Shown: positions 1-64,000 of the stretch, piece after piece | How positions within the stretch are numbered: position 1 is the stretch's first letter | Layout: each line of letters starts with the position of its first letter | DNA from: Candidatus Saccharimonadota bacterium | GTDB lineage: Bacteria; Patescibacteriota; Saccharimonadia; Saccharimonadales; SZUA-47 | Reading direction: 5' to 3' | NCBI GenBank assembly: GCA_016700315.1 | Contig: CP065013.1 | Coordinates: 385,449-449,448 of the forward strand | Length of the DNA stretch: 64,000 nucleotides | Translations under genes and position numbers: made by a program | Notes under the pieces: model-generated | Databases searched by the model: none | What the model saw: the letters and a program-made list of their open reading frames with translations, nothing else | What the model was told of the DNA's origin: nothing

Positions 1-1
1 G

Positions 2-769
2 GTCAACAGCTTAAGAGAGAGGGGTGGGCTTGACTTCACCGCGTCCAACAACATTCTATCGAATAATAAAGATATAGCCGTGATTGACTGGGCCTCAAGC
101 ATTAAGCCTGAGCTAGTCGCAAACGACGGACTCGGTGTACACCCTTCGTCAGGCAAGGGGCGGGAGGCATTTGCTAATACTGTGGCAAGCGGGATTAGTG
201 GTGGTGGGGCTTCAGTTAGCGGCGGTTGTACTGGCCAAAAGCTTCCAGGCAATAATGATGCTGAGAAGGTTTGGAATTTCTTTGTTGGCAAGAACTGGCC
301 GGTTGAGAGGATTGCGGGGGTAATGGGTAATATGGCGGCTGAGTCGGGGATAACTGCTATGAGAATGCAAGGAGTTTACAACCGAACCGTTTCCTCTCGG
401 GACGTAGATATAAATAGCGGCTTAGGTTATGGTGTAGTCCAATGGACACCTGTTAGGAAGCTAATTGCGACTGCTACTGAGGCAGGCGTAGCTTACGAGG
501 AGATTGATACTATTGAGTTTCAGTTGGAATTCCTGTGGAATCAGTTACAGGGAACAGCCTGGCGCGGAAACCCCAAAAATCTTTCATCAGAGAAAAGCGC
601 TGGAAACATTATTAACCAAGCAAACACTATTGAGGAAGCCGCGATTGCTTTTGCGGTTAAGTATGAAAGGTGCGCTGACTGCCAATCAGCCTCAAGTGGC
701 TCTACACAAAACCGTATCCGCCTGGCTCAAGACATCCTGGTTAAGTACTCTTCGGGAGTGCCGAGATGA
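2..769 (+). CDS. Secreted cell-wall hydrolase, 5'-truncated by the window edge: end of an SGNH/GDSL-type hydrolase domain fused to a phage-tail-lysozyme-like peptidoglycan hydrolase domain
   Basis: The frame is open from nt 2, with no stop before the GTG at 80 used by the ORF track, so the gene starts left of the window. 'NDGLGVHPSSGKGREAFANTV' resembles SGNH block V. 'ERIAGVMGNMAAESG...GYGVVQWT...IEFQLEFLWNQL' matches the phage tail lysozyme signature. Confidence 0.6.
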   Translation, partial: VNSLRERGGLDFTASNNILSNNKDIAVIDWASSIKPELVANDGLGVHPSSGKGREAFANTVASGISGGGASVSGGCTGQKLPGNNDAEKVWNFFVGKNWPVERIAGVMGNMAAESGITAMRMQGVYNRTVSSRDVDINSGLGYGVVQWTPVRKLIATATEAGVAYEEIDTIEFQLEFLWNQLQGTAWRGNPKNLSSEKSAGNIINQANTIEEAAIAFAVKYERCADCQSASSGSTQNRIRLAQDILVKYSSGVPR

Positions 770-2226
770 GTTCGAAAATAATAAAAACTGGCCTAATAGC
801 AATAATACTGTTGTCCTTTATCGTGATAGTTTTGTTTAAAGTATCGTCAACCGGCCAACTACAGATATTCACAGACGGCGCTGCAAGCATAAAGCTGGAG
901 GTCATTTCAGCTACTGGCAAACGATATTACTATGGTGACAATAAGAAAATTTTCATCCCTAAGGGCAACTACGCAGTAAGGGTGTACGACAAAGACAACA
1001 AGACTAGTCTCTATTCAGCAGTAAAAATATCTGGGTTTTTAAAATTGAGCCAGGTCAAAGGAAAGCTGATACGAGAGTACGGTAGAGAAGTCTTGGCCGA
1101 TAACCCAAAGAGTTGTATCAATTGGATAGGGGGACTGGTTGTGAGCAGTGATTGTGGCGGACCTTTTGCCGAGGTTGTGCTACATAAACCAGCCATGGCG
1201 ACAACCCCCCCGGTGGCCGAGGGCGACAGATCCATATCAGGAGACGTGGAGAGTATTTTTAGCATTGGCGGCGAGTCTTTAGTGCTAATACAAACAGCCA
1301 ACCTCGGCCAGAGCTTGCAAGTTATAGGCAAGTTCTCGACCTCAAACAATGAAATAAAATTTAGCCCTACCGCCCAACTACCCTGGATAAAACAATCGAC
1401 TACCTATGTAGTAAATCCATACAGGGACGGGTTTGTCTTATCTTCAGTTGCGGACTCGAGTATATACTACTATCCCGGCCTCTCAGCACTAGATAAACCA
1501 CAAGGGCTTTCAATCCCACAAAGCACAAACCCAAGCCTAGAGATTCAGTCTTTCGCTTTTTCAAAAAATGGAGAATATGCTGTTTTATATAGCCCGCCCA
1601 TAGACGAATCGGTAAAACAAGACAGCTCGGAGATAGTGTCATCAAACAACAAGCAAGCGCCAATAGTGCTGAAAAACATCAAAAAGATTGTCTACTGTAA
1701 AGAGTTTTTGTGCGTAGTCACGACGAAGGGGCTAAATCTTTACAAGGATGGTGCGCTAACAATGTTTATCCCAAATATTGGTGATGTTATCGCAGACGAC
1801 TCCAAGACCTACCTCGTAGACAATTTAGGGGTGTTGGACTTTAGCCTTGAAGAGTCTAGGGGTTTCTATGTCTACACCTTTAGTGGGTATTCCTATCGGA
1901 CTGCCGCAGTCGCAGACGATGGATTGATTGTGAGCATTAGAGATGAACACGGAGTTCTTGCTATCAACCTAAACAAACAACTAGGAGATACCTCTATAGA
2001 CACTAAGATTTTTGAACTTCGTGGCAAGCCCTATATCGATAAGGTGTCGGTGTATAAAAATATAATATACATCTCACCAAATTTGGGGCAGCCAACTTTC
2101 ATACAATCTATCGGGGGCCTTGGTTTTAGCAATGAGGTAAAGAGCAGCGTAAAGTCGTCTATAGCCAAAGATGCTCAGGCGCTTGACCTTACGTCTTTCA
2201 AAATAATAACGCCACTTCTAGATTAG
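766..2226 (+). CDS. Hypothetical membrane-anchored protein with a large extracytoplasmic beta-rich domain
   Basis: 486-aa ORF with an ATGA stop/start overlap with the upstream hydrolase gene. It has an N-terminal hydrophobic helix 'GLIAIILLSFIVIVLF' and no catalytic motif that I recognise. Confidence 0.55.
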   Translation: MSSKIIKTGLIAIILLSFIVIVLFKVSSTGQLQIFTDGAASIKLEVISATGKRYYYGDNKKIFIPKGNYAVRVYDKDNKTSLYSAVKISGFLKLSQVKGKLIREYGREVLADNPKSCINWIGGLVVSSDCGGPFAEVVLHKPAMATTPPVAEGDRSISGDVESIFSIGGESLVLIQTANLGQSLQVIGKFSTSNNEIKFSPTAQLPWIKQSTTYVVNPYRDGFVLSSVADSSIYYYPGLSALDKPQGLSIPQSTNPSLEIQSFAFSKNGEYAVLYSPPIDESVKQDSSEIVSSNNKQAPIVLKNIKKIVYCKEFLCVVTTKGLNLYKDGALTMFIPNIGDVIADDSKTYLVDNLGVLDFSLEESRGFYVYTFSGYSYRTAAVADDGLIVSIRDEHGVLAINLNKQLGDTSIDTKIFELRGKPYIDKVSVYKNIIYISPNLGQPTFIQSIGGLGFSNEVKSSVKSSIAKDAQALDLTSFKIITPLLD

Positions 2227-3287
2227 CCTATAGCAATTATCGTTGCGCCTTCTTGGAAATGCTCTATTACTACGTCGGCGTCGGTGGTCGTGATAAATGT
2301 TTGATAGTTTTTGAGTCTCTCGGCCAAAGCTTTGCGGCGGCGACCGTCAAGCTCGCTAAAGACATCGTCGAGCAGCAGGATGGGGCTTTGAGTCTTTGAC
2401 GACATCTCGAGCTCAATTATTTTGAGCGCCAGGAGTAGGCTCCGGACTTCGCCACGACTGGCTCGCTCGCGAGCATCTACGCCTTCGAACAGGACAACAA
2501 AGTCGTCGCGATGCGGCCCGCTAACAGTAAAACCGGTTTCTAGCTCTAGCGTGTGCTTAGACTTAAGCCTGGCCAGCAGTTTACTGCCGTAGCTTTGGTC
2601 GTAGGCTATCTTAGTAGTGTAGCTTAACTCAATTTTATTAGCTTTGCCTCCTAGCTGTTTGTAGGTACTGGTAATTTTTTTGTTTATACTTCTAATCAGC
2701 TCGGCCCTAGCCGCTACAATCTTTTCTGCCAACTCTACCAGCTGCACGTCCCAGACAAAAAACTGACTTTGGCTAGCATTGGTTTTTAGTAAGCGGTTAC
2801 GCTGGAACAAGATTCTTCTGTAGCGCTTGAGGGTATCGTGAAGCGTAGTATCAAGACTGGCGGCGAAGCTATCCAAATATTCTCGTCGCTCAGCTGGCTC
2901 ACCCGCTATCAGACTGAGGTGGTTTGGCTCAAATAAGACAACCGGCATCATCTGAGGGGCCGAAAACCTTTTGTGTGGCTTGCCATCTATGATGAGGCTT
3001 TTTTGCAGGGTATCACTGGCGACGACCTCTAGTTTTAGCGTTCTTTCGGCGCCATTTGTTAATAGCCCGTCTAGCCTCGCCCAGTCTGACCCAAACCTAA
3101 CAACCAGCTGATCCCGTCCGCGGTAGGTGCTACCGGAAGCGATCATTAAAATAGCTTCGAGTAGGTTGGTCTTGCCGCTAGCGTTCGGCCCAACAATAAT
3201 GTTCACACCACTACTAAACTCAAAAGAGCCATCGAGGTAGGAACGAAAACTTTGTAAGCGCAGCGAAGCCAAAAAGCTTTTAGCCAT
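2223..3287 (-). CDS. recF: DNA replication/repair protein RecF
   Basis: 354 aa. Walker A 'GPNASGKTNLLEAI' and C-terminal 'ILLLDDVFSELD'. It lies downstream of dnaA-dnaN on the same strand. Confidence 0.9.
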   Translation of the reverse strand: MAKSFLASLRLQSFRSYLDGSFEFSSGVNIIVGPNASGKTNLLEAILMIASGSTYRGRDQLVVRFGSDWARLDGLLTNGAERTLKLEVVASDTLQKSLIIDGKPHKRFSAPQMMPVVLFEPNHLSLIAGEPAERREYLDSFAASLDTTLHDTLKRYRRILFQRNRLLKTNASQSQFFVWDVQLVELAEKIVAARAELIRSINKKITSTYKQLGGKANKIELSYTTKIAYDQSYGSKLLARLKSKHTLELETGFTVSGPHRDDFVVLFEGVDARERASRGEVRSLLLALKIIELEMSSKTQSPILLLDDVFSELDGRRRKALAERLKNYQTFITTTDADVVIEHFQEGATIIAIG

Positions 3288-3309
3288 TAGCCTTTAGCCA
3301 TTAGCTTTT
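3275..3309. repeat. 7-nt-periodic array AGCTTTT AGCCATT AGCCTTT AGCCATT AGCTTTT, spanning the recF start and the 3' end of the four-helix-bundle ORF
   Basis: Read directly from the sequence. 3279-3292 and 3293-3306 form a 14-bp tandem duplication (13/14 identical). 3275-3285 is the reverse complement of 3661-3671. Confidence 0.85.
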
Positions 3310-3640
3310 TCATAAAACCACTAAGGATTGACGCCACTTCATTAGTGTGCGCAAATAGCTTATTAAAACTCTCTTCGTCAAAGTATGCTCTGTCAAAGCC
3401 AAGAATCAACATAGACTTTATCTCGGCCGACGATCCGCGAGCTATTCTTAGATAGTTATTAAAAGATTTGTCGCTAATTCTTTCGCTGCCTTCAGCGATG
3501 TTGTTCATTATCGACACGGAGGCGCGTTGAACTTGGTCTTTATACGAGTAGTCTTTACAGTTTTCAAGTGCTTCGTATATTAACAGTGTTAGTGATCGGG
3601 CTTTCTGCCAAGCAATTATATCTCTGAAATCTTGTGCCAT
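3287..3640 (-). CDS. Four-helix-bundle protein (23S rRNA intervening-sequence protein family, PF05635/TIGR02436; Avd-like fold)
   Basis: 117 aa and all-helical in character, with the family hallmark 'ASVSIMNNIAEGSER...ARGSSAEIKSML'. TAATG stop/start overlap with recF. Confidence 0.8.
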   Translation of the reverse strand: MAQDFRDIIAWQKARSLTLLIYEALENCKDYSYKDQVQRASVSIMNNIAEGSERISDKSFNNYLRIARGSSAEIKSMLILGFDRAYFDEESFNKLFAHTNEVASILSGFMKKLMAKG

Positions 3641-3661
3641 ATAGACATTTTATCCTTTCTG

Positions 3662-3696
3662 GCTAAAAGCTAAAAGCTTGCGGCTAATAGCTTTTT
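3662..3696. repeat. 7-nt-periodic array GCTAAAA GCTAAAA GCTTGCG GCTAATA GCTTTTT between the dnaN stop and the four-helix-bundle ORF start
   Basis: Read directly from the sequence. It is complementary to the 3275-3309 array. It also contains a local hairpin: on the minus strand, AAAAGCTAAAA(AAA)GCT pairs with AGCTTTTAGCTTTT. Confidence 0.8.
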
Positions 3697-4791
3697 TTAG
3701 CTTTTAACGGGCATGACTACTTGAAGGGCACTTGGGTCGGCTGGGTCTTTGAGTATGCATGGCTCTAGCTTACCATTCATACAGAAAACTACCTTATCGC
3801 CAGTCAGGGCGTTGAGGGCGTCCATAAGATAGCGAGAATTAAGTGTCACCGCACCATTGCCTGAGGCTATGGCTGCCACCGCAGAGCTGTTTTCACCAAC
3901 CTGAGACGCAACAGATTTAACAGACAGCTCATTCTTGGTGTCGTCAACCTCTATCTGGATGCTGCCGGCTGCTTCGCGGGCAAACAAGCTTGCCACCTTG
4001 GTTGCGGCAAGTAGCTCGCTTTTTAGAGTTTCGGCCGAGACTTCAAACTTGGCCGGTATCAGCTTGCGGTAGTCTGGATAATTGCCGTCGATCAGACGTG
4101 AAATCACCTCTACGTCACCCGCCTGGAAACGCACTTGCTGTTCGTCAAAAGTAAGGGTAGTCTCTTCGTTGTTGTGATCCCCAAATATCCTTAAGAGTTC
4201 GCTCATGGTGGTGGCTGGGACCAGTAGCTTTACCTCTTCTTTGACACCGCTGGTAGTTTTTTCGGCTAGACGATAGCTGTCGGTTGCGGCAAGTGTTAGT
4301 TTGGAAGCATGGCTGTGAACGTAAACGCTAGTCAGCACTGGCCTTGTATCGTCGCTACTGGCAGCGAAAACGCTTTGCTGAAGGGCTTTCTTGAAGTCGG
4401 CGGTTTTTAGTTTAATGGTTTTGCCGTTCGTAATTGCTGGCATCACAGGAAATTCGTCCGGGTTCATTCCGTTGATAGTAGACGTGTACTTGCCGGTGCT
4501 AATCTTGAGTTTAAAATCATCGCTCTGAAGCTCGACCACATCATTTGGCAGATTACTAACAAAATCCTGTAGCAGGCGAGCGGGTATGGTTAGCGAGCCT
4601 TCCTCGGTTACTTTTGCGCCAATAGTTTCGGTGATTGCAATGTCGAGATTAGTGCCGGCAATTACTAGCCGGTTGTCGACTGTTTTAAGTAGAATGTTAG
4701 CTAAGATAGGAAGGGAGTTGCGGTTACTGGCAACACGCGACACGGCACTTAGTGCGCGGTGCAGGTTTTCTTGGGTTACTTGAAGCTTCAT
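3697..4791 (-). CDS. dnaN: DNA polymerase III beta subunit (sliding clamp)
   Basis: 364 aa. Typical N-terminus 'MKLQVTQENLHRALSAVSRVASNRNSLPILANILL', three-domain length, and position immediately downstream of dnaA. Confidence 0.95.
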   Translation of the reverse strand: MKLQVTQENLHRALSAVSRVASNRNSLPILANILLKTVDNRLVIAGTNLDIAITETIGAKVTEEGSLTIPARLLQDFVSNLPNDVVELQSDDFKLKISTGKYTSTINGMNPDEFPVMPAITNGKTIKLKTADFKKALQQSVFAASSDDTRPVLTSVYVHSHASKLTLAATDSYRLAEKTTSGVKEEVKLLVPATTMSELLRIFGDHNNEETTLTFDEQQVRFQAGDVEVISRLIDGNYPDYRKLIPAKFEVSAETLKSELLAATKVASLFAREAAGSIQIEVDDTKNELSVKSVASQVGENSSAVAAIASGNGAVTLNSRYLMDALNALTGDKVVFCMNGKLEPCILKDPADPSALQVVMPVKS

Positions 4792-5032
4792 GAATTCTCC
4801 TTATATATTATTTATATTCTTAGTTATTTTAATAAGGCCTGTGGAAGATGGGTATAACCCCAACAACAACAGATCAAAAAAAGTATTTTTGGCTGGGCTA
4901 GAGCTGTGGTTTAATCGATGGTTCGAGGTAAAACTTATAAACAGGCACCTAAGACCAAGTGCCGTGCTGTTCACAAACCCAGGCGCTTTCACACAAGCAG
5001 ATACTATAACTAGCCACATACTTTCCACAAGT
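4792..5032. other. dnaA-dnaN intergenic region with an AT-rich stretch and degenerate DnaA boxes (possible second half of a bipartite oriC)
   Basis: AT-rich run at 4801-4835. TGTGGAAGA at 4840-4848, TGTGGTTTA at 4905-4913 and CTTTCCACA at 5021-5029 each differ from TTATCCACA (or its complement) at 2-3 positions. Confidence 0.45.
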
Positions 5033-6424
5033 CTATGCATAGAGTTTTTCCTTTATCTCAATTATGTGTTGGCGGGTGTGCGGGTCAATGTTCATGTCTG
5101 CCTCGATTTTCTCCACCGAATGTATGGCGGTGGTGTGGTCTTTCCGCCCAAGCTCGCGGGCAATTTTGGGGAAACTAAGGTGAAGCTCGCTACGGAGCAG
5201 ATACATAGCAACTTGCCTTGGATAGACAATCTCCTTGTCGCGCTTCGGCCCAACCATCTCGTCTAAGCCTATCTGGAAATGACGTGCGGTTTTTTCAACC
5301 AAGGACCTAGCACTAATGTGCTTCGGTCTGTTTTTGCTATTACCAAGCAAGCTGGAGGCAATGACTAGGTCTGGTTTAAGCCCGCGCATTTCACAGAAAG
5401 CCAGCAGCTGGTTTAGTGCACCCTCAAGTTCGCGAATGTTAGTCTGGATTAATCGGGCAAGGTATTCAACAACATCTTGCGGCAACTCAGCCCCAGCCTG
5501 CTCGGCCTTGGTTTGGATAATAGCGCAACGAGTTTCGAAGTCGGGGTTTTGCATGTCGATGGCCATGCCCCAAGTGAAACGACTGCGCAACCGATCTTCT
5601 AGGGTTGGAATGTCGCGAGGCGGCTTGTCGCTACTTAAAATAATCTGTTTGTTTGCCTGGTGTAGGGCATTAAATGTGTGGAAGAACTCTTCTTGGGTTT
5701 TTTCTTTGCCGGCTATAAACTGGATGTCATCGACGATCAAAACATCAGCCGATCGGTAGTAGCTAGCGAAGTCGGTGTTTTTTTTGTAGCGGATAGCGTC
5801 GAGGAATTCTTGGACAAACTGTTCAGTTGAAACATAAACAACCCTAGCGTCCTTTCGTCTGGCTGCAATTGCATTACCGACAGCCTGGATTAAGTGAGTT
5901 TTGCCGATCCCAACTCCACCGTACAAAAATAACGGGTTGTATTTTGAGCCGGGCTTGCTGGCAATCGCCTGGCAGGCGGCGTAGGCAAGCTCGTTGCCTG
6001 ATCCGACAATGAAGTTTTCGAAGGTGTATTTTTCGTTGATCCCCTGACGGTATGAGTGGCTTAGGGTGTTGCGCCGCTCCGACTGCGTCGTTTCTTCTGG
6101 TAGGTTAAGTATGACGGCGTCATCGCTGCTACGAGACTTTACCGGCCCGGAGTGTATCTTAAAGGAGATCGAACGGAGATTTAGGCCATTCTTTTTTAAA
6201 AGCTCTAAAATCTGGTCGGTGTGGCGGCGTTCAAGTTGTTGCTTAATAAAAATATTTGGTACGCCAATGACCGCATTGTCGCCGTCGTGTTTGAGGAGAT
6301 GGGTGTTTTTGAACCAAGTCATAAAACTGCCTCGTGAAATCAAAAGTTCAATCTCGCCAAGCACAGCCTGCCATATACCTGAAAGTTCTTGCACCTGTTT
6401 ATTTCCCCTCTTTTCTATTCTCAT
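5033..6424 (-). CDS. dnaA: Chromosomal replication initiator protein DnaA
   Basis: 463 aa. AAA+ Walker A 'GGVGIGKTHL', Walker B 'VLIVDDIQF', and C-terminal DNA-binding signature 'KDHTTAIHSVEKI'. Confidence 0.95.
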   Translation of the reverse strand: MRIEKRGNKQVQELSGIWQAVLGEIELLISRGSFMTWFKNTHLLKHDGDNAVIGVPNIFIKQQLERRHTDQILELLKKNGLNLRSISFKIHSGPVKSRSSDDAVILNLPEETTQSERRNTLSHSYRQGINEKYTFENFIVGSGNELAYAACQAIASKPGSKYNPLFLYGGVGIGKTHLIQAVGNAIAARRKDARVVYVSTEQFVQEFLDAIRYKKNTDFASYYRSADVLIVDDIQFIAGKEKTQEEFFHTFNALHQANKQIILSSDKPPRDIPTLEDRLRSRFTWGMAIDMQNPDFETRCAIIQTKAEQAGAELPQDVVEYLARLIQTNIRELEGALNQLLAFCEMRGLKPDLVIASSLLGNSKNRPKHISARSLVEKTARHFQIGLDEMVGPKRDKEIVYPRQVAMYLLRSELHLSFPKIARELGRKDHTTAIHSVEKIEADMNIDPHTRQHIIEIKEKLYA

Positions 6425-6769
6425 CTAAACTATACCCGTAAATTGTTTACTTTTCCACAGCTAAGCCAGTCTAATTTTAACAACAGCTTGTTTCGACCAG
6501 CCAACAGGGTAGTTTTGTACACAGCAAAATTTAACAGATCAACTTCTGTGGAAAAGCCTTCAGCCATGGTGGAAAAACTATCAAAAACAGTGACTTTTTG
6601 TGGTGAAAATTACGGACGACTTGTTTATTTTTGGCATCTAAGATATTTAAATAATCAATAAAAAATCCTAAATCATTGGCTAAAATACATCTTCCTTTGA
6701 CTGCCCTTCGTTTTAGCGAGCAATTTCATTTGTTAAAAATCTAATTTACAGATATAATAGTATTTAATT
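6425..6769. other. Putative oriC core: DnaA-box cluster plus AT-rich unwinding region between divergent dnaA and rpmH
   Basis: TTTTCCACA at 6451-6459 and its complement TGTGGAAAA at 6547-6555 are each 1 mismatch from the consensus. GGTGGAAAA at 6568-6576 and TGTGGTGAA at 6599-6607 are weaker matches. An AT-rich stretch lies at about 6640-6670. Confidence 0.6.
6730..6758 (+). promoter_or_regulatory. Sigma-70-type promoter of rpmH-rnpA
   Basis: TTGTTA (6730-6735), a 17-nt spacer, then TATAAT (6753-6758), 11 nt upstream of the rpmH ATG. Confidence 0.5.
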
Positions 6770-6907
6770 ATGCCAAAGCGAACATTCCAACCAAAAAAGC
6801 GCCATGCTTCAAGAGTCCACGGATTCTTGGCTCGTATGGCTAGCAGGTCTGGTCGCGACGTACTCAAAAGACGCCGCAACAAAGGCCGCAGAGCTCTTTC
6901 GAAGTAG
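6770..6907 (+). CDS. rpmH: 50S ribosomal protein L34
   Basis: Not in the ORF track because it is only 45 aa. My translation is [45 protein letters not shown], the canonical L34 sequence. It ends in TAG. Confidence 0.9.
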
Positions 6908-6919
6908 TAAGGAGAAATT

Positions 6920-7255
6920 TTGTTAGCAAGTAAGTACCGCTTCCATGGACGCGGGTCGATTATGCATACCTTTAGAAGGGGGCAGGTTCATCGTAGCTCT
7001 GCTCTACAGATTAGGGTTTTCGCCAAGAAATCTGGCGGGCCGAAAGTAGCGGTAGTTGTTTCAAAAAAAGTTGATAAGAAGGCCGTAGTGCGGAACCGGA
7101 TTCGACGACGCATATTTACGTATATGGAAAATCAGCGTAGTCGTTTGGGCTCCAACGATCTCGTAATCTCGGTATTCGATAACAGTATAAGCATTAAACC
7201 GGCTGGCGATGTAGCAATTGAGCTGGACGATCTGCTCAAAAAAGCTGGTTTGTAG
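6920..7255 (+). CDS. rnpA: Ribonuclease P protein component
   Basis: 111 aa and basic, with the RNase P motif 'KKAVVRNRIRRRIF'. It directly follows rpmH. TTG start. Confidence 0.85.
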   Translation: MLASKYRFHGRGSIMHTFRRGQVHRSSALQIRVFAKKSGGPKVAVVVSKKVDKKAVVRNRIRRRIFTYMENQRSRLGSNDLVISVFDNSISIKPAGDVAIELDDLLKKAGL

Positions 7256-7320
7256 GCAATTTTACTCTGTTACTTGAGCCTTGGGGTTGTTATAATGTAG
7301 CTAAATAACAGGAGTAGCTA

Positions 7321-8298
7321 ATGTTCACAACCCTTATAGTGCAGCCATTATTCAACCTACTAGTGGCGATTTATGCTATTATTCCTGGCCATAACTTTGG
7401 CCTTGCCATCATAATATTTACAGTTCTAGTGCGCTGGGCAATGTTGCCACTGCTCAAAAAACAACTACGTAACACACTTGCCATGCGCTCACTACAGCCC
7501 GAGCTAAAGCGTATAAAAAAGGCCGCAGCTGGCAACAAACAGACTGAGTCGATGATGGTCATGGAGCTTTATAAGGAGCGGGGCATTAATCCTTTTGGCG
7601 CAATTGGCTTACTGATTGTTCAGCTGCCATTGTTTATCGCTCTATATTCTGGGTTGCAGCGTATAGTTAAAGACCCAAACTCTATCCTAAATTTTTCTTA
7701 TAGCTGGCTACAAGATTTGCCCTGGATGAAAACTTTGGCCGCTGATATTTCTAAATTCGACAACACACTCTTTGGTTTGGTTGATCTCGGGCGTACTGCG
7801 GTCGAGAAGGCCGGGGGTGTTTATTGGGCGGCGATGATTGTGGTTGCGGGCAGTGCATTAGTCCAGTGGCTACAAATTCGCCAAACCATGCCCCATGACC
7901 CAGAAGCCAGAAAACTCCGCCATATACTCAGAGATGCTAAAACGGGCGAACAGCCCGATACCAGTGAAGTGAATGCCGCGATGGGTCGTAATATGAGTTT
8001 CTTCATGCCAATATTCATTTTTATGATCACTGTGGGTATTGCCGCGGCGATGTCGCTTTACTGGCTGGTTAGCGGTCTGGTGGCCTATATCCAACAAGCC
8101 TACCTGCTTAAGCAAGATGAGTACCAGCTTGAAGCAATTGCCAATTCTAAAACAGCTACTGGCGGCGGTAAGGCTCGATCTGGCGTTACCACCACAATTA
8201 TCACTAGCGAAGCAAAAACTAGCGGTCCCAAAAAAGCGGTCGCAACCTCTTCATCTAAAAACTCTAAAAATCAAAAACATAAAAAAAGGAGAAGGTAG
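7321..8298 (+). CDS. yidC: Membrane protein insertase YidC/Oxa1 family
   Basis: 325 aa and multi-TM. 'RWAMLPLLKKQ' and 'MELYKERGINPF' are typical of short Gram-positive-type YidC. rnpA-yidC-jag synteny. Confidence 0.9.
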   Translation: MFTTLIVQPLFNLLVAIYAIIPGHNFGLAIIIFTVLVRWAMLPLLKKQLRNTLAMRSLQPELKRIKKAAAGNKQTESMMVMELYKERGINPFGAIGLLIVQLPLFIALYSGLQRIVKDPNSILNFSYSWLQDLPWMKTLAADISKFDNTLFGLVDLGRTAVEKAGGVYWAAMIVVAGSALVQWLQIRQTMPHDPEARKLRHILRDAKTGEQPDTSEVNAAMGRNMSFFMPIFIFMITVGIAAAMSLYWLVSGLVAYIQQAYLLKQDEYQLEAIANSKTATGGGKARSGVTTTIITSEAKTSGPKKAVATSSSKNSKNQKHKKRRR

Positions 8299-8762
8299 TG
8301 GAAGAGAGTATACTTTTTGCCAAGAAATATTTAGAGGACGTGCTGTCGTTTTTTGGTCTCAATACTGACGTCTATGCAACTAGTGAGGACGGCGAAGTAA
8401 TTGAGCTAAACATACCGAGCACCCACTTAAACGGCTTTTTGATCGGGCAGCATGGCGACACAGTAAGATCGCTCCAGTACCTAGTTAGTATGGCGCTTAA
8501 AAACGCTGGCTATGAGCACAACCGCGTCAATGTCGACGTCGCTGACTACAAGAAACAGCGGGCTCATCGTCTCGAAGACCGAGCTGTCGAGTGGCTTGAG
8601 CAGGTTAAAAAATCCGGCGAAGCCAAACACCTAAGCCCAATGAATGCTGCTGATCGCCGCACCATACACCGGCTAGCGGGTGAGCACGGTCTTACCACCC
8701 ACAGTGAAGGTGAAGGCCGCGACCGCCACATTGTTATCGGAGTAGAAGCCCCCAGTAATTAG
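8298..8762 (+). CDS. jag: Jag/KhpB-type RNA-binding protein (KH + R3H domains)
   Basis: 154 aa. R3H region 'PMNAADRRTIHRLAGEHGLTTHSEGEGRDRHIVI'. One-nt stop/start overlap with yidC (TAGTG). Confidence 0.8.
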   Translation: MEESILFAKKYLEDVLSFFGLNTDVYATSEDGEVIELNIPSTHLNGFLIGQHGDTVRSLQYLVSMALKNAGYEHNRVNVDVADYKKQRAHRLEDRAVEWLEQVKKSGEAKHLSPMNAADRRTIHRLAGEHGLTTHSEGEGRDRHIVIGVEAPSN

Positions 8763-8835
8763 CCATCAGAGTGCAACTAATACGATCCATCCCTGAATAT
8801 GTAAGCAGACCATGCGGACAGACTTGGGCAGCCAA

Positions 8836-11800
8836 CTAGGGCCTATATAGACTGTAAAGTCTAATCAGTATCTCAAACAGCAGACCTAGTGAGTTGCAGA
8901 CCGATTTAGGCCAAATTCGGGTTTTACACTGAGTTAAATCTTTTGGCGCACATTTGCCCTTGAGCACTAGCTGAACAGTGCAAGTAGTGGTTTGCGGGGC
9001 CTGAATAGTTATAGTTTTCGTCCAGTTGTAGCTGTTGCCAGCCTTATCTACTACAGTTACGCTCAGCGTGGTGCTGCCGTTGGTCGTGATAGTCACAGGA
9101 TTAGGGCAGGCTGCAATACCAGACAAACCATCAGAACAACTAAAGCTGATAGTGACGCCACTTGTAAATACACCGCTAGAGTTTGGCTGGACACTATAGG
9201 TTGGAGTGATAGTTGGAGTCGTTAAATCTAGTTTTGCCAAGATGTTAACCATGCTAGAGTTGCCAGCGTTGTCGGTTACTATGCCTGTCAGGATTTGTTC
9301 GCCCTCGCTGCCAACACTAATCGGTGCTGGGCAGCTTGCGACTCCCGATTGCTCGTCACTACATTCAAAGCTAATTGTGAAGGGTTGGTTGTGCCAGCCG
9401 TAAGTGTTTGCGGCCGAGCTCGCTGCGGCAACAATACTGGGTGATTGCTTGTCGATTTGTGCTTGAAAGCTTATCGTGCTTTCATTGCCGGCCAAATCCC
9501 GGGCGGCTGCAGTTATAACGCCGCTAGAACTAATGGTCTGTGGCTCTGAGCAGTACTCAATGCCGCTTGACTCATCTGAACAGACAAAGCTTGCGACAAA
9601 GTCTTGGCTAAACCAGTTTTGATTGTTCGGGGCTGGGCTAAGGTTATACGAAATACTTGGTTTAGTTTGATCAAGTTTAAGATAAATGTTTAGTGTCGTT
9701 TCATTGCCGGCCTTATCGTGCGTGGTTGCGGTAATGACATTTAGCTCACCGTCTGTCGTGACAGTTATTGGCTCTTGGCAGTCGGCAACGCCGGACGTCT
9801 CATCGCTGCAGCTAAAGCTCACAGTGACGGGCTGGTTAAACCAGCCGCCACTGTTTGGCTGAGAGCTGTAAGTGGGTGTGATCGACGGGGCGGTTGTATC
9901 GAGTTTGACGGTTAGTTGGCCGGTTGCGCAGTTACCGCTTGGGTCGCAGCTTTGCGAGCTAGTGTAGGTATGCTCACCCTCTTGATCTGCGGTTGTTGGT
10001 GCTGGAGTTGTTGCTGGCCCTTCGCTGTAACCAGTTTCGGCTGCGGCCCAGTCAATAGTAGGAGCTTGATTAAACCAGCCATTTTCATTTGGTGCAGTGT
10101 TGGTGGACCCTGTTACGGTTGGAGGTGTGGTGTCTTTTGGCGGCTCCGCAATAAACCCGTCGCAACCGTCATCAATACCATCTTTGTCATAGTCTTGATT
10201 GGCCTGAGGCACAAACAAACACTTGTCCTGGTCGTTTACTATCCCGTCACCATCGGTGTCGTTCGGATCAGACGATGCCACAAAAACTGGTTGGTAATAA
10301 TCTAAATTCTTTGCAGCTATATTACTGCCCTTCATATGTAGCTCGTGGTAGCCTTGCTCAAGGCCATTGGGCAGTTCAAATGAGGCACTAAGATTGCCGT
10401 TTTGATCTGTTATTGCTTCGCCTAAATACGTTGGTGTCGAATGAATGAAAAACTTGTATGTAGTAAAGGGCAATAATTTACTCACATCAATAAACAATTT
10501 ATTTCTATCCAAACTACTAATCATACTGTGCAGCTCTTGTGTGTCTGTAAAACTTGCTGTTCCAGAATTTACCGCACCTATGTGTGCTACGGCAGCACCA
10601 AAATATGCATTGGGAATCGGCAGGGGGGTCTTGGTTGCTGTGGGCATTGGTGCTGTGAGATTCGAGGTTTTGAGCAGTATTGCTGAAGCGTACTGAGACT
10701 GAGCTTTCTCATTGGGGTGGAAACTTTCATTACCAAGTATTCTCAAGAAAGACATTTTTCCCCTAATGTCAGGTATATCATCACCAAAAGTTGCTCCATT
10801 CACCCATGTGTCTGTGTCAAGGCTACCACTGCAAAGATTGTTGTATTCAAGTATGTCCTCGACATCCACATATGTTACTCCAGCTTCTGCTGCAGCGGAG
10901 GCTATTACCCTGTTGAAATAGGACACAGTCTCTCTGATGAAAATTCTCTCGTCGCTGTCTAGCCCGGAAGCGTTTACACCACAAGTTGACTGTAGAGATA
11001 CAAATTGTGGGTAGCCAATAACGTATACTCTGGATTCGGGTGCCGCTCTTTTTATTGAAGTATAGGTTGTTTGTAGTCTATCTTTTAGGTTAGCCAGTTC
11101 TATAGCAACAATACTTCTAGCATCTGTATTGTTGGGCGTCGCTGGGGCGCATTTATTTGGGAGTATGCAGTAAGCTAGACGTTCTGCAAAACCCGCATCA
11201 TTCCCACCAACGCTTAGTGTAATCACTTTTGGATTAGTCTTTGGGTTGACAATTCCTATGTTATGTAAACCGTTAAGGTAACTGGTTTGATAATCGTATC
11301 CGGGTGTCCATTCTTTTAATGCATCGTTGTTGAAATAATCATACTGGTTTGGCCCTTCGTTTACGACGTCACTTTCTGTTCGTTGTCCATCAATGTTGAA
11401 TGTTTTTGCGCCGCTACAAGTAATGCTGTGGAATAAACCATCGGGTGCAGGTGTTACAAAGGCACTGCTAAGGTTCAATATGCTAGCTATCCGATATGAG
11501 TAACTTCGCCTAGAAAGGTGGCAAAGGTTTTTATCTTCACTAGTACTAGTAGCACGAGTATTGGTTGGTGCCTCATAGTAGTAATCATCATTATCTCCCT
11601 CGCCACTGGCAAAGCTATCACCCATCGCCAAATACCCAGCCGGCTCTTTATGGGAAGCAGATTTAATAATCGCTCTCTTCCAATGGCCTTGGTTGCTGTT
11701 GTCTCGCCAATAAGCATCAGCCATAAGTCTTGTCCCATCGTCGTCAAAACGTGAGTTCCAAAATCCAGATGCATCTGAAAAATTTGTGCTCAAAGTGCGA

Positions 11801-11913
11801 ACATCCTTATTTATGTTGGTACAGCCGGCAAAGCTTATCTGGCTGTTAACGCTAAAAGGCATTTGGTTATTGGCATACTTAGCTTGGCAGGCTACAAGAT
11901 CGTAAATGTACAT
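8836..11913 (-). CDS. Large extracellular SGNH/GDSL hydrolase with thrombospondin-type-3-like Asp repeats and five Ig-like modules
   Basis: 1025 aa. GDSL block I 'YLAMGDSFASGEG' and 'VGGNDAGF'. Asp repeats 'DPNDTDGDGIVNDQDKC...DYDKDGIDDGCD'. There are four clear and one divergent ~85-aa modules of the form 'GWFNQ..T.SF.CSD..SG...C....D.AGN'. This ORF has no signal peptide of its own. Confidence 0.75.
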   Translation of the reverse strand: MYIYDLVACQAKYANNQMPFSVNSQISFAGCTNINKDVRTLSTNFSDASGFWNSRFDDDGTRLMADAYWRDNSNQGHWKRAIIKSASHKEPAGYLAMGDSFASGEGDNDDYYYEAPTNTRATSTSEDKNLCHLSRRSYSYRIASILNLSSAFVTPAPDGLFHSITCSGAKTFNIDGQRTESDVVNEGPNQYDYFNNDALKEWTPGYDYQTSYLNGLHNIGIVNPKTNPKVITLSVGGNDAGFAERLAYCILPNKCAPATPNNTDARSIVAIELANLKDRLQTTYTSIKRAAPESRVYVIGYPQFVSLQSTCGVNASGLDSDERIFIRETVSYFNRVIASAAAEAGVTYVDVEDILEYNNLCSGSLDTDTWVNGATFGDDIPDIRGKMSFLRILGNESFHPNEKAQSQYASAILLKTSNLTAPMPTATKTPLPIPNAYFGAAVAHIGAVNSGTASFTDTQELHSMISSLDRNKLFIDVSKLLPFTTYKFFIHSTPTYLGEAITDQNGNLSASFELPNGLEQGYHELHMKGSNIAAKNLDYYQPVFVASSDPNDTDGDGIVNDQDKCLFVPQANQDYDKDGIDDGCDGFIAEPPKDTTPPTVTGSTNTAPNENGWFNQAPTIDWAAAETGYSEGPATTPAPTTADQEGEHTYTSSQSCDPSGNCATGQLTVKLDTTAPSITPTYSSQPNSGGWFNQPVTVSFSCSDETSGVADCQEPITVTTDGELNVITATTHDKAGNETTLNIYLKLDQTKPSISYNLSPAPNNQNWFSQDFVASFVCSDESSGIEYCSEPQTISSSGVITAAARDLAGNESTISFQAQIDKQSPSIVAAASSAANTYGWHNQPFTISFECSDEQSGVASCPAPISVGSEGEQILTGIVTDNAGNSSMVNILAKLDLTTPTITPTYSVQPNSSGVFTSGVTISFSCSDGLSGIAACPNPVTITTNGSTTLSVTVVDKAGNSYNWTKTITIQAPQTTTCTVQLVLKGKCAPKDLTQCKTRIWPKSVCNSLGLLFEILIRLYSLYRP

Positions 11914-11915
11914 AT

Positions 11916-12686
11916 TTACACCTTGTCCAACAAAACATATCTTCCGTCGTTAGTGATTGATGCGGTCAAACCAGAGCCAACTCCAGTAAAAAAGTGAGCA
12001 AAAGGAGTTATTTCCTTGGTTCTAGTATTGACTCTAAGCATCTGGCCGCCGTACATTCGGAGCAGTAAAAATTCACCGTTGTTCGAACTTCTTGCGGTAC
12101 CATCGAAGTTGTCTATAATCGAGCCATCAGCATATCTTATATAGTCCGCAACCGTACTTGGCTTGTATACGACTGTTCCGCCATCATTCCTTAGAGTGCT
12201 TATCCCGAGAAAATTATAGTTAATGCTTATTCTTGTGGTGTAAATAGAATACGGAGTTAGATTAATATTTAGAGCAGTTTTAGTGTTGCCCGGCAGCCAC
12301 CTTATCGATCCTCTAGTTGGAGAGTAGAAGGGTATCGTGTTGCCAATTAATGAGTCGCTGACATATTCACCAAAATACGACATGTACATACCATTAGCTG
12401 CGCCCATGCAAGAGTCGTTGTAGTTCTGGTAGTTAAAAGTACTTGCAGACATATTGATGCTGCCGTCGGGGTTGTAGACAGTTTGAGACGATACTAGTGG
12501 CACTTTGAGTGTTCTAGAAATACAATTCATGTTGCCCTCGATGAGGCTACTTGAATTGTAGTCAGAGTCGCTAAAGTTTGTCTGATTAATATCTTGCCAA
12601 TCAGATAGGGCAAAGACTTTCGGAGTACCAAAATAAACACAAAATGCTAATGATAAAACAATAAGTAGCCAGAATCTCAACTTCAT
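11916..12686 (-). CDS. Secreted protein with signal peptide; probably the detached N-terminal part of the 1025-aa hydrolase
   Basis: 256 aa with signal peptide 'MKLRFWLLIVLSLAFCVYFGTPKVFA'. It ends 'SITNDGRYVLLDKV*' only 2 nt before the next ATG ('MYIYDL...'). Confidence 0.6.
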   Translation of the reverse strand: MKLRFWLLIVLSLAFCVYFGTPKVFALSDWQDINQTNFSDSDYNSSSLIEGNMNCISRTLKVPLVSSQTVYNPDGSINMSASTFNYQNYNDSCMGAANGMYMSYFGEYVSDSLIGNTIPFYSPTRGSIRWLPGNTKTALNINLTPYSIYTTRISINYNFLGISTLRNDGGTVVYKPSTVADYIRYADGSIIDNFDGTARSSNNGEFLLLRMYGGQMLRVNTRTKEITPFAHFFTGVGSGLTASITNDGRYVLLDKV

Positions 12687-12788
12687 GAGTTGAGAATACT
12701 ACTAGACAGAATACATTTCAATACTATTTTTGGTAAAATTGACTGCGCTAGTAATATTTTACAAATTTGTATAAAAATCTGCTAAGAA

Positions 12789-13376
12789 TTAGAGGAAGAT
12801 ACCGCGACCATTTCCCTTGGGCTGTTCTATGCCCAATAACTTTGTAACGTCGCCGATTGCGTCGTTGTCGACTCCGAAGCTACAATATAGGTTCACGGTG
12901 TTCTCTTGGCTGTGTGTCCCACATGTAGGGCCAGGATTGCTAAAATAGTAAAAACCAAAGTCTGATAAATTGGTGGAGTTACTAAACTTATCTTTAGTGT
13001 GATATTGTAGCTCAATCAACTCTTTGAAGCTCACAATATATGAGCCGTCTACGCCTTGTGCGGCAAAACTGATATGACACCCCCAACTACTATACTTCGT
13101 ATCTGTCTTGCCGCTAGACTGCGTACAGTCGGCGTCCTCAGACAGGCTAACACCTAGCTTCTGTTCCAGTTCTAGCTTCAACACCCTTACATCGTCAATT
13201 ATCGCTTTGGCATTTTTTATTGAAGCTCTTTTGTCTGATTGCAATATATAGCCGCCGGTAAAGTATGCAAATACGAGAAAGGCTAAAATGTATACTAAAA
13301 TCCTAGAGCCTGAAAAATCAATACCAGTAAATATTCTCGATTTTGCAGAACTCTTTTTATTGGTTTTTTTAACCAT
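12789..13376 (-). CDS. Hypothetical membrane-anchored Cys-containing protein (paralog A)
   Basis: 195 aa with TM helix 'ILVYILAFLVFAYFTGGYIL'. It shares an 'SW.CH' Cys pattern and a 'GP.CG...YCSFGVD' C-terminus with the next gene. Confidence 0.55.
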   Translation of the reverse strand: MVKKTNKKSSAKSRIFTGIDFSGSRILVYILAFLVFAYFTGGYILQSDKRASIKNAKAIIDDVRVLKLELEQKLGVSLSEDADCTQSSGKTDTKYSSWGCHISFAAQGVDGSYIVSFKELIELQYHTKDKFSNSTNLSDFGFYYFSNPGPTCGTHSQENTVNLYCSFGVDNDAIGDVTKLLGIEQPKGNGRGIFL

Positions 13377-13478
13377 AACTATATTAAAGCTTATGTATTA
13401 CGAGAGAGCAAGCAACTTTTTTAGACCAAACCGCCAACTACTATCAGGCGTTACCCAGGCGAAAGACATTCTCCCCAG

Positions 13479-14000
13479 CTATTTTTGATAACCTTTATTA
13501 TTTAGTCCTAGTTCGGCGTTTATTCGGTTTTTGTACAGCTTATCGACCGAAAAGCCACATCTGTATGTGAAGCCTGTTTTTTGTCCGAAATATATGCCAC
13601 AATCAGGACCATTTCCCTTGTAGTTAAACTCGAATCCCTTCCTTGGTTCTTCGAGTTTGAATGTGTCCTTAACATAGCGCTTAGAACCTACAGTACTGGT
13701 AATCTTATCAAAATCATACTCATAGGCCTCGTCGCTCTTAAATAGCATATGGCAAGACCATCTGCTATATAATGCATCATTTAGGGCTTGAGGCTTCATA
13801 CATCCATTTTCCCAAGTTAGCTGGATTCCTAGCTCATCTTCAAACTCTTTCTTTAATGCCTTTACGTCTTTAATTAGACCCAAGTTACTTCTGTAATAAT
13901 AGTATTGCTTTACAAATGGGATAACTGCTATCCAAATGAACAGACCAACAATCAAGGCAATCATAAACCTACCAAAACTAGCTGTTTTTGGGAAGCTCAA
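13479..14000 (-). CDS. Hypothetical membrane-anchored Cys-containing protein (paralog B; start uncertain)
   Basis: 173 aa from a TTG start, with TM helix 'FMIALIVGLFIWIAVIPF', 'YSRWSCHMLF' and 'GPDCG...YRCGFSVD'. A conserved upstream ATG at 14088 is out of frame by +1. Confidence 0.5.
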   Translation of the reverse strand: MSFPKTASFGRFMIALIVGLFIWIAVIPFVKQYYYYRSNLGLIKDVKALKKEFEDELGIQLTWENGCMKPQALNDALYSRWSCHMLFKSDEAYEYDFDKITSTVGSKRYVKDTFKLEEPRKGFEFNYKGNGPDCGIYFGQKTGFTYRCGFSVDKLYKNRINAELGLNNKGYQK

Positions 14001-14108
14001 CTTGTTTAAGCGGAGCAGATGGTCTACTAACTCTGTCTGATTTTGTCTGACTGGGCTGGCTTCTGAGTTTACTGCTTTTTGTTGCCATAACTATATTAAA
14101 GCTTATGT

Positions 14109-14492
14109 TTACAGGGAGGGCAAGTTGAGTTTTGATCTTCGGAGATATTTCATGGTTAGTATTATTATGGCCAAGATAACGGTTATTGGTGTCAATAAAA
14201 TAATTGGTAATCCAACAGTTGCTTTACTTTGTGTAGTGACAGTACTGAGTTCTGTTGGTTTGGCACCTGACACTTTGAGTTCGAACTGGCCGATTGGCTC
14301 TGGGTTTAAGGCTTGGTAGCCGTCGTTCTGCGGGCTTACTGTTGCACTAGTAGATTGATTGTCGCCCTGGGTAGTTACGGGTTGCTGAAGCTCGTTTTGG
14401 TTGAACTGTAGGCTGGTTTGTCTGGCGTAAACATCGGCTTGGGGACCAACCAAAACAAGAGCAAGGAAAAATACATAGAGCAGCTTCTTCAC
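14109..14492 (-). CDS. Small exported protein with signal peptide and C-terminal membrane anchor
   Basis: 127 aa. Signal peptide 'MKKLLYVFFLALVLVGPQADVYA', a Q/T-rich middle, and a C-terminal hydrophobic segment followed by 'KYLRRSK'. Confidence 0.45.
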   Translation of the reverse strand: MKKLLYVFFLALVLVGPQADVYARQTSLQFNQNELQQPVTTQGDNQSTSATVSPQNDGYQALNPEPIGQFELKVSGAKPTELSTVTTQSKATVGLPIILLTPITVILAIIILTMKYLRRSKLNLPSL

Positions 14493-15628
14493 TATTTTTT
14501 GCCTTCTAATACAGATTTATAAACGCCTAGAGTTTCACACGCCATTTTTGACCATGAGTAGTTCTTGAGTTGTTTGTGGCCGTTCTTTACCAAGCTGTCT
14601 GCCAGGGCGGGGTTAGTTATTACTTCATCAATTTTAGCGGCCATATCGAGGTAATCTTTGGGATCAAAGAATTGGGCGGCTTGGCCATAAACTTCGGGCA
14701 GACAAGTCGCATTTGAGCTGACGAGTGGCGTCCCATGAGCCATTGCCTCTAAACCAGGCAGACCAAAACCCTCGCTTAAGCTAGGTAAGACGTAAGCAGC
14801 CGCATTTTCGTACAGCCATTTTAGTTGGCCGTCACTGACAAAACCGGGCAATATGATGTCATCTTTGACTGATGAGTTCTTCAAAGAGTTTTCTAATTTT
14901 TCGAAATATTGCTCTTTTTTGCCAGCAAGAACCAGAAGCAGATTGGGGTGTTTTTCTTTTAATAAGGTGAAGGCTTTTATTAGACACTCAATGTTTTTAT
15001 GAGGTAGGGGCGACCCAACGTGAAGCAGAAAGGCGAGAGCTGAGGGCTGAGGTCCTAGGGCTGAGATAGCTTCTGGGGGGGTAGCCTCAATCTCTGTAGG
15101 TGGCTCGCTTGATTCATATGTAACAACTATCTTTTTCTTCGTAAAAGGCTGGAGCTTAATTAAGTCTTGGCCAACAAAATTGGTTGGAACGATTATTTTG
15201 CGGCTGGCTCGGTGCGAATGCCAAAACAAAAATTTATATCCGGCCATTCTAATCCAATGAAGAAGTGTCGGTAGTTTGCCAGCGCGAGTGAAGCGGAGCA
15301 TGGTCAGATCGTGAGTTGTTGTAATGCGCGGCTTACTATAAAAAACCGGCTCCATCGGCGTCATTGCAAAGTGTACCAAATCCGCTTGAAGCGAGTTCAG
15401 GAATTTTGCAAAAGTAATCTGATCAGCTGGGTTAAATGAAAAGCGTTTGTACTTACAGGCAACAGCTTTAAAGTTTGGGGCGCTCGGCTGCCAAGTGTCG
15501 GTTGGCTCAAGTAGAATGATGTAGTTATTTTCTTTGTCAATTTTCTGTAAGTGCTCGACTAGCCGATCAGCGTAGCGCCCAGTACTGGAGCGGCGGATGC
15601 GAATATCAATAACAATTGTTTTCCCCAT
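14492..15628 (-). CDS. Glycosyltransferase, GT4 family (GT-B fold)
   Basis: 378 aa. C-terminal 'YVLPSLSEGFGLPGLEAMAHGTPLVSSN' contains the E(x7)E region typical of GT4. Confidence 0.8.
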   Translation of the reverse strand: MGKTIVIDIRIRRSSTGRYADRLVEHLQKIDKENNYIILLEPTDTWQPSAPNFKAVACKYKRFSFNPADQITFAKFLNSLQADLVHFAMTPMEPVFYSKPRITTTHDLTMLRFTRAGKLPTLLHWIRMAGYKFLFWHSHRASRKIIVPTNFVGQDLIKLQPFTKKKIVVTYESSEPPTEIEATPPEAISALGPQPSALAFLLHVGSPLPHKNIECLIKAFTLLKEKHPNLLLVLAGKKEQYFEKLENSLKNSSVKDDIILPGFVSDGQLKWLYENAAAYVLPSLSEGFGLPGLEAMAHGTPLVSSNATCLPEVYGQAAQFFDPKDYLDMAAKIDEVITNPALADSLVKNGHKQLKNYSWSKMACETLGVYKSVLEGKK

Positions 15629-15646
15629 TAGCTATAATTATAAGTA

Positions 15647-16936
15647 ATGAGGCAGAGATTAAGAAGTATTTCGACCATAATATTTTTGGTGTTAGTTGCC
15701 TACATGCCGTTTCATGTACTTCTTGCGACGTGGGTTGGTTCTAGTCTTGGTGTAATGACAGTCGCCAAGATATTTAAAGATGTATTTGCTGTAGCAGGGC
15801 TGTTAATTGCCGCCGCGGCCGCTGGCAAAACACAGCTTAGAGCATTGCTTAAAAATAAGCTAACAATCCTGATAATGGCTTATGGCCTGCTAACAATTGT
15901 GCTGGCAACATTTCGCTCGACAGAACAGGATGCCGAAGTCTTAGGAGTCGTCTATAACCTTAGGTTTTTTGCGATTTTTATTTACGGCGCGATAGTCGCC
16001 GGCTGGCCGGAAAACAAGCACCTGCTCAAGAAGACCTTGCGGTTTGCGCTGGTGAGCGGGGCGGTAGTCGCTATATTTGGTATAGTTCAATACCTAGTGC
16101 TACCAAACAACGCGCTGAGTCATCTGGGCTATAGTCGAGCCAATGGTACACCGCCAGCTTTTTTCATAGACGAAAAACCAGATTTAGAACGGTCAATGTC
16201 GACGCTCAAAGACCCAAACTCGCTGGGATCTTATATGTTAATAATAATTGCGCTAAGTCTGGCCTTTAGCTTGTGCGCTACAAGAAAATTAAAAAAACTC
16301 TATATCAGTGTTTTGCTACTTAGCCTGGCGTGCTTGTGGTTTAGTTTTTCGAGGGGTGCACTAATAGGGCTGGTTGCAACAGTGGCTTGTTTGTTGGCAC
16401 TGGAGCCGACCAGCTTTGAATATCTAAAAAAGTATCGCAATAGGATTTTGCTGAGCCTAGCGGCTTTACTATGTATAGCCACTTTGTCGGGACTTGCTCT
16501 ACGTAATTCCTATCTAGTTAAAAACGTTATATTTCACGCCGACGAACAAACCGTGCTGGAGAACCCTAACCAACTACGAGCTAGATTCTTCAAAGAATCA
16601 ATCAGTAGAATCGCCCATAACCCACTTGGCTCAGGCCCTGGTACGGCAGGCCTGACATCAATTCGCAATCAGACTCAGGGCACTATTTTAAACGAGAATT
16701 ACTATCTGCAAATAGCAGAAGAAGTCGGCTGGCTGGGCATAATAATATTTGTAGCGATTTTATTTACGGTTATAAAAAAGCTTCTTGGCTTGCGTCATTT
16801 GCCAGCCGGCAGAGCACTTCTAGCTAGTTTGGCGGGTCTATTAATAACCTCGCTGCTAATTCACACTTGGTCCAACGAAACCATAGCCTACACCTGGTGG
16901 GGCCTATCCGGCCTATTGTTGTCTGTTAAGAGCTAA
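15647..16936 (+). CDS. O-antigen ligase/polymerase-like polytopic membrane protein (Wzy_C-type)
   Basis: 429 aa with about 10-12 TM segments and a central 'FSFSRGALIGLVATVACLL' loop region typical of O-antigen-ligase-like proteins. Confidence 0.7.
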   Translation: MRQRLRSISTIIFLVLVAYMPFHVLLATWVGSSLGVMTVAKIFKDVFAVAGLLIAAAAAGKTQLRALLKNKLTILIMAYGLLTIVLATFRSTEQDAEVLGVVYNLRFFAIFIYGAIVAGWPENKHLLKKTLRFALVSGAVVAIFGIVQYLVLPNNALSHLGYSRANGTPPAFFIDEKPDLERSMSTLKDPNSLGSYMLIIIALSLAFSLCATRKLKKLYISVLLLSLACLWFSFSRGALIGLVATVACLLALEPTSFEYLKKYRNRILLSLAALLCIATLSGLALRNSYLVKNVIFHADEQTVLENPNQLRARFFKESISRIAHNPLGSGPGTAGLTSIRNQTQGTILNENYYLQIAEEVGWLGIIIFVAILFTVIKKLLGLRHLPAGRALLASLAGLLITSLLIHTWSNETIAYTWWGLSGLLLSVKS

Positions 16937-18074
16937 CTTTATCGATGGCTGACTGTAGTTGTTTTGCCGATCTTGATGCGCTAAATTTGGCAGCCTGGCT
17001 GTAGCCTTCTTTTACCATTCTTTTACATAAAGCAGGGCTATTTAGTAATTTTTCTATGGCTTTAGTCGTTTCCAGAGGCTTTGCCGCATTGACTAAAAGT
17101 CCAGCTTTTCCAACTACCTCCGGCAACGAGGAATTATTACTAGTAATAACTGGTATGCCACAAGCCATTGCTTCTAATGGCGAAATGCCAAACCCTTCAT
17201 AATGTGGGATAAATACGTACAATGTCGCTCCGCTGTACAGTGCTGCTAAATCCTCATCTGCGATGTATCCAGTGCGGACAATATTTAACCCCTGATCCAC
17301 AAGTCTGTCGGCCTCTGCGTGGATTTCATCATTAAGCCATCCTTTACCGCCTGCCAAAACTAAGCCATATTCTTCCAAAACTTTTTTAGGTAATTTTTGG
17401 TAGGCTTCAAGTAAACCAATAACGTTTTTTCTTGGTTCGATGGTGCTCATATATAAAAGATATTTCTTAGGTAATTTTAGCTTATGCTTTACTCTTGCAA
17501 TTTCACTGGACGAAGTACGTTTGAACAATGACATGTCAATGAAAGGATTAACAATAGATACCCTATCTAGCGCTATGCCGTAATACTCAGACATATCTTT
17601 TTTGCTGCACTCGGAGATAGTGATTAAATGGTTGGCTTTTTTTATTGTTTTGGGTACAAATTTGAGCATGTAGTCTTTGTTCGGTCCCGAACTGTACTGA
17701 CCGTAAAAGACGAACGACAGGTCGTGTATTATAGCTACTGAGCGCTTGTTTAGTACGAGTGGCCATCTTACAAAATTTGGAAAAAGTATTACGTCTTTTC
17801 TGCTGGCACCAATAAATGCATCAATAGGTAAGGGTACGCCATTTTTGAAAAGACCTGTATATATTTTGCCAGGGAACCACCTAATTAAACGATAATTCAA
17901 TGAATCTGTTTTTGGGATGGGCGGGGTAAATTTTCTATAGAATAATCTGAAACCAAACAACTTGATTTTTTGTTCAGGGAATTCTTTATGGTAAGCTTCG
18001 ATCAATCTTTTTGTGAATGCGCCGATACCGGATCGCTCTGCAATTATGGCACTGGATTCGATAAATAATCTCAT
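16926..18074 (-). CDS. Glycosyltransferase, GT4 family
   Basis: 382 aa with 'YVFIPHYEGFGISPLEAMACGIPVITSN'. Confidence 0.8.
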   Translation of the reverse strand: MRLFIESSAIIAERSGIGAFTKRLIEAYHKEFPEQKIKLFGFRLFYRKFTPPIPKTDSLNYRLIRWFPGKIYTGLFKNGVPLPIDAFIGASRKDVILFPNFVRWPLVLNKRSVAIIHDLSFVFYGQYSSGPNKDYMLKFVPKTIKKANHLITISECSKKDMSEYYGIALDRVSIVNPFIDMSLFKRTSSSEIARVKHKLKLPKKYLLYMSTIEPRKNVIGLLEAYQKLPKKVLEEYGLVLAGGKGWLNDEIHAEADRLVDQGLNIVRTGYIADEDLAALYSGATLYVFIPHYEGFGISPLEAMACGIPVITSNNSSLPEVVGKAGLLVNAAKPLETTKAIEKLLNSPALCKRMVKEGYSQAAKFSASRSAKQLQSAIDKVSS

Positions 18075-19183
18075 TTCAAAGCCTCTTTGTATAAAGGTAT
18101 TATCTGCTCTTCAACAATTTTTTGAAAATCAAAGTTCTCGATAGCACGTTTTTTTGCGTTTTGACCAAGCTTTGACGCTAGTTCAGAGTTGCTAATCAAT
18201 TCTTGTAATGCCTCTGTTAACAAAGCGCTATTTTTTGGCGGGACAAGTAAACCACAAACATTTGACTCAACAATTTCAGGTATGCCACCGACATTTGTGG
18301 CTACAATAGGCAACCCAGCCATGCATGCTTCCGCTACAGCTATGCCAAATGATTCATGGTAACTAGCATGCACAAAGTAGTCCATCTGGGCTAGGTAGTT
18401 GTCGGAATTATTAACATATCCAACAAACCTGACTCGGTTTGCTACACCGAGCTTCGTGGCTAATGACTTGTAAATCTCGCCATTTCCGCTTAGACTCCCA
18501 ACTAACCACAGCTCCCCGTCAAAATTTACTAGTTTAGAAAAGGCTTCGAGTATTTCCTTTATCCCCTTGTCAGGCACCAGGCGGGATATTGCTCCAATAA
18601 CCGGTTTTGTTTTGTGCGCGGGCACTGGCGCATAAATCGGGAAGACACCGTTATGGATGGTAGTTAACTTACCTTTTAGTTCGCTTGCTACCTCAATTAT
18701 TTTTTGTTTTTCCGAATCACTGGTACAAATTATTTTCCGCGTGTAGTTTGCGCACGCCAAAAGCCATTTTTGCATCCGTGGGTGTGGGTGATTCTTGCGA
18801 TCTAATAAAAATTTTAGATCGCCATGATCGGTCCAAAAAACGTTTTTTCTCAAAATTCTTGCCGCCCAGGTTGCAAAAACGAAATCATCTCGGCTTTGAG
18901 GATGGACAATGTCAATCTTCTTAGAGATGATTACATATATATACCAAGCCGAAGTGTACAAAGCACGTAAATAATATAGCCTATCCCAAGACTGTTTTTC
19001 GTACCAAAGGCCTTTGATGGTTTTAATCTGCTTGAGTTTGCACTTATCTAGTATTGCCTTGTGCTTGGTTACGACAAAAGGTTCGTGGCCAGCTTTTTTA
19101 AACGCCAGCCCAAAATTATATGCATACTGTTCAGCTCCGCCCGTATCTTTTTGGTATGCATTTCTTATTATCAGTATATTCAT
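18071..19183 (-). CDS. Glycosyltransferase, GT4 family
   Basis: 370 aa with 'GGAEQYAYN' near the N-terminus and 'YFVHASYHESFGIAVAEACMAGLPIVATNVGGIPEIV'. 4-nt overlap with the downstream GT4 gene. Confidence 0.8.
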   Translation of the reverse strand: MNILIIRNAYQKDTGGAEQYAYNFGLAFKKAGHEPFVVTKHKAILDKCKLKQIKTIKGLWYEKQSWDRLYYLRALYTSAWYIYVIISKKIDIVHPQSRDDFVFATWAARILRKNVFWTDHGDLKFLLDRKNHPHPRMQKWLLACANYTRKIICTSDSEKQKIIEVASELKGKLTTIHNGVFPIYAPVPAHKTKPVIGAISRLVPDKGIKEILEAFSKLVNFDGELWLVGSLSGNGEIYKSLATKLGVANRVRFVGYVNNSDNYLAQMDYFVHASYHESFGIAVAEACMAGLPIVATNVGGIPEIVESNVCGLLVPPKNSALLTEALQELISNSELASKLGQNAKKRAIENFDFQKIVEEQIIPLYKEALK

Positions 19184-19199
19184 TTAGTAGAATTTTAAC

Positions 19200-20051
19200 A
19201 TGTATGAGGTATCCATATCTGATAGAATAGATATAATGCAGAAAATTTTTAAAAAAGAAAATCGAGCTGTTTTAAGAGAGTTAGTCGTAACGGATTTTAA
19301 GCTACGGTATCAGGGCTCGATACTTGGGTATGCCTGGTCATTACTAAGACCACTTTTCATGTTCTCCATTACATATCTAGTTTTTGCTGTCGTTTTCAAA
19401 GCAGGTAAAGGAGTGCCACATTACCCAGTCTACTTGCTGTTGGGGATTGTACTATGGACTTACTTTGGGGACGTTACGACTCAGGGTATTGGCGCAATAG
19501 TCGCTAGGGGTGATCTGATAAGAAAGATTAGAATCCCCAGATGGTTAATAGTGCTATCTGTGAGCATAGGAGCGACGATCAACCTACTTCTAAACCTAGT
19601 AGTTGTCTTAGTTTTTATTATCATTAGTAAAACCCCCATATCTGCAGGCGTACTTTTTTTGCCAATTTACATTGCGGAAATATATCTTTTTGCATTGGGT
19701 ATTTCACTATTTCTTTCTGCTTTATATGTGCGGTATCGCGACATAAGCTACATATGGGACATCATAACTCAAGCTGGTTTTTATTTAACACCAATTTTGT
19801 ATCCAATTACGAAAAACGCGAATCTATTGGCCTCACACTGGACGGCTTTGAAAGTAATGTATATAAATCCAGTAGCACATTCTATTCAGGGTATAAGGAA
19901 TGTAGTCGTTACTCAAGAAACACTTACAATCTCTGAAATTTGGAACAGTAACTACGCTTGGCTACTCCCTCTAGGAGTAATCTTGGTATCGTTGGTATTT
20001 GGAGTAGTGTATTTTAAAAAACAAGCCAGAACTTTTGCGGAGGATATCTAA
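19200..20051 (+). CDS. ABC-2 type polysaccharide/teichoic-acid exporter permease (Wzm/TagG-like)
   Basis: 283 aa with six predicted TM segments. N-terminal 'LRELVVTDFKLRYQGSILGYAWSLLRPL' is the ABC-2 signature region. An internal ATG at 19236 is an alternative start. Confidence 0.85.
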   Translation: MYEVSISDRIDIMQKIFKKENRAVLRELVVTDFKLRYQGSILGYAWSLLRPLFMFSITYLVFAVVFKAGKGVPHYPVYLLLGIVLWTYFGDVTTQGIGAIVARGDLIRKIRIPRWLIVLSVSIGATINLLLNLVVVLVFIIISKTPISAGVLFLPIYIAEIYLFALGISLFLSALYVRYRDISYIWDIITQAGFYLTPILYPITKNANLLASHWTALKVMYINPVAHSIQGIRNVVVTQETLTISEIWNSNYAWLLPLGVILVSLVFGVVYFKKQARTFAEDI

Positions 20052-20052
20052 A

Positions 20053-21179
20053 ATGACGGACGAAGTTGCAATCGAAGTCAGTAATTTATCAAAATCGTTT
20101 AACCTACCGCATGAAAAAAGCTCAAGTATCAAAGGCCTTTTCCTGAACATTTTCAGAGGTAAACGTAGTTTTGAAAAGCAACAAGTCTTAGACGATGTTA
20201 ACTTTGAGATAAAAAAGGCGAATTTTTTGGGATTGTCGGGCGTAACGGAAGCGGCAAGAGCACACTATTAAAGATGTTGGCCGGTATTTATTCGCCTGAT
20301 AAAGGGGCTATAAAGACCAATGGCAAACTTACCCCGTTTATCGAGTTAGGCGTAGGTTTTAGCCCAGAACTATCAGGCAGGGAGAACGTCTTTCTTAACG
20401 GTGCACTGTTGGGGTTTTCTCACAAGGAAATGGAAGGTATGTATGAAAGCATCGTCGAGTTTGCCGAATTAGAAGAACACATGGACAAAAAACTGAAAAA
20501 CTACTCCAGCGGCATGCAGGTTAGGCTAGCTTTTTCTATAGCAGTTAAAGCAAAAAACGATATATTAATTTTTGACGAGGTTCTGGCGGTAGGTGATGAA
20601 GCATTCCAAAGAAAATGCATGGACGTTTTTTGGGAGTACCGCAAGAACAAACAAACGGTGGTACTCGTGACTCACAGTATGGACAATATCAGGAACCTAT
20701 GTACAAGAGCATTAATGTTATCCGACGGTAAAGTTGAGATAATCGGTAGTGTCAAAGACGTGGCAAACGCCTACCTCAGAAGTAATGAAGATAAACCAGA
20801 GGCGAATAGCGGTGACCAAAGCACCTCAAAGATCAAAATAACAGGTTGCAAACCTGTATACAAACAGAATGAAACTATGAAGCTAAATCTCGCATGGCCA
20901 GAGGGTGAAGACGTAAAGAAGGCAGGTGTTGCCATATTCAATAAAGATGATAGGTGTGTATTCGCTAGCAACACAGGGGAAAAAATAATAAAAGGATCGG
21001 CTATTCGTTATTCTGTTAGCTTGAATTTGGGCCCGGGTAGGTATTACTTGAGCGCCGCAATCTATGGTCCTAAGGATCGTAGTATTGAGTTTGCTGATAA
21101 GGTTTGGAAATTTACAATTCGAGATGATTTTAATAGCGAGATTTCTGGTATTGTTAGACTCGACTATGCTTATGAATAA
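20053..21179 (+). CDS. ABC exporter ATP-binding protein (Wzt/TagH-like) with a C-terminal glycan-binding-type domain; intact only with a -1 shift at 20211-20217
   Basis: The ORF track splits it into 20035..20271 and 20274..21179. In the -1 frame from 20217 the sequence reads [25 protein letters not shown] (Walker A), then 'YSSGMQVRLAFS' (signature) and 'ILIFDEVLAVGD' (Walker B). GGAGG lies at 20039-20043, upstream of the ATG at 20053. Confidence 0.8.
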
Positions 21180-21214
21180 CGGGTCAAAAAGCAACATATA
21201 ACAAGTGTGAGAAT

Positions 21215-21525
21215 ATGTCTGTAAAAATATCCTGGCCAGATGTTGAAAACGTTGGTATGGTCGGTGTGGCTATCGTTGGTTACAATAATGAGTATGTTTT
21301 TGGCAGCAACACCGGCACGCTACTTCTAAAGGGGGTCAATTGATTACAAAGTTAAGCTTGATTTTGGGCCCAGACTCTTACTATTTGTCATCTCTCATTA
21401 AAGACAAAGATGGTCACGTTATTGAGTATGCTAATAAATCCTGGAGGTTCACCATACAAGATGATGGCAAGGACAGCGATACAGTAGGTGGGCTAACAGG
21501 CCTACCTTATAGCTATAAGAACTAA
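21215..21525 (+). pseudogene. Stand-alone diverged copy of the Wzt C-terminal domain, frame-broken at a G5 run
   Basis: 'MSVKISWPDVENVGMVGVAIVGYNNEYVFGSNTGTLLLKG' stops at 21341-21343. It continues in the -1 frame as 'QLITKLSLILGPDSYYLSS...WRFTIQDD'. The merged sequence aligns along its length with residues of the upstream Wzt C-terminus ('VFASNTGEKIIKGSAIRYSVSLNLGPGRYYLSA...WKFTIRDD'). Confidence 0.55.
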
Positions 21526-21551
21526 CAGGCACTACAGGCGGATAAATATAC

Positions 21552-22436
21552 TTGCATAATTACATATTTTATGGTAGTATTTTAGCTATGCAACAATTAT
21601 TACCTCCAACCATGCGAAGCCAAATCTTTGGCGGAGAAAAAGAAAGAAGAATATTTACTAATGCGCTAGACGAGGTTCACTCGCTTTATGGTGAGATGAA
21701 CAAGCAGCTTGTTACTCCAGATATTGATGTAGTTTGGGCCTTGTCTACGCCCGGCACTGTAAAAGAGCCGGCAAGCTTCCCTGAAGGAGAAAAAGACAAC
21801 CCCTACGAGGGCACGATGTTTAACAAAGGTACTATAGTAAGGTCTGTAGAGATTGTTCTCGAAGTAACAGCTCTTCGTCTTGGCAAGCCGGTAAGTGGGG
21901 TAACCAGAGAGGACGTAGCCTTGCATGGGCCTACTCTATACTATAACGGTGAAAGCGAACAGAACCCGGGTACTCGATTTCCGCAACAAAACCAACATTT
22001 CTTAGAGCTTTCGCAACAGCAAGACTTCCCGATACCTCCAGAAAAAGTCGTTATTTGCCCAATAATCGAAGTTAATACCCCTGGCCAAGTTAAGCAGCTA
22101 GCCGAATATTTAACCGGCAAACTGCCTGATACTAGAAAGGTGGCTGTCGTCCATGGTGTGCCACATGCCGCGAGAACCGGGCGTTATCTTGAAAAGTATA
22201 AAGGAGATTTTCCTGAAAGTACTACTATGGTTCCTTTCCTCGTTGATCAAAACGAAAAAGGGAATCAGTCCAGGCTAGCTGTCTTGGAAGCCGGCAAGGC
22301 GGCAATATATGGCGCAAAGGGCGATTTAGACGCACGATCTAGCTTCTTTGGTGAAGATGGGCCACAGCACCCAAGACCAAGAATAGATCTTCGTGGTGAC
22401 CTAAGGCAAAAAGGCTTATTGCCAAAACCTAGGTAA
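21552..22436 (+). CDS. Hypothetical protein (weak resemblance to DUF218/YdcF-type fold)
   Basis: 294-aa ORF; an ATG at 21588 is the more likely start. 'IEVNTPGQVKQLAEYL...VAVVHGVPHAARTGRYLEKY' loosely resembles DUF218. This is a low-confidence assignment. Confidence 0.4.
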   Translation: MHNYIFYGSILAMQQLLPPTMRSQIFGGEKERRIFTNALDEVHSLYGEMNKQLVTPDIDVVWALSTPGTVKEPASFPEGEKDNPYEGTMFNKGTIVRSVEIVLEVTALRLGKPVSGVTREDVALHGPTLYYNGESEQNPGTRFPQQNQHFLELSQQQDFPIPPEKVVICPIIEVNTPGQVKQLAEYLTGKLPDTRKVAVVHGVPHAARTGRYLEKYKGDFPESTTMVPFLVDQNEKGNQSRLAVLEAGKAAIYGAKGDLDARSSFFGEDGPQHPRPRIDLRGDLRQKGLLPKPR

Positions 22437-22471
22437 AGCCCTATTACTCAAGGGGTAAAAACGTTATAATA

Positions 22472-22500
22472 GTGTGGAGTAAATAAACTCCACACTTTTT
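22472..22500 (+). terminator. Rho-independent terminator candidate
   Basis: GTGTGGAGT (22472-22480), loop AAATAA, ACTCCACAC (22487-22495), then TTTTT. Confidence 0.55.
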
Positions 22501-22519
22501 GTGTGGCATAAGGGGTAAT

Positions 22520-23521
22520 ATGTTTAAAGATAAGGTGCTCTTGATTACGGGTGGGACTGGATCTTTTGGTAACGAGGTTTTAAAAGGCTTCCTAAACACC
22601 AACATTAAAGAAATACGTATCTTTTCGCGTGATGAGAAAAAACAAGACGACATGCGGAAGCGTTACGCCAACCCTAAGCTAAAGTTCTATATTGGCGACG
22701 TTCGAGATATAACGAGTCTTGAGACGGCGATGAAAGACGTAGACTACATCTTCCATGCAGCGGCACTCAAGCAAGTGCCATCGTGTGAATTTTTCCCACT
22801 ACAAGCAGTTAAAACTAATGTTATTGGTACAGACAATGTGTTGACGGTCGCTATTAGGAAAAAGGTGAAGAAGATCATTTGTCTCAGTACAGACAAGGCT
22901 GCTTACCCAATCAACGCAATGGGTACTAGTAAAGCAATGATGGAAAAAATAATAATTGCCAGAGCGCGTGAGTTGGGTAACGACTCGGATACGACCATCT
23001 GCTTAACCCGTTACGGAAATGTTATGGGCTCAAGAGGGTCGGTTATACCATTATTCTACAAGTTAATTGATGAAGGTAAGCCCCTAACTATCACTGACCC
23101 TACAATGACGCGTTACATGATGACTCTAGCCGACGCTGTTGATCTGGTTGTATTTGCCTTTAAGCACGGCAACCAAGGTGATTTATTTGTCCAAAAAGCT
23201 CCAGCCGCAGAGATTGGAGTTTTGGCAGAGGCTATAAAAAAGTATAAAAATTCGAAAGCAAAAACAGTGATTATTGGCACAAGGCATGGTGAAAAAGCAC
23301 ATGAAGTGCTTGTTACTCGTGAAGAAATGTCAAAAGCTGAAGATTTAAAAGAATTCTTCAGGATACCGATGGATAACAGAGATATGAATTATAATAACTT
23401 TTACCCAGATGGTGATGGTGATGTAGTGCAGTATGAAGAATATAGTTCTGACAAAACACGACGTATATACGAAGATGAGATTATTGAACTACTCAAGAAA
23501 ATGGGTGAGGTCGAAGTGTGA
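22520..23521 (+). CDS. UDP-N-acetylglucosamine 4,6-dehydratase/5-epimerase (FnlA/CapE/WbjB/WbvB type)
   Basis: The ATG at 22520 is preceded by AAGGGG. 'KVLLITGGTGSFGNEVL...IRIFSRDEKKQ...LSTDKAAYPINAMGTSKAMMEK' is typical of this SDR subfamily. About 333 aa. Confidence 0.85.
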   Translation: MFKDKVLLITGGTGSFGNEVLKGFLNTNIKEIRIFSRDEKKQDDMRKRYANPKLKFYIGDVRDITSLETAMKDVDYIFHAAALKQVPSCEFFPLQAVKTNVIGTDNVLTVAIRKKVKKIICLSTDKAAYPINAMGTSKAMMEKIIIARARELGNDSDTTICLTRYGNVMGSRGSVIPLFYKLIDEGKPLTITDPTMTRYMMTLADAVDLVVFAFKHGNQGDLFVQKAPAAEIGVLAEAIKKYKNSKAKTVIIGTRHGEKAHEVLVTREEMSKAEDLKEFFRIPMDNRDMNYNNFYPDGDGDVVQYEEYSSDKTRRIYEDEIIELLKKMGEVEV

Positions 23522-24369
23522 GGATATTTATTCTCGGCTCTGACGGAATGTTGGGGCATGTAGTCAGGGCATATTTCAGCGATAACAACCATCAAGTTTT
23601 TGGAACGACCCGTAATTTAGAGAACGAATTTTACTTTGATGTTACGAAAAACCTGAGCGACCTCAGTAGATACATAGAAAGTATTAAACCGGATGCTGTA
23701 ATAAACTGTATAGGACTATTAAATCAGGTAGCCGAAGAAAATAAATCTTTAGCAGTGTTAGTAAATGGTTATCTGCCACACTATGCTGACGAAATTTGTC
23801 GAAGAGTTAATTCTAAGTTTATACATATATCTACGGACTGCGTATTTGATGGTAAAAAGGGTGAGTACACGGAAGTCAGCCCAAAAGACGCGACAAGCTT
23901 TTACGGTCAGTCAAAAGCTATTGGGGAAGTAGAAAATGGGCGGAGCTTAACCTTAAGAACTTCGATAGTGGGACCCGACCCTAACGAAAAGGGCGTTGGT
24001 TTGTTCCAGTGGTTTATGAACCAGACAGGCGAGGTTAGTGGTTTTGATAAGGTGATTTGGACCGGTGTCACAACAATAGAGCTAGCAAAATGTATAGAAA
24101 AAGCAATCGAAAGTAACTTGTCTGGTCTCAGGCACGTCGTGAATAACCAGAAAATTGATAAGTTCAGTTTGCTACAGCTTTTCAAGACAACATTTGGTAA
24201 AAGCATTGAGATAAAGCGAAAAAGTGAATATGTTAGCGACAAAAGCTTAATCCGAAAAACGGACTTTGATTTTGGTGTTCCTAGTTACGAGCAAATGGTC
24301 CAAGATATGAGAAAATGGGTTAGCGATCACAAAGAAATTTATCCAAAAAGTCAAGGAGGTAGTCTGTGA
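23518..24369 (+). CDS. NAD(P)-dependent sugar-nucleotide 4-reductase, RmlD-like (WbvR/FnlB-role candidate)
   Basis: 283 aa with 'MRIFILGSDGMLGH' Rossmann start and 'STDCVFDG...YGQSKAIGE' (YxxxK). 4-nt overlaps with both neighbouring genes. Confidence 0.7.
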   Translation: MRIFILGSDGMLGHVVRAYFSDNNHQVFGTTRNLENEFYFDVTKNLSDLSRYIESIKPDAVINCIGLLNQVAEENKSLAVLVNGYLPHYADEICRRVNSKFIHISTDCVFDGKKGEYTEVSPKDATSFYGQSKAIGEVENGRSLTLRTSIVGPDPNEKGVGLFQWFMNQTGEVSGFDKVIWTGVTTIELAKCIEKAIESNLSGLRHVVNNQKIDKFSLLQLFKTTFGKSIEIKRKSEYVSDKSLIRKTDFDFGVPSYEQMVQDMRKWVSDHKEIYPKSQGGSL

Positions 24370-25466
24370 AAGTAATGACGATTGTGGGGACCCGTCCTGA
24401 GATAATAAAATTATCCGCTGTAATAGCAGAACTCGATAAGTACGCCGAGCATATACTAGTTCACACCGGTCAGAATTACGACTATGAGCTTAATGAAATC
24501 TTTTTTGATGGCATGGGCATCAGGAATCCCGATGTTTTTATGAATGCTGCCGGCAATGATGCTGCAGAGACAATAGGTAATGTCATCATTGGCGCCGATA
24601 AGCTAATGAAAGAGCTTAAACCAGATGCAGTCTTGCTTTATGGTGACACAAATTCTTGTCTTTCGGTTATTTCAGCAAAAAGAAACAAAATCCCTGTTTT
24701 CCATATGGAGTCGGGCAATAGATGTTTTGACCAGAGAGTGCCAGAAGAGCTGAATCGAAAAGTGGTGGATCATTTAAGTGATATTAATATGACTCTAACA
24801 GAACACGCCAGAAGATACTTGATGCGTGAGGGTATACCGCCTGAAACGATTATCAAAGTTGGTTCTAGTATGAAAGAAGTGCTGGCCAATAATCAAAAAA
24901 GTATAAACAGAAGTCAAGCTCTGAGGGACTTAGACTTAGAGCCAAAGAAATATTTTTTGCTCAGCGTTCATCGTGAGGAGAATGTTGATAATGAGAAGAA
25001 CTTTAAAGATCTAATCGATTCCATTGATGCTATTTGTGAACTATATAAATTCCCTGTTATTTTTTCAGTCCACCCCAGAACTCAGAAACTAATTGATAAA
25101 AACGAAGTTAAGTTACATGAGTTAGTTCGGTTAATGAAGCCATTGGGGTTTGCCGATTATGTACACTTACAGCAGAACGCATTTTGTGTGATATCTGACA
25201 GCGGTACTGTTACCGAAGAGTCGTCACTACTAGGGTTCCCTGCAATTACAGTTCGACAAGCCCACGAACGGCCCGAAGGCATGGATGAAGGTACGCTGAT
25301 AATGACGGGGCTAGACAAGGAGACGGTGTTAAACTCTATAAAAGTTGTCACATCTGGCACAATGTCTGTCGTAAAAGACTACGATGTTGAGAAGGTCTCC
25401 CAAAAGGTTGTGAGGATAATCATGAGCTACACTGGTTACATAAACCGAACAGTATGGAAAAAGTAG
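24366..25466 (+). CDS. UDP-N-acetylglucosamine 2-epimerase family, non-hydrolysing (FnlC/CapG/WbvD type)
   Basis: 366 aa with 'MKVMTIVGTRPEIIKLS...HTGQNYD...LYGDTNS...VHREENVD...SDSGTVTEES'. Confidence 0.85.
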   Translation: MKVMTIVGTRPEIIKLSAVIAELDKYAEHILVHTGQNYDYELNEIFFDGMGIRNPDVFMNAAGNDAAETIGNVIIGADKLMKELKPDAVLLYGDTNSCLSVISAKRNKIPVFHMESGNRCFDQRVPEELNRKVVDHLSDINMTLTEHARRYLMREGIPPETIIKVGSSMKEVLANNQKSINRSQALRDLDLEPKKYFLLSVHREENVDNEKNFKDLIDSIDAICELYKFPVIFSVHPRTQKLIDKNEVKLHELVRLMKPLGFADYVHLQQNAFCVISDSGTVTEESSLLGFPAITVRQAHERPEGMDEGTLIMTGLDKETVLNSIKVVTSGTMSVVKDYDVEKVSQKVVRIIMSYTGYINRTVWKK

Positions 25467-25560
25467 CGAAGGACAAGATGGTTTTTTGTAGATCTTTATA
25501 TCAGTGTCGTAATATATGTTCAAGAATGAACGAACCTTTTGTTGGCACTAGGGGCGGACG

Positions 25561-26394
25561 ATGATATACCTAAACTGCGAAGTTAAAAGTGGTCTAGGGG
25601 AAGACACCTTCTGGACTTGGTTTGAGAGAGAATTCCCTAACTCAGTATTCAAAGAGCCAAAAAAGTTGAATGATGACGATATCTTACTTAGGTACTCTAC
25701 TCTAGGGTTTTTACCAATTGAAGGAAAGCAGATGGCACTATGCTGGGAGCTTTACCCCGAAATGAAAGGGCTATTTAATACATCTTACTTTGATGAGCGT
25801 ATGAAAAAGGTTGACAATGCAGCACGCTACGCAACTTACCGTACTGTTGCTACTGAGGAAACTGCAAAAAACTATCAGAAGTATGGTCAGGTGCGTGTTA
25901 TACCCATCGGTGTGAACACAGATCTTTACAGACCTCTTAAAAACAAAAAAGCATTGAGAGTGAAGTATGGTTTACCGGAAAATAAAAAAATCGGCATATG
26001 GATAGGTACTCGTCACCCAATGAAGGGTATTTCTAAAATGTTGGAATATGCTAATGTAAACCCTGATATTGAGTGGGTAATGGTATGGAAATGGGAGATG
26101 GAAGAGCTAAAGATAAGTGGAGTGCATAATTTTGTAAAAATTGAGCAGCAACAGATTTGTGAGCTTCTCAATGCTTCTGATTTCTTTTTGGCAACTAGCC
26201 AGCTCAGGCCATACTATATGGCAGAGTGGGAAGCAATGGCGACAGGTATACCTTTTGTTCATTTTGGTGGAGCCGAACGTGAGTTTTACCCTTCTGATAA
26301 TCCCAGAGATGATGTCTTCAGCATGGGTTGGGACAGGAAGAGCGTCAAAAAGAAGTGGGTTGATTTTTTTAGGGAAAAGGGTGTCAAATGGTAG
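25561..26394 (+). CDS. Putative glycosyltransferase (GT-B-like C-terminal half)
   Basis: 277 aa. 'RPYYMAEWEAMATGIPFVHFG' resembles the GT-B acceptor/donor E-x7-E region. The N-terminal half is atypical. Confidence 0.5.
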   Translation: MIYLNCEVKSGLGEDTFWTWFEREFPNSVFKEPKKLNDDDILLRYSTLGFLPIEGKQMALCWELYPEMKGLFNTSYFDERMKKVDNAARYATYRTVATEETAKNYQKYGQVRVIPIGVNTDLYRPLKNKKALRVKYGLPENKKIGIWIGTRHPMKGISKMLEYANVNPDIEWVMVWKWEMEELKISGVHNFVKIEQQQICELLNASDFFLATSQLRPYYMAEWEAMATGIPFVHFGGAEREFYPSDNPRDDVFSMGWDRKSVKKKWVDFFREKGVKW

Positions 26395-27878
26395 AGGTCT
26401 CGATAGTCTGTCTTATATATAAGTCAAAGGTGTTGGCTGAAGCCGTGTATGAATCTGTGAAGAAGTACACACCCAAGTTGTCTACTGGGGAGGCAGAGTT
26501 CTTCTTTATTGCGAATGATCCCACGGAAGAGTTAGTAAATTATCTTGATGCTGAAAGTATACCTTATTACTTGAATATCAATGAGCATCTGAGTGATCAG
26601 GAGTTATTCGGCTTGGGGATTGGCTCACCAGAGTATATAAGAAGAGTCTATCAGGGTTACAACGCAGGAGTTCTCAAGGCCAAAGGTCAAAAGGTTGTGC
26701 TGGTAAATAGCGATAACTTTTTTAGTGATGACTGGCTTGAAAACCTGCTTAAGTACTCTGATTATAAAAAAGTGGTTTGTTCAACACTGATTGAGCCAGG
26801 ACAAGAAAAGTTTAGTGTGTTCCCGTTTGCTATAGAGAAAAACTTTGGTAGGACACTGGAGGATTTTGATGAAGTTGGGTTTACGGCGTACGCTAGCAGG
26901 TTGAGTAAAACTGGTTTTTCTTCTGGGGGAGCTTACATGCCATGCTTACTTTACAGGGACGTAGCAATTATAGCCGGGCTTTACCCGGAAGGTAATATTG
27001 CAGGTGAGTCTTTTGATCAGATCATTCGGTATGGCGATGAGGATTTTTATCGCAGACTCTCTCAGTTTGGAGTCGAACACATTACGGCGAAGGATAGTAT
27101 TGTGTATCACCTGAAAGAAGGTGAGAAATCTGAAAGCCTATCTGAGGCTAAGCTTTTCAAATCTAAGAAAACTAATGTACCGACGCTCGGTAAAAATCAT
27201 GTTGTTAGTCCCGTTTCGCTAACAAACTATATACAACCTGCCTCGGAACACGCTGATATAATGAGTTTGTTTTCCAAGAAGTTTACGGCGTTTATCATTA
27301 ATCCAACTAGTCTTTCTGAAGTGGAGAATAGCATTAAAGTGATAGAAAGTTTCAACTGTGCGAACGTTGAGACGGTGCTAATCAGCAGCAATAGAAGCCA
27401 CGTAGCACAGTGTAAGAATCGCGTTAAGTCTATTTACACAAGGCAAATAGACAAAGCGATATACGACGAACTGCATCATATGTACGGTGAGTTTGCGATT
27501 GTCATAAATGAACAATGCACATACGCTGACGACCTGCTAGATAAAGTTGATGATGTGAATTCTATTTATTACTTTGGTAGTGAAGACACAAGCAATAGTC
27601 CGATAATTGACAACGTTGGAAAATTTATTATCCCTAAAAGGGTAATCATCAATAATATACCGCTGTTTCTTGGCTATATTTTTGAAAAGAACATTCAGCA
27701 TCTGATATTTGACGGCATAATGGTTCATAATATTGCCCCTGAAAAAGTTGTAGATCCACCAGAACTACAACCAGCAACGGTGGAGCCACTCACAACAAGA
27801 GTTGTTAAAAAATATAAAAAAGACGGCGTAAAAGGTATAGCAAAGTCTATTGCAAACAAGGTGAAAAAACGAATATGA
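26388..27878 (+). CDS. Putative GT2-like glycosyltransferase with a C-terminal domain of unknown function
   Basis: 496 aa. '[10 protein letters not shown]...[16 protein letters not shown]...VLVNSDNFF' follows the GT-A layout (the DxD-like motif is 'SDN'). Confidence 0.45.
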
Positions 27879-29660
27879 AAAAGTCAAATCTTCCTAAAGT
27901 TAGCATCATTATTCCTGTATATAATGGATCAAACTTCTTGAAAGAAGCGATCGATAGTGCATTAGCACAAACGTATAAAAATCTAGAAATAATTGTTGTG
28001 AATGACGGGTCTGCCGATCAGGGAAAGACAGAAAAAATCGCCATGTCATACGGTAGCAAAATAAGATACTACAAAAAAGTAAACGGTGGGGTATCAACGG
28101 CTTTAAATCTAGGCATAAAGAAGATGACTGGTGACTATTTTTCATGGCTTAGTCACGATGATATATACTATCCAAAAAAGATCGAAAATCAGGTACGTTT
28201 TGTAGAGTCACTAAAAAAATAAAAACGTTATTGTGTATGCGAATTACGCACTACTGCAAGATAGCAGAATAGTGCCTGTAGAACTTAACCACGAACAGTT
28301 AGTCCGTAAGCCAAAGTACTCTCTATTAAGAGGCAGTGTGAACGGCATAACTCTTCTTATACCTCGTAGTATTCTATCTGATGTAGGGGAATTTGATGAG
28401 GAACTAAGATGCACCCAAGATTATGATCTATGGTGTAGGGCGTTTCGTAAGTACGATTTTGTACATATGGAAGAAATACTTACTGTTACTCGGATCCATG
28501 GGGCCCAAGATAGTGCAGTATCTCCAAACGTAGTCAAAGAAGGCGATATTTTATGGAAGAGGCTGATAGAAGAACTTAGCGATAAAGAGAAAATAGAGTA
28601 TGAAAACACGGTATATAACTACTATTATGAGATGTCTAAATTTCTACGGACTACGCCTTATAAAGGCGCGTTAGCGTACAGTTTAGATAAGGAAAAAGAG
28701 TCGCTTGAGAAGACTAAGCATAACGAATCTGAAAAACTAGTCACGGTAGTAATCCCTTTTCGAAATAGAGTAAATGACACCTTAAACTCCATAAAATCTG
28801 TTCAAGAACAGACGTACAAAAATACTGAGATTATCCTTATTGATGATGCTTCAACAGAAGATGTTTCCTCCTTAGAGAACTATGTTAAAAACTTACAAAA
28901 CGCATCGTTAATAAGTCTAGAAAAAAACTTAGGTCCTGGCGGGGCTAGAAACGTCGGTATCAGAGTCGCAAAAGGAGAATACGTAGCTTTCTTAGATTCT
29001 GATGACGAATTTATCTCTGAAAAACTGCAAACTCAAATCGAAGCAATGCGCTTACATAACCCGCACGTAAGTTACACGGCGTATACTAAAAAAACTGAAA
29101 CCGATGAGTCCGTTATTGGAGGCTACGGTATCTCTGGTGTGGTAATTCCGCGCTTAATAAGTAGCTGTCCTATAGCGACACCGACGGTTATCGTAAGAAG
29201 GAAAATATTACTAGATGAAGGTATATTTTTTGACGAGTCAATAAGAGTAGGAGAGGATACGTGTTTTTGGCTGGAAATAGCAAAAAAGCACGAAATACTT
29301 TACGTCGATAAACCGCTTACAGTAGTTAACGTAAATGCATCTACTAATGCGTATGATAGTAAAAAGTTCATAATTGGGCTCAAGAATATTCTTGCATACT
29401 TACTTAACGATAAATATTATTCCTCATTCTCTTACGACATTGCACTACTTTGTAACGATTACTATCAGGTAAACAGATCAGATAGGCTAATGTACGAAAA
29501 CGGGCTTGTGTTGGAGGATTACTGGAAGCCGTCAGTATCGCAATTTATAAAACATAAATTGAAAAAGTCTTTACCTTATCTCGTAGTAAGGAAGTTCCGT
29601 GCCAATGGCCTAAGAGGGGTTGCTGCTGCTGTTGTTAAACGAGCTAAAATAAGAACCTAA
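27875..29660 (+). CDS. Dual-domain GT2 glycosyltransferase (candidate glycan polymerase); intact only if the A7 run at 28213-28219 is read as A6
   Basis: The track splits it into 27875..28222 and 28233..29660. Domain 1: '[37 protein letters not shown]...[16 protein letters not shown]'. Domain 2: '[37 protein letters not shown]...FLDSDDEF'. The junction reads ...[19 protein letters not shown] after removing one A. Confidence 0.7.
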
Positions 29661-31520
29661 CTAATTAACATTATATTCCATCGGTAAACCAGCAGGTATT
29701 AGACCTAGCTCAGTGCTGGATATAGTAACGACGTCTGCCCACTTATAGCCATGGCTAAAGAAAGTCTCTTCGTTGGGGAAGCCTCGTTTCTTGCCATTCT
29801 CAATGAGGTAAATGCCGCCAGAACTGGGGGTTTTTACCACCTTGTTGTTCCTGTAGTTAGTGTCGTAGGGCATCGGTAAACCAGCAGGTATTAGACCTAG
29901 CTCAGTGCTGGATATAGTAACGACGTCTGCCCACTTATAGCCATGGCTAAAGAAAGTCTCTTCGTTGGGGAAGCCTCGTTTCGTACCAATATGTACAAGG
30001 TATACGCCAGTAGACCCAGGTGTTTTTACAAGTTGCCAATTTCTATAATTAACATTATATTCCATCGGTAAACCAGCAGGTATTAGACCTAGCTCAGTGC
30101 TGGATATAGTAACGACGTCTGCCCACTTATAGCCATGGCTAAAGAAAGTCTCTTCGTTGGGGAAGCCTCGTTTCTTGCCATTCTCAATGAGGTAAATGCC
30201 GCCAGAACTGGGGGTTTTTACCACCTTGTTGTTCCTGTAGTTAGTGTCGTAGGGCATCGGTAAACCAGCAGGTATTAGACCTAGCTCAGTGCTGGATATA
30301 GTAACGACGTCTGCCCACTTATAGCCATGGCTAAAGAAAGTCTCTTCGTTGGGGAAGCCTCGTTTCGTACCAATATGTACAAGGTATACGCCAGTAGACC
30401 CAGGTGTTTTTACAAGTTGCCAATTTCTATAATTAACATTATATTCCATCGGTAAACCAGCAGGTATTAGACCTAGCTCAGTGCTGGATATAGTAACGAC
30501 GTCTGCCCACTTATAGCCATGGCTAAAGAAAGTCTCTTCGTTGGGGAAGCCTCGTTTCTTGCCATTCTCAATGAGGTAAATGCCGCCGTTAAGATTCACA
30601 AGCGTATGAGTAGTGGTGCCGAACCAGTCGGAGAAGATGCGCCAGAAGTTACGGTTGCCGTAGGCGCTGCAGCCGTCACCTGTGCCATACATGTTGGCCA
30701 GCGCAGCAGCGTTTGGCTGGTATGGTGTGTATGTATAAAGCGCCGCCGTTGCAGAACTTTCTATAAATACATTAGAGCTGCCACAAGCAGAGTTAGGATT
30801 GTATAGAATCGAGTTTACTTGATTTGGTTTTTTATATGGCCACCAGCTTTGACCCATGTTATTGAGATAGTAGCGGAAAAGTCGAGCAGATTCGTAAATC
30901 TGAATAGAAAAACCTTCATAGTTTGGGTCACATGGTGCTGTGTCGGGGCAGTAAGCACCCATTGGGTATTCGTATTGGGAGCGATATGGCCAGTCGTCAC
31001 TGGTTAGAGGACCATAAGATTCTTTTTGGATAGTTGTAAGCAGAACCTTTGGGCTAATTTGGTAGCGCTGCGCTGCATCCCAAATGATCTGGGCGGCCGA
31101 TTTGGCCCCTGCAGGTATGGCAGCTCCACCGTAGTTGTTTGCGGGCTGGCCAGGCGCAGGATCGGTCTTGGGCACTTCCCAGAAGTCCTTAAGACAGGTG
31201 AATGGTGCGGGGTTGCCATTCAGCGCCCCCCACTCGGCACGAGTGTAATAACGGCCGGCTGCGGCGTACCATCTGCCGGTTAATTGTGTGCCGTTGGTGT
31301 CACAGACAGGCACGCGCGCATTGAGGAAGTTTTGGACTTCTTGCGCAGTCATCGAAGTAGAGTTGGTGAAAACGGAATCGTCAATAATACGCCCAGCTTT
31401 CCAGTCGCTAGCACTGACTGCACTAGTTTTTGCCGGCCCGCTAACCGTAATGATACCTACAATTATTAATAGGAAGGGCGTTAGGTGATAAATAAATCTT
31501 TTCATAGTGCTACTACTCAT
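29661..31520 (-). CDS. Secreted putative peptidoglycan hydrolase with five C-terminal 64-aa repeat modules
   Basis: 619 aa with a signal/anchor 'FLLIIVGIITVSGPAKTSAVSA'. The N-terminal domain has 'ISPKVLLTTIQKESYG' (lysozyme/transglycosylase-like E-S motif). The C-terminus is five modules 'G.YL...G.KRGFPNEETFFSHGYKWADVVTISSTELGLIPAGLPM'. Confidence 0.7.
   Translation of the reverse strand: MSSSTMKRFIYHLTPFLLIIVGIITVSGPAKTSAVSASDWKAGRIIDDSVFTNSTSMTAQEVQNFLNARVPVCDTNGTQLTGRWYAAAGRYYTRAEWGALNGNPAPFTCLKDFWEVPKTDPAPGQPANNYGGAAIPAGAKSAAQIIWDAAQRYQISPKVLLTTIQKESYGPLTSDDWPYRSQYEYPMGAYCPDTAPCDPNYEGFSIQIYESARLFRYYLNNMGQSWWPYKKPNQVNSILYNPNSACGSSNVFIESSATAALYTYTPYQPNAAALANMYGTGDGCSAYGNRNFWRIFSDWFGTTTHTLVNLNGGIYLIENGKKRGFPNEETFFSHGYKWADVVTISSTELGLIPAGLPMEYNVNYRNWQLVKTPGSTGVYLVHIGTKRGFPNEETFFSHGYKWADVVTISSTELGLIPAGLPMPYDTNYRNNKVVKTPSSGGIYLIENGKKRGFPNEETFFSHGYKWADVVTISSTELGLIPAGLPMEYNVNYRNWQLVKTPGSTGVYLVHIGTKRGFPNEETFFSHGYKWADVVTISSTELGLIPAGLPMPYDTNYRNNKVVKTPSSGGIYLIENGKKRGFPNEETFFSHGYKWADVVTISSTELGLIPAGLPMEYNVN
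29664..30626. repeat. Coding tandem repeat: 192-nt modules in the order B-A-B-A-B; the 384-nt A+B unit is repeated perfectly
   Basis: Module boundaries fall at 29667, 29859, 30051, 30243 and 30435. 29667-29858 equals 30051-30242, and 29859-30050 equals 30243-30434, by direct reading. Confidence 0.9.
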
Positions 31521-32070
31521 TTTGTCACATTTACCTGAACAGTTTCGGCTTTAACAGATGTGCCGTCGAGTTTATTTGCAGTTAGGCTGACTTGCCATGT
31601 GCCACTTACGGCCAGCTCACTGGTTGGGACGGAGAACCCTGCACAGGTTGAAAATTCGCGGCTGTAAAGAGTCTCGGCCGTTTTTACAACAGAATTGCCC
31701 CCTAGTGTCAGTGAAAGTGAGCAGGATTTCCAGCCTTCACCTGTAAGCTTGGTTTGGACGACAATGTTACCGCCATCTTGCTTAGCAGAGGTGATGCTTG
31801 CTGTATTTGCGGCAGGCTGAGTATTGGTTGGCGGAGTCTGGGGTTGGTTTTGTTATCGTCGATTTGTTTTTGCTCTTCGGGGCTTGTCGGCGTGTAGTTG
31901 ATAGTCTCACCGGCGCTAGTAGTACTAGTAGGAGTCGGCTTAGTTTTGATGAAATTAGTGACTCCCTTTTTTTCAAGCAAAAACAGGAGACAGCCTACAA
32001 CGAGCAGTGCGGCGATTACCGGGAATACGGGACTTTTCTTCTTCTTTTTGTATTTATCTAAATTAGCCAT
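31517..32070 (-). CDS. Membrane-anchored exported protein (TM anchor, S/T/P-rich linker, beta-rich C-terminal domain); intact only if the G4 run at 31840-31843 is read as G5
   Basis: The track ORF 31708..32070 ends in an implausible tail. In the -1 frame, 'QTPPTNTQPAANTASITSAKQDGGNIVVQTKLTGEGWKSCSLSLTLGG...VKAETVQVNVTK*' runs without a stop to 31517. Its TGA there overlaps the ATG of the 619-aa gene (ATGA). Confidence 0.6.
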
Positions 32071-32183
32071 TTTTGTTTGTTATTTTGTAAGTTTATTGTA
32101 TCAGTAAACATAAGCAATGTTCAAGTTTTTGTTGTAAGTTGTACAAGAGAGCTAAGTAGGTCTTTTTGGTATCATAGAACTGC

Positions 32184-33218
32184 ATGATTGTTTTTATTAT
32201 CGCTGGCGGATCTGGGACCAGATTATGGCCACTGAGTACGCCTGAGTATCCCAAACATCTTCTTAAACTAACTGACGAAAATAGTCTGCTGCAGAATACA
32301 TATGATCGAGCATCGCAGCTAACAAGCACAGATAAGATATTTGTTGTCTCTGAAAAGTCACATATTGAGCACGTCTATAGTCAGCTAGCGAGTCTGCCAA
32401 AAGAAAACATCTTGGTCGAACCTGCCCGCAGAGGAACAGCTAGCTGCATTCTGCTAGCATTAGCGGAGCTTTATAAGCGCAGTGTAGATAAGAACGAAGC
32501 TGTGCTTTTTCTCTGGGCTGACCACATTATCCGCGATACAGATGGCTTTACGGCAACGATGCTAAGAGCTGGGGAGATCACCGAGGAAGATAACAAGCTA
32601 GTCTTTGTGGGAGTTGAGCCTACATATCCTTCAACCGGACTGGGCTATATCAAAAAAGGCAGCAAGCTGAATGGCTGGGTGAGCGCATACGTTTTCGAAG
32701 GTTTCAAAGAAAAACCGGACCGCAAAACTGCTACTGCATACTTCAAAAGCGGCAAGTATCTGTGGAACACCGGCTACTTGGTGGGCACTAGAGAAGCATT
32801 CGAAACAGAATTTGAGAGCGTCGCGCTAAGCATGAAGAAAGATTACGAAAGATTGAAATCGGCCAAAGACATCGAGGCAGCTTATTTAGATTGTGAGAAC
32901 ATAGCAGTTGATTATGTTTTAAGCGAGAAGGTCAAGGAGGCGGGCGTTGTACCGGGCAGTTTTGATTGGGCAGACGTAGGCTCTTTCCATGATCTACACG
33001 AAATGAGCGAGCAAGATGAAAATGGCAATCATTTTAGAGGTGAAAATATAGAAACTGAGCTAGCAAGTAATTGTTACGTGAGAAACGACACTGATACGCC
33101 CGTTGCAGTTATCGGTGTAGATAATGTAGTGGTTGTAAATACGCCCAGTGGCATTTTGGTAACAAATAAAAATCACGCTCAAAAAGTCGGCGAAGTCAGT
33201 AAGAGATTTAAAAAGTAA
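32184..33218 (+). CDS. manC: Mannose-1-phosphate guanylyltransferase (nucleotidyltransferase domain only)
   Basis: 344 aa with 'FIIAGGSGTRLWPLSTPEYPKHLL' and 'LWADHII'. It lacks the C-terminal cupin domain, which is encoded separately at 34667. Confidence 0.8.
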   Translation: MIVFIIAGGSGTRLWPLSTPEYPKHLLKLTDENSLLQNTYDRASQLTSTDKIFVVSEKSHIEHVYSQLASLPKENILVEPARRGTASCILLALAELYKRSVDKNEAVLFLWADHIIRDTDGFTATMLRAGEITEEDNKLVFVGVEPTYPSTGLGYIKKGSKLNGWVSAYVFEGFKEKPDRKTATAYFKSGKYLWNTGYLVGTREAFETEFESVALSMKKDYERLKSAKDIEAAYLDCENIAVDYVLSEKVKEAGVVPGSFDWADVGSFHDLHEMSEQDENGNHFRGENIETELASNCYVRNDTDTPVAVIGVDNVVVVNTPSGILVTNKNHAQKVGEVSKRFKK

Positions 33219-33225
33219 GGAGATC

Positions 33226-34674
33226 TTGATGCAAGCTAACCCACATATATTTAGAGGCTATGACTTAAGAGGCCTAGTCGGTGAAGATTTAAGTGAAGAA
33301 TTAGCCGAAAACCTTGGAATGGCTTACGGAACTATGCTAAAGAATCAAGGCGTGACCAAGGCCGTAATCGGGCGTGATTGTCGTGAGAGTGGCGAAAACT
33401 ATGCCACTGCATTAATTCGTGGCCTCAACAAAACAGGTGTCGACACAGTGTACATAGGTATGGTTTTAGTCGGAACTTTTTATTGGTCTCAATACCATTT
33501 AAATATCAAGGCGGGGGTGTATGTAAGCGCATCTCATAATCCACCTGAATATAATGGTTTCAAGTTTGCAAATGATTTTTCAGAAACTTTAGTCACAGAT
33601 GGGATGAACGATCTGAAAAATCTGGTCTTATCTGAGAAATATAGTTTGTCGGACAATGTAGGGAAGAACGATGAGCAGAACATTATCGAGGCATATTATG
33701 CGGATATTTTAGCGAGATTACCTTCTCCAAGGTCGTTAAAGGTTTTAGTAGATTCTGGTTGTACTACCGCCGGGGCATTCGCACCAGAGCTAATTAGACG
33801 TGCAGGGCACGAAGTCATTGAAAAAAATACAGAAGTTTCGGGTAGCTTCCCACTCGGTGTTGCCGATCCCACTGAAGTAGAAGTGGCCGAGAGGCTGAGT
33901 AAGGAAGTCGTCGAAGCCGGAGCAGATATTGGTTTTACTTACGATGCAGACGGAGATCGTATAGGTATAGTTGACGAGAAAGGCGGTATTATTTGGAATG
34001 ATGTTCTGGTCGCTCTCTTTGCCGCAGACGTTTTGACTGATCATCCAGGTTCAAAGATAATGTTTAATACCCTATGTAGCCAGTTAGTGCCCGAAACTAT
34101 TGTGCGACTTGGCGGTATACCTTTCATGTGGCGTACCGGTCATTCTTTCTTAAAGAAGAAAAATCAAGAAGAAGGCGCTGCCTTTATCGGCGAACTGTCG
34201 GGCCATTTCTTCTTTAGTAAAGACTTCTATAATCATGACGATGGTCTTTATTCAACAATGAGACTTTTAAAATATCTCAGTTCAAATAACGAGCCACTTA
34301 GCAGGCATATTAATGATTTGCCTCGGTACATATCAAGTCCAGAGATAAAAGTTTATTGTGCTGATGACAAGAAGAAAGCAGCGATTGAAGAGCTAGCGCC
34401 AAGTCTAAAAAAAAGATTCCCAGAAGCCCTGATAATAGATGACGAAAGAGCCGGTGATGGGCTAAGGTTTGAAATGGACGGCCAAATGTTTGTTGTACGT
34501 TACTCACAAAATGGACCCTATTTAACAATAAAGTACGAGGCTCGGAATATTGCTGGTTATGAAAGTCTGCGGAAACTTATATATGAGCTACTCCTACAAA
34601 ATAAGGATATTGATTGGGATTCTAAAATAAATGCTAACGTGCACGCCATAAACACGGAGCAAACAAATGCTTGA
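33226..34674 (+). CDS. manB: Phosphomannomutase/phosphoglucomutase
   Basis: 482 aa with active-site 'SASHNPPEYNGFK', metal loop 'TYDADGDR' and 'GELSGHFFF'. Confidence 0.85.
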   Translation: MMQANPHIFRGYDLRGLVGEDLSEELAENLGMAYGTMLKNQGVTKAVIGRDCRESGENYATALIRGLNKTGVDTVYIGMVLVGTFYWSQYHLNIKAGVYVSASHNPPEYNGFKFANDFSETLVTDGMNDLKNLVLSEKYSLSDNVGKNDEQNIIEAYYADILARLPSPRSLKVLVDSGCTTAGAFAPELIRRAGHEVIEKNTEVSGSFPLGVADPTEVEVAERLSKEVVEAGADIGFTYDADGDRIGIVDEKGGIIWNDVLVALFAADVLTDHPGSKIMFNTLCSQLVPETIVRLGGIPFMWRTGHSFLKKKNQEEGAAFIGELSGHFFFSKDFYNHDDGLYSTMRLLKYLSSNNEPLSRHINDLPRYISSPEIKVYCADDKKKAAIEELAPSLKKRFPEALIIDDERAGDGLRFEMDGQMFVVRYSQNGPYLTIKYEARNIAGYESLRKLIYELLLQNKDIDWDSKINANVHAINTEQTNA

Positions 34675-35194
34675 TTTGTCAGGTGTAGACGCAAATAATA
34701 AATGGGCGGTTCTAAGAAGGATTAAAGATGATTTAATCTTAAAAAACGGTTTAGTCATGGACGATGTCGATGAACATAAGCCTTACGGTGGGTATTATAG
34801 GTTTTTAGACTCAGAAAGAGAGAAGTTCCTCGAGCTGTTCTACAAAGAACTTGATGTTGAGCTGTCCGGTAATATTAACCCCAAGTTCATGATTTTTGCT
34901 CCTGGACAAAAGGTTAGTTTTCAATACCACAATCGTAGGTCGGAAATCTGGAGAGTAATATATGGTGAGATTGAAGCATTCTACGGAGACAGCGATGAGT
35001 TGGGGGATTACAAGATTTACGAACTTGGAGAAATTCTAAATTTTCCACTTGGTGCAAGGCATAAAGCAGGCGCTAGCTCAAAGGGGTGGGCTATAGCTGC
35101 CGAAATATGGAAGCACGAGGATCCATCCAATCTCTCAGACGAATCAGATATTGTAAGACTTTCTGACGACTATGGCCGGGCCATAAAATGCTAA
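34667..35194 (+). CDS. Cupin-domain protein (type II phosphomannose-isomerase-like C-terminal cupin)
   Basis: 175 aa with 'FQYHNRRSEIWRVIYGE...GARHKAG' cupin motifs. It overlaps the manB stop by 8 nt. Confidence 0.6.
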   Translation: MLDLSGVDANNKWAVLRRIKDDLILKNGLVMDDVDEHKPYGGYYRFLDSEREKFLELFYKELDVELSGNINPKFMIFAPGQKVSFQYHNRRSEIWRVIYGEIEAFYGDSDELGDYKIYELGEILNFPLGARHKAGASSKGWAIAAEIWKHEDPSNLSDESDIVRLSDDYGRAIKC

Positions 35195-36053
35195 GAAGGA
35201 AAAAAAACGCGCGCTCCAAAATTAACTTTTTGATTAGGGATGATGTCTTTACGCTAGCGTTTAACGTTGCAGTTGAGTACAACGCTTGTTACAAACATGC
35301 GCCTTGAGCAAAGTGTAATTATTAACTCTGGAAATGAAGATTAGAGAACACCATTTCGACAAAAAAGACAGAGGACGTACTAAAGGTGTCGCAGCAAATC
35401 AGGTTCTTCGCTTATGGAACAAGACCGTCCCAAAGAATCTGTATTTCTAAGAGGCGATCAAGCCAGAATACGAAAATATCTTAGGCGGTTCATTTCAGCA
35501 GGGCAACATTGGTTGATAATCTAACGCTTGTTGATGGTGCTGTCGAACTGCTAACTAAGCTAATCGCAGGAATACAAATTAGCGGTAGCTACTGGGTTAG
35601 TCATCCAAAAGCAGCTTTTGCCTTAAAGAATCTAGGAAGTTTTTGCAATGGAAGACACTCGAAGAATACCGAGAAGGTTCTTGCCGCAGAGATTGAAATT
35701 AACTATTTTGAGTTCAGATGGTTGATTATATACAACATACCAAACCCACACAACTACATGCTAGTCAAGACATTAAGAGACCAAGGAACGTTGATCCTGA
35801 AGATACCTGGTATCGTCGAAGGTGATGCAGAAAAAATTGAATGGCTGGGTGGCGCAACCTGCCGAAAATGTCTAGCCGACAAGACTATGGAAGATTGCCG
35901 GCCTTGGCCCATGAAACGGGACAAGCAATTTTTGAAATTGATCCGATCAAAGCCGAGGCTAGCCAAGTTGGTACCCGTGAGAATATTGAAAAATCAAAGA
36001 TTGAGTTTGATGAGCTTTCGGACAATATTTTATCTGTACTAGGAAAATACTAG
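35188..36053 (+). pseudogene. About 0.9 kb of fragmentary ORFs in all three + frames; probable decayed gene(s) of unidentified family
   Basis: Fragments include: MLRRKKNARSKINFLIRDDVF... (35188; its ATG overlaps the cupin stop); MKIREHHFDKK...NLYF*EAIKPEYENILGG... (frame with an internal TAA at 35448); the 177-aa track ORF at 35509; and '...AHETGQAIFEIDPIKAEASQVGTRENIEKSKIEFDELSDNILSVLGKY*' ending at 36053. No single frame is continuous. Confidence 0.3.
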
Positions 36054-36086
36054 AGTCGATTGACTTCGGCCGCGCCTAAAATTACG

Positions 36087-36128
36087 CTAGGGTCTAGGGT
36101 CTAGGGTCTAGGGTCTAGGGTCTGGGGT
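36087..36128. repeat. Heptamer tandem array (CTAGGGT)x5 plus CTGGGGT, abutting the galE stop codon
   Basis: Read directly from the sequence. The next partial unit, CTA at 36129-36131, is the complement of the galE TAG stop. Confidence 0.9.
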
Positions 36129-37124
36129 CTATTTTTGTTGCCAGCGCCATGAGTCGGCGCAAGCCTGATCGATGGTTTTTATTGCATGCCAACCAAGCTC
36201 CTCGTTAGCTTTTGAACAGTCGGCATAGCAACTGGCTATGTCGCCTTTGCGACGGGGTTTGATCTCATATTTTATAGAGTGTCCGCATGCTAGTTCGAAA
36301 GCTCTAATTATCTCCATCACCGAAGTGCCTTGGCCTGTGCCTAAGTTGTAAACACTAAAACCTGGTTTCAGATGAGCTGCAGCTGCTGCATGCCCCAGTG
36401 CTAGATCAACCACATGGATGTAGTCACGTACGCCTGTCCCGTCAGGCGTATCGTAGTCGTTCCCGAACACACCAACACTTTCTAGTTCACCTGACGCCAC
36501 TTTAGCAACGTAGGGAAGCAAGTTGTTAGGAATACCGTTGGGGTCTTCGCCTATTAGGCCGCTGGAGTGAGCGCCGATAGGGTTGAAGTATCTCAGTGAG
36601 GTGATTTGCCAGTCGGGGTCGGATACACAAAGATCACTCAGAATCTGTTCGATCATGTACTTTGTTTGGCCGTATGGATTTGTTATCCCGACACCGACCT
36701 GTGAAGTTTCTTTGAGCGGCAGCTCGCTAGGGTTGCCATAAACGGTGGCTGACGAGCTGAAAATTAGTTTTTTGACGCCTACCTCATGCATAACTTCGCA
36801 GAGTGTTAGGGTAGAGTCAAGGTTGTTACGATAATACGCAAGTGGTTGAGCGACAGACTCGCCAACGGCTTTTAGGCCGGCAAAGTGTATAACGATTTCA
36901 ACTTTGTTTTCAGTAAATATACTTTGTAAAGCTACTTTGTCGCATAAGTCTGCTTGGTAAAACTTTATTTTTTTGCCAGTAATTTGCTCGAGCCGATCCA
37001 GCACAGAAAGTTTGGAGTTTGCTAGATTGTCTACAATAACGACCTCGTGACCCAGAGAAATCAACTCAACAGCCGTATGACTACCGATATAACCCAATCC
37101 CCCAGTTAGTAAGTATGTACCCAT
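36129..37124 (-). CDS. galE: UDP-glucose 4-epimerase
   Basis: 331 aa with 'LLTGGLGYIGSH', 'SSSATVYG' and 'YGQTKYMIEQ' (YxxxK). Confidence 0.9.
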   Translation of the reverse strand: MGTYLLTGGLGYIGSHTAVELISLGHEVVIVDNLANSKLSVLDRLEQITGKKIKFYQADLCDKVALQSIFTENKVEIVIHFAGLKAVGESVAQPLAYYRNNLDSTLTLCEVMHEVGVKKLIFSSSATVYGNPSELPLKETSQVGVGITNPYGQTKYMIEQILSDLCVSDPDWQITSLRYFNPIGAHSSGLIGEDPNGIPNNLLPYVAKVASGELESVGVFGNDYDTPDGTGVRDYIHVVDLALGHAAAAAHLKPGFSVYNLGTGQGTSVMEIIRAFELACGHSIKYEIKPRRKGDIASCYADCSKANEELGWHAIKTIDQACADSWRWQQK

Positions 37125-37133
37125 CTACTACCC

Positions 37134-38711
37134 CTATAATTCTAAGCTTAAGTTATCATCGCTGAAGGACTTGCCAGTGTTTTTACTGATAAATTCGTTT
37201 CCGAGCGCCGTAGTCTTGTACTGTTGATTTTGGCTTCTGGGTTTGTCTAGTATAGTGGGCGATAAATAGCCATTGTTTATCAGGGCTTTTGTATAGCGAG
37301 TAAAGTTTTCATAACGATTGCTAAGCCCTATCTCTGACATGATCTCACGTCTTTTCTTGGGTCTACGACAGAATAGCAGAATTAGTTCATCCACTTGTCC
37401 TGTCACTTGTCCTGTCACTTGTCCTGTCACTTGTCCTCTGACTTGGCCTAATGCTTTGGCCTGCTTGAACTCAAGATGCGCTGGCAGAATAGTTAGGAAA
37501 TAACTTAGGTCATCATCCGTATCAAAAATAGGTGCTGGAGAGCCATTGCTTTCCATAGACTTTTTGATCTTTGGTATGCCGGTACCTTTACCTTCTGTCA
37601 AATGTAGCTCTTTGAGAAAGTCTCCAATTCGTCTGTTGCGATACTTGCGAGCTACAACCCGGCCGCTATGTAGCTTCTCTTTGTTTAAGGGCGGCAGTGG
37701 GCCAGGGTAGCTGACCATTTCGATACGATCTGAAAAGATACGAATTTCGATAGGGCTGTCGTCTTGATAACTACGGTGGTATACGGTATTAACGACAGCT
37801 TCCTCTATGGCCTGGTAGGGGTAATTATAGAATCTTTCTGCTTCAGCACTACCTTCGATTTTGCGTACTCGTTCGACAATAATATGATTTTTGAAATACA
37901 ACAAAATGTCTTGAAGTTGCTGCTGTATTGGCCCTTTGAAATTTTTTTCAGTGAAACTGTCGCCAACCTCATCTTCGAATATTACAAGCTCAATTTGAGC
38001 GCATTGGAAAAATTGGGTGGGGTTATCATTAAATAATAGTAGCCCGATATTTTTAGGTTTCAAATATTCATCTGGTCCGGAAACAATGTTCATTTTTCGG
38101 CATAAATCAGCAAATTGCAACGATTCCGATTGTTCTAGTAAGTAGCTGCCAACACTTGCCAGGTGAGCTTTAACTAGTGGCAACTTGATATCAGTAATTT
38201 CGGCTCTTTGGTTAACCTGATCATCAAAAGGTATATGGGCTGACATGTTTAAGAGATCTCGCTCCTCCGAGTCAGAAGCTTTCTTGGTTATGGATCCTCG
38301 TCTAATGTAGTAGTAAAACTCCTTATTGTTTTTGTTTAGATTGGCGGGTGCCTTATACGGCCTCACTTCTCCGCCGGGTACCCAAATCACTAATATTGTG
38401 GCAGTACCTATTTCTGCTAATTCAATTATTGGGAAGTAGTTAGGCCTTAACTGATGACATCTTTCGATTAACTCCTTTTGAATTGTGTCCAAACTGCTCT
38501 TGCTTAAACCTTGTGCTGGTAAAACGGGTCTACCGTTTTTCTCCTCTATGCCCAACAAAATGTACCCGCCGCCCCAGTTATTGATATCGTTTGCGAAAGC
38601 ACATATCGACTGCAGTACGGCAAGTGGGTTCCAGCCGGCTTTAAATTCCAGTCTTTCCCATTCCACTAGTCGTCCGCTTATTAAATCATCTAAATTTATT
38701 GGTAAGGCCAT
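37134..38711 (-). CDS. AlbA_2/Schlafen-type DNA-binding domain protein with an HATPase_c_4-like domain and C-terminal wHTH (putative ATP-dependent regulator)
   Basis: 525 aa. N-terminal 'EWERLEFKAGWNP...ICAFANDINNWGGGYILLGIEE', central 'VNTVYHRSYQDDSPIEIRIF.DRIEMVSYPG...RNRRIGDFLKELHLTEGKGTGI', and a C-terminal wHTH after a GQVT repeat linker. Confidence 0.7.
   Translation of the reverse strand: MALPINLDDLISGRLVEWERLEFKAGWNPLAVLQSICAFANDINNWGGGYILLGIEEKNGRPVLPAQGLSKSSLDTIQKELIERCHQLRPNYFPIIELAEIGTATILVIWVPGGEVRPYKAPANLNKNNKEFYYYIRRGSITKKASDSEERDLLNMSAHIPFDDQVNQRAEITDIKLPLVKAHLASVGSYLLEQSESLQFADLCRKMNIVSGPDEYLKPKNIGLLLFNDNPTQFFQCAQIELVIFEDEVGDSFTEKNFKGPIQQQLQDILLYFKNHIIVERVRKIEGSAEAERFYNYPYQAIEEAVVNTVYHRSYQDDSPIEIRIFSDRIEMVSYPGPLPPLNKEKLHSGRVVARKYRNRRIGDFLKELHLTEGKGTGIPKIKKSMESNGSPAPIFDTDDDLSYFLTILPAHLEFKQAKALGQVRGQVTGQVTGQVTGQVDELILLFCRRPKKRREIMSEIGLSNRYENFTRYTKALINNGYLSPTILDKPRSQNQQYKTTALGNEFISKNTGKSFSDDNLSLEL
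37392..37448. repeat. In-frame 12-nt tandem repeat (CACTTGTCCTGT x3 plus 2 variants) encoding (GQVT)n
   Basis: Perfect units at 37392-37403, 37404-37415 and 37416-37427. Variant units start at 37428 and 37440. The protein reads 'LGQVRGQVTGQVTGQVTGQVDE'. Confidence 0.9.
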
Positions 38712-38752
38712 TAGTACATTTTATCTTAGTATATGCAAAAATAACACCTAGG

Positions 38753-40573
38753 CTATTCGACTGTAACAGATTTGGCGAGGTTGCGCGGCTTATCGATGTC
38801 GCGGTCAAGCTCACGGGCTACATGGTAGGCAAAGATGTGAGTAACTGTCGCAGCTAGGATTGGTTGGAGCTGCTCGATGGTTTTGGGAATAATAATTAGG
38901 TCATCGGCGATTTGTGCGGCCTCTGCTTTTTGGTCGTCGATTACGGCTATGATTGGTCCGCCGCGAGCATTGATTTCTTGCATGTTGCTAGCTGATTTTT
39001 CGGCTACGTCACTAGACAGAGCAAGTGCAAAAGTTGGGAAATTCTCGTCGATCAGCGCCAACGGGCCGTGCTTCATTTCGCCGCCGGCGTAGCCTTCGGC
39101 GTGAATGTAGCTGATTTCTTTTAGTTTCAGCGAACCTTCGAGCGCCACGGGGTAAAGGTAGCGCCTTCCGATAAACAGGAAGTCTCGGTGATGAGCGTAT
39201 TTTTTGGCGATTCGCTTGATTTCGCCATCTTGGTCTAAAATTTGCTCGAGCTGGGCTGGGATTTTGTCGAGGCTAGTCAGCAGCTCATCAAAGCCAGTGT
39301 AGGTTTTTGACAACTTTAGGGCGATTAAACATAAGACCGTAACTTGGGCGATGAAAGCTTTGGTGCTGGCGACGGCCTTCTCTGGGCCAGCATGACAATA
39401 AACTCCAGCGTCGGTCATGCGGGCTAAGCTAGAGCCTGGGGCGTTGACGACGCCGAGCATAAGTATGCCGCTACCTTCGAGTTTTTTCAGTGCAGCAATA
39501 CAGTCTGCGGTTTCGCCAGATTGCGAGATTACCAATACGGCAGTCGATCGGCTGAGCGGCTCTTTGCGGTAGCGGAATTCGCTAGCCTGCTGTACCTCGA
39601 CAGGCAGGCCAGCTATTTCTTCAAGTAGATATTCTCCAACCATACCAGCATAGTAGGATGTTCCGCAGGCAATAATAATGATTCTGGTGATATAGTTTAG
39701 CTGGTTTTCAACGGCTTCTAGACCTCCAAGTTTGATAATTCCTTCTTCAATCCGGGCTCGTCCTAGCATGGCGCTGCGAACAGTCTGTGGCGCTTCGTGT
39801 ATTTCCTTGCTCATGTAGTCGGGGAAGTTTCCGGTCCCTGACGCGTCTTGCTCAATCTCAATTAGTTCCGTTGGTCGCATAATATCTTTTAGAGTTTTGA
39901 TATCAACGATGTGGTAGCCGGAGGCCTTGACGTAAGCTATCTCTCCGTCGTTTAGAAAGACAATCTGCTTTGTTTTTGAAACAATTGGGATTGCATCCGA
40001 GCCGATAAATAACTCACCCTCGCCAACGCCTATTGCTAACGGGCTGGATAATTTAGCAGCGTATAATCTCTCATAGTCGTGCGTAGTCGTCATAACAATG
40101 CCGTATGCTCCCCTAAGTTCCTGAATGGTGGCAGCAAAAGCCTTCTTAACGTCACGAGATTGCTGGTAGTTGTACTGCAACAGATTTGGGACTACTTCGG
40201 TGTCGGTGTCGGAGTGAAAATTGTAGCCTTTTTTCTTAAGAAACTTTTTGATTTCTTGGTAGTTTTCAATGATGCCATTATGAACAACTGCGAAAGCCCC
40301 GTCATTAGACAAATGCGGATGAGCATTGCGCTTTACAACTCCGCCGTGCGTTGCCCATCGGGTGTGGCCTATGCCGCAGTTAGCTTGGTCGCTAGCGTCT
40401 AGTTCTTTTCTTAGAGCCTCGACTCTGCCAACAACCTTGGTTAGGTTTATTGTGTCGTTACGAAGAAGCGCAATGCCAGCAGAGTCATAGCCGCGGTACT
40501 CTAACGACTCAAGGCCGTCGAGCAGATATCCGGTTGCGTTATTATTACCAATGTAACCAACGATGCCGCACAT
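38753..40573 (-). CDS. glmS: Glutamine--fructose-6-phosphate aminotransferase (isomerising)
   Basis: 606 aa with N-terminal nucleophile 'MCGIVGYIG', two SIS domains and the canonical C-terminus 'KPRNLAKSVTVE'. Confidence 0.95.
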   Translation of the reverse strand: MCGIVGYIGNNNATGYLLDGLESLEYRGYDSAGIALLRNDTINLTKVVGRVEALRKELDASDQANCGIGHTRWATHGGVVKRNAHPHLSNDGAFAVVHNGIIENYQEIKKFLKKKGYNFHSDTDTEVVPNLLQYNYQQSRDVKKAFAATIQELRGAYGIVMTTTHDYERLYAAKLSSPLAIGVGEGELFIGSDAIPIVSKTKQIVFLNDGEIAYVKASGYHIVDIKTLKDIMRPTELIEIEQDASGTGNFPDYMSKEIHEAPQTVRSAMLGRARIEEGIIKLGGLEAVENQLNYITRIIIIACGTSYYAGMVGEYLLEEIAGLPVEVQQASEFRYRKEPLSRSTAVLVISQSGETADCIAALKKLEGSGILMLGVVNAPGSSLARMTDAGVYCHAGPEKAVASTKAFIAQVTVLCLIALKLSKTYTGFDELLTSLDKIPAQLEQILDQDGEIKRIAKKYAHHRDFLFIGRRYLYPVALEGSLKLKEISYIHAEGYAGGEMKHGPLALIDENFPTFALALSSDVAEKSASNMQEINARGGPIIAVIDDQKAEAAQIADDLIIIPKTIEQLQPILAATVTHIFAYHVARELDRDIDKPRNLAKSVTVE

Positions 40574-40663
40574 AGGGATTGTCTTTCTTGTTTATGTATA
40601 GTCATTGTTTTATATCAAATGGGGGCTCCGGCACACAAACAAAATGGCAACAATTATTTGACA

Positions 40664-41827
40664 CTATACTTTGTGAAGTAAGCCCGTAATCGATTTATTG
40701 AAATTTTCAATCGTAAATTCTCTAGACTTTTTGTTTAGGTCTTTGCGGTTATAAATATCTGGGTCGAAGACTCGTAGTCTTTCGATTAATGATTCAACTG
40801 TTTGCTGGTCAAAAAATTCACCGGTTTCGCCTGGAACGACATAGTCGAGGGCGCCACCACCACGATATGCAACTACAGGGAGACCTGCCGCCATAGCTTC
40901 AATCGGAGCAATGCCAAAGTCTTCGTAGCTGGCGAACAAAAAGGCCGAGTGTTTTTGAAGCTCAGATGCTAAGGCTTCATCTGTCACAAAACCTCCGAAA
41001 TTTATTGTAGGACCCGATAGAGTGCGCAGTCTCGCTAGATCCGGTCCTTTGCCTATGATCGTTAGTGGTATGCGCAGTTGATTGCAAGCTTTGATAAGTA
41101 TGTCTATACGCTTTGCAGGCACAACACGTCCATGGGTAATAAATCCGCTTCGCGGTTTTGGTAGATGGTATGTAGTAGTTGGTAGATGGAAACGACTAGA
41201 ATCTACCGGGGGGAAAACTACTGTAGATTCGCGGTCGTAATAAAGTTTTATATCATTTTTTATATGTGAAGAATTCGCGATGAAAACATCAACTTTTTGG
41301 GCTGCTTGGTAGTCTCTTTTTCTCAGGGGTCTGACTAGTAGTCTTAGGCCGAGTCGCGCCAGCCAAGCTGGTTTTACTCCTGGATTTTTTAAGTACTGTT
41401 CATAATGTCGCCAATAGTAATGAACTGGTGTGTGGCAATAGCTGATATGCTTTTTGGCTCTAACGAACTTGGCCTCGCCATTTCCGGTAATCGAAATAAC
41501 TAAATTATACTTGGATAAGTCTAGCCTAGCGAACCACCATTGTCGTAGTAGGGGCAAGAACTTTCGGAGTTGTCTAAATGGGGCTTTTTGTAGATACCCA
41601 GTAACTACTTTATTGTCTAGGCGCTTGCGCCACTCGTCCGAGCAATAAGATGTATAAATTGGTGCCTCGGGGAACATTTTGTGAAAAGCTTCGACAACAA
41701 GTTCACTACCACCGCCATATATCCAGTCGGTTACCAAGGCTACAGACTTGGTAGTTGGTAGTTGGTAGTTGGTAGTTGGTGGCTTCACTTGTGAGCCTTC
41801 ACAAATGCGTTTAGTAGTTTCTGGCAT
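40664..41827 (-). CDS. Glycosyltransferase, GT4 family (true start uncertain: GTG at 41788 or ATG at 41827)
   Basis: 'VALVTDWIYGGGSELV' is a typical GT4 N-terminus, and 'FLFASYEDFGIAPIEAMAAGLPVVAYRGGGALDYV' is present. The only in-frame start codons lie upstream of the heptamer array. Confidence 0.8.
   Translation of the reverse strand: MPETTKRICEGSQVKPPTTNYQLPTTKSVALVTDWIYGGGSELVVEAFHKMFPEAPIYTSYCSDEWRKRLDNKVVTGYLQKAPFRQLRKFLPLLRQWWFARLDLSKYNLVISITGNGEAKFVRAKKHISYCHTPVHYYWRHYEQYLKNPGVKPAWLARLGLRLLVRPLRKRDYQAAQKVDVFIANSSHIKNDIKLYYDRESTVVFPPVDSSRFHLPTTTYHLPKPRSGFITHGRVVPAKRIDILIKACNQLRIPLTIIGKGPDLARLRTLSGPTINFGGFVTDEALASELQKHSAFLFASYEDFGIAPIEAMAAGLPVVAYRGGGALDYVVPGETGEFFDQQTVESLIERLRVFDPDIYNRKDLNKKSREFTIENFNKSITGLLHKV
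41748..41782. repeat. Heptamer tandem array (TTGGTAG)x4 plus TTGGTGG, immediately 3' of the four-helix-bundle ORF and inside the 5' end of the GT4 reading frame
   Basis: Read directly from the sequence. On the coding (minus) strand it reads CCACCAA CTACCAA CTACCAA CTACCAA CTACCAA. Confidence 0.9.
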
Positions 41828-42159
41828 GAGACTATTTGTGCTAAAACCAATTCAATTTGTTTTTGGTCCTTCATGTATGCAAGGCTACCAGATAATAACG
41901 TAAAATTCTTGACCTCTAGGGTTGAGCCGTAAGCTATTGTATAAAAATGCAGCTTATCATTATTGGTTCTTCTACCAAAACCCTCTGCAATGTTGGCTGA
42001 AACTGAATAGGCGGCTCTTCTGTATTGGCTTGTTAAGCTAAACCTCTCATCAACAGGGAAATTTTTCGTTACTTCATAAATAATGACTGCTAGTTTATGG
42101 GCTTCTTGCCAAACAACAAGGTCTTCAAAAGATTTAATTCTTTTTTTGCCTTCTACCAT
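41785..42159 (-). CDS. Four-helix-bundle protein (23S rRNA intervening-sequence protein family; Avd-like fold), second copy
   Basis: 124 aa with 'FEDLVVWQEAHKLAVIIYEVTKNFP...AAYSVSANIAEGFGR...AYGSTLEVKNF'. It has the same family hallmarks as 3287..3640. Confidence 0.8.
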   Translation of the reverse strand: MVEGKKRIKSFEDLVVWQEAHKLAVIIYEVTKNFPVDERFSLTSQYRRAAYSVSANIAEGFGRRTNNDKLHFYTIAYGSTLEVKNFTLLSGSLAYMKDQKQIELVLAQIVSCQKLLNAFVKAHK

Positions 42160-42183
42160 ATACTACCTACCATCTACTACACA

Positions 42184-43626
42184 TTAGTCGCTGCTGCCTT
42201 TGAATAGCCGCAAGAAAACCTGGACGGCTGTCTTTAGGACAATTACGATGTCGAGCCAGAAGCTCCAGTTTTGGACATAATAGTGGTCAAGTTTGCGGCG
42301 TTCTTCGAACGGCAAATTCTTGCGGCCCGAAATTTGGGCTAGTCCAGTAAGGCCGGATTTTACACTAAGAATTTGGTGTTTCAGTTCGGATTTATTAAGC
42401 TCTTCCTCGATCAATGCTCTGGGGCCAACGAAACTAATGTCGCCCCTTAGAATATTGAATAGTTGCGGTAGTTCGTCTAGGCTGGTTTTGCGAATTATCC
42501 TCCCAAACAACGAAATGCGTGGGTCATTCTTTAGAAAATCGCCATTATCGCGGAATTCTTTTGCTAGCTCCGGCTTGCCCATTTTGGCAAAACCAGCTTC
42601 TGGGTCTAAACCGCTGTACTTCTTCTTAAGCGAGCGAAATTTGTAAATAGTAAAGTGCTCACTAAAACGAGTTAAGCGCTTACGTCGATAAATCGGCGCG
42701 CCGCCAGACACCATAAGACATAGATAAATTAGCAACATGATCGGCGAGAACACAATGATACAGAATAGCGATATTAAAATGTCGAAGAGCCTTTTGGCGA
42801 CTCTACCCCAGCCAAGTAGTGCGGTCTGGTGTACGGCAATGACCGGGATGTTTTGGAATAGATCGACATCGATATTGCCAAGGAACATACCAGAGTTGCC
42901 CGGCACAAAGCGGTAGGCCTTGTGGTGCGTTTGGGCGTAATCAAGCACGTAATCATTGATGCTTTGGTCGCTATAAAGTTCAGTTTGGACGATACTATGC
43001 AGCTGGCTGGTTTGGAGCGCAGTTACTGCCTCATCAAAATCTTTATATACACTTCCTTCCTCAATCCCAGTGTAGTTAAAGCGTCGATCTCCAACTACTC
43101 CAACAACCTTAAAACCAGAGTCAACATTGGCCAGAAGCTGGCATAATTCTTCTGTAACAGGCGTGGAACCAACCAGTAATATGTGGTTTCGGCCTATACC
43201 AATCGAAAACAGGCTGCGCCGTACGGCTCTAGCTATTGTTCTAAATAGCAGTACTAACAAAAAACTAATGCCGAAGCCGTAAACTGGCACCAGCCGGGCG
43301 GGGAAGATTGGGCGATTAAGCGCATACTCAGCGCCTATGAGAAACAAAATACCAACAAAAGAGCCTGCCAAAATTCGCACCGCTTCGCTGAATCTATTTT
43401 CGTAGACTCGGGACTGGTAAAGACCAAGCAGGGCAAATATCAGCAACCAAAAAACTAGCAGTACGGCAAAAACTAGTAAGTATGTTGTACCATCAATCTG
43501 AAATGGTCTAGGTCGGATATCTAGCTTAACGCGGATTAGGTAGGCCATCACAAAGGCTGCCAGCAGCGCCACAAAGTCCCCAATCAAAAGTACAAATGCG
43601 TAAAGGAGATTAGAACTATTTTTCAT
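42184..43626 (-). CDS. Polyprenyl-phosphate sugar-1-phosphate transferase (WbaP/bacterial sugar transferase family), priming enzyme
   Basis: 480 aa with N-terminal TM helices, then 'AKRLFDILISLFCIIVFSPIMLLI...YRRKRL..F.IYKFRSL...DELPQLFNILRGDISFVGPRA'. Confidence 0.85.
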   Translation of the reverse strand: MKNSSNLLYAFVLLIGDFVALLAAFVMAYLIRVKLDIRPRPFQIDGTTYLLVFAVLLVFWLLIFALLGLYQSRVYENRFSEAVRILAGSFVGILFLIGAEYALNRPIFPARLVPVYGFGISFLLVLLFRTIARAVRRSLFSIGIGRNHILLVGSTPVTEELCQLLANVDSGFKVVGVVGDRRFNYTGIEEGSVYKDFDEAVTALQTSQLHSIVQTELYSDQSINDYVLDYAQTHHKAYRFVPGNSGMFLGNIDVDLFQNIPVIAVHQTALLGWGRVAKRLFDILISLFCIIVFSPIMLLIYLCLMVSGGAPIYRRKRLTRFSEHFTIYKFRSLKKKYSGLDPEAGFAKMGKPELAKEFRDNGDFLKNDPRISLFGRIIRKTSLDELPQLFNILRGDISFVGPRALIEEELNKSELKHQILSVKSGLTGLAQISGRKNLPFEERRKLDHYYVQNWSFWLDIVIVLKTAVQVFLRLFKGSSD

Positions 43627-43695
43627 TTGTAGCTACATTGTAACATTATTACCACTGTTACAGATTACTAAAAGGGTGTATGCTTGAAGTTAAGC

Positions 43696-44205
43696 ATGAG
43701 CACAAAAAAACTCAATACTAAGAAGAATCGTAAACTGTTGGTTCAATTTACAGAGTATATGGTCAGCGGTGGTGCTTGGTTTTGGGTTGGTTATGGCGCA
43801 TTCGCGGTCCTAGACAAGGTATTTCATGTACCATTTTGGCCAACCAAAATCAGTAGCTATATAATCGGTGCCAGTGTCAACTTTTTGCTACAGCGCTACT
43901 GGGTTTTCAAAACCAAGCGCGCTGGCCAGCAGCTTGGTGACTCGGCTAAGCGCTATTACTCGTTGATGGTGGTGAACTTTGTGCTAGATCAAGGTATAGT
44001 CGGTGGTCTAAGAGCTATCGGTATTAGTCCTTACATCGGCCAATTTATCTCTAGTGGTTTTTTTACTGTCTGGAACTGGTTGTGGTACAAGCTCTGGGTC
44101 TTCGGCAAAAAGAAACAACCGCCGCGACCCCGCAAACCACACTCGCCAGCACTACATCGTTCCAAACATGTTCGCCTAACGCATGCCAGCAAAGGTAGAA
44201 AATAA
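43696..44205 (+). CDS. GtrA-family membrane protein
   Basis: 'QFTEYMVSGGAWFWVGYGAF...NFLLQRYWVFK' with four TM segments. The ATG at 43696 is preferred over the TTG at 43684. Confidence 0.7.
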   Translation: MSTKKLNTKKNRKLLVQFTEYMVSGGAWFWVGYGAFAVLDKVFHVPFWPTKISSYIIGASVNFLLQRYWVFKTKRAGQQLGDSAKRYYSLMVVNFVLDQGIVGGLRAIGISPYIGQFISSGFFTVWNWLWYKLWVFGKKKQPPRPRKPHSPALHRSKHVRLTHASKGRK

Positions 44206-44207
44206 AC

Positions 44208-44651
44208 ATGGAAGAGGACCAGCCGCTATCGACAGTTCGACCAACGATGCGTCAGCAGCAACTGCTAGAGTTTATTGCTGCTTTTATCGCCGAACACGGC
44301 TACAGCCCAAGTTATAGGGAAGTAATGAAGGGTTGTAACTATAACTCTGTCGCGACGGCGGCACTGCACATCCGTAATTTGATTGACCGTGGTCATTTAG
44401 TTAAACGTGGACGTTCGGCCCGGAGTTTGGAGCTGACCAAAGCTGTGGTAAAAGTGGAAGAGCTTGATGGCCCTACAGCCGCTCAGGAAAAATGGCTAGT
44501 AAGTACTATTAACTCAAAGTTTGATCAATATGAGAAGACACCGACAGATGAGTTGCGTGATGAACTTTATGTGCTGGTAGGCGCGCTGAAGGCGGTAGGC
44601 CTAGAAGATGCGATGCGCTCTTTTATCCCTCGACTTCCTAGAGATAACTAA
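44208..44651 (+). CDS. LexA-type N-terminal winged-helix DNA-binding protein lacking the S24 peptidase domain
   Basis: 147 aa. 'RQQQLLEFIAAFIAEHGYSPSYREVMKGCNYNSVATAALHIRNLIDRGHLVKRGRSARSLEL' matches the LexA DNA-binding domain. The C-terminal half is helical and unrelated to S24. Confidence 0.6.
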   Translation: MEEDQPLSTVRPTMRQQQLLEFIAAFIAEHGYSPSYREVMKGCNYNSVATAALHIRNLIDRGHLVKRGRSARSLELTKAVVKVEELDGPTAAQEKWLVSTINSKFDQYEKTPTDELRDELYVLVGALKAVGLEDAMRSFIPRLPRDN

Positions 44652-44704
44652 GTTTTTCTGTAGGAGTATAATTTATAACATACAAGCGGTGGGTGAGATA
44701 AGAA

Positions 44705-45118
44705 ATGAAAAAAAGCCTCAAGAAAACCAAGACAGAGTTGACGTATAGCCTGTTAATACGCTATCTGGTTAGGATAAATTTTACTGTTCTACTAACAATC
44801 GTTGGCATTGCTGCCATCGTCTTTTTTATCCTACTTATCAATAGCAACAGTTTAGCTTTGCAGATTATGAGCGAGGGTATCAAGGCGAATCAGCAGCGAA
44901 CTATTGTTTATGGTTTGCTGATATTTATACTTTTGCTGAACGCCGCTTACACGCTATCATTTTTAAGACTTAGAAAAAATTATAAATCTAAAACCAATCA
45001 AAATAGTGATCTTCCAGTCAACAGCTATGAAATAAATATATTCTCGGCATTTAAAGTCTTTGACAAAGATAAATTGCGCAAAGATTTTGAGCATGATCAC
45101 AGCTCGCGCGAAGCTTGA
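44705..45118 (+). CDS. Hypothetical membrane protein
   Basis: 137 aa with two hydrophobic helices and no recognisable motif. Confidence 0.4.
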   Translation: MKKSLKKTKTELTYSLLIRYLVRINFTVLLTIVGIAAIVFFILLINSNSLALQIMSEGIKANQQRTIVYGLLIFILLLNAAYTLSFLRLRKNYKSKTNQNSDLPVNSYEINIFSAFKVFDKDKLRKDFEHDHSSREA

Positions 45119-45172
45119 GTGGTGTTAATTGGTCCTATTGATGTCTTATAATAAGCATTAGATCTATAAAAT

Positions 45173-46558
45173 ATGACAGAAAAAGACTATAAGCTTTGGT
45201 TGCAGCGTTTTGGTGGCTGGATATTTATCTGGCTAGCTGTGTCTGTCGTGATTCTGCGCTGGCTGTCAATAAACCAACTCAGCAGCGTTTTTGGTAGTGC
45301 TAGCTCTTTTCTTTTGGCTTTTGGCCGCTTGACGGGCTTAGTCGGCCTAGTACTTTATGCAATTAACTTACTTCTCGCCGCGCGTACGCGCTGGATGGAA
45401 AACTTTTTCGGTGGTCTCAACAGAGTTTATATTGCCCATCATCTAACTGGCGGCATAGCTCTGATACTGCTTTGTTTTCATCCGCTTTTTATCGCGCTTA
45501 GGCTAGTCGATGTTCACGTACTGACGACACTACGGGACGCTGCTCGGTATCTTTTGCCGAGAGCAATGCCAACTGACACAACTTTTTCTGACTTTCAGAC
45601 GGCTGCCTCTATCAACGCCGGCATCTTTGCTTTTGTTGGTATGGTTGCTCTTTTGGTGCTGACTTTTTTTGTCAAACTTCCTTATCGAATATGGTTAGCA
45701 ACACATAAGTTTTTGGGTGTCGCCTTCATGTTTGCTGGTCTGCATACAATAATGATAAATTCTGAAGTTTCACGCGATGCGTTTTTACGTTACTACTTAC
45801 TCTTGTGGGTGGTGATTGGTCTGTCGGCTTTTGTCTACCGCACCGTTATGAACAACATATTTGTCAGGCGGTATCCGTATAAAGTAAGTGATATTCAAGA
45901 ATTTGCCGGCAAAGTAACAGGGCTGGTGCTTGAGCCGATGGAGAAAGCCCTGGATTTTAAGCCGGGTCAGTTTGTCTTCATTAGATTTTTATGGAGTGGC
46001 GCCGAGGGCGTGACTCGCGAAGCGCACCCTTTTTCGATTGCTAGTGCACCTCACGAAAGCGGCAAACTGGCGTTGTATGTAAAAAACCTTGGCGACTACA
46101 CCAGCGGCCTTAAGCATCTAAAAGTCGGGACTGTAGCTGAGCTGGAAGGCGCATACGGAAAGTTTAGTTACACAAATTTTGGCGATCGGCCCCAAATTTG
46201 GATTGCCGGCGGTATTGGAGTAACACCATTTCTGAGTATGGCTCGCAGCTATAACCAAGATAGCCCCAATGTTGACATGATTTACTCGGTTGTAAGTCGT
46301 AGCGAGCTTCTCGACCAGAAAGCTTTGGCCGAGCTGCTACCAAGCAAGTTTAAGGGCTTTCGTTATTTTGCCTATGCAGGCGACGAACAAGAAGGCTTTT
46401 TAACGGCCCAGAAAGTTTCGGATATGGTAGGCGGGCTGGAAGGTAAGGAAGTCTTTATTTGTGGGCCGCCACCGATGATGAAATCTCTGCGCGGCCAGTT
46501 AAACAGCATGGGAGTTAGTAATCACCGAATCCACACTGAGGAGTTTTCAATGCAATGA
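45173..46558 (+). CDS. NOX/ferric-reductase-type flavocytochrome (6-TM di-heme domain + FAD + NAD(P)H domains)
   Basis: 461 aa. Two His pairs are spaced 13 residues apart ('HHLTGGIALILLCFH', 'HKFLGVAFMFAGLH'). FAD motif 'HPFSIAS'; NAD(P)H motifs 'GGIGVTPF' and 'CGPPPMM'. Confidence 0.8.
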   Translation: MTEKDYKLWLQRFGGWIFIWLAVSVVILRWLSINQLSSVFGSASSFLLAFGRLTGLVGLVLYAINLLLAARTRWMENFFGGLNRVYIAHHLTGGIALILLCFHPLFIALRLVDVHVLTTLRDAARYLLPRAMPTDTTFSDFQTAASINAGIFAFVGMVALLVLTFFVKLPYRIWLATHKFLGVAFMFAGLHTIMINSEVSRDAFLRYYLLLWVVIGLSAFVYRTVMNNIFVRRYPYKVSDIQEFAGKVTGLVLEPMEKALDFKPGQFVFIRFLWSGAEGVTREAHPFSIASAPHESGKLALYVKNLGDYTSGLKHLKVGTVAELEGAYGKFSYTNFGDRPQIWIAGGIGVTPFLSMARSYNQDSPNVDMIYSVVSRSELLDQKALAELLPSKFKGFRYFAYAGDEQEGFLTAQKVSDMVGGLEGKEVFICGPPPMMKSLRGQLNSMGVSNHRIHTEEFSMQ

Positions 46559-47421
46559 GGCTAAAGAAGATAGTTACTTTTTGTCTGATTCTGACGCTTG
46601 GTATGATGCTGGTTATTTTACTCACCGGGCTGCTACTGCCAGAAAAAGTTTTGCTTAAACTTAGTGGTGATAAGAATGTTGCTCGAACAACCGACAGCTC
46701 AGCAGCCGATAGTCAGGCCATCGAGACCAAGAGCTCAGACGTCACACAGCAAGCGTCGGCGGGTTCTGCTGCGGCAACTACTCTTGGGCAGTCTCCAACG
46801 GCTACCCCAAATACCAGTACAACTGACAGCACCACTTCGACAACCAACGCGAGTGCGGTTGCGCCGACTTTGACGTTGGCCGCATCGCCGACCAGTATAA
46901 CTGCTGGTGCAAGCTCAGTTTTGTCTTGGTCGGTTAACTCAAACGCAACGCAACTAGTTACTTGTATTGCCAGCGGCGGGTGGAGCGGGACGAAGGCAAC
47001 TAGCGGTAGTCAGTCGGTTACACCTGCTAGCACTACCAGTTACTCTTTGACTTGTACTAACACCGCCGGAAGTAGTGGTACTAAAATAGTTAGCGTTAGC
47101 GTAAACGCTCCTGTAAGTCAGTGTAAAGCAGGCGGGGTTTGTACAGCGGCTGATATAGCCTCACACAATACTAATGGCAACTGCTGGGTGGGTGTGACGG
47201 GCGCTGGCTATAACAAAACGTATGTCATAACGTCCGGTTTTAATAGTTCACATCAAAGCGAAACTGGTAAGAACGCTGCTAGTTCTACCCGAACTTGTGG
47301 CAAGGTGATAAGCATTGGTACGCTGCGCGGATACGCTGGTGATCATTCGGGTAGCGCCACAATCGGCGGTCAGAACTTCTCATCATGGCTTAGTAGTTTC
47401 TATTATGCGGGTTATCAGTAA
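46555..47421 (+). CDS. Membrane-anchored S/T-rich exported protein with an Ig-like module and a C-terminal cytochrome-b5-like segment
   Basis: 288 aa with an ATGA overlap with the NOX-like gene. Ig-like module: 'LAASPTSITAGASSVLSWSVNSNATQLVTCIASGGWSGTKATSGSQSVTP...YSLTCTN'. C-terminal 'ADIASHNTNGNCWVGVTGAGYNKTYVITSGF..SH' resembles the cyt-b5 signature but lacks HPGG. Confidence 0.45.
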   Translation: MRLKKIVTFCLILTLGMMLVILLTGLLLPEKVLLKLSGDKNVARTTDSSAADSQAIETKSSDVTQQASAGSAAATTLGQSPTATPNTSTTDSTTSTTNASAVAPTLTLAASPTSITAGASSVLSWSVNSNATQLVTCIASGGWSGTKATSGSQSVTPASTTSYSLTCTNTAGSSGTKIVSVSVNAPVSQCKAGGVCTAADIASHNTNGNCWVGVTGAGYNKTYVITSGFNSSHQSETGKNAASSTRTCGKVISIGTLRGYAGDHSGSATIGGQNFSSWLSSFYYAGYQ

Positions 47422-47427
47422 GAAACA

Positions 47428-48009
47428 ATGAAAAACCCTAGCAAAACTATTGTTTTGAAGTCCAAGAACTGGCACCTAGCAAGTCTGATGGTGATTATAA
47501 CCATTTCAGTCGCTATACTTTTTGTAGTCTTTTCTAGGCGCTTGGCCCGTATCTACAAAGACGATGCTGAAAGTAGCAGTGTTATCACCTCGGCTATCGG
47601 CCAAACTAACAGTAATGGTGTTTTTGAAATTACAGTAAGCGACATGAAGAAAGCTGGTTCTATCCAAAATTATTTCGAGCTAACTGCTGACGAACAGCCA
47701 ATATGCCTTCCGGTAAAGATAAAAAATGTTAGTGGCAGCGAAAAGAAGTTTATTCCCATTGAAGAGATACGACTAGTTGGTGACGATAACCAAAGCTATA
47801 CAATTGATTTTGTCCCGTCGTGCATAGGCGGTGTAGGCGGACCGCTACAGACAGGCGAGGAAATGTCAGGGGAACTAGGGTTTATCTTGCCCAACTTCCA
47901 AAATAATCAAAGCAGAAAAGTTTACAAGTTTGAGTATAAAACTATTGATAAAAATCTAAAATCTGTTATAATACCAGGTATATATAGTAGTGATATGGTG
48001 GTAGACTAA
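47428..48009 (+). CDS. Exported DUF4352-like beta-sandwich protein
   Basis: 193 aa with an N-terminal TM anchor. 'FEITVSDMKKAGS...ICLPVKIKNVSGSEKKF...GELGFILP' fits the DUF4352 pattern. Confidence 0.5.
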   Translation: MKNPSKTIVLKSKNWHLASLMVIITISVAILFVVFSRRLARIYKDDAESSSVITSAIGQTNSNGVFEITVSDMKKAGSIQNYFELTADEQPICLPVKIKNVSGSEKKFIPIEEIRLVGDDNQSYTIDFVPSCIGGVGGPLQTGEEMSGELGFILPNFQNNQSRKVYKFEYKTIDKNLKSVIIPGIYSSDMVVD

Positions 48010-48500
48010 TGAATAATCGAGCCAGTAGAGTAGTAAAAACCTTTTATGTAAGTAGCCTTTTTGGCGTTGTTGCCGTGCTAGTTTTTGTCGGCAATGTTTT
48101 TTTGCGTCCTAAGCCCAAAAACAGTCAGCTTACTGTAGAAAACAATCAAACAACTGCTGTGCTCGGACAGCAAACTAGTTCGCCTAGCAACAAATTAAAT
48201 GTTATAGCCACCATCGCAAACCGTGAGAATGATTTGCTTGCCGTTACTGTGGAAGTTAAAAACCAAAGTAGTGATAGAGTAGAGTTCTCGCCTGGCTTGC
48301 AATTGAATTTAGTCGATAGCGCGTCGAAGCAGACTTTCTCGATCGTCGCGCCGAGCGGAAAAACCTTTTACGGCGGCGGGCCTTTAGAGCGGGGAGCTGT
48401 ATCATCAGGAACAATATATTTCACCGCGCCCCAAGATAGATCGTATCAACTGGTTTACACTGAGAACGGCGTAGCTAGCGCTGTAGCAGACATTAAATAG
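48009..48500 (+). CDS. Exported DUF4352-like beta-sandwich protein (paralog)
   Basis: 163 aa with a TM anchor and 'LLAVTVEVKNQSSDRVEFSPGLQLNLVD...GTIYFTAP'. Its start overlaps the upstream stop. Confidence 0.5.
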   Translation: MNNRASRVVKTFYVSSLFGVVAVLVFVGNVFLRPKPKNSQLTVENNQTTAVLGQQTSSPSNKLNVIATIANRENDLLAVTVEVKNQSSDRVEFSPGLQLNLVDSASKQTFSIVAPSGKTFYGGGPLERGAVSSGTIYFTAPQDRSYQLVYTENGVASAVADIK

Positions 48501-48501
48501 T

Positions 48502-49314
48502 TTAGTCTTGAAAGCCGATAGGCTTTTCGAGTACGGCAATAAAAAATCCTATAGAATTTTGGCTAGGTTCAATTCTCCAGGCCTCTGCGCATGCAAGCTT
48601 CGGTAGCTTGTCTAGACTCAAAGCAGATTGTATAACATCAACATCAACGTGAAGCGCTTTGTGTATGACTCGTTCGTTCTCGTTTTTGTTTAGCGTGCAG
48701 GTGGCGTAAACCAAACGGCCTCCCGGCTTGAGAAGTTTCCAGGCTGCTTTTAGGATTTTGATCTGAAGCTGCTGCAGTCGTTTAACCTTTGCGCTAGACC
48801 AGGCAGTTGTTTGTTTGTCGTTGCCAGTCAGGGCTAAACCTTCGCCAGAACAAGGTGCGTCTATTAGAATCCGGTCAAAACTTTCTGGAGGGTATTGATC
48901 ATAGATCTTGCTCGCATCGTGTTTTGAGACAGTCGATTTTACGCCATGCTTAAGGAATAGTCTTTCCATACGTTTAATTCTCTCAAAGGATAAGTCGTTA
49001 GAGTGTAGATCCAGCTCTTGCAAACTGCTAGCATAAAGTGACTTCATACCAGGAGCAGCGCAAACATCAAGTAAACGTTGCTCGTCTTTCAGCTGTAGTT
49101 GGTGCACGGCGGCCATGCTTGCGAGGCTCATACCCTCAGCCTGCAATTCTTTTAATTCTATGGCCACGTTAGTTTGTTTGGCCATCTTTGACCATTTTAT
49201 TTGACGTCCATTTATTTGATTCAACGGATCAAAAAATGATGGCAGAACCTGAGTCTCGCGAAGATATAAACCTTGCGACTGCAGATACGAAATTATTTGG
49301 TTGCGGCTGCCCAT
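48502..49314 (-). CDS. RsmB/NOL1/NOP2/Sun-family RNA m5C methyltransferase
   Basis: 270 aa with SAM motif 'DVCAAPGMKS' and catalytic motifs 'DAPCSGEG' and 'YATCTLNKNENE'. Confidence 0.8.
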   Translation of the reverse strand: MGSRNQIISYLQSQGLYLRETQVLPSFFDPLNQINGRQIKWSKMAKQTNVAIELKELQAEGMSLASMAAVHQLQLKDEQRLLDVCAAPGMKSLYASSLQELDLHSNDLSFERIKRMERLFLKHGVKSTVSKHDASKIYDQYPPESFDRILIDAPCSGEGLALTGNDKQTTAWSSAKVKRLQQLQIKILKAAWKLLKPGGRLVYATCTLNKNENERVIHKALHVDVDVIQSALSLDKLPKLACAEAWRIEPSQNSIGFFIAVLEKPIGFQD

Positions 49315-49356
49315 AACTGTATTATAAAGAAAACTATGAAGCTGGTTATCAACATC

Positions 49357-50391
49357 TTAGGCAGACTTCAGTATTAGAGTGAACGTTGATCCTTTTCCCA
49401 CTTTGCTGGTTACGCTAATTTCAGAGTTTTGTCGATCACTTAAATCTTTTGCAATCGATAGTCCAAGACCAAAACCGCTAGATTGAGCTTTGTTTCTTGA
49501 TTGGTCTGCTCTATAAAAACGATCAAAAATATGCGGTATATCTTTGGCTTCTATTCCAATACCGGGGTCAGTAATACTGAGCAAAACTTTAGACTGTTTT
49601 CTTGCTGTTGAAATCTTGATAACTGATTTTTCTGGGGAGTATTTTATGGCGTTATCAAGAAGAATTGAAATTATCTGAGTAAGTGATTGTGGGTTGGCTT
49701 CTACAGTATGGTCTTTAGCATTGTTGTCGATAGTGATCTTTTTAGTTTCGGCGTAAACTCTAAGAGAATCAGTTGCAGAGTTTATTGACCCCAGTAACTT
49801 TACTTTAGAAAGCGACAAGTCAGCATGATCGTTTTTGGCTATTCCTAGTAATGAGTCCGTTAAGCGTCTTAGTTTCTCAACCTCTTTGACGTTCTCTGCT
49901 AGAATCTCGCGTGCTACTTCCTCGGTTATTGTTTTTCTTCTCAGCACAACTTCGTTAGTAGTCTGTAGTGCGGTTAGGGGGGTTCTAAGTTCGTGGCTAG
50001 CATCACTGACAAAACGAGTTTGGGCATCTATAGCAGCGTGAATTGGCGCAAGCGTTCTTTTGGCGAGGTAATAACTAAACCAAGCCCCCAATATGAGCGC
50101 GCTGATGTTTATCAAAATAAGTTTCCCTACCAAGGCCGTTCTAGCTTCTTGGCTTCGTTGCTTCTGGAAGTCGTTAAACAGACTTCTACGACTTGGTCCA
50201 GGACGAGTGATTTCAATTACATCACCAGTCTGGTCCCTCAAAAACTCTAGTCTATCACCTGCAACTGGACGATTTAGTTCGTTCACAGAAGTACGATAAA
50301 TCACTCCACTGAATCCTATGCACATTGCCATGATTATCCCGAGATATGTTGCCGCTAACTTGGTTTTTGAATCGGAAATAAGTTTTTTCAT
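49357..50391 (-). CDS. Two-component sensor histidine kinase
   Basis: 344 aa with two TM helices, H-box 'SHELRTPLTAL', N-box 'LLDNAIKYS' and G-box 'GFGLGLSIAKD'. Confidence 0.85.
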   Translation of the reverse strand: MKKLISDSKTKLAATYLGIIMAMCIGFSGVIYRTSVNELNRPVAGDRLEFLRDQTGDVIEITRPGPSRRSLFNDFQKQRSQEARTALVGKLILINISALILGAWFSYYLAKRTLAPIHAAIDAQTRFVSDASHELRTPLTALQTTNEVVLRRKTITEEVAREILAENVKEVEKLRRLTDSLLGIAKNDHADLSLSKVKLLGSINSATDSLRVYAETKKITIDNNAKDHTVEANPQSLTQIISILLDNAIKYSPEKSVIKISTARKQSKVLLSITDPGIGIEAKDIPHIFDRFYRADQSRNKAQSSGFGLGLSIAKDLSDRQNSEISVTSKVGKGSTFTLILKSA

Positions 50392-50409
50392 TGTTAATAA
50401 TTATAACTT

Positions 50410-51078
50410 TTATTCTGAGAGACGGTAGCCAAAACCTCGTATAGTGTGAAGAAGTTGTTTTTTGAACGGCTTATCAATCTTTCTTCTTAGGTAGTTAATA
50501 AACACCTCAACATTGTTCGGCAAGATATCTGAATCAAAATCCCAAACGTGGGCAATGATCTGGTCTTTACTAAGAACTTTGTTGTTGTTTCTCATCAAAT
50601 ATTCCAAAATTGCATACTCTTTTGAAGACAATCTTATTTCTTTGCCAGCTCGCTCCACCCGTCTCGCATTCGGGTCGAGTTTGAGATCGGCAACTTTAAA
50701 TACTTCACCAATTGAATCGTTTGGACGGCGCATTAGAGCACGAATTCTGGCCAAAAGAACATCAAACGAGAATGGCTTGGGCAGGTAATCGTCCGCACCG
50801 TTATCGAGCCCGTGTACAATATCCCCAACCTGGTCACGGGCTGTAAGCATTAGTACAGGCGTATGGTTTCCCTCGGCGCGTAACTTCTTGCAGACAGTGT
50901 AGCCATCCATGATTGGTAACATGACGTCGAGCAAAATTATGTCGTAGTTATCAGCGCTTGCGCTTAAGTACCCTTGCTCACCATCGTATGCTACATCAAC
51001 AGCGTAAGACTCTTGCTCTAAGCCTTCTTTTAAGGCATTGGCAATCCGGTGTTCGTCTTCTATTACTAGTATTTTCAT
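50410..51078 (-). CDS. OmpR/PhoB-family response regulator
   Basis: 222 aa with receiver 'MKILVIEDE...IILLDVMLPIMDG' and wHTH '...IRGFGYRL'. Confidence 0.9.
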   Translation of the reverse strand: MKILVIEDEHRIANALKEGLEQESYAVDVAYDGEQGYLSASADNYDIILLDVMLPIMDGYTVCKKLRAEGNHTPVLMLTARDQVGDIVHGLDNGADDYLPKPFSFDVLLARIRALMRRPNDSIGEVFKVADLKLDPNARRVERAGKEIRLSSKEYAILEYLMRNNNKVLSKDQIIAHVWDFDSDILPNNVEVFINYLRRKIDKPFKKQLLHTIRGFGYRLSE

Positions 51079-51128
51079 AAGATTATTGTCCGTCTAGTTA
51101 CTTAAAAAAAGCTTAAATTTGCGCATTA

Positions 51129-51770
51129 TCAGCTGCTGAGACTCGCCACGAAATTTATTGTGGTTGCGATGATCGCAGTTCCGAACAAGAATGAAAGCAG
51201 GGCGTGCTTGATTGCGAGTTTTCTAAACTTAGTAGTAGTAAAAGCCGTGTCAGACACCTGGTATGTCATGCCAATTGTAAATGCAACATAGGCAAAATCC
51301 ATGAAATTTGGTGAATGGTTAGATCCAAAATCTATGCCGCCGTTTGTACCCTTATAATAAGCGACAGCGTAACGAAGTGTGTAAATGCTATGCACGCACG
51401 CCCAAGTAATGATTATGCTCGCGAGCCCAATGCCAACGTTTGTTAGTGACTTATCGCCACTTGTCAGTAGGTACGCTACGGCTGCTACACTAGCTAATGC
51501 ACCAACTGTAAGCACGCTATCCAAAAAAGTTTTAGACATGTCATCTTGATGTGCGATTTGCTCTGTCGATTCTCCGTCATGACCAGAAAAGTCATACCAA
51601 ATCATAGAAACAAGACTGAGGGCTACGGCGTCCCAGCCCAAGATGAGCGCTAGCTTGGTTTGTACAAAATAACTGAAAATTATTGTTGATCCTAATCCCA
51701 GCACAAATGCTATTACAAATCTGGTTCGTTTATTACGGTATTTCTTTCTTGCATTGCTCTGGCTAGCCAT
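51129..51770 (-). CDS. DUF1345-family membrane protein
   Basis: 213 aa with about six TM segments and 'FMDFAYVAFTIGMTYQVSD'. Confidence 0.55.
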   Translation of the reverse strand: MASQSNARKKYRNKRTRFVIAFVLGLGSTIIFSYFVQTKLALILGWDAVALSLVSMIWYDFSGHDGESTEQIAHQDDMSKTFLDSVLTVGALASVAAVAYLLTSGDKSLTNVGIGLASIIITWACVHSIYTLRYAVAYYKGTNGGIDFGSNHSPNFMDFAYVAFTIGMTYQVSDTAFTTTKFRKLAIKHALLSFLFGTAIIATTINFVASLSS

Positions 51771-51878
51771 AATGCTCCTTTTTAAAGATGTTAAGTGTCA
51801 GAATAGTACAATAGCCACCATTCTCTAGTTACATTTGAAGCTGTCCACTTCAATAGCCTGAGGCAGTTTTGGAGTACC

Positions 51879-52430
51879 CTATAAGCTCATCATTGTTGCA
51901 TCACCTGGCACTTCGAAAAGGGCAGACTCGACGCTCCAGCTAGTGCAGGACATTTCAAAATTGGAGTCTGTCGGAATACCCTGGTTGGATGAACTCGTAG
52001 TTGTTGTGCTACTGTTTGTTTGTTGTTTGAGTTTCTCTAAATCAAAGGTAAAGGCCAGCTTTTTGCCGTTGGATTCAACAATAGAGTAAGATTTGCCATC
52101 TCTTATAATCTGAGTTAGATTTCCGCTGTTGTTTTGGTCGGTAAGACTAGTCATATCTATGCGACTTTTGCCCTGACCGTCTGTGTACATAACGGCGTCA
52201 GCTTTGCCGCCTGCACCCGTGTAACTAAAGTTGCATTTTTGGGGCTTACCACTTGCCCTTAAAGTGTCGATTGATTGAGATTGAGCAGCAGGCTGGTTTA
52301 CAGTATTAGTGCTTGCTTGCTCGGTTGTTCCTGAATTAGAAGTAGTTTTGCCGCTATCTCTAGTAGCCACATAGACTCCCGCTCCGACCAGAATGGCTGC
52401 CACAGCGCCGATTATTAGTTTTTTGTTCAT
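51879..52430 (-). CDS. Hypothetical exported protein (N-terminal anchor, T/S/Q-rich)
   Basis: 183 aa starting 'MNKKLIIGAVAAILVGAGVYVA'. No motif recognised. Confidence 0.4.
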   Translation of the reverse strand: MNKKLIIGAVAAILVGAGVYVATRDSGKTTSNSGTTEQASTNTVNQPAAQSQSIDTLRASGKPQKCNFSYTGAGGKADAVMYTDGQGKSRIDMTSLTDQNNSGNLTQIIRDGKSYSIVESNGKKLAFTFDLEKLKQQTNSSTTTTSSSNQGIPTDSNFEMSCTSWSVESALFEVPGDATMMSL

Positions 52431-52600
52431 CTAAATAGCTCCTCCGCTTAGTAATTTAATGTTACTCCTCTGGATGCTAGTGGGCAAGGCGTTTATTATT
52501 ATTTGCTTCCAGATATATAATTGATATACAATCGGTAGTTCCCAAATCGTATGGGATGCTAAATCTAAAAAATGGTAAGACCAGAAAGAAGGGTAAAGCT

Positions 52601-53023
52601 ATGAACATGTTCAAGTCAACGAGCGCAAAAACTGTAGAAGAGTACCTAGATGCAGTCCCTGATGAACGAAAGGAAATAATCAATACCCTGCACACTTTTA
52701 TTCAAAAAGCTGTACCCGAACTAAAGGCCTATTTTGCTACTAACATGATTGGCTACGGCAACTTCCCTTACCGCAATTACAAAAAAGAACTTATATCGTG
52801 GCCACTAATCGCCTTGGCCAACCAGAAACACTACATCAGTATCTATGTTTGCTCGGTTCTGGATGGTGAGTACATAGCCGAAAAATATAGGAACAACCTA
52901 GGCAAGGTAAGCGTCGGCAAAAGCTGTATCCGCTTTAAAAAGCTGGAGGACATTAATTTAGACGAGCTAAAAAAAGTTTTGCAGCTTGCTGCTCAACATC
53001 CGGGATTAGGTGCCAATGTCTAA
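52601..53023 (+). CDS. DUF1801 (YdhG-like) domain protein
   Basis: The ATG at 52601 follows AGAAAGAAGGG. 'TVEEYLDAVPDERKEIINTLHTFIQKAVPELK'. Confidence 0.6.
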   Translation: MNMFKSTSAKTVEEYLDAVPDERKEIINTLHTFIQKAVPELKAYFATNMIGYGNFPYRNYKKELISWPLIALANQKHYISIYVCSVLDGEYIAEKYRNNLGKVSVGKSCIRFKKLEDINLDELKKVLQLAAQHPGLGANV

Positions 53024-53369
53024 GGTCGATGTTGTAAGCCAATATATCGCAATGTTCCCAAGAGACACCCAATCTCGTTTAAACGCCATTCGCTCAATTA
53101 TTATTGATCACGCACCCGACGCTATCGAATCAATTAGTTACGGAATGCCAGTGTATAAGCTCAATAAAAAACCGCTCATATATTTTGCTGGCTACCAGAA
53201 TCACATTGGTATTTATGCCACACCGAACGGCCACGAAGAATTCACGAAAGAGTTTAGTAAATACAAACAGGGCAAAGGCTCGGTACAATTCCCGCACGAC
53301 CAACCTTTGCCTGTCGATCTTATTAAAAAGGTAGTACAATTTAGGGTACAAGCAATAATAGGAGGGTAA
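53010..53369 (+). CDS. DUF1801 (YdhG-like) domain protein, second copy
   Basis: 119 aa with 'QYIAMFPRDTQSRLNAIRSIIIDHAPDAIESISYGMPVYK...HIGIY'. Confidence 0.6.
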   Translation: MPMSKVDVVSQYIAMFPRDTQSRLNAIRSIIIDHAPDAIESISYGMPVYKLNKKPLIYFAGYQNHIGIYATPNGHEEFTKEFSKYKQGKGSVQFPHDQPLPVDLIKKVVQFRVQAIIGG

Positions 53370-53374
53370 GTCTA

Positions 53375-53794
53375 ATGGAAATTAATTGGGTAGCGGTGTT
53401 GGCGGCGACTGCAGTGATGTTCGCTGTCGGGGCATTTTGGTACATGTTGCCATTTGCCAAAATTTGGGGCAAAATTCACGGCTTTGACAAACTCAGTAAA
53501 AAAGAGCAACAAGAAATGCAAGCCAAGATGGGTCCTTGGTACGGAGCCCAGTTAGTATTTACTGTAATTTCATCAACTGTACTTACCGGCATGCTAATCC
53601 AGATGCCAACAGTATCACCATACAAAATTGTATTTATGACCTGGCTTGGTTTTGCATTGCCAACCACTGCCGGCAACATGATTTTTGGCGGAAGTCCCGA
53701 GGGATATGTTTGGCACAAAATAGTCATCAGTAGTGGCGAAATCTTAGTCCGACTGATGGTCGCTGCCTGGGTAATTAATGCAATCATAAGATAG
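53375..53794 (+). CDS. DUF1761-family membrane protein
   Basis: 139 aa with 'INWVAVLAATAVMFAVGAFWY..PFAKIWGK'. Confidence 0.55.
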   Translation: MEINWVAVLAATAVMFAVGAFWYMLPFAKIWGKIHGFDKLSKKEQQEMQAKMGPWYGAQLVFTVISSTVLTGMLIQMPTVSPYKIVFMTWLGFALPTTAGNMIFGGSPEGYVWHKIVISSGEILVRLMVAAWVINAIIR

Positions 53795-53809
53795 TGGAGG
53801 TAGATTAAT

Positions 53810-54223
53810 ATGGCAAGTGTCATTACTCATTTTGAGGTATATGTAGACGACCTCGATAGGGCAAAGAATTTTTACAAAAACGTCTTTGGCTGGGCCTATC
53901 AAGATATGGGCGCAGACTTTAACGACTACGTGGTAGTTTATCCTGGAGGAGAAGTTACCGAAGGCCAAGCAAAGCTAGGCATCAACGGTGGAATGATGAA
54001 AAGATCTGGGCCGGCACCTTCTGACGACAAAGCTAGCCCAAATGCATATGTTTGTATGGTAACGATTGACGATATCGCCTCTAGCCTAGAACTAGTAAAA
54101 CAGCACGGCGGACGAATCGATATGGATATCATGGACGTGCCGACTGTCGGCAAGTTAGCATACATTCGGGACACCGAGATGAATCTTGTCGGGGTGCTTC
54201 AGCCAGCCCCAGAAGGAATGTAG
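53810..54223 (+). CDS. VOC-family (glyoxalase/bleomycin-resistance fold) protein
   Basis: 137 aa with 'ITHFEVYVDDLDRAKNFYKNVFGW...GKLAYIRDTEMNLVGV'. Confidence 0.75.
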   Translation: MASVITHFEVYVDDLDRAKNFYKNVFGWAYQDMGADFNDYVVVYPGGEVTEGQAKLGINGGMMKRSGPAPSDDKASPNAYVCMVTIDDIASSLELVKQHGGRIDMDIMDVPTVGKLAYIRDTEMNLVGVLQPAPEGM

Positions 54224-54681
54224 TGCAAAAAATAACTGCTAATCTATGGTTTAACGGCAATGCGCGCGAGGCGGTCGAATATTACACCTCGGTCTTTCCT
54301 AATAGCAAAATTACTGGCGGCAGCACATACCCAAACAGCCAAGAAGACGGTTTAGCCGACTTTCAGCTTGATCTAGCTGGTAAAGATTTAACAATCGACT
54401 TCTCATTAGATGGTCACGACTTTGTAGCAATTAATGCCGGGCCCGAATTTTCATTTAATGAGTCAGTCTCGTTCGCAGTCGCCTGCAAAGACCAAGCCGA
54501 AATAGATTATTATTGGTCAAAGCTATCGGCACACCCCGAAAACGAACAATGCGGTTGGTGCAAAGACAAGTACGGCCTAAGCTGGCAAATTGTTCCGGCC
54601 GACATAAGCGAACTCATGAAAAAGCCCGACGCTTTCAAAATCATGATGAACCAGAAAAAAATCGTTATTGCCAAATACTAG
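54223..54681 (+). CDS. VOC-family protein, PhnB / 3-demethylubiquinone-9 3-methyltransferase-domain type
   Basis: 152 aa with 'KITANLWFNGNAREAVEYYTSVFPNSKI...CGWCKDKYGLSWQI'. Confidence 0.7.
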   Translation: MQKITANLWFNGNAREAVEYYTSVFPNSKITGGSTYPNSQEDGLADFQLDLAGKDLTIDFSLDGHDFVAINAGPEFSFNESVSFAVACKDQAEIDYYWSKLSAHPENEQCGWCKDKYGLSWQIVPADISELMKKPDAFKIMMNQKKIVIAKY

Positions 54682-54694
54682 TAATCAGCGATAC

Positions 54695-54910
54695 CTAATT
54701 GGGGCAAGCATTGATCTTACGACCAACAAGTTTATTTAGAATACATACTTTCATGACACCCGAAAGCATTAATAAAACACCTACCACCCCAAGTACCCAC
54801 GCCCAATTCCCCTTTAGAACTACAACCGCCAAACACTCTACAAAAGCCCCAACAACAAGCCTAATCGTACGACCTGTTTTCCCGCTCGCAAAATCGACAA
54901 ATTTTTCCAC
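54695..54910 (-). CDS. DUF2892 (YgaP-like) small membrane protein
   Basis: 71 aa with 'GRTIRLVVGAFV...GVLLMLSGVMKVCILNKLVG'. Confidence 0.55.
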   Translation of the reverse strand: MEKFVDFASGKTGRTIRLVVGAFVECLAVVVLKGNWAWVLGVVGVLLMLSGVMKVCILNKLVGRKINACPN

Positions 54911-54949
54911 TTTAGAGCACCTCCTTAATGATTCAAGTATACTACATAT

Positions 54950-55145
<196 letters not shown>

Positions 55146-55148
55146 TTT

Positions 55149-55488
55149 ATGAAATACGTTGCGCTACTAAGAGGAATAAATGATAAAGGTTGGGGGGGGG
55201 GGGGGGGTTGCCCATCCAGACGAGTGGCTGAATGATACCGAACAGAAAAGCGATGTACTGTATTTATTCCCCGAAGTAGACTCACCGGACATAGTAGACA
55301 ATATTGGTTACCGTCCAGAGTTTGAAACAATTCACTACATTCCGGGTGCGCTCATCTCAAATGTACCGCGCAAGTCCCAGCCCAAAAGCTGTCTCATTAA
55401 ACTCGTCGGTACGCCGCAGTACCGGAGTATGACCATCCGTAATGTCACTACCGCACGAAAATTGGCGCAGTTGGTACAGGCTCAATGA
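55149..55488 (+). pseudogene. DUF1697-family protein whose N-terminal third is replaced by a 16-nt poly-G tract
   Basis: 'MKYVALLRGIN' is the canonical DUF1697 start. Then comes junk and G16 (55192-55207), followed by a C-terminal part '...DVLYLFPEVDSPDIVDNIGYRPEFETIHYIPGALISNVPR...RNVTTARKLAQL'. About 70 residues expected for the family are missing. Confidence 0.5.
55192..55207. repeat. Poly-G tract (16 G)
   Basis: Counted directly. Confidence 0.95.
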
Positions 55489-56201
55489 CAGCAGAAGATC
55501 TAAAAAGTGAGCTAAAGAAATGTGCAAGTGATATAGACGCTGCGAAATTGGGTTGGTTTTTCAAAACTGGCCCGGGCCAGTACGGCGAAGGCGACGTTTT
55601 TATTGGCGTGCGCGTGCCGCAAACCAGAAAGGTTTGCAAAGACTTTAAAAACCTCTCCGCTAACGAACTAAAAAAACTTTTGGCCAGCCCGTTTCACGAA
55701 CACCGCCTAGCCGCCACAATCATTATGTCTGGTCAGTACAAAAAAGCTGACCCTACACTCAAACAACAATTATTCGACCTGTACCTTTCGGCCCTAGACC
55801 AAAACCAGATAAACAACTGGGATATTGTCGACACAAGCTGCGAGCACATCGTTGGAGCCTACGCTAAAGAGCATGGCGCACAAATTTTGTTTGAGCTTGC
55901 CCGGAGTGACAAACTCTGGCACAAACGAGTAGCGATAATCAGTTGTTTTGCCTGGGTGCGTAAAAAACAAGTTGGGCCAACCATCGAACTAGCCGAAATA
56001 CTGTGGCCCGAAAAACATGATCTACTGCAAAAGGCGGTCGGCTGGATGCTGCGCGAAGTTGGTAAATACGTCGATGAGAGTTTGTTAACTGACTTTCTCG
56101 ATCGTCACGCTCACGAAATGCCCCGCACCTGCCTTAGGTATGCAATCGAGAAACTTACACCACAGCAGAGAACATACTATATGAAAATGGGTAAATCATG
56201 A
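55485..56201 (+). CDS. DNA alkylation repair protein (AlkC/AlkD-like HEAT-repeat glycosylase family)
   Basis: 238 aa with 'FFKTGPGQYGEGDVFIGVRVPQTRK...NNWDIVD...LWHKRVAIIS...GWMLREVGK'. Confidence 0.8.
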   Translation: MTAEDLKSELKKCASDIDAAKLGWFFKTGPGQYGEGDVFIGVRVPQTRKVCKDFKNLSANELKKLLASPFHEHRLAATIIMSGQYKKADPTLKQQLFDLYLSALDQNQINNWDIVDTSCEHIVGAYAKEHGAQILFELARSDKLWHKRVAIISCFAWVRKKQVGPTIELAEILWPEKHDLLQKAVGWMLREVGKYVDESLLTDFLDRHAHEMPRTCLRYAIEKLTPQQRTYYMKMGKS

Positions 56202-56686
56202 AAAAAACATACTTATCCGGTGGGTGCTCTTGGGGGTTGGAGGAGTTATTTCGTACGCAACCTGGTGTGGTCGATACTGAAGCCGGTTACACTGGTGGGC
56301 ACAACCAAAATCCAACTTACAATTTTCACCCTGGGCATGCCGAGGCGCTAGCAATCACTTACGATGAAACCAAAACCGATCTCGAGCATTTGCTCGACTT
56401 TTTCTTTCGTATCCACGACCCAACAACCAAAAATCGTCAAGGTAATGACCTTGGCGAGTCGTATCGCTCGGCCATTTTTTATCAAGATGAAGACGAAAAA
56501 CAGCGGGCCGAGCGGTTTATTGAAATAGTAAATAAGCGTGGCGATTGGGGTAGACCTGTGGTGACAACTCTAGAAAAATTCACTAAATTTTGGCCCGCCG
56601 AGGGCTACCATCAAGACTATCTGCAATCCAACCCCGGAGGCTACACCTGCCATTTTATTCGTAGTATCCCAAGTTTTTTGGAGTAG
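56198..56686 (+). CDS. msrA: Peptide-methionine (S)-S-oxide reductase
   Basis: 162 aa with 'GGCSWGLEELF' (catalytic Cys motif with Ser in place of the usual Phe), 'GHAEALAITYD' and 'GNDLGESYRSAIFY'. Confidence 0.85.
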   Translation: MKKTYLSGGCSWGLEELFRTQPGVVDTEAGYTGGHNQNPTYNFHPGHAEALAITYDETKTDLEHLLDFFFRIHDPTTKNRQGNDLGESYRSAIFYQDEDEKQRAERFIEIVNKRGDWGRPVVTTLEKFTKFWPAEGYHQDYLQSNPGGYTCHFIRSIPSFLE

Positions 56687-56691
56687 GCTAA

Positions 56692-57300
56692 TTAAAGTTG
56701 TCGGTTGAAGGCCCGAAGGTGGTTTTCTGAGCCGGCACGTAGGCTGTCGAGAGTTGATATTACATCTTGATCAGTTGCGTTGGCTAATTGATTGGTAATG
56801 TCAGCAATATCTTTTTCCTCGACGGCGACACCAACTTTGTATGCATCTGTAGCACTTTGTTTACCTTGTGCAAGTAAGTCATCGTATAGTTTTTGCAACT
56901 CGGCGTTCTTAAACACACCAATTTCGGTTGATCTTGGGTCGGCAATCCCGCGAGCATTTAGCAGTGCAAGTACTTTTGATTGATGAGTCTGCTCGCTCTG
57001 AAGAATATTGCCAAAAACTTTTGCCCCCCAAAGTTCGTACATCTTAGTATAAATATCTTGCGCTAACTTCTCTTCTTCTATTAGATACACAAGTAGCTGT
57101 TCGGTTTTCTGTTTGTTGGCAGTTCCTTGTTCTATTGGCTCATCTGTTATTTGCGTAGGTGTGGCCGTACTGCTATTGGGCGTCAAATTCGTGGTTGACT
57201 TTTCCTTACTGCTAAGTCGCCAGCCGAAGTAACCACCAGCAAAAAGCAGGGCAAAAGACAGAACGATCAATCCAGCTTTATTAATTTTCATCTTTTTCAT
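56692..57300 (-). CDS. DUF2202 ferritin-like domain protein, exported
   Basis: 202 aa with an N-terminal anchor, 'EEEKLAQDIYTKMYELWG..VFGNILQSEQTHQ' and 'AVEEKDIADI'. Confidence 0.6.
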   Translation of the reverse strand: MKKMKINKAGLIVLSFALLFAGGYFGWRLSSKEKSTTNLTPNSSTATPTQITDEPIEQGTANKQKTEQLLVYLIEEEKLAQDIYTKMYELWGAKVFGNILQSEQTHQSKVLALLNARGIADPRSTEIGVFKNAELQKLYDDLLAQGKQSATDAYKVGVAVEEKDIADITNQLANATDQDVISTLDSLRAGSENHLRAFNRQL

Positions 57301-57392
57301 GATAATTATTCCTCCAAGTAGGAATATACCTAAGTCAACTTAAGATTTGCTTAATCTTGGCTGAAAAGTGTCTTTATTATCATAGACTACTC

Positions 57393-57420
57393 CTATCAAT
57401 TGATAGTTTTATCAACTATA
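57393..57420. promoter_or_regulatory. Candidate operator: perfect 14-bp palindrome CTATCAATTGATAG overlapping a second inverted repeat ATAGTT-N5-AACTAT
   Basis: The palindrome at 57393-57406 was read directly. A third TATCAA half-site lies at 57410-57415. The site is about 60-90 nt upstream of the GTG at 57482, which is preceded by AGGAGG. Confidence 0.35.
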
Positions 57421-57481
57421 AAAACATTGTAATTCTGAAATAATAGGAGCATAATCAGTTCATATTTTAGGAGGATTTTTC

Positions 57482-59893
57482 GTGAAAAAGAAAATAAGTT
57501 ACCTACTAGCGAGCCTAACGGTCTTATTAAGCCCTCTAGCACTTTTCGGCAAGGTCCACGCGGCAGCCGACACCTGTACCTGGACTGGCGCTGTTAATAA
57601 CACCTGGAGCAATGGAGGCAACTGGTCGGGCTGTGACAACGGCGGTGTGCCAGAAAGTGGCGACTCGCTGATTTTTGCTTCCGGAGCGAGTAATACGAAC
57701 CCTAATGTGAACGATATTGCAGGCTTGAACCTTGATAGCGTGCAGTTTAACGGCAGTGGTTATGTGGTGAGCGGCAACTCGATTAACCTGACGCCAACAG
57801 GTGCGCAGAGCCTGAGCATGTGGGGCTCAAACAACAACTGGGCCATTAGCACGACAGTCAACGGTAGTAGTGCGACCTATAGGAGTACAGGTACAGGGAA
57901 TGCGGTGACAGGCCCAACAACGCTTAACCTAAATGTCGGACAAGACTTCAGCCTCTCGGCTGGTCCTGGCTCCGACTTAAACATGGCAGGGTCAATAAGC
58001 GGAAGCACGAACTACTTTGTTACATCGACATCAGGTGGAACGGTTCGCCTCGGAGGAGCTAACACCTTTACAACGACCAATCGAGCTACCCTCTTTGCGC
58101 ATACCATTATCTGTGAGTCTGCAACTTGTCTTGGTGATGCGGGCAATCTTGTCGAGCTGCGTAATAATGCTGATCTTCGATTTGATACAGCAGCAACATT
58201 TGCCAACGACATTGAATTCTATGAGTCGACAGCGACGATCTCTACTCAAGATCAGACAGCAACAATCTCTGGGAACATTGCAATTTCGGGGGCGAGTGCG
58301 TCGGCAATCATTGAGCCTGGTGCGTCGGCATCACTTGTTTTGAACGGAACCATGAATCTGGGTACTGGTACTATGAACTTTGGCGGAAACGCTGAAGTAA
58401 TCCAAAACGGAATTATTTCCGGCTCGGGTAATGTGATTAGTAATCATGCTCTTGTGCTTAGCAGCGCAAATACGTACGCTGGTTCGACACTGGCAAATCC
58501 AGGTGGTCGCATAGTAGCGCTCAATGATAGTTCACTAGGGACTACCGCTGGAGATACCTATATAGATAGTGGGGCGTCGCTTACGTTTGAGAGTATTGCC
58601 GGCGATATAACGATAGACGAAGATATTTCTGTAAATGGTGCAGGCGATACAGGCATTGACGGCGCTATCTATATTTACGATACGTCTAATAGTGTGACTT
58701 TGACAGGTAACATTACGCTTAATGGCGACACAACTTTTGGTAACGGTCTTGCAGGTAGCTCGGTGCTAAGGCTTGCCGGCGTGATATCTGGTACGGCCAA
58801 TATGACATTTACTGGGGTCACTGGCGCAGCAGGATTTGACATGAGCGGTGCATCAGCCAACACCTATGTTGGTACAGTCACTGTCACAGGAGCCCGATTA
58901 TTTCCCGCAAAAGCAGCAAACGTAACGGCAATTACGGGTGATTTAGTTATTGCTGGCGATGGTACTGATGATGGTCATGTTGAGACATCGTTTAGTCAAA
59001 GTATTGCCGATACATCACACATCACACTCACAAATAACGGCAGTTCAAAGGGTGTATTAGCAATTGGCAGCGGCTCAACTGAAACTGTTGGCTATGTTAC
59101 CGGCGATGGCGATATAACTATTGGTCATTCGGCAGCCCTCAATGTTGCATCAAATAGTGATTTCACCTTCGGGGGACGCATAGGACAATTTAGCAACTTT
59201 GTTTTGGACCAAACATTTTTCCGTAAAACCGGTAGTGGCATACTGACGCTGACTGGTTCTGTAGATAAAGACTCCTTCACAAGTGCAGTGCGACCCATTA
59301 TTACGGTCGATGCTGGCTCGTTGGTGATGGGCAGCAGCTCAAACTATGATGAAGCCCGCTTCACCGTTTCAAACGGAACAGTGCTAAAAGGGACGGGAGT
59401 CGCGGGTGTAACTACGGTTGCTAATGGTGGTGCCGTAAACGTCGGTAACAGCCCTGGCTGTATGACCATGACGACACTTACACTTAACGCAGGTGCAGTC
59501 TTCACAGAAGAAATTGCAGGCACGACAGCGTGCACTCAATACGACCGAACCACAGTTACGGGCGCAGCGGTGCTTGGTAATGCTAGCTTGAATATTGTAT
59601 CCACTGTTACACCGGCAGATGGTACTGTATTCACAATCCTAACAGCTACAAGTGTGTCAGGTACTTTTAACGGACTAGCAGATGGGGCTGTAGTTACAGT
59701 GAGCGGCGTTTCTTATCGCATTAACTATACTGCTACTGCCGTAACGCTTACCAAGTTGTCTGGTACTCTTGCGAGCACCGGCTCAAACAATCCATTAACT
59801 GCAACTAGTTTTGGTTTTTTGTTGAGTGGCTTGGCAATTGCGCTTAATCTTGTTTATCGTAGGAAGACAGCTCGAAGTCTGGCAAGAAATTAA
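57482..59893 (+). CDS. Cell-surface protein with autotransporter-associated beta-strand (PATR-type) repeats and a C-terminal sortase-type sorting signal
   Basis: 803 aa with signal peptide 'LLASLTVLLSPLALFGKVHA' and repeated 'G.L.L.GANT(F/Y)(T/A)G.T' units. The C-terminus is 'LASTG', a hydrophobic stretch, then 'RRKTAR'. Confidence 0.7.
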   Translation: MKKKISYLLASLTVLLSPLALFGKVHAAADTCTWTGAVNNTWSNGGNWSGCDNGGVPESGDSLIFASGASNTNPNVNDIAGLNLDSVQFNGSGYVVSGNSINLTPTGAQSLSMWGSNNNWAISTTVNGSSATYRSTGTGNAVTGPTTLNLNVGQDFSLSAGPGSDLNMAGSISGSTNYFVTSTSGGTVRLGGANTFTTTNRATLFAHTIICESATCLGDAGNLVELRNNADLRFDTAATFANDIEFYESTATISTQDQTATISGNIAISGASASAIIEPGASASLVLNGTMNLGTGTMNFGGNAEVIQNGIISGSGNVISNHALVLSSANTYAGSTLANPGGRIVALNDSSLGTTAGDTYIDSGASLTFESIAGDITIDEDISVNGAGDTGIDGAIYIYDTSNSVTLTGNITLNGDTTFGNGLAGSSVLRLAGVISGTANMTFTGVTGAAGFDMSGASANTYVGTVTVTGARLFPAKAANVTAITGDLVIAGDGTDDGHVETSFSQSIADTSHITLTNNGSSKGVLAIGSGSTETVGYVTGDGDITIGHSAALNVASNSDFTFGGRIGQFSNFVLDQTFFRKTGSGILTLTGSVDKDSFTSAVRPIITVDAGSLVMGSSSNYDEARFTVSNGTVLKGTGVAGVTTVANGGAVNVGNSPGCMTMTTLTLNAGAVFTEEIAGTTACTQYDRTTVTGAAVLGNASLNIVSTVTPADGTVFTILTATSVSGTFNGLADGAVVTVSGVSYRINYTATAVTLTKLSGTLASTGSNNPLTATSFGFLLSGLAIALNLVYRRKTARSLARN

Positions 59894-60381
59894 ATATTTC
59901 TACTGTCATACGCCCAGTGAAGTAGAGCTTGTCTTTGCCGGCGACGGCAAAGCTGGTCGCCAGGCACACAGCTAGCTTGAACCTGCGCTAGGTGACGAGA
60001 CATTTGCCGCCAACGATTTATTTGACGTGTATCTTCCTTTGGTAATCGCCGCCCCATAAAGTACCTGCAGTACCACTGAAACCAGCCTCGTGGATCCTCT
60101 GGACTGATCCAGCCATTAGCTTGCCACTGCTGTCGGGTTTGTGAGGCGTCGATATCAAAGTAGTTTAGGTGTGAATCATGCCCATAATTTGACAGTTTGG
60201 CATTCTTGAACCAGCTGGCAGGATACTCTTCTATCTCACCTTCAAAGTAGTTGCCGCCAAAGACACCTAGTTCTAACATTTGTCGGGGCGTTAACTGCGG
60301 CTTAAAATCTAGCTGGCCAACTGCCGCAGTAAGCTTGTAGCAGTAGCCTGGCTGTAGTGGGTCGTTTGATGTGATGGTCAT
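59890..60381 (-). CDS. Conserved hypothetical cytoplasmic protein
   Basis: 163-aa ORF with 4-nt overlaps on both sides. 'GWFQWYCRYFMGRRLPKEDTRQINRW' looks like a conserved family motif, but I cannot name the family. Confidence 0.5.
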   Translation of the reverse strand: MTITSNDPLQPGYCYKLTAAVGQLDFKPQLTPRQMLELGVFGGNYFEGEIEEYPASWFKNAKLSNYGHDSHLNYFDIDASQTRQQWQANGWISPEDPRGWFQWYCRYFMGRRLPKEDTRQINRWRQMSRHLAQVQASCVPGDQLCRRRQRQALLHWAYDSRNI

Positions 60382-61241
60382 TTAACAAATGGTATGAGCG
60401 GCGCGGTTTTGGCTTTATAATCCTTCCAGCCCGGGCGCTTGCTTGAGCTTTTTTCGGCTAGTGGTAGGCCAGAGATAAAAACAATCAGGTATGTAATAAA
60501 AGCAGCCCCGCCAATCCCAACCCAGCCGTGGGCCGTACCCAGAGACATAACTGAAATTCCCCACCACATAGTGATTTCGCCGAAGTAATTTGGATGACGC
60601 GTAATGCTCCATAGACCACTAGTCATAAGCCTACCGTGGTTGCTTGGCTTTGATAAAAATTGTTTAAGTTGCCAGTCACCAATTGACTCAAAGGCAAAAC
60701 CCTTTAGCCATATGATAAGCCCTAATGTAGTCCAAATTGTCCAATTAGCATCACTGGCCAGAGTTATGTGAATTACAGCAATGCCTACTATCAGTGCCAA
60801 GGCCGCCTGCGTTAGGTATAGTCTTAGATAAACTCGCCACGCTTTTTGGTCTGGCCAATCGCTCATTAGTTCGGTGTAACGGCGATCTTGAATGCTAGAT
60901 CTTTGCAAGCGCCGGCTGATGTGCCAAAAAAGTCGGAACCCCCAGATGCTTGCTAGAGCACAAACTAAAAGCTGTGGGTCGAACTGGCTGATTGTACCTT
61001 TCTGCAAAAAGAACCCAGTCCAGGCAATGGCAATAAAAGATAGGCCCCAACCAGCGTCAATGTAGTCGTAACGCTTATTGCGGTTAGCTACCAAGAATAC
61101 TGCACTCATGACAACTACTGCGCTCAAAAAACAGACCGCCATTCTGCCAAGCAAGCTTCCAAGCATGTTATTAATCATCAGAGTATAAAAACAAGCGCCA
61201 AGATAAATGACAAAAAACCCAACAAAAGCTCTTTTTATCAT
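60378..61241 (-). CDS. DUF1295 / steroid-5-alpha-reductase-like membrane protein
   Basis: 287 aa, polytopic, with 'TSGLWSITRHPNYFGEITMWWG'. Confidence 0.7.
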   Translation of the reverse strand: MIKRAFVGFFVIYLGACFYTLMINNMLGSLLGRMAVCFLSAVVVMSAVFLVANRNKRYDYIDAGWGLSFIAIAWTGFFLQKGTISQFDPQLLVCALASIWGFRLFWHISRRLQRSSIQDRRYTELMSDWPDQKAWRVYLRLYLTQAALALIVGIAVIHITLASDANWTIWTTLGLIIWLKGFAFESIGDWQLKQFLSKPSNHGRLMTSGLWSITRHPNYFGEITMWWGISVMSLGTAHGWVGIGGAAFITYLIVFISGLPLAEKSSSKRPGWKDYKAKTAPLIPFVK

Positions 61242-61630
61242 CTATTTAGCACCGTAAATGCTAGGCCTGCTACAGTCGCTGTGAGTAGTGTTCCCCAGAT
61301 AAGATCTACGATCACTACTGTGCTAGTGAAGCCTTTTAAAGTGGCTAGGTTAGTTAGGTCATAGGTTGCATAAGCAGCAAAGCCAAAAACAGCGCCGTAT
61401 TTCACAGCGTGAGACAGAGAGCTCTTTTCAATTGCTGGGTTGATAACCAGCAGAACAATCCCAATAACGTAGATTATATAAAATAGTAGTGCCGCTAACA
61501 TGTTAGGGTTTTCGAGCAGCAGGCCACCAATCTGTGATCGGTAAAATTTCTTGGCGATCACACTCAGCCATACCGCATCAAACGCACCCATTATTACACC
61601 CGTTACAACAAAATTTTTAACAAAGTCCAT
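61238..61630 (-). CDS. DUF2177-family membrane protein
   Basis: 130 aa with four TM segments and 'GAFDAVWLSVIAKKFY'. Confidence 0.5.
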   Translation of the reverse strand: MDFVKNFVVTGVIMGAFDAVWLSVIAKKFYRSQIGGLLLENPNMLAALLFYIIYVIGIVLLVINPAIEKSSLSHAVKYGAVFGFAAYATYDLTNLATLKGFTSTVVIVDLIWGTLLTATVAGLAFTVLNR

Positions 61631-61687
61631 GCTTACTCCTTCTAAGAGTATTGTACAGTAATCGGACGTAATTTTGGCAAGCTGTGG

Positions 61688-62056
61688 CTAGTTGATCGTA
61701 TTGCTGGGAGCTGTAGTCGGGTTTGTAGATGGGGCCTGTGTAGGCACTTGACGAGTATTGTATCGTAAGCCGCCCCTTGGGCCATCAAAATTATTTGGAT
61801 CTCGATCAAACATCATATTTCTGCTTTGCATCCGTCCCCTCATAACGTCGTGATGGTCGTTAAATCCAGTTTCTCGTCCGGCCCAGAAACTTATAGCACA
61901 GAGTGCTATAAGCGCGAGCGTGCCGACAATTAGTTTGCTGTTGCCGTTGATTGCATTGGCAGCAAGACTCGTCTCAATCCTTTTAGTCGAGCTGATCGGC
62001 GAGCTCAAAGCCTCTTCATCGATTATCTCTTCTGTCGTAATGACTTTTTTAGCCAT
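61688..62056 (-). CDS. Hypothetical single-pass membrane protein
   Basis: 122 aa with a central TM helix 'LIVGTLALIALCAISFWAG'. Confidence 0.4.
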   Translation of the reverse strand: MAKKVITTEEIIDEEALSSPISSTKRIETSLAANAINGNSKLIVGTLALIALCAISFWAGRETGFNDHHDVMRGRMQSRNMMFDRDPNNFDGPRGGLRYNTRQVPTQAPSTNPTTAPSNTIN

Positions 62057-62163
62057 ATTTTATTCCTTTACTGAATTATTTATAAACTCAAGGTACAAAA
62101 TAAAACTTAAAATTAGCTTGGAGTTGCGGGCTAGTTTCATGGCAATGGTTATAAAACTTTAGA

Positions 62164-62811
62164 TTATATGGGGAGTAATATCGTTTCTATCTCAGGTAGG
62201 CTCGAAACGATATTTGTTGCAATGGATTCTAGTTTTGAATTTTTAAACGTGATCGAAACTCCGCATTTTTCAAACAGGGGCTTGTCGTTTGCCCCATCTG
62301 CGACAACTGCCATTTCACTTGGATCAATGCCGGAATCTCTAGCTAAGTCTTGTAACTGTTTTTGTTTCAGCTTTTCTTCTTCATCATGGTAGGTGAAGCT
62401 TACAAACGTACCGTTTTTGTCAAAAACAACATCTGCTCCAGAATACTTATAGTCGATGCCACCTAGATTACTAGTGATACTGTGCACTACTTCATCTGGC
62501 GCCCCAGAAATTAGTGCAATCCTGTAGCCAGCTTCTTTTAGGGTTTTTACAATTTTTCTTGCACCCGGCTTCCAAGTGTAGCTGTTGCAAACTTCTAGGT
62601 ATTTATCGAAATTGGCTTGTTTGTGACTTTTGAAGATTGCATTAACTTCTCTTACCCACTGGCTGTTTGAAAGTTCGCCTTTTTGGTTTGCAAGCCACAA
62701 CCTTTCATCTTCTTCTCTGGTCATGCCAAACGCGGTGTTGAGTTTCTCCCATGAATTATCATCGATCAATGTGTGGTTTATATCGAAGATAACCAGCTTT
62801 ATCTTAGCCAT
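62164..62811 (-). CDS. HAD-superfamily hydrolase (subfamily IB, phosphoserine-phosphatase-like)
   Basis: 215 aa. Motif I is 'VIFDINHT' (the second Asp is replaced by Asn). Motif II is 'LISGAP'. Motif IV is 'VADGANDKPLF'. Confidence 0.7.
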   Translation of the reverse strand: MAKIKLVIFDINHTLIDDNSWEKLNTAFGMTREEDERLWLANQKGELSNSQWVREVNAIFKSHKQANFDKYLEVCNSYTWKPGARKIVKTLKEAGYRIALISGAPDEVVHSITSNLGGIDYKYSGADVVFDKNGTFVSFTYHDEEEKLKQKQLQDLARDSGIDPSEMAVVADGANDKPLFEKCGVSITFKNSKLESIATNIVSSLPEIETILLPI

Positions 62812-62931
62812 AAGTGTAGTATAGCAAATTGCTTGCGCTACGATAATTGTTATGTTATTATAACGCTATGAAAGTGAGCAACATGTCATTAAACATACGA
62901 TCTCTGTTTGCTCATGTCTATTTTTACCACG

Positions 62932-62961
62932 GGGCTTAGTCAGCTAAGTCCTTATTTTTTT
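62932..62961 (+). terminator. Rho-independent terminator candidate ending a short + strand transcription unit
   Basis: GGGCTTAG, loop TCAG, CTAAGTCC (8 bp including one G-U pair), followed by TTATTTTTTT. Confidence 0.45.
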
Positions 62962-63013
62962 GCATAAAACCTATAATATTAACTTACAAAAGCCTTAGAA
63001 AGGGTTTTTTACT

Positions 63014-63724
63014 ATGTCCGCAATTGGAATTTTAGGTGGTCTCGGGCCACAAGCAAGCGCAAAGCTTTTGGATCTAATAATACAAAAAAGATCGAAACAA
63101 GAAGGTGTAAAATTTGATGACGATTTCCCAGAAATTGTACTGTTAAATATTCGGGTGCCAAACTTTATTGATGGTGAAGAAAACCTTGATAGAGTCAGGC
63201 AAATTCTGATTTCAAAGACGAAGGTACTAGAGCAATCTGGCTGTACTATTGCTGCAGTTGCATGTAATACTGCCCATATTTTTCTGCCAGCGATAAAACG
63301 TTCTAGTAGCTTGCCTTTTTTATCTATCCCAGAGATAGTCACTGAGAGGATTGGACAATTAGGATTTACAAAAGTAGGTCTCATTGGTACAAAAAACACA
63401 CTCCGCTCAAGGATGTTTGACGAAGCATTGACGCCATCTTTGATTATTCGTCCTAATACGGGATTAGCTCGACAAGCAGAGGAGTGCATATTGAACCAAA
63501 TAAGTGGCAACATTACAGCGCAGGAAAAACTTGGTTTCAGAAAAAGTGTTAGTCAATTCATGGCTGAGAACAGACTTGATGGAGTAATTTTGGGTTGCAC
63601 TGAGCTGCCGTTAGTTTTTGGTGAAAGCAACAACAATCCGAAGATCATTGATACGCTAGACATACTGGCAGAAGAACTGTTGAACGTGTACTATAACAAT
63701 GATGAAAAAAGACGTACTAGTTAA
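63014..63724 (+). CDS. Aspartate/glutamate racemase family protein
   Basis: 236 aa with 'IGILGGLGPQAS', 'ACNTAH' and 'GCTELP' (the two catalytic-Cys motifs). TATAAT lies at 62972-62977 upstream. Confidence 0.8.
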   Translation: MSAIGILGGLGPQASAKLLDLIIQKRSKQEGVKFDDDFPEIVLLNIRVPNFIDGEENLDRVRQILISKTKVLEQSGCTIAAVACNTAHIFLPAIKRSSSLPFLSIPEIVTERIGQLGFTKVGLIGTKNTLRSRMFDEALTPSLIIRPNTGLARQAEECILNQISGNITAQEKLGFRKSVSQFMAENRLDGVILGCTELPLVFGESNNNPKIIDTLDILAEELLNVYYNNDEKRRTS

Positions 63725-64000
63725 GGCTTTGTAGCTCGCCAAAGAAGCTGTGCTGCGGTTCGACCATAAGAACGTCAAGACAGAAACCAAGCAAAACGCA
63801 GGTGATTTACTGACGGCTGCTGATCTTGCTAGTGAGAAGGTCATTATTGATACCATCAAACAGATTTTTCCTGACGATGTGGTAATGAGCGAAGAGTCGA
63901 GCGATTACAAAAAAATGCTACAGCAGGGTACAGCTAGTTTCACTGGCTGGGTGACTGATCCGATTGATGGCACAAATAACTTCAAAAGAGGTTTTAACTA
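63699..64000 (+). CDS. Inositol-monophosphatase (SuhB/IMPase) family protein, 3'-truncated by the window edge and carrying an in-frame TAG at 63732-63734
   Basis: Not in the ORF track because it has no stop in the window. Reads MMKKDVLVKAL*LAKEAVLRFDHKNVKTETKQNAGDLLTAADLASEKVIIDTIKQIFPDDVVMSEES...WVTDPIDGTNNF. 'SEES' and 'DPIDGT' are IMPase motifs. GTG at 63750 is an alternative start. Confidence 0.65.

Follow-up and report, generated by a model that had tools for sequence, protein, structure and literature searches.

A four-helix-bundle gene cassette between dnaN and recF of a Saccharibacterium, bracketed by complementary heptamer arrays and resembling 23S rRNA intervening sequences

The intervening sequences (IVSs) of 23S rRNA genes, as in Coxiella burnetii, Leptospira, Brucella and those of the Xanthomonas type with S23p, encode proteins of the PF05635/S23p family; the two ends of the element pair into a long stem, and the ORF lies in its loop. 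The Coxiella IVS carries an S23p ORF and is closed by a terminal stem of 28 bp. Its ATG is preceded by tandem GACAGAT heptamers, present in 3-4 copies with a copy number differing between strains; RNase III cuts at the first repeat, and the element is transcribed within its host transcript (PMC4990558). Both the function of this four-helix-bundle family and the origin of the rRNA IVSs have been standing questions since the early 1990s. A related fold and family (PF05635/PF22296) is found in the Avd and bAvd proteins of diversity-generating retroelements (DGRs), and the solved relatives are pentamers. We know of no description of DGR Avd genes as bracketed by inverted short-period arrays. Inverted-repeat ends and an intergenic position between co-directional genes are otherwise typical of REP/BIME elements and MITEs, while tandem 7-nt units in intergenic DNA are seen in the STRR heptamers, reportedly described from heterocystous cyanobacteria by Mazel et al. 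in 1990; the latter are not known to us as inverted pairs flanking a gene of the four-helix-bundle family. In the literature consulted, the PF05635 family was not found linked to flanking repeat arrays, save for a passing remark on heptamers in the Coxiella IVS.

In the genome of a Candidatus Saccharimonadota bacterium, a 64-kb stretch of which was analysed here as a whole (the window), a member of this family is hosted by a protein-coding operon, rather than by helix 25 or 45 of the 23S rRNA. As an earlier sequence-only reading had recognized, a 117-aa ORF (3287..3640, minus strand) is wedged between dnaN upstream (3697..4791, minus strand; Pfam DNA_pol3_beta domains 1-3) and recF downstream (2223..3287, minus strand; Pfam SMC_N/AAA_23). 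The cassette as a unit, hereafter cassette 1 (3274..3697, minus strand), comprises the ORF, an array on either side of it and recF codons 1-5; it lies on the same strand as its neighbors and takes up the whole dnaN-recF gap. The ORF ends in KKLMAKG* and recF begins with MAKSF, their stop and start codons overlapping in a TAATG, such that the start codon of recF is supplied by the cassette and its first codons lie inside the 3' arm. This overlap of the 3' arm with the coding sequence of both the ORF and the downstream gene distinguishes the cassette from the rRNA IVSs; both share tandem heptamers in the 5' arm, right ahead of the ATG, and the lack of a strong Shine-Dalgarno sequence. On the minus strand, no promoter-like or terminator-like site was found from dnaN to the ORF. 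Rfam returned no family matches in the window, cassette 1 is not inside a 23S rRNA gene, and the PADLOC defence-system libraries gave no match.

Profile HMM searches placed the 117-aa protein firmly in the family that had been proposed for it, with significant hits to PF05635 (E 3.8e-31, 107.9 bits against a cut-off of 33.8, spanning residues 6-108 of 117) and TIGR02436 (E 6.7e-28, 97.1 bits against a cut-off of 24). It possesses the core motif Q..RA..S...NIAEG ... GS..E. and retains all the invariant columns (Q36, A40, S43, N47, A49, E50, G51, G69, S70 and E73). The nearest solved structure by sequence match is 2GSC (XCC0516; E 3e-9), and a database entry with an identical protein is annotated as 'four helix bundle protein [Candidatus Saccharibacteria bacterium]'.

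The 5' arm of cassette 1 (3662..3696, minus strand), upstream of the ORF on the sense strand, begins directly after the dnaN stop and consists of about five 7-nt units, which read GCTAAAA, GCTAAAA, GCTTGCG, GCTAATA and GCTTTTT on the plus strand; TRF detects period 7 in it at 3662-3678. The 3' arm (3271..3309, minus strand) has five 7-nt units organized as a 14-nt tandem duplication, 13/14 identical (TRF period 14, 2.5 copies, 90% matches; period 7/14 at 3275-3309); within it lie the codons of the ORF tail (LMAKG*), the TAATG overlap and recF codons 1-5. The two form an inverted repeat in which 3271-3305 and 3662-3696 are complementary over 35 nt at 80%; in addition, 3275-3286 is a perfect 12-nt reverse complement of 3660-3671. 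The sequence statements of the sequence-only reading were all borne out, as was its suggestion that the transcript can close a stem around the ORF: the sense RNA of 3260-3720 (minus strand) folds at -130.6 kcal/mol against -107.7 +/- 5.8 kcal/mol for shuffled controls (z -3.96; 0/100 shuffles as good), compared with a z of -1.48 for the antisense strand. In the minimum free energy (MFE) fold the flank arrays constitute the closing stem, computed at ~35 bp; its loop holds the ORF, and the stop codon of dnaN and the start codon of recF lie at its base. An A/G population polymorphism at 3281 turns an A-U into a G.U pair with 3686, and no repeat copy-number variation within the population was found in 10 contigs.

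The window contains a second cassette with the same build. Its 124-aa PF05635 protein (41785..42159, minus strand; phmmer 4e-15, Pfam E 6.5e-32, 110.4 bits) is 29% identical to that of cassette 1, and its host is a glycosyltransferase operon, in which its neighbors are a sugar transferase and a GT4 glycosyltransferase. The 3' arm (41748..41780, minus strand) is a perfect (TTGGTAG) x 4.7 array (TRF score 66, 100% matches) and the 5' arm (42153..42180, minus strand; TRF period 14) reads CTACCATATACTACCTACCATCTACTAC on the plus strand, forming an inverted repeat with 41751-41775 (25 nt, 80%). These arms also make the closing stem in the MFE fold, with a whole-region z of just -1.7. Their GGTAGTT unit is unrelated in sequence to the AGCTTTT-type unit of cassette 1. 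A solo (CTAGGGT)n array at 36087 has no partner within the window.

Whether relatives' copies are bracketed by complementary arrays was examined in two sets, namely relatives in GTDB genomes (set 1), with 177 neighboring genes as controls, and a second subfamily of 75 metagenome loci (set 2). In set 1, complementary flanks, called at a local score of at least 30, are present in 73% of 78 copies and 3.4% of the 177 neighboring genes (Mann-Whitney p 2e-29 for flank complementarity), and in set 2 the complementarity of 56% of 71 loci exceeds the 95th percentile of the control. No further than 120 nt from the ORF ends, arrays are present upstream in 71/82 and downstream in 69/82 set 1 loci, at a density of 8.8 per kb near the ORF as against 0.71 per kb elsewhere in the loci; the corresponding counts in set 2 are 52/73 and 50/72. 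The RNAduplex z falls below -3 for 65% of set 1, and the two arms of a locus are correlated in period (rho 0.58) and span (rho 0.37). Periods range from 7 to 9 nt, and the commonest is 9; a role of the arrays in providing stop codons in every frame was accordingly rejected. An arm has a median of 4.4 units (interquartile range 3.7-5.5) over ~35 nt; the array and the ATG are separated by a median of 9 nt, the stop codon and the array by 4 nt. The units are highly diverse and vary by locus (AAAGTNN, AGCTNNN, GGTAGTT, AGGAATC, GTTGAGT, GTTAAACC and others), the core motif of the protein being nearly invariant. A bAvd-like (PF22296) ORF likewise lies between arrays. In 72/78 cases (92%) the cassette and the gene upstream of it share their direction, as against 76% of control gene pairs (p 2e-4), neighboring genes are ~50 nt from the cassette on either side, and none of 80 loci (0/80) has an rRNA context. 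The purine/G-rich arm is 5' of the loop in 55 loci versus 3 in set 1 and in 20 versus 8 in set 2. A significant stem is missing in about a quarter to a third of the relatives, including the closest one (L081), and nine ORF-less array hairpins were recovered in ~410 kb, indicating that stems and ORFs can occur apart. In conclusion, a repeat-built stem surrounds most relatives in at least two subfamilies and several phyla, nearly always between co-directional genes.

The dnaN-recF junction itself is occupied in seven other Saccharibacteria loci, one of them with a pseudogene; L002, L009, L016, L053 and L081 have an intact ORF, L083 the pseudogene and L082 a remnant. Empty junctions, which had been proposed as the thing to seek by alignment, were found in four relatives (L084-L086 and the P0125 contig), with spacers of 13-18 nt. 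RecF starts with MITD at the empty sites and with MAKSF, MAVSN or MAINS at the occupied ones, and occupied and empty sites are interleaved on the dnaN tree. L081 is 94% identical to the window over dnaA-dnaN and 98% over recF, yet its cassette allele is only 53% identical, and detectable nucleotide identity is lost over exactly 3274-3697, with breaks at 3698 and 3273. Together, the empty sites and exact breaks uphold the view that a junction which is usually tight has received a discrete cassette. Relatives having the ORF between non-complementary flanks, which had been named in advance as grounds for refutation, were encountered in part, in that L081 has such flanks, with a fold z of -1.5 and no long-range inverted repeat. 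A site-specific swap of cassettes between the window and L081 was considered, and is weakened by the divergent tract running on into dnaN at ~75-80% identity, a pattern expected if a diverged donor had recombined homologously. Recent mobile insertion was abandoned: the site is occupied in distant species, copies sharing it are just ~50-68% identical, and the arms and proteins of cassettes 1 and 2 are unrelated or distant. The 9-nt direct repeat TTAGCTTTT does exist at 3301-3309 and 3697-3705, but its reading as the footprint of a split dnaN/recF junction finds no support, since AAAAGCTA(A/G) is the conserved dnaN end, found also at the empty site L084; two other empty sites have GAAGAGCTAG and GAAGTCGTAA. 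A target-site duplication is likewise unconvincing, as the repeat can be explained by the conserved dnaN terminus together with the palindromic unit. The last dnaN codons, AAA AGC TAA, resemble an array unit. At this site the cassette is probably an old resident of a saccharibacterial lineage, prone to loss and replacement, rather than a fresh insertion.

Of the IVS-like 'ORF-in-a-stem' cassette in a protein-coding operon that the sequence-only reading had put forward, the anatomy, the protein family and the parallel with the 23S IVS are supported, whereas recent mobility and the split-junction footprint are not. As to how it works, we give about an even chance to the reading that 3274-3697 is a discrete Avd-like gene cassette with mirror-image heptamer arrays, riding the dnaN-recF transcript, whose stem is an RNase III substrate. 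RNase III processing is the best guess because the Coxiella 23S IVS has the same build, with heptamers in an RNase III-cut stem; cleavage has been shown for the IVS and is proposed for the cassette by analogy. Local hints in favor of an RNA stem are the better fold of the cassette 1 sense RNA than of its antisense, the A-U to G.U switch at 3281 and the preferred 5' position of the purine/G-rich arm. Against it speak two negative tests for RNA-specific pairing, detailed below, the relatives that lack a significant stem, the modest whole-region fold of cassette 2 and the ORF-less array hairpins. A search of the window for an rnc-like motif found none. Presumably without a promoter of its own, the cassette would ride on the dnaN-recF transcript, where the stem would offer RNase III a double-stranded RNA substrate, as in the rRNA intervening sequences. 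Cutting could free the ORF RNA and part the dnaN message from that of recF, while an uncut stem might hold the stop and start codons of the neighbors side by side and thereby make a 420-nt insertion less harmful. What keeps the two arms alike is probably slippage and template switching at the DNA level between these quasi-palindromic sequences.

Possible, though on balance doubtful, is that the arms act at the DNA level, as terminal inverted repeats or hairpin/cruciform ends of a mobile cassette, with the RNA stem as a by-product. The arms are ~89% identical, and their mismatches are mainly transversions (139 in set 1, 111 in set 2) with no excess of G-U pairs of the kind RNA-specific pairing would give (42 sense versus 60 antisense G.U mismatches in set 1, 25 versus 37 in set 2); arm duplexes of the two strands do not differ in stability (40 loci favor sense, 38 antisense). 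Consistent with this alternative are also the interleaving of occupied sites with clean empty ones, the replacement of whole cassettes including arrays between near-identical genomes, and a run of N exactly at the junction in one assembly. Presence/absence polymorphism at orthologous sites, as expected of a transposable element, is indeed seen at dnaN-recF; terminal inverted repeats common to copies are not, and arm sequences that are unrelated within one genome are a misfit with one end-specific enzyme. As in REP/BIME elements and MITEs, cargo-less hairpin versions exist, but the cassette arms are tandem arrays with units differing by locus, without a family-wide consensus end or a clear target-site duplication, and no transposase or recombinase adjoins either window cassette or recurs across loci. 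Furthermore, the window/L081 divergence reaching dnaN is what ordinary homologous recombination gives, and the co-orientation with the upstream gene points to host-transcript dependence, as in the preferred RNA-stem reading.

The arrays could instead be binding sites for the encoded protein, as a putative ring of five subunits with about one unit per subunit, serving autoregulation or a nucleoprotein complex, with complementarity secondary. The solved member 2GSC is given as a homopentamer (Lin et al. 2006, as cited in PMC4990558), which sits well with the median of 4.4 units per arm and the 5 + 5 of cassette 1, with the direct abutment of arrays on start and stop codons and with a family median pI of 9.0; nevertheless, the extreme diversity of units beside a nearly invariant protein core, and a pI of 7.8 (not basic) for the cassette 1 protein, render it unlikely. 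Coincidence, in which the small gene is an ordinary one and the AT-rich, slippage-prone DNA between genes is self-complementary by chance, is very improbable: the palindromic AGCT core does inflate direct and inverted matches, and arrays occur at 2.6 per kb in other intergenic DNA of the set 1 genomes, but coincidence is contradicted by the excess over neighboring genes, by its replication in a second subfamily and data source, and by both window copies showing the build with unrelated units. Equally far-fetched is an accessory Avd protein of a DGR. PF05635 does match DGR Avd proteins (PMC10053308) and the cassette 2 protein weakly matches the PHROG 'Avd protein of DGR', but cassette 1 is flanked by dnaN and recF and cassette 2 by two glycosyl/sugar transferases, neither template nor variable repeats lie nearby, and no reverse-transcriptase ORF is present in the window, where the sole YADD match is a GT2 glycosyltransferase.

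Where the family occurs in protein-coding operons, in Patescibacteria, Bacteroidota, Spirochaetota, Proteobacteria and others, the stem cassette is its normal state, and the rRNA insertions can thus be viewed anew as one niche of a more general element. A bolder and rather unlikely extension would be that Avd-like genes with paired arrays constitute an unrecognised class of self-sustaining cassettes living in host-transcript stems, with the 23S IVS as the most visible niche, in which the pentamer recognises its own arrays, approximately one unit per subunit, for processing, maintenance or spread. Hundreds of natural variants with different units are now available for studies of processing, protein binding and mobility. 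In practical terms, the cassettes reshape the beginning of the gene downstream, recF in this case, turn junctions of conserved genes into hypervariable spots and are a probable source of gaps in assemblies.

Local hairpins and direct repeats between the arrays of cassette 1 are to be expected, because its unit has a palindromic AGCT core; the inverted repeats I6, I8, I11, I17 and I18 and the direct repeat D1 are attributable to this core.

Profile HMM searches with the 117-aa ORF at 3287-3640 (minus strand) recovered significant matches to PF05635 (E 3.8e-31) and TIGR02436 (E 6.7e-28), in line with the proposal of the sequence-only reading; judged by these profiles its product is clearly a member of the PF05635/TIGR02436 family. 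The identical protein is annotated in the database as 'four helix bundle protein [Candidatus Saccharibacteria bacterium]', and the nearest solved structure is that of the pentameric XCC0516 (2GSC). The gene order on the minus strand agrees with the view that the ORF is wedged between dnaN (3697-4791, upstream) and recF (2223-3287, downstream), with dnaA at 5033-6424 on the same strand. No promoter-like or terminator-like site was found on the minus strand in the interval between dnaN and the ORF, and hence the ORF is likely to be co-transcribed with dnaN and recF. A further small ORF (4801-5040, minus strand) without a Pfam match lies between dnaA and dnaN, overlapping the dnaA stop; it encodes 75-101 aa across loci, and its position is kept in all related Saccharibacteria loci (L081-L087).

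The heptamer arrays noticed at the two ends of the 117-aa ORF were borne out as repeats of period 7/14 at 3275-3309 and 3662-3678, and the flanks indeed form an inverted repeat (3271-3305 versus 3662-3696) of 35 nt, 80% complementary with a perfect 12-nt core. Likewise, the 14-nt tandem duplication was recovered; it places ATGGCTAAA in the ORF tail (…LMAKG and stop) and again at the recF start (MAKS…), with the ORF stop and recF start overlapping as TAATG. The expectation that the transcript closes a stem around the ORF held in folding: the sense RNA of 3260-3720 reaches -130.6 kcal/mol versus -107.7 +/- 5.8 for shuffles (z -3.96), with the two arrays as its closing stem, and the antisense strand gives a z of -1.48. 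This unit of array, ORF and array (cassette 1) is nearly invariant among 10 metagenome contigs encoding the identical protein, with no change in repeat copy number among them and a common A/G polymorphism at 3281 that turns an A-U pair of the sense stem into G.U.

A phmmer search over all ORFs recovered a second family member in the window, at 41785-42159 (minus strand; 124 aa; PF05635 E 6.5e-32), sharing 29% identity with the cassette 1 protein. This cassette 2 is flanked on the same strand by genes for a sugar transferase on one side and a GT4 glycosyltransferase on the other. Its arms are again complementary heptamer arrays (25 nt at 80%), (TTGGTAG) x 4.7 (41748-41780) opposite CTACCATATACTACCTACCATCTAC (42153-42177), with a unit unrelated to that of cassette 1; its ORF is enclosed by paired flanks in the MFE fold, with a whole-region z of only -1.7.

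Inspection of the flanks in 80 loci from GTDB genomes (sample 1), encoding relatives 46-57% identical from Patescibacteria, Bacteroidota, Spirochaetota, Gammaproteobacteria, Omnitrophota and other groups, revealed that in nearly every locus short-period arrays upstream are matched by their reverse complement on the downstream side. An upstream arm typically reads TTCATAAAG TTATAAAG … and its downstream counterpart … CTTTATAA CTTTATGAA; Saccharibacteria arms are TAGC/AGCT-type heptamers, like those of cassette 1. With the two window copies included (n=82), arrays of period 7, 8 or 9 start or end no more than 120 nt from the ORF upstream in 71/82 and downstream in 69/82, at a density of 8.8/kb versus 0.71/kb elsewhere in the loci and 2.6/kb in other intergenic DNA. 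Each arm has a median of 4.4 units (~35 nt); the array ends 9 nt before the ATG, and the 3' array follows 4 nt after the stop or, often, starts within the last codons. The two arms are correlated in period (rho 0.58) and span (rho 0.37), and 73% of 78 cassettes attain a complementarity score reached in the identical test by 3.4% of 177 neighbouring genes (p 2e-29). An independent set from JGI metagenomes, 75 non-redundant loci with relatives of cassette 2 (sample 2), has arrays upstream in 52/73 and downstream in 50/72 (6.9 vs 0.84 per kb), with 56% above the 95th percentile of the control for arm complementarity, and its units are highly diverse (AGGAATC, GTTGAGT, CATCAAGC, GTTAAACC, TGAGGAA and others). 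Divergent copies found by chance (L064 1192-1590; L058) and a bAvd-like PF22296 ORF in L060 also lie between complementary arrays. A curiosity of one locus has turned out to be how this widespread gene family is normally built.

In some comparison loci two or three four-helix-bundle cassettes stand in tandem with arrays common to neighbours (L073 1996-2740; L058 1-1646; L165/L166). Nine ORF-less hairpins of AAAGT/ACTTT-type arrays with 3-34-nt loops, among them L015 503-584, L067 1351-1429, L055 704-798, L026 100-201 and L060 5477-5558, may be empty or collapsed cassettes.

The cassettes run in the direction of the upstream gene in 72/78 cases versus 76% of control gene pairs (p 2e-4), and of both neighbours in 58/74; gaps of merely ~50 nt on either side imply that the spacers are filled by the arrays. 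None of the 80 lies in an rRNA gene. Some are followed directly by tRNA genes instead of protein genes (L001 3387-3457; L075 3517-3589), so stable-RNA precursors other than those of rRNA can also act as host transcripts.

[quoted passage not shown] A passing mention of these heptamers was the sole trace of such arrays in the open-access full texts searched. Cassette 1 is the same object in another host transcript and would work alike, differing from ORF-bearing IVSs in lying outside rRNA, the location that defines them. It differs in context from Avd, the accessory protein of DGRs, no reverse transcriptase having been found in the window. Unlike a classical transposon, it has no shared ends, no clear target-site duplication and no transposase beside it. 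This likeness to the Coxiella IVS makes a cassette riding its host transcript, with a repeat-built stem as putative RNase III substrate, the best explanation. Left uncut, the stem would hold the stop and start codons of the neighbours together, which fits its ends in cassette 1, where the dnaN stop borders on the 5' arm, with the recF ATG opposite it, 14 nt inside the 3' arm.

A serious rival is that the arms act at the DNA level. Template switching between quasi-palindromic arms is an established process of DNA-level homogenisation, and we infer that it might operate here; the median arm identity of 89% is compatible with such homogenisation. Tests of G.U pairing and duplex stability gave no support to RNA-level selection: arm mismatches, mostly transversions, have no sense-strand G.U excess (42 vs 60 in sample 1; 25 vs 37 in sample 2), and the arms pair with equal stability in the sense and the antisense strand. 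In 55 loci of sample 1 (vs 3) and 20 of sample 2 (vs 8) it is the 5' side of the loop that carries the purine/G-rich arm, a polarity for which a purely DNA inverted repeat offers no obvious cause. The unit counts per arm also suggested a pentameric protein binding about five repeat units, but this does not agree well with unit sequences that are very diverse while the protein motif hardly varies.

A family member occupies exactly the dnaN-recF junction in four other Saccharibacteria species (L002, L009, L016, L053), and empty sites were found in the relatives L084, L085, L086 and the P0125 contig, with spacers of 13-18 nt; recF begins with MITD… at empty sites versus array-encoded MAKSF, MAVSN or MAINS at occupied ones. 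Occupied and empty states are interleaved on the dnaN tree, which implies either that the cassette was cleanly lost several times or that it was gained several times. The 9-nt direct repeat once read as an insertion footprint is undercut as a target-site duplication, since the dnaN terminus AAAAGCTA(A/G) is also present at the empty L084; this suggests that local sequence may have given rise to the arrays. In the close relative L081 the recF protein is 97% identical to that of the window (DNA: dnaA-dnaN 94%, recF 98%), but the ORF at the junction merely 53%, and nucleotide identity vanishes exactly between 3698 and 3273, a stretch that takes in the ORF with its two arrays as well as codons 1-5 of recF. 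The flanks of the L081 ORF are not complementary; instead, dnaN is followed by a perfect local hairpin of 14 bp, and the recF ATG is again in a 14-nt duplication of different sequence (GCTGAAAGCAGATG x 2). As the 3' third of dnaN has also diverged (~75-80% identity), homologous import of a diverged allele suffices to explain the swap, and site-specific mobility is unneeded. Decayed or replaced states are seen in L083, whose ORF is frameshifted and whose arms mismatch, and in L082, with an unrelated 37-aa ORF in a 183-nt gap. In the public assembly of L087 a run of N falls exactly at this junction (~1860-1960), where assemblies may be broken by cassettes made of repeats or hairpins.

Other repeats in the window include a third TGGTAGA-type heptamer array (41159-41189), which lies some 600 nt beyond cassette 2 on its downstream side, within the GT4 glycosyltransferase gene, and codes for …LPTTTYHLP… between the two GT domains; the N-terminus of this protein (PPTTNYQLPTT) may be array-encoded too. 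A solo heptamer array, (CTAGGGT) x 6.4, lies between convergent genes at 36087-36131, and the whole window contains no complementary partner for it. The runs of 63 G (55053-55115) and 16 G (55192-55207) amid otherwise normal-looking sequence are most probably poly-G artefacts of sequencing or assembly. A 525-aa ORF (37134-38711, minus strand) contains (GQVT)n, encoded by 4.8 copies of the 12-nt tandem repeat CACTTGTCCTGT (37392-37449), and a 192/384-nt tandem repeat at 29662-30587 (4.8 copies, score 1852) codes for C-terminal modules of 64 aa in a secreted-looking protein of 619 aa (29661-31520, minus strand).

Follow-up and report, generated by a model that had tools for sequence, protein, structure and literature searches.

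The gene for a Wzt/TagH-like ATPase of a glycan exporter is split at a run of six A in the Saccharibacterium window (the whole stretch of 64,000 nucleotides that was analysed), and a glycosyltransferase gene further downstream is split at a run of seven A, where other assemblies of the same organism have seven and six, respectively. The best reading of both discrepancies, to which we give a probability of roughly three in four on the basis of sequence comparisons, is that they are homopolymer errors of the consensus. Since the seventh A is present, and the ATPase gene unbroken, in every other assembly of this organism, the break in this gene most likely results from an error of sequencing or assembly and not from programmed slippage of the ribosome.

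The window reads the ATPase gene in two frames that meet at the A run:

20053 to 20271, + strand: 5' fragment of a wzt/tagH-like ABC ATPase gene, 72 aa in the zero frame, no Pfam match.
20211 to 20216, + strand: A6 run, site of a 1-nt length discrepancy (A7 in 8 of 8 conspecific contigs, as the sole gap).
20217 to 21179, + strand: remaining part of the wzt-like gene, read in the -1 frame, with Walker A, signature YSSGMQ, Walker B ILIFDE, H-loop VTHS and, at the C-terminus, a putative Wzt_C-like domain; ORF from ATG 20274.

Direct reading of the sequence gives a 72-aa ORF that starts at ATG 20053, has the codons ATA AAA AAG at 20209-20217 in its zero frame, and ends in '...FEIKKANFLGLSGVTEAARAHY*' with the stop at 20269-20271 (the zero frame runs ...FEIKK-ANFLGLSGVTEAARAHY, then stop). 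This product has no Walker A motif, and a Pfam search of it returned no domain. From 20217 onwards, the -1 frame is continuous with ORF 20274..21179, and the identical 375-aa protein is obtained from either a -1 shift or one inserted A. This agrees with the preliminary description of the locus, which had reported a zero frame that stops at 20269-20271 without Walker A, the recovery of Walker A and of the downstream ORF by a -1 shift on A AAA AAG (20211-20217), and the equivalent repair by A7 instead of A6. The ABC_tran score in Pfam rises from 26 bits in the 301-aa fragment (from profile position 30) to 80 bits in the restored protein (positions 1-135), and the 72-aa piece has no match; the frame break thus lies inside the ABC_tran domain.

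The neighbours of the ATPase gene belong to a cluster for glycan synthesis and export:

19200 to 20051, + strand: intact gene of a wzm-like ABC-2 permease (283 aa); Pfam ABC2_membrane (PF01061), E = 1.5e-11.
16926 to 19183, - strand: two GT4 glycosyltransferase genes (Pfam), part of the glycan-cluster context.
22499 to 25466: sugar-nucleotide genes, part of the glycan-cluster context of the exporter.

The identification as a Wzt/TagH-like ATPase, also made in the preliminary description, is borne out by the NBD motifs, PF00005, the PDB matches and the adjacent permease. PF00005 matches the restored protein with E = 4.2e-22, and its Walker A, signature, Walker B and H-loop (VTHS) motifs are invariant across a 16-sequence alignment that is colinear over the frame junction and in which G56 is invariant too. 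Among the matches listed, the 120 homologues of the restored protein are nearly all of 361-402 aa (one has 341 aa), all of them unsplit and with a query coverage of 87-100%; the best is just 65% identical, and those that are named come mainly from Saccharibacteria/Patescibacteria. The best PDB match is 8dku/7k2t, a 404-aa 'ABC transporter' (E = 1.9e-61, residues 34-358), followed by 6an5/6oih and then by TagH/TarH, with the Wzt and TagH matches in the PDB spanning E = 1e-61 to 1e-46. The Wzt_C profile (PF14524), carried by most of the homologues listed, scores 28.8-29.4 bits in the restored protein for a cut-off of 30.4. TagH and galactan Wzt rank on top in NCBIfam, far under their equivalog cut-offs (185 vs 538 bits and 181 vs 400, respectively, with a further match at 171 vs 320). 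Scores below every equivalog cut-off indicate a member of the family whose substrate is undefined. The permease gene stops 1 nt before the start codon of the ATPase gene (ATG 20053), and galactan Wzm/RfbD is its best match in NCBIfam, below the cut-off. The exporter is flanked by GT4, GT2, UDP-sugar epimerase/dehydratase-type and Polysacc_synt_2 genes (Pfam), in what is the most AT-rich part of the window (39-42% GC).

Taken together, the homologues, the structures, the NCBIfam ranking, and the permease and glycan genes nearby predict that the restored locus is a glycan exporter of the Wzm-Wzt/TagGH type, of undefined substrate. It shares with the Wzm-Wzt O-antigen and TagGH-TarGH exporters (8dku/7k2t, 6an5/6oih, 6jbh TarH, 7dd0/9cfl TagH) the NBD motifs and probably a Wzt_C-like C-terminus, an ABC-2 permease encoded directly upstream, and glycosyltransferase and sugar-nucleotide genes around it. 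It differs from them in falling below all NCBIfam equivalog cut-offs and in its host, a cell-wall-bearing CPR bacterium.

An exact-protein look-up found the 283-aa permease on 16 contigs, eight of which were returned as sequence (SRR14092354, 383, 385, 388, 389, 391, 393 and SRR31893870). These come from independent short-read runs. All eight read GAGATAAAAAAAGGC at the site (A7), where the window reads GAGATAAAAAAGGC (A6), and the 375-aa gene is called in every one that spans the whole gene. In BLAST alignments to the window, six of the eight have no mismatch and exactly one gap over up to 6,424 nt. Of the remaining two, one (L007) has a single mismatch and A7, and the other (L003) has nine mismatches (16885-18350) and still A7. 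The intact 375-aa product was found on 13 Logan contigs by exact-sequence look-up, whereas the 72-, 78- and 301-aa split products were on no contig of the 15-billion-protein collection searched in the same manner. The closest of the more distant loci (L020) has ATC AAA AAA GGT at this position, in frame. A pattern scan for the site with A6, A7 or A8 returned no matches in GTDB representative genomes and JGI metagenomes. The preliminary description had taken A7 in reads or orthologues as the sign of a simple error, and the orthologues do have A7, in frame, both among conspecific contigs and in the more distant locus. Of the three causes it had proposed, the 1-nt under-call is the best supported, frameshift-dependent expression is not supported in view of A7 elsewhere, and a real mutation stands as the rival discussed below. 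The exact products of five other ORFs of the window were not on record in the look-up, so that same-strain reference contigs cover just 16874-29691.

A second discrepancy, of opposite sign, lies within the same cluster:

27875 to 29660, + strand: double-GT2 glycosyltransferase gene (Pfam GT2), split into 115 aa and 475 aa; intact, with 594 aa, in two further contigs (L014 and L015).
28213 to 28219, + strand: A7 run, second homopolymer-length discrepancy (A6 in other assemblies), opposite in sign to the first.

The window has two ORFs here, 27875..28222 (115 aa) and 28233..29660 (475 aa), and the GT2 profile ends at position 105/168 in the shorter piece (Pfam). Two contigs retrieved through the epimerase gene at 24366..25466, L014 (SRR14092385) and L015 (ERR8482638, from a different project), differ from the window between 22919 and 29691 solely by A6 instead of A7 at 28213-28219. 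The intact 594-aa glycosyltransferase is on nine Logan contigs; the 115-aa and 475-aa fragments are confined to one 988,272-bp NCBI contig, from which the window comes and where they are recorded as QQS65316.1 and QQS65317.1 (locus-tag prefix IPO96). Over the 12.8 kb from 16874 to 29691, the window differs from the best-matching contigs by two indels (one -1, one +1) and no substitution. Among the eight sequenced contigs that reach across one of the two poly-A sites, seven have that single base as their lone difference over these 12.8 kb. The other contigs agree with the window in 46 of the 48 homopolymers of at least six bases in this region.

This region has the outline of an island. From 16874 to 29691 it is 100% identical, except at the two A-run sites, across many runs from at least three projects, and several contigs end at the common points 16874/16876 and 29691. 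For the genes on either side, 15647..16936 and 14492..15628, the look-up had no record of the exact products. Strains with different flanks may have this glycan island in common, or its flanks may vary between strains.

The surroundings of the exporter also hold a gene remnant whose frame break has a different distribution:

21215 to 21525, + strand: relic of a second Wzt C-terminal domain, in ORFs of 42 aa and 61 aa, split at a G5 run (21331-21335).

Directly downstream of wzt, this segment encodes a 103-aa Wzt_C-like sequence that aligns with the resident Wzt at residues 276-375 (40% identity, E = 3e-24); its match to Wzt_C in Pfam (E = 4.8e-5) is below the cut-off. The G5 run is identical in the six contigs (of six) that reach the relic, and an exact look-up found the 42-aa product on 24 contigs and the 61-aa product on 19. 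Every contig that covers the relic has the split, which is therefore genuine, and the segment is best described, from its similarity to the resident gene, as a genuine relic of the 3' end of another wzt. The closest related locus, L020, has neither the relic nor the 282-aa gene that follows it (21552/21588..22436, no Pfam match).

A scan of ORFs and codon usage, with Pfam searches of the candidates, confirmed no further split gene in the other 51 kb of the window. Four candidate pairs (40664/41785, 80/504, 7321/8298 and 32184/33226) have distinct or complete Pfam domains and were rejected as separate genes. The pair 13479/14109 had no Pfam match. It lies in a minus-strand stretch, 13479-14492, where the codon usage of three frames (14109..14492, 13978..14223 and 13479..14000) is coding-like. 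These frames have A5 runs where they overlap and match no Pfam domain; they could be another split gene or small genes. On the right side of the window, five contigs (L009-L013) that are 96-98% identical to it cover about 13 kb and have no gene-breaking homopolymer indel over this length. Their gaps are of two kinds, alignment gaps that compensate each other where the sequences have diverged and two differences of 1 nt between genes.

If the two discrepancies are consensus errors, this wastewater-type Saccharibacterium (TM7) would carry an ordinary, intact wzm-wzt operon for glycan export. The true gene would encode Ile-Lys-Lys-Gly as ATA AAA AAA GGC (A7), and the consensus of the single 988-kb MAG contig would have lost one A, splitting the ATPase in silico just before Walker A and leaving A_AAA_AAG in register with the zero frame. 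This assembly would also have gained one A in the A6 run 8 kb downstream, with the split of the glycosyltransferase as a result, and both changes would be homopolymer-length errors that survived the polishing of a long-read assembly. There would be no recoding, and the cell would make the 375-aa Wzt by standard translation.

Two homopolymer indels of opposite sign and no substitution, in a single assembly, are the pattern that residual errors of a consensus leave. Two papers name homopolymer length as the error that most often remains in long-read assemblies, and as the reason for polishing them with short reads (PMC8812927, PMC9262707), and a survey of 1,106 genomes judged singleton frameshifts confirmed by homology to be mostly sequencing errors (PMC3711429). 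The recovery of a single 988-kb contig out of a metagenome suggests that the source assembly was based on long reads. The IPO96/QQS records presumably belong to the closed MAGs of Patescibacteria described by Singleton et al. 2021. That study built its MAGs from Nanopore reads with CANU/Flye, Racon and medaka (r941 model), plus a single Racon round on Illumina reads (PMC8012365). We also counted in favour of error the artefact-like poly-G runs (G22-T-G40 and G16) by which ORFs of the same contig are truncated. The two sites resemble the consensus errors of long reads (Nanopore R9-type) in being single-base changes in homopolymers of 6-7 nt, in both directions and within one assembly, with flanks that match short-read assemblies and genes that are split into adjacent ORFs. 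They differ from typical cases in that there are just two of them, both in one AT-rich island, and in that the platform is presumed. The comparisons show how the alleles are distributed, that the flanks are identical, that there is a second site and that stimulators of frameshifting are lacking; that the discrepancy is an error and not a rare true allele, and that the assembly is based on long reads, is inferred.

The poly-G runs are at 55053-55115 (G22-T-G40) and 55192-55207 (G16), within 54910-55556. The approximately 650 nt around them do not align to contigs of related strains, of which four (L009-L012) have 245 nt of unrelated sequence instead. Two ORFs are cut short by the runs, a Cdd1-like one at profile position 35/86 and a DUF1697-like one after about 12 residues. 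The runs look like artefactual bridges; a pattern taken from beside them gave no matches in a pattern scan. Further to the right, an 803-aa protein without Pfam domain (57482-59893) is identical at the protein level in contigs of other studies, ERZ27309394, ERZ28655916, ERZ28656156, ERZ28613422 and SRR6747781, while the 8.2 kb around its gene (55557-63763) are just 95.9% identical. This mosaic of identities suggests recombination or strong constraint.

The main rival holds that the A6 allele is real, i.e., that a recent slipped-strand deletion in wzt and an insertion in the glycosyltransferase gene have switched off the synthesis and export of a surface glycan in the population behind this MAG, by strain-specific pseudogenisation or as the reversible OFF state of a phase-variable system. 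The exporter would then be expressed at most in a leaky way, through very low-level spontaneous -1 slippage on A_AAA_AAG. What speaks against error here is that both discrepancies fall inside the surface-glycan island, where slipped-strand loss or phase variation is biologically plausible, and inactivate genes of one pathway. If errors were uniform, the chance that both sites fall in the island would be approximately (48/152)^2, roughly 0.1 (48 being the island homopolymers of at least six bases and ~152 the long homopolymers of the window). Together with the lack of other split genes detected in the window, this leads us to keep real alleles as an unlikely but serious alternative. The locus already has one genuine frameshifted relic (21215-21525), and poly-A/T tracts of at least 7 nt near frameshifts, in genes for surface structures and transporters, are the signature of phase variation in the survey cited above, whose screen for slipped-strand variation used tracts of at least 7 nt (PMC3711429). 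Against this stands the count of alleles, with OFF in one assembly and ON on 13 contigs at the first site and on nine at the second. Two indels without any substitution over 12.8 kb would be an unusual spectrum for true divergence, and L003 gained nine SNPs with no change in the tract. Tracts of high-frequency slippage are usually of 8-9 nt or more, and the 6-7 nt at both sites are short for high-frequency contingency loci. The sites thus share with phase-variable surface-glycan genes a homopolymer tract in the 5' part of the gene whose length varies among conspecifics, and differ from typical ones in having a tract of just 6-7 nt and an OFF allele in one assembly. A more specific version, in which A6 in wzt and A7 in the GT2 gene are the coordinated OFF state of one wastewater population of an episymbiotic Saccharibacterium, with trace expression of the exporter through slippage, seems to us distinctly improbable.

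The preliminary description had put forward another reading in its headline, namely that the gene is split exactly at a -1 slippery heptamer, with programmed frameshifting of the dnaX or IS type on A_AAA_AAG required for full-length Wzt and the 72-aa protein made as a second or regulatory product. We regard this as very improbable and, by the comparison with orthologues that the description itself had proposed, as refuted. The heptamer is indeed at 20211-20217 in the correct zero-frame register, and A_AAA_AAG is the slippery sequence of dnaX (PMC4344849). However, deleting one A from ATA AAA AAA GGC leaves A_AAA_AAG in register automatically, so that the exact coincidence of the split with a slippery heptamer carries no independent information. 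The motif is also common: the 64-kb window has 56 copies of AAAAAAG for 31 expected (one more of them in the same gene, at 20114-20120), and A AAA AAG is present in 68 E. coli genes (PMC9307594). The proposed reading is not supported by the comparative data, since A7 is in frame in all eight conspecific contigs, the intact product is on 13 contigs, and distant homologues are single ORFs, both in the closest one and in all 120 among the matches listed.

The local sequence points in the same direction. We found no AGGAGG-like element 8-16 nt upstream of the heptamer, where the sequence is gatgttaactttgagat, and no stable structure downstream: the 73 nt that follow fold at -10 kcal/mol where shuffled sequences average -14.6 (z = +1.7), and 195 of 200 shuffles fold better. 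The preliminary description had itself remarked on the lack of an SD-like stimulator and of a downstream hairpin, and that caveat holds. Spontaneous frameshifting in canonical translation in vivo is reported at 1e-4 to 1e-5 (PMC9307594), the zero-frame product has no domain, and the second broken gene (28213-28219) would require a shift in the opposite direction. The site has in common with programmed -1 frameshifting in dnaX and IS elements the heptamer and its register, and lacks their upstream SD, downstream structure, conservation and functional zero-frame product. Transcriptional slippage, in which RNA polymerase would restore the frame by adding an A to some mRNAs, as reported for the long poly-A tracts of reduced endosymbiont genomes, is a negligible possibility even in a reduced (988-kb), A/T-rich genome with many A runs: the run has six A where appreciable slippage needs approximately nine or more, and one assembly alone has the A6 allele. 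Both kinds of slippage were rejected.

A separate feature of expression in this window concerns the starts of genes. Many of them have a TATAAT-like hexamer at most about 15 nt from the ATG and lack an SD-like sequence; examples are the upstream regions of 14492..15628 (-), 15647..16936 (+), 49357..50391 (-) and 48502..49314 (-). This arrangement suggests that leaderless mRNAs, or mRNAs with very short leaders, may be frequent in the Saccharibacterium from which the DNA came.

The finding is an ordinary one, and its main value lies in a caution and in a correction to annotation. The loss of one base from an A7-G tract yields an in-register heptamer, and frame breaks in AT-rich MAGs assembled from long reads can therefore imitate programmed frameshifting. 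With homopolymer errors as the preferred explanation, wzt, probably flagged as a pseudogene in the public record, and the glycosyltransferase recorded as QQS65316.1 and QQS65317.1 are most likely intact single genes. If the alleles were real instead, they would hint at on/off switching of a surface glycan in a CPR episymbiont, and a coordinated OFF state might then serve, e.g., in escape from phages or in a changed attachment to the host.

Follow-up and report, generated by a model that had tools for sequence, protein, structure and literature searches.

A four-helix-bundle gene cassette with complementary heptamer arms in protein-coding operons of Candidatus Saccharimonadota and other bacteria

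The cassette between a WbaP-like and a GT4 gene

When analyzing 64,000 nucleotides of a Candidatus Saccharimonadota genome (contig CP065013.1; "the window" below means this whole stretch), we examined two small genes encoding related four-helix-bundle (4HB) proteins, each bracketed by short tandem repeats. Copy 2, our main subject, lies between the genes of a priming sugar transferase and a glycosyltransferase, while copy 1 lies between dnaN and recF. The features at copy 2 are as follows, in the order of transcription.

42184..43626, minus strand: upstream gene, WbaP-like priming sugar transferase (PF02397 and PF13727; TIGR03025, 327 bits)
42153..42180, minus strand: 5' arm, degenerate purine-rich heptamers (GTAGTAG ATGGTAG GTAGTAT ATGGTAG on the mRNA strand)
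41785..42159, minus strand: 4HB (S23p / 23S_rRNA_IVP) ORF, 124 amino acids, containing SANIAEGFGR; the cargo of the cassette
41748..41782, minus strand: 3' arm, CCACCAA and then (CTACCAA)x4 as read in the mRNA, beginning 2 nt past the 4HB stop
41732..41753, minus strand: small local hairpin, TACCAAG / CTTGGTA with an 8-nt loop, read from the sequence
40664..41827, minus strand: downstream gene, GT4 glycosyltransferase, whose frame has its sole opening ATG inside the 3' end of the 4HB gene
41159..41192, minus strand: in-frame segment of heptamer-like sequence within the linker between the GT4 domains (…HLPTTTYHLPKP…), TRF period 7

The 4HB ORF is a member of the S23p or 23S-rRNA-IVS protein family, with matches to PF05635 (E 6.5e-32, 110.4 bits against a cut-off of 33.8, residues 12-117) and TIGR02436 (E 4.6e-31, 107.2 bits against a cut-off of 24). 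Its product also matched PDB 2gsc, the solved four-helix-bundle structure of Xanthomonas campestris XCC0516 (E 2e-16, residues 10-113); this homologue shares the protein alone with the window, and its function is unknown. The crystal structure of X. campestris S23p is a toroidal homopentamer of four-helix bundles (PMC4990558, citing Lin et al. 2006), which we take to be the 2gsc structure. There were 575 homologues of the window ORF at E <= 1e-10, and those with a named source were from Saccharibacteria/Saccharimonadales. Among loci sharing the WbaP|GT4 slot, the mean pairwise identity of the 4HB protein is 0.56, compared with 0.52-0.55 for its neighbours. As it is at least as conserved as the genes beside it, the protein is presumably translated, and it is apparently under purifying selection. 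No PADLOC defence-system family matched either window copy at E <= 0.01, and no Rfam family matched positions 41000-42700 at E <= 1. The genes around the cassette encode WbaP, GT4, GlmS, GtrA, and a LexA-like protein, and no transposase, integrase, or reverse transcriptase was found within the cassette or among the neighbouring genes examined.

The stop codon of the WbaP-like gene (42184-42186) is 24 nt ahead of the 4HB ATG, and no promoter-like or terminator-like site was predicted on the minus strand at either cassette junction. At its other end, the GT4 ORF reads through the 3' array (…PPTTNYQLPTT…). The native GT4 start is missing in the window and is present at empty sites, where in loci L088 and L089 a TAA is followed 0-2 nt later by the ATG of MQHPKSVAIVTDW, encoding MKKIVIVTDW. 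In its place, the cassette supplies a start for GT4 from within the 4HB gene, near its 3' end; the codon actually used in the window is an inference.

On the forward strand, the 3' arm reads (TTGGTAG)x4 plus TTGGTGG, and TRF describes it as period 7 with 4.7 copies and 100% matches. The 5' arm, described as period 14 with 2.0 copies, overlaps the beginning of the 4HB ORF, from its ribosome-binding region over the ATG to codons 2-3. When its portion at 42162-42180 (ACTACCTACCATCTACTAC) is set against the 3' arm by hand, 15 Watson-Crick pairs, 1 G-U pair, and 3 mismatches are obtained over 19 positions. The best ungapped pairing is longer and joins 42153-42177 to 41751-41775 with 20 matches out of 25, the ATG included. 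The ungapped score of copy 2 is 12.5, where cross-locus pairings have their 95th percentile at 11.0 and their 99th at 18.4, and its duplex energy was equalled by 2 of 82 cross pairings. Taken as a single locus, the complementarity of copy 2 is therefore of modest significance only. The terminal stem is present in both the minimum free energy (MFE) and the centroid fold, with the 5' arm within the stem, and the fold of the whole element reaches only z = -1.7.

Several further observations concern the surroundings of the arms. Through the small hairpin at 41732..41753, the last heptamer is joined to the stretch encoding KSVALVTDW, where the conserved GT4 codons begin, and filled orthologous loci have analogous, stronger hairpins around the GT4 start, for example AACAATAGCAACC-TGAA-GGTTGCTATTGTT. 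A better inverted match for the 5' arm is found inside GT4 (41161-41192 against 42146-42177, 27/32, or 84% over 32 nt). This is the linker segment, which has a unit family in common with the 3' arm and could be an alternative partner of the 5' arm. The linker varies in length among GT4 homologues, and in-frame arrays occur at the same position in other genomes. Pairing of the 3' array with the conserved GFGR-coding segment was also considered, GGTTTTGGTAGA having a 12-nt perfect complement inside GT4. We rejected it, as no covariation between GFGR codons and array units is seen at other loci. The 3' array is identical, with 5 units, in L001, L003, and L111, which are metagenome contigs from the same or near-identical strains, and among these no strain-level variation in copy number was seen. 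The Logan contigs all terminate within the array, which is what one expects of a repeat that short-k-mer assembly cannot resolve. No clear target-site duplication is visible at copy 2.

Copy 1 has the same plan, with the following features.

3660..3707, minus strand: 5' arm region with AGCTTTT units, directly past the dnaN stop (TRF 3662-3678)
3287..3640, minus strand: 4HB ORF of the cassette, between dnaN and recF (phmmer E 1.5e-14 against copy 2)
3275..3309, minus strand: 3' arm, a 14-nt tandem repeat (TRF period 14, 2.5 copies)

Here the 3' arm contains both the 4HB stop and the recF start (…ATGGCTAAAGGCTA ATGGCTAAAAGCTT…), which overlap as TAATG. The arms share a 12-nt perfect pairing (3660-3671 with 3275-3286), and the terminal stem appears in both the MFE and the centroid fold (z = -4.2). 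Both ends carry AAAAGCTAA; this sequence, however, overlaps a palindrome as well as the termini of the host genes.

An earlier, sequence-only reading of copy 2 had described the ORF with its SANIAEGFGR motif, the WbaP-like stop, the array at 41748-41782, and the 2-nt spacing, and all of these held. Its count of 15 Watson-Crick pairs plus 1 G-U pair out of 19 also held exactly, with the longer 25-nt pairing existing in addition. It was likewise correct that the two copies carry unrelated heptamers (AGCTTTT/TTAGCCA type in copy 1) and share a design.

Complementarity, period, and covariation of the arms across the family

We compared 72 homologous 4HB loci from many phyla, pairing the flanks of each gene with each other and with those of other loci. 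The mean duplex energy was -33.3 kcal/mol for own flanks and -20.3 kcal/mol for cross-locus flanks, and the own-flank value was never reached in 20,000 derangements (0/20,000; z = -19.7). The median ungapped pairing score was 13 for own and 6 for cross-locus flanks, and in 45 of the 72 loci the own score exceeded the 95th percentile of cross pairings. Family-wide, the complementarity of a gene's own flanks is thus far beyond chance. A control with random 90-200-aa ORFs from the same loci gave a mean of -26.3 against -33.3 for 4HB flanks and separated poorly, with merely 15% of 4HB flanks beyond its 5th percentile, because energies follow GC content and base composition. We therefore placed weight on the cross-locus and ungapped tests rather than on this energy comparison.

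The pattern was found in Saccharibacteria and other CPR bacteria, Planctomycetota, Omnitrophota, Bacteroidota, Acidobacteriota, and Myxococcales, as well as in a Heliomicrobium MAG and one viral contig. A period of 7 or 14 was seen in 37 of 46 clear downstream arrays. The density of arrays with these periods is 5.6 per kb close to the ends of 4HB genes, against 0.16 per kb elsewhere in the same loci, a difference of about 36-fold. Away from 4HB gene ends, the loci contain 77 such arrays. The window itself has an orphan array, (CTAGGGT)x6.4 at 36087-36131, for which there is no partner.

Repeat units differ between loci, even between orthologous ones, yet the complementarity of own flanks is kept. 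At the central unit position, T-A, A-T, G-C, and C-G pairs are all seen across orthologous loci. The covariation score was 0.155, compared with 0.094 +/- 0.013 for shuffled data (0/500 reached the observed value) and 0.04-0.11 for slid controls. Covariation is shown by these results, and it extends into the coding sequence, where codon 2 of the 4HB ORF changes together with the 3' unit (ATGGTAG, ATGGGAG, ATGGAAG, ATGGCAG). The polarity of the arms is constant, the upstream arm being G/A-rich and C-poor (C 0.12) and the downstream arm C-rich and G-poor (G 0.11). In most CPR loci, the 5' arm overlaps the start codon and the 3' arm begins 1-15 nt past the stop. Several non-CPR loci have arms 20-50 nt distant from the start and stop codons, and some Bacteroidota loci have an array on one side only or in direct orientation.

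The mismatches in the stems do not tell which strand or nucleic acid pairs. A·C mismatches (60) outnumber G·U (18), and the cross-locus null has the same bias (460 against 184), so the excess reflects base composition. An energy advantage of the antisense strand appears in cross pairs as well. We had considered the A·C excess as a sign of antisense or DNA pairing and dropped this idea, as cross-locus alignments are equally biased. Against the same null, the wobble pairs gave no positive signature of sense-strand RNA pairing.

The sequence-only reading had held that flanks are kept complementary locus by locus rather than carried as fixed terminal repeats, and this is borne out by the permutation result (z = -19.7) and by covariation. 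It would have been refuted if most copies lacked complementary flanks or if the arrays were equally common away from such ORFs; neither is the case. It had also proposed aligning the flanks to look for compensatory change; this was done, and paired unit positions covary across loci.

Presence, absence, and replacement of cassettes

Copy 2 is an insertion at the stop/start junction of the WbaP-like and GT4 genes and is co-oriented with both. Empty WbaP|GT4 junctions were found in L088, L089, and L092, and in the closest relatives the WbaP gene directly abuts GT4. The slot in L094 holds other small genes instead. Eight relatives have nothing between dnaN and recF, and L101 has a decayed remnant there. 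In a strain with a 99.7%-identical DnaN, this second slot contains a different cassette, 53% identical, and the identity breaks exactly at the outer edges of the arms. Presence/absence and replacement polymorphism is shown by these comparisons; how the cassettes move is inferred only. The claim, made in the sequence-only reading, that the flanks are generated locally was half correct, as at dnaN|recF the arms travel with the cassette, incorporating the host stop and start.

The identity of 4HB proteins tracks that of the flanking genes weakly (Spearman 0.29 and 0.21, against 0.84 for WbaP-GT4). We considered whether the 4HB gene in the WbaP|GT4 slot is inherited strictly vertically, and this is unsupported (rho 0.29 against 0.84). 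Cassettes were found in many unrelated slots, and in 58 of 69 loci the 4HB gene lies between co-directional long ORFs, with a median upstream gap of 33.5 nt. Co-orientation with the host operon is thus a shown property, and we conclude that in protein-coding operons of many phyla these genes normally come as an ORF with complementary heptamer arms, in sense orientation within a host transcript. Only two relatives were found on viral contigs, one of them with complementary heptamer arms, which makes phages no obvious vehicle of the cassette.

Known relatives of the cassette and possible functions

The same architecture is already known from S23p intervening sequences (IVS) of 23S rRNA (PMC4990558), which the sequence-only reading did not recognize. 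Such IVS are known from Coxiella burnetii (helix 45), Leptospira, and Brucella, and those of Coxiella and Leptospira are the closest known elements. In Coxiella, the S23p ORF is enclosed by a terminal stem of 28 bp, within which RNase III cleavage sites have been mapped, and its ATG is preceded by tandem GACAGAT heptamers whose copy number varies between strains (PMC4990558). Insertions in CPR rRNA likewise carry 23S_rRNA_IVP ORFs. The window cassettes share with these IVS the ORF family (PF05635, S23p), the sense orientation in the host transcript, and the lack of an own promoter. The copy 2 arms also form an enclosing stem (20/25; MFE and centroid), with heptamers at 42153-42180 placed directly upstream of the S23p ATG as in Coxiella. 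In contrast to rRNA IVS, however, the window cassettes are located between coding genes (WbaP|GT4 and dnaN|recF) and not in an rRNA helix (23S h9, h25, h45, or 16S). Their arms incorporate or replace the stop and start codons of host genes, their units vary by locus and covary, and RNase III excision is only inferred here. The Coxiella ORF is decaying, whereas the window protein is apparently under purifying selection.

Other repeats offer less complete parallels. With MITEs and IS elements, the cassette has in common a discrete insertion, inverted termini, and presence/absence polymorphism between strains; unlike them, it has heptamer arrays as termini that are not conserved between copies, no transposase found in or near it, and arms that overlap the translation signals of cargo and host genes. 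The STRR of heterocystous cyanobacteria are intergenic tandem heptamer arrays, as here, and have to our knowledge not been described as complementary pairs bracketing a specific gene family. We found no description of operon-embedded cassettes with complementary arms in the literature searched, but our coverage was incomplete and an earlier description may exist.

The explanation we hold to be more likely than not, if only just, is that copy 2 is an operon-embedded cassette of the 23S rRNA IVS type. The promoterless 4HB ORF would be co-transcribed with the WbaP-like and GT4 genes in a polycistronic RNA, in which the purine-rich 5' arm, with the ribosome-binding region, ATG, and codons 2-3, would pair with the pyrimidine-rich 3' arm. 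A long stem would form in this way, with the ORF as its loop. From analogy to the homologous IVS of Coxiella and Leptospira, the stem is predicted to be an RNase III substrate, and cleavage would cut out the cassette RNA and leave both host cistrons unharmed. The stem may additionally mask the 4HB start codon. Pairing in RNA is inferred, and so is cutting by RNase III. Several observations stand against this reading: the copy 2 duplex is imperfect (20/25) and its whole-element fold reaches only z = -1.7, the wobble pairs give no sign of sense-strand RNA pairing, flank energies are not cleanly set apart from those of random ORFs, the cassette in L095 has weak arms, some Bacteroidota loci have one-sided or direct arrays, and constitutive masking of the start codon would hinder the presumed translation of the 4HB protein. 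An RNase III gene was not found in the sequence examined, which is uninformative on its presence in the organism.

A tenable alternative is that the arms control translation rather than RNA processing, with the 3' arm acting as an anti-RBS that sequesters the 4HB RBS and ATG. The stem would be opened by ribosomes that terminate either at the WbaP stop, 24 nt upstream, or at the 4HB stop, 2 nt before the 3' arm, and 4HB translation and GT4 re-initiation would be coupled to operon traffic. The position of the arms in most CPR loci, their constant polarity (purine upstream, pyrimidine downstream), the covariation of codon 2 with the 3' unit, and the downstream start coming from the cassette (the recF TAATG; the GT4 frame opening in the 4HB gene) all speak for it. 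However, the arms lie 20-50 nt from start and stop codons in several non-CPR loci, there are no expression data, and translation control alone leaves unaccounted for the same design in rRNA, where RNase III excision has been shown. It is compatible with RNase III processing, and both may operate together. We consider it unlikely that the arms instead act in DNA as recombination or insertion signals of a mobile cassette, with the RNA stem a by-product, either as a folded single-strand hairpin or cruciform recognized by a host enzyme or as inverted junctions left by the insertion mechanism. This would fit the slot polymorphism (cassette present, absent, decayed to a remnant, or replaced) and its breakpoints at the outer arm edges, the weak tracking of flanking genes, the other small genes in the L094 slot, the many unrelated slots occupied, and the absence of a sense-RNA-strand preference in the wobble pairs. 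However, the cassette neither contains nor adjoins a gene for a transposase, integrase, or reverse transcriptase, and arm sequences are not conserved between copies, which makes a sequence-specific recombinase unlikely. Moreover, replacement between near-identical strains is equally explained by homologous recombination in the flanking host genes, and a DNA signal, being strand-symmetric, would not be expected to keep a strict purine/pyrimidine polarity with respect to the ORF. Some role in DNA-level mobility nevertheless remains possible, as RNA-level and DNA-level functions were not distinguished; the RNA-level function or unusual insertion mechanism suggested by the sequence-only reading is supported in this outline only.

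That the arms have no function, being slippage-prone low-complexity arrays complementary by chance, is very unlikely. Arrays do occur away from 4HB genes (the orphan in the window and the 77 elsewhere in the loci), and the significance of a single locus is modest. Nonetheless, own flanks beat cross-locus flanks of equal low complexity in all permutations, arrays are enriched 36-fold at 4HB gene ends, covariation is above shuffled and slid controls, and the design recurs in distant phyla with unrelated units. A last candidate was the Avd protein of diversity-generating retroelements, with the repeats as template and variable repeats. Avd and S23p have the four-helix-bundle pentamer fold in common, and Avd, a distant relative, binds nucleic acid and a reverse transcriptase. 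PF05635 has been linked with diversity-generating retroelements (PMC10053308), and the window ORF weakly matched bAvd (PF22296, E 8.7e-4, 20.2 bits). This score is under the 40-bit Pfam cut-off, however, no reverse transcriptase is found among the neighbours, and the 7-nt tandem arrays are not a template/variable repeat pair of ~100 nt, which all but rules the Avd reading out.

An IVS-type cassette processed by RNase III remains our preference. A bolder reading can be formulated, although we doubt it. S23p/4HB cassettes would be widespread, unrecognized mobile elements inside transcripts, of operons and rRNA alike, that make and maintain their own heptamer arms. Each subunit of the pentamer would bind one heptamer of the element's RNA or DNA, and the protein would, in the manner of its relative Avd, bring in a polymerase or reverse transcriptase by which the element is copied and inserted at stop/start junctions. 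If true, this would explain the source of bacterial rRNA intervening sequences and the period of 7.

On the practical side, the arrays break short-read assemblies, and gene callers are misled as to where the downstream gene starts. No function is known for PF05635, a very large family, and since the early 1990s it has been unresolved where bacterial rRNA intervening sequences and the S23p ORF in them come from, how they move, and what they do. With the cassettes described here, what was a curiosity of rRNA becomes a general class of elements embedded in transcripts, open to testing, that are gained, lost, and swapped, and they make many natural compensatory variants available for work on RNase III processing and translational coupling.

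The cassette between the WbaP-like and GT4 genes

The second four-helix-bundle (4HB) gene of the window, copy 2, lies between the genes for a WbaP-like polyprenyl glycosylphosphotransferase and a GT4 glycosyltransferase, all three being on the minus strand. We call the ORF together with its two flanking arms a cassette.

Features of the copy 2 cassette
41785..42159, minus strand, 4HB ORF of 124 aa, containing SANIAEGFGR
42184-42186, minus strand, stop codon of the upstream WbaP-like gene, read in the sequence
41748-41782, 3' array, (TTGGTAG)x4 plus TTGGTGG on the plus strand, starting 2 nt past the ORF stop
42162-42180, segment of the 5' flank, ACTACCTACCATCTACTAC

The ORF matches PF05635 (110 bits) and TIGR02436 (107 bits), and its product is homologous to PDB 2gsc. 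TRF reports the 3' array at period 7 (4.7 copies, 100% matches) and a period-14 repeat in the 5' flank extending over 42153-42180; 3' arrays are near-perfect and 5' arrays degenerate. On the mRNA strand the arms form 15 Watson-Crick pairs and 1 G-U pair with 3 mismatches over 19 positions. The sequence-only reading had given the same coordinates, ORF, flank arrays, and pairing, and all of these held. The best ungapped pairing is longer; it joins 42153-42177 to 41751-41775 (20/25 nt matched) and includes the ATG and codons 2 and 3. No promoter-like or terminator-like sites were predicted in the intergenic gaps of 24 nt and ~37 nt beside the ORF. Copy 1, the other 4HB member (3287..3640, minus strand), has dnaN and recF on either side and flank units unrelated to those of copy 2.

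Pairing and covariation of the arms across loci

Considered singly, copy 2 gives only modest evidence that the complementarity is not due to chance. The ungapped score is 12.5, above the 95th but below the 99th percentile of cross-locus pairings, and the whole-element fold has z = -1.7 (copy 1, z = -4.2), with the long-range terminal stem present in both the MFE and centroid structures. The deciding evidence comes from comparison across loci. We collected 79 loci encoding 4HB relatives, with contigs at one genome per species, and used the 72 with usable flanks for the pairing statistics. A tandem array across or just 5' of the start codon, the ORF, and a complementary array directly past the stop were found in almost every CPR locus of the fetched set and in many loci of Planctomycetota, Omnitrophota, Bacteroidota, Acidobacteriota, Myxococcales, and a Heliomicrobium metagenome-assembled genome. 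The repeated unit varies by locus (CTACCAA, CTACCAC, CTCCCAA, CTCCGAA, CTTCCAA, CAAATAT, CAAGTAT, the 14-mer CCATCTTCCAATAG, TATACCC, TTCTTGAG, ACGCTGT, GTTACTAG, CCTCAACCTTA, and others), and 37 of the 46 clear downstream arrays have period 7 or 14.

The mean duplex energy of upstream flanks was -33.3 kcal/mol with their own downstream flanks versus -20.3 with those of other loci (72 loci), and none of 20,000 derangements was as good (z = -19.7). The median ungapped Watson-Crick score was 13 for own flanks versus 6 for cross pairs. The inference that the flanks are selected locally for pairing was to be refuted if most copies lacked complementary flanks or if arrays were equally frequent away from these ORFs. 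Since the own-flank score exceeded the 95th percentile of cross pairs in 45/72 loci, and the density of period-7/14 TRF arrays was 5.6 per kb close to 4HB gene ends (~90 nt or less) versus 0.16 per kb in the rest of the same loci, neither was borne out. The loci are mostly metagenome-assembled genomes with heuristically assigned start codons, duplex energies vary with base composition, and separation from control ORFs was weak. Some Bacteroidota loci are exceptions: just one side has an array, or the arrays are in direct orientation.

The gene order WbaP, 4HB, GT4 recurs in 29 fetched loci. Within this slot the units appear related by point changes, with both arms altered together; the central unit position reads GGTAG/CTACC, GGGAG/CTCCC, GGAAG/CTTCC, or GGCAG/CTGCC in different genomes. 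In a 20-row alignment, with the start codon as anchor for the 5' arm and likeness to CTACCAA as anchor for the 3' unit, the covariation score was 0.155 versus 0.094 ± 0.013 in shuffles, and 20 cells changed on both sides versus 12.1 ± 2.4, neither value being equaled in 500 shuffles. Pairing was 65% in register and 29-42% with the partner slid by 1-3 columns. As caveats, the rows of this alignment are related, and every 3' unit is present in it twice. The stem takes in the ATG and codons 2 and 3, and residue 2 of the 4HB protein (V, G, E, or A) consequently varies with the 3' array.

Other repeats were seen as well. An orphan array, (CTAGGGT)x6.4 at 36087-36131, lies between the convergent genes 35509..36042+ and 36129..37124-, and a search of 33500-38800, reaching 2-3 kb to each side, found no complementary partner. 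Extra sites of locus-specific units numbered 0.42 per locus versus 0.16 for foreign units. In-frame heptamer arrays occur within variable loops of the GT4 protein, in the window at 41159-41192 (…LPTTTYHLP…; 84% complementary to the 5' arm of copy 2 over 32 nt) and in a homologous locus, L010 (SNIKYQIS and SNIKPQIS). The latter we take to be (ATCAAAT)n, by back-translation only and without comparison of L010 DNA; this unit type is a flank array in other genomes. A 192-nt tandem repeat at 29662-30587 (4.8 copies, 83% matches; as a 384-nt unit, 2.4 copies, 100%) lies inside a 619-aa ORF (29661..31520, minus strand), and an in-frame 12-nt repeat at 37392-37449 codes for (GQVT)n in a 525-aa protein (37134..38711, minus strand) with AlbA_2/Schlafen, HATPase_c_4, and Fic-like_C domains. 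The G runs of 63 at 55053-55115 (one T interruption) and 16 at 55192-55207 are probably sequencing or assembly artefacts, not biology. The Logan contigs L002 and L004-L008, from the window strain, all break off in the heptamer array, 34 nt from where they enter it. Short-k-mer assembly is defeated by the array, and such cassettes will therefore often lie at contig ends and be under-sampled.

Insertion and turnover of cassettes

The cassette is an insertion. The closest WbaP relatives of the window lack the 4HB gene, and their junctions read …GAC TAA AT ATG CAA CAT CCT AAA TCA GTT GCT… (L088, 83% identity) and …GAC TAA ATG AAA AAG … (L089, 71% identity); in another locus, L092, the WbaP and GT4 genes overlap. 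Three loci at 64-67% identity (L090, L091, and L093) have a cassette, each with a different unit. GT4 homology in the window restarts at KSVA(L/I)VTDW, the native GT4 ATG is absent, and GTA stands at the position of the GTG start of filled relatives. The sole ATG opening the frame lies within the 3' end of the 4HB gene (41827), and the GT4 ORF thus runs through the array; which start codon is actually used can only be inferred.

Across syntenic loci, pairwise identities of WbaP and GT4 are correlated (rho 0.84), while those of 4HB are weakly related to either (0.29 and 0.21), and mean pairwise identity in the slot is 0.56 for 4HB versus 0.52-0.55 for its neighbors. This pattern is suggestive of purifying selection on the 4HB protein together with cassette turnover. 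Over all loci, 58/69 cassettes are flanked on both sides by co-directional long ORFs; the median of the upstream gaps is 33.5 nt.

Insertion is most clearly seen in the dnaN|recF slot. The junction is empty in eight relatives. In one locus, L095, DnaN is 99.7% identical to that of the window, yet the 4HB proteins are only 53% identical. Nucleotide identity (window 3180-3790 versus L095:1330-1950) falls from ~100% to ~60% precisely at the last two dnaN codons and is restored at recF codon 6. From these sharp breakpoints it follows that the swapped unit is arm, ORF, and arm; it takes in the stop of the upstream gene and the start and first few codons of the downstream gene. A decayed cassette at the same junction (L101:340-560) retains the first 16 codons of the 4HB ORF, complementary outer arms (…CTAGGAACTA… / …TAGTTCCT…), and internal arrays, and resembles the ORF-less intervening sequences (IVSs) of rRNA genes.

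Another WbaP|GT4 slot (L094:3943-4544) holds an 89-aa gene (weak DUF6364 match) and a 54-aa gene with no 4HB, and a GIY-YIG gene lies immediately 5' of wbaP at L093:2223-2504; from these, operon junctions may be general hotspots for small insertions. A short strong hairpin was also seen 40-70 nt past the 4HB stop in L009-L043, its 3' half encoding the first GT4 codons with the GTG/ATG start included (for example AACAATAGCAACC-TGAA-GGTTGCTATTGTT). The sequence differs among genomes with the pairing kept, and the window counterpart is at 41732-41753. At the empty sites, only a weak 5-bp stem was seen in L088 and none in L089. Many filled loci have a similar hairpin in the last WbaP codons.

Possible working and relation to rRNA intervening sequences

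The analysis shows how the cassette is built, that its arms covary, that its insertion is polymorphic, and that it lies in sense orientation inside operons. How the cassette works is inferred, with no expression or experimental data, and we lean toward an RNA stem cut by RNase III. In the wbaP-4HB-GT4 transcript, the arms would pair over a long range, making the ORF the loop of a stem, and cleavage of this stem by RNase III would free the cassette RNA and leave both host cistrons intact. Insertions excised in this way would be tolerable in rRNA loops as well as at operon junctions. With the stem formed, the ribosome-binding site and ATG of the 4HB gene would be buried as well.

Three features hint that the stem may additionally gate or couple translation, a reading compatible with RNase III cleavage. 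The 3' arm begins 2 nt past the 4HB stop, polarity is constant (5' arm purine-rich, 3' arm pyrimidine-rich), and the cassette supplies the start of the downstream gene. That the arms serve cassette mobility at the DNA level seems unlikely, though it is not excluded: cassette turnover is evident, and a wobble-pair test gave no RNA-specific signal after control for base composition, but there is no recombinase and no conservation of the arm sequences.

The RNase III reading has a precedent. The 428-nt IVS of Coxiella burnetii 23S rRNA carries an S23p ORF of the same family as the window 4HB gene, has a 28-bp terminal stem and tandem GACAGAT heptamers immediately 5' of the ATG in strain-variable copy number, and is excised by RNase III with cuts in the stem at the first repeat; S23p is also encoded by Leptospira and Brucella IVSs (PMC4990558). 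Some CPR rRNA insertions contain 23S_rRNA_IVP ORFs. The window element and the Coxiella IVS have all design features in common apart from location, RNase III excision in the window being assumed only by analogy. No matching Rfam family was found, and our incomplete literature search yielded no account of PF05635 genes set in protein-coding operons with covarying complementary heptamer brackets. The design itself is already documented for rRNA IVSs, and the interest lies in its generalization to protein-coding operons.
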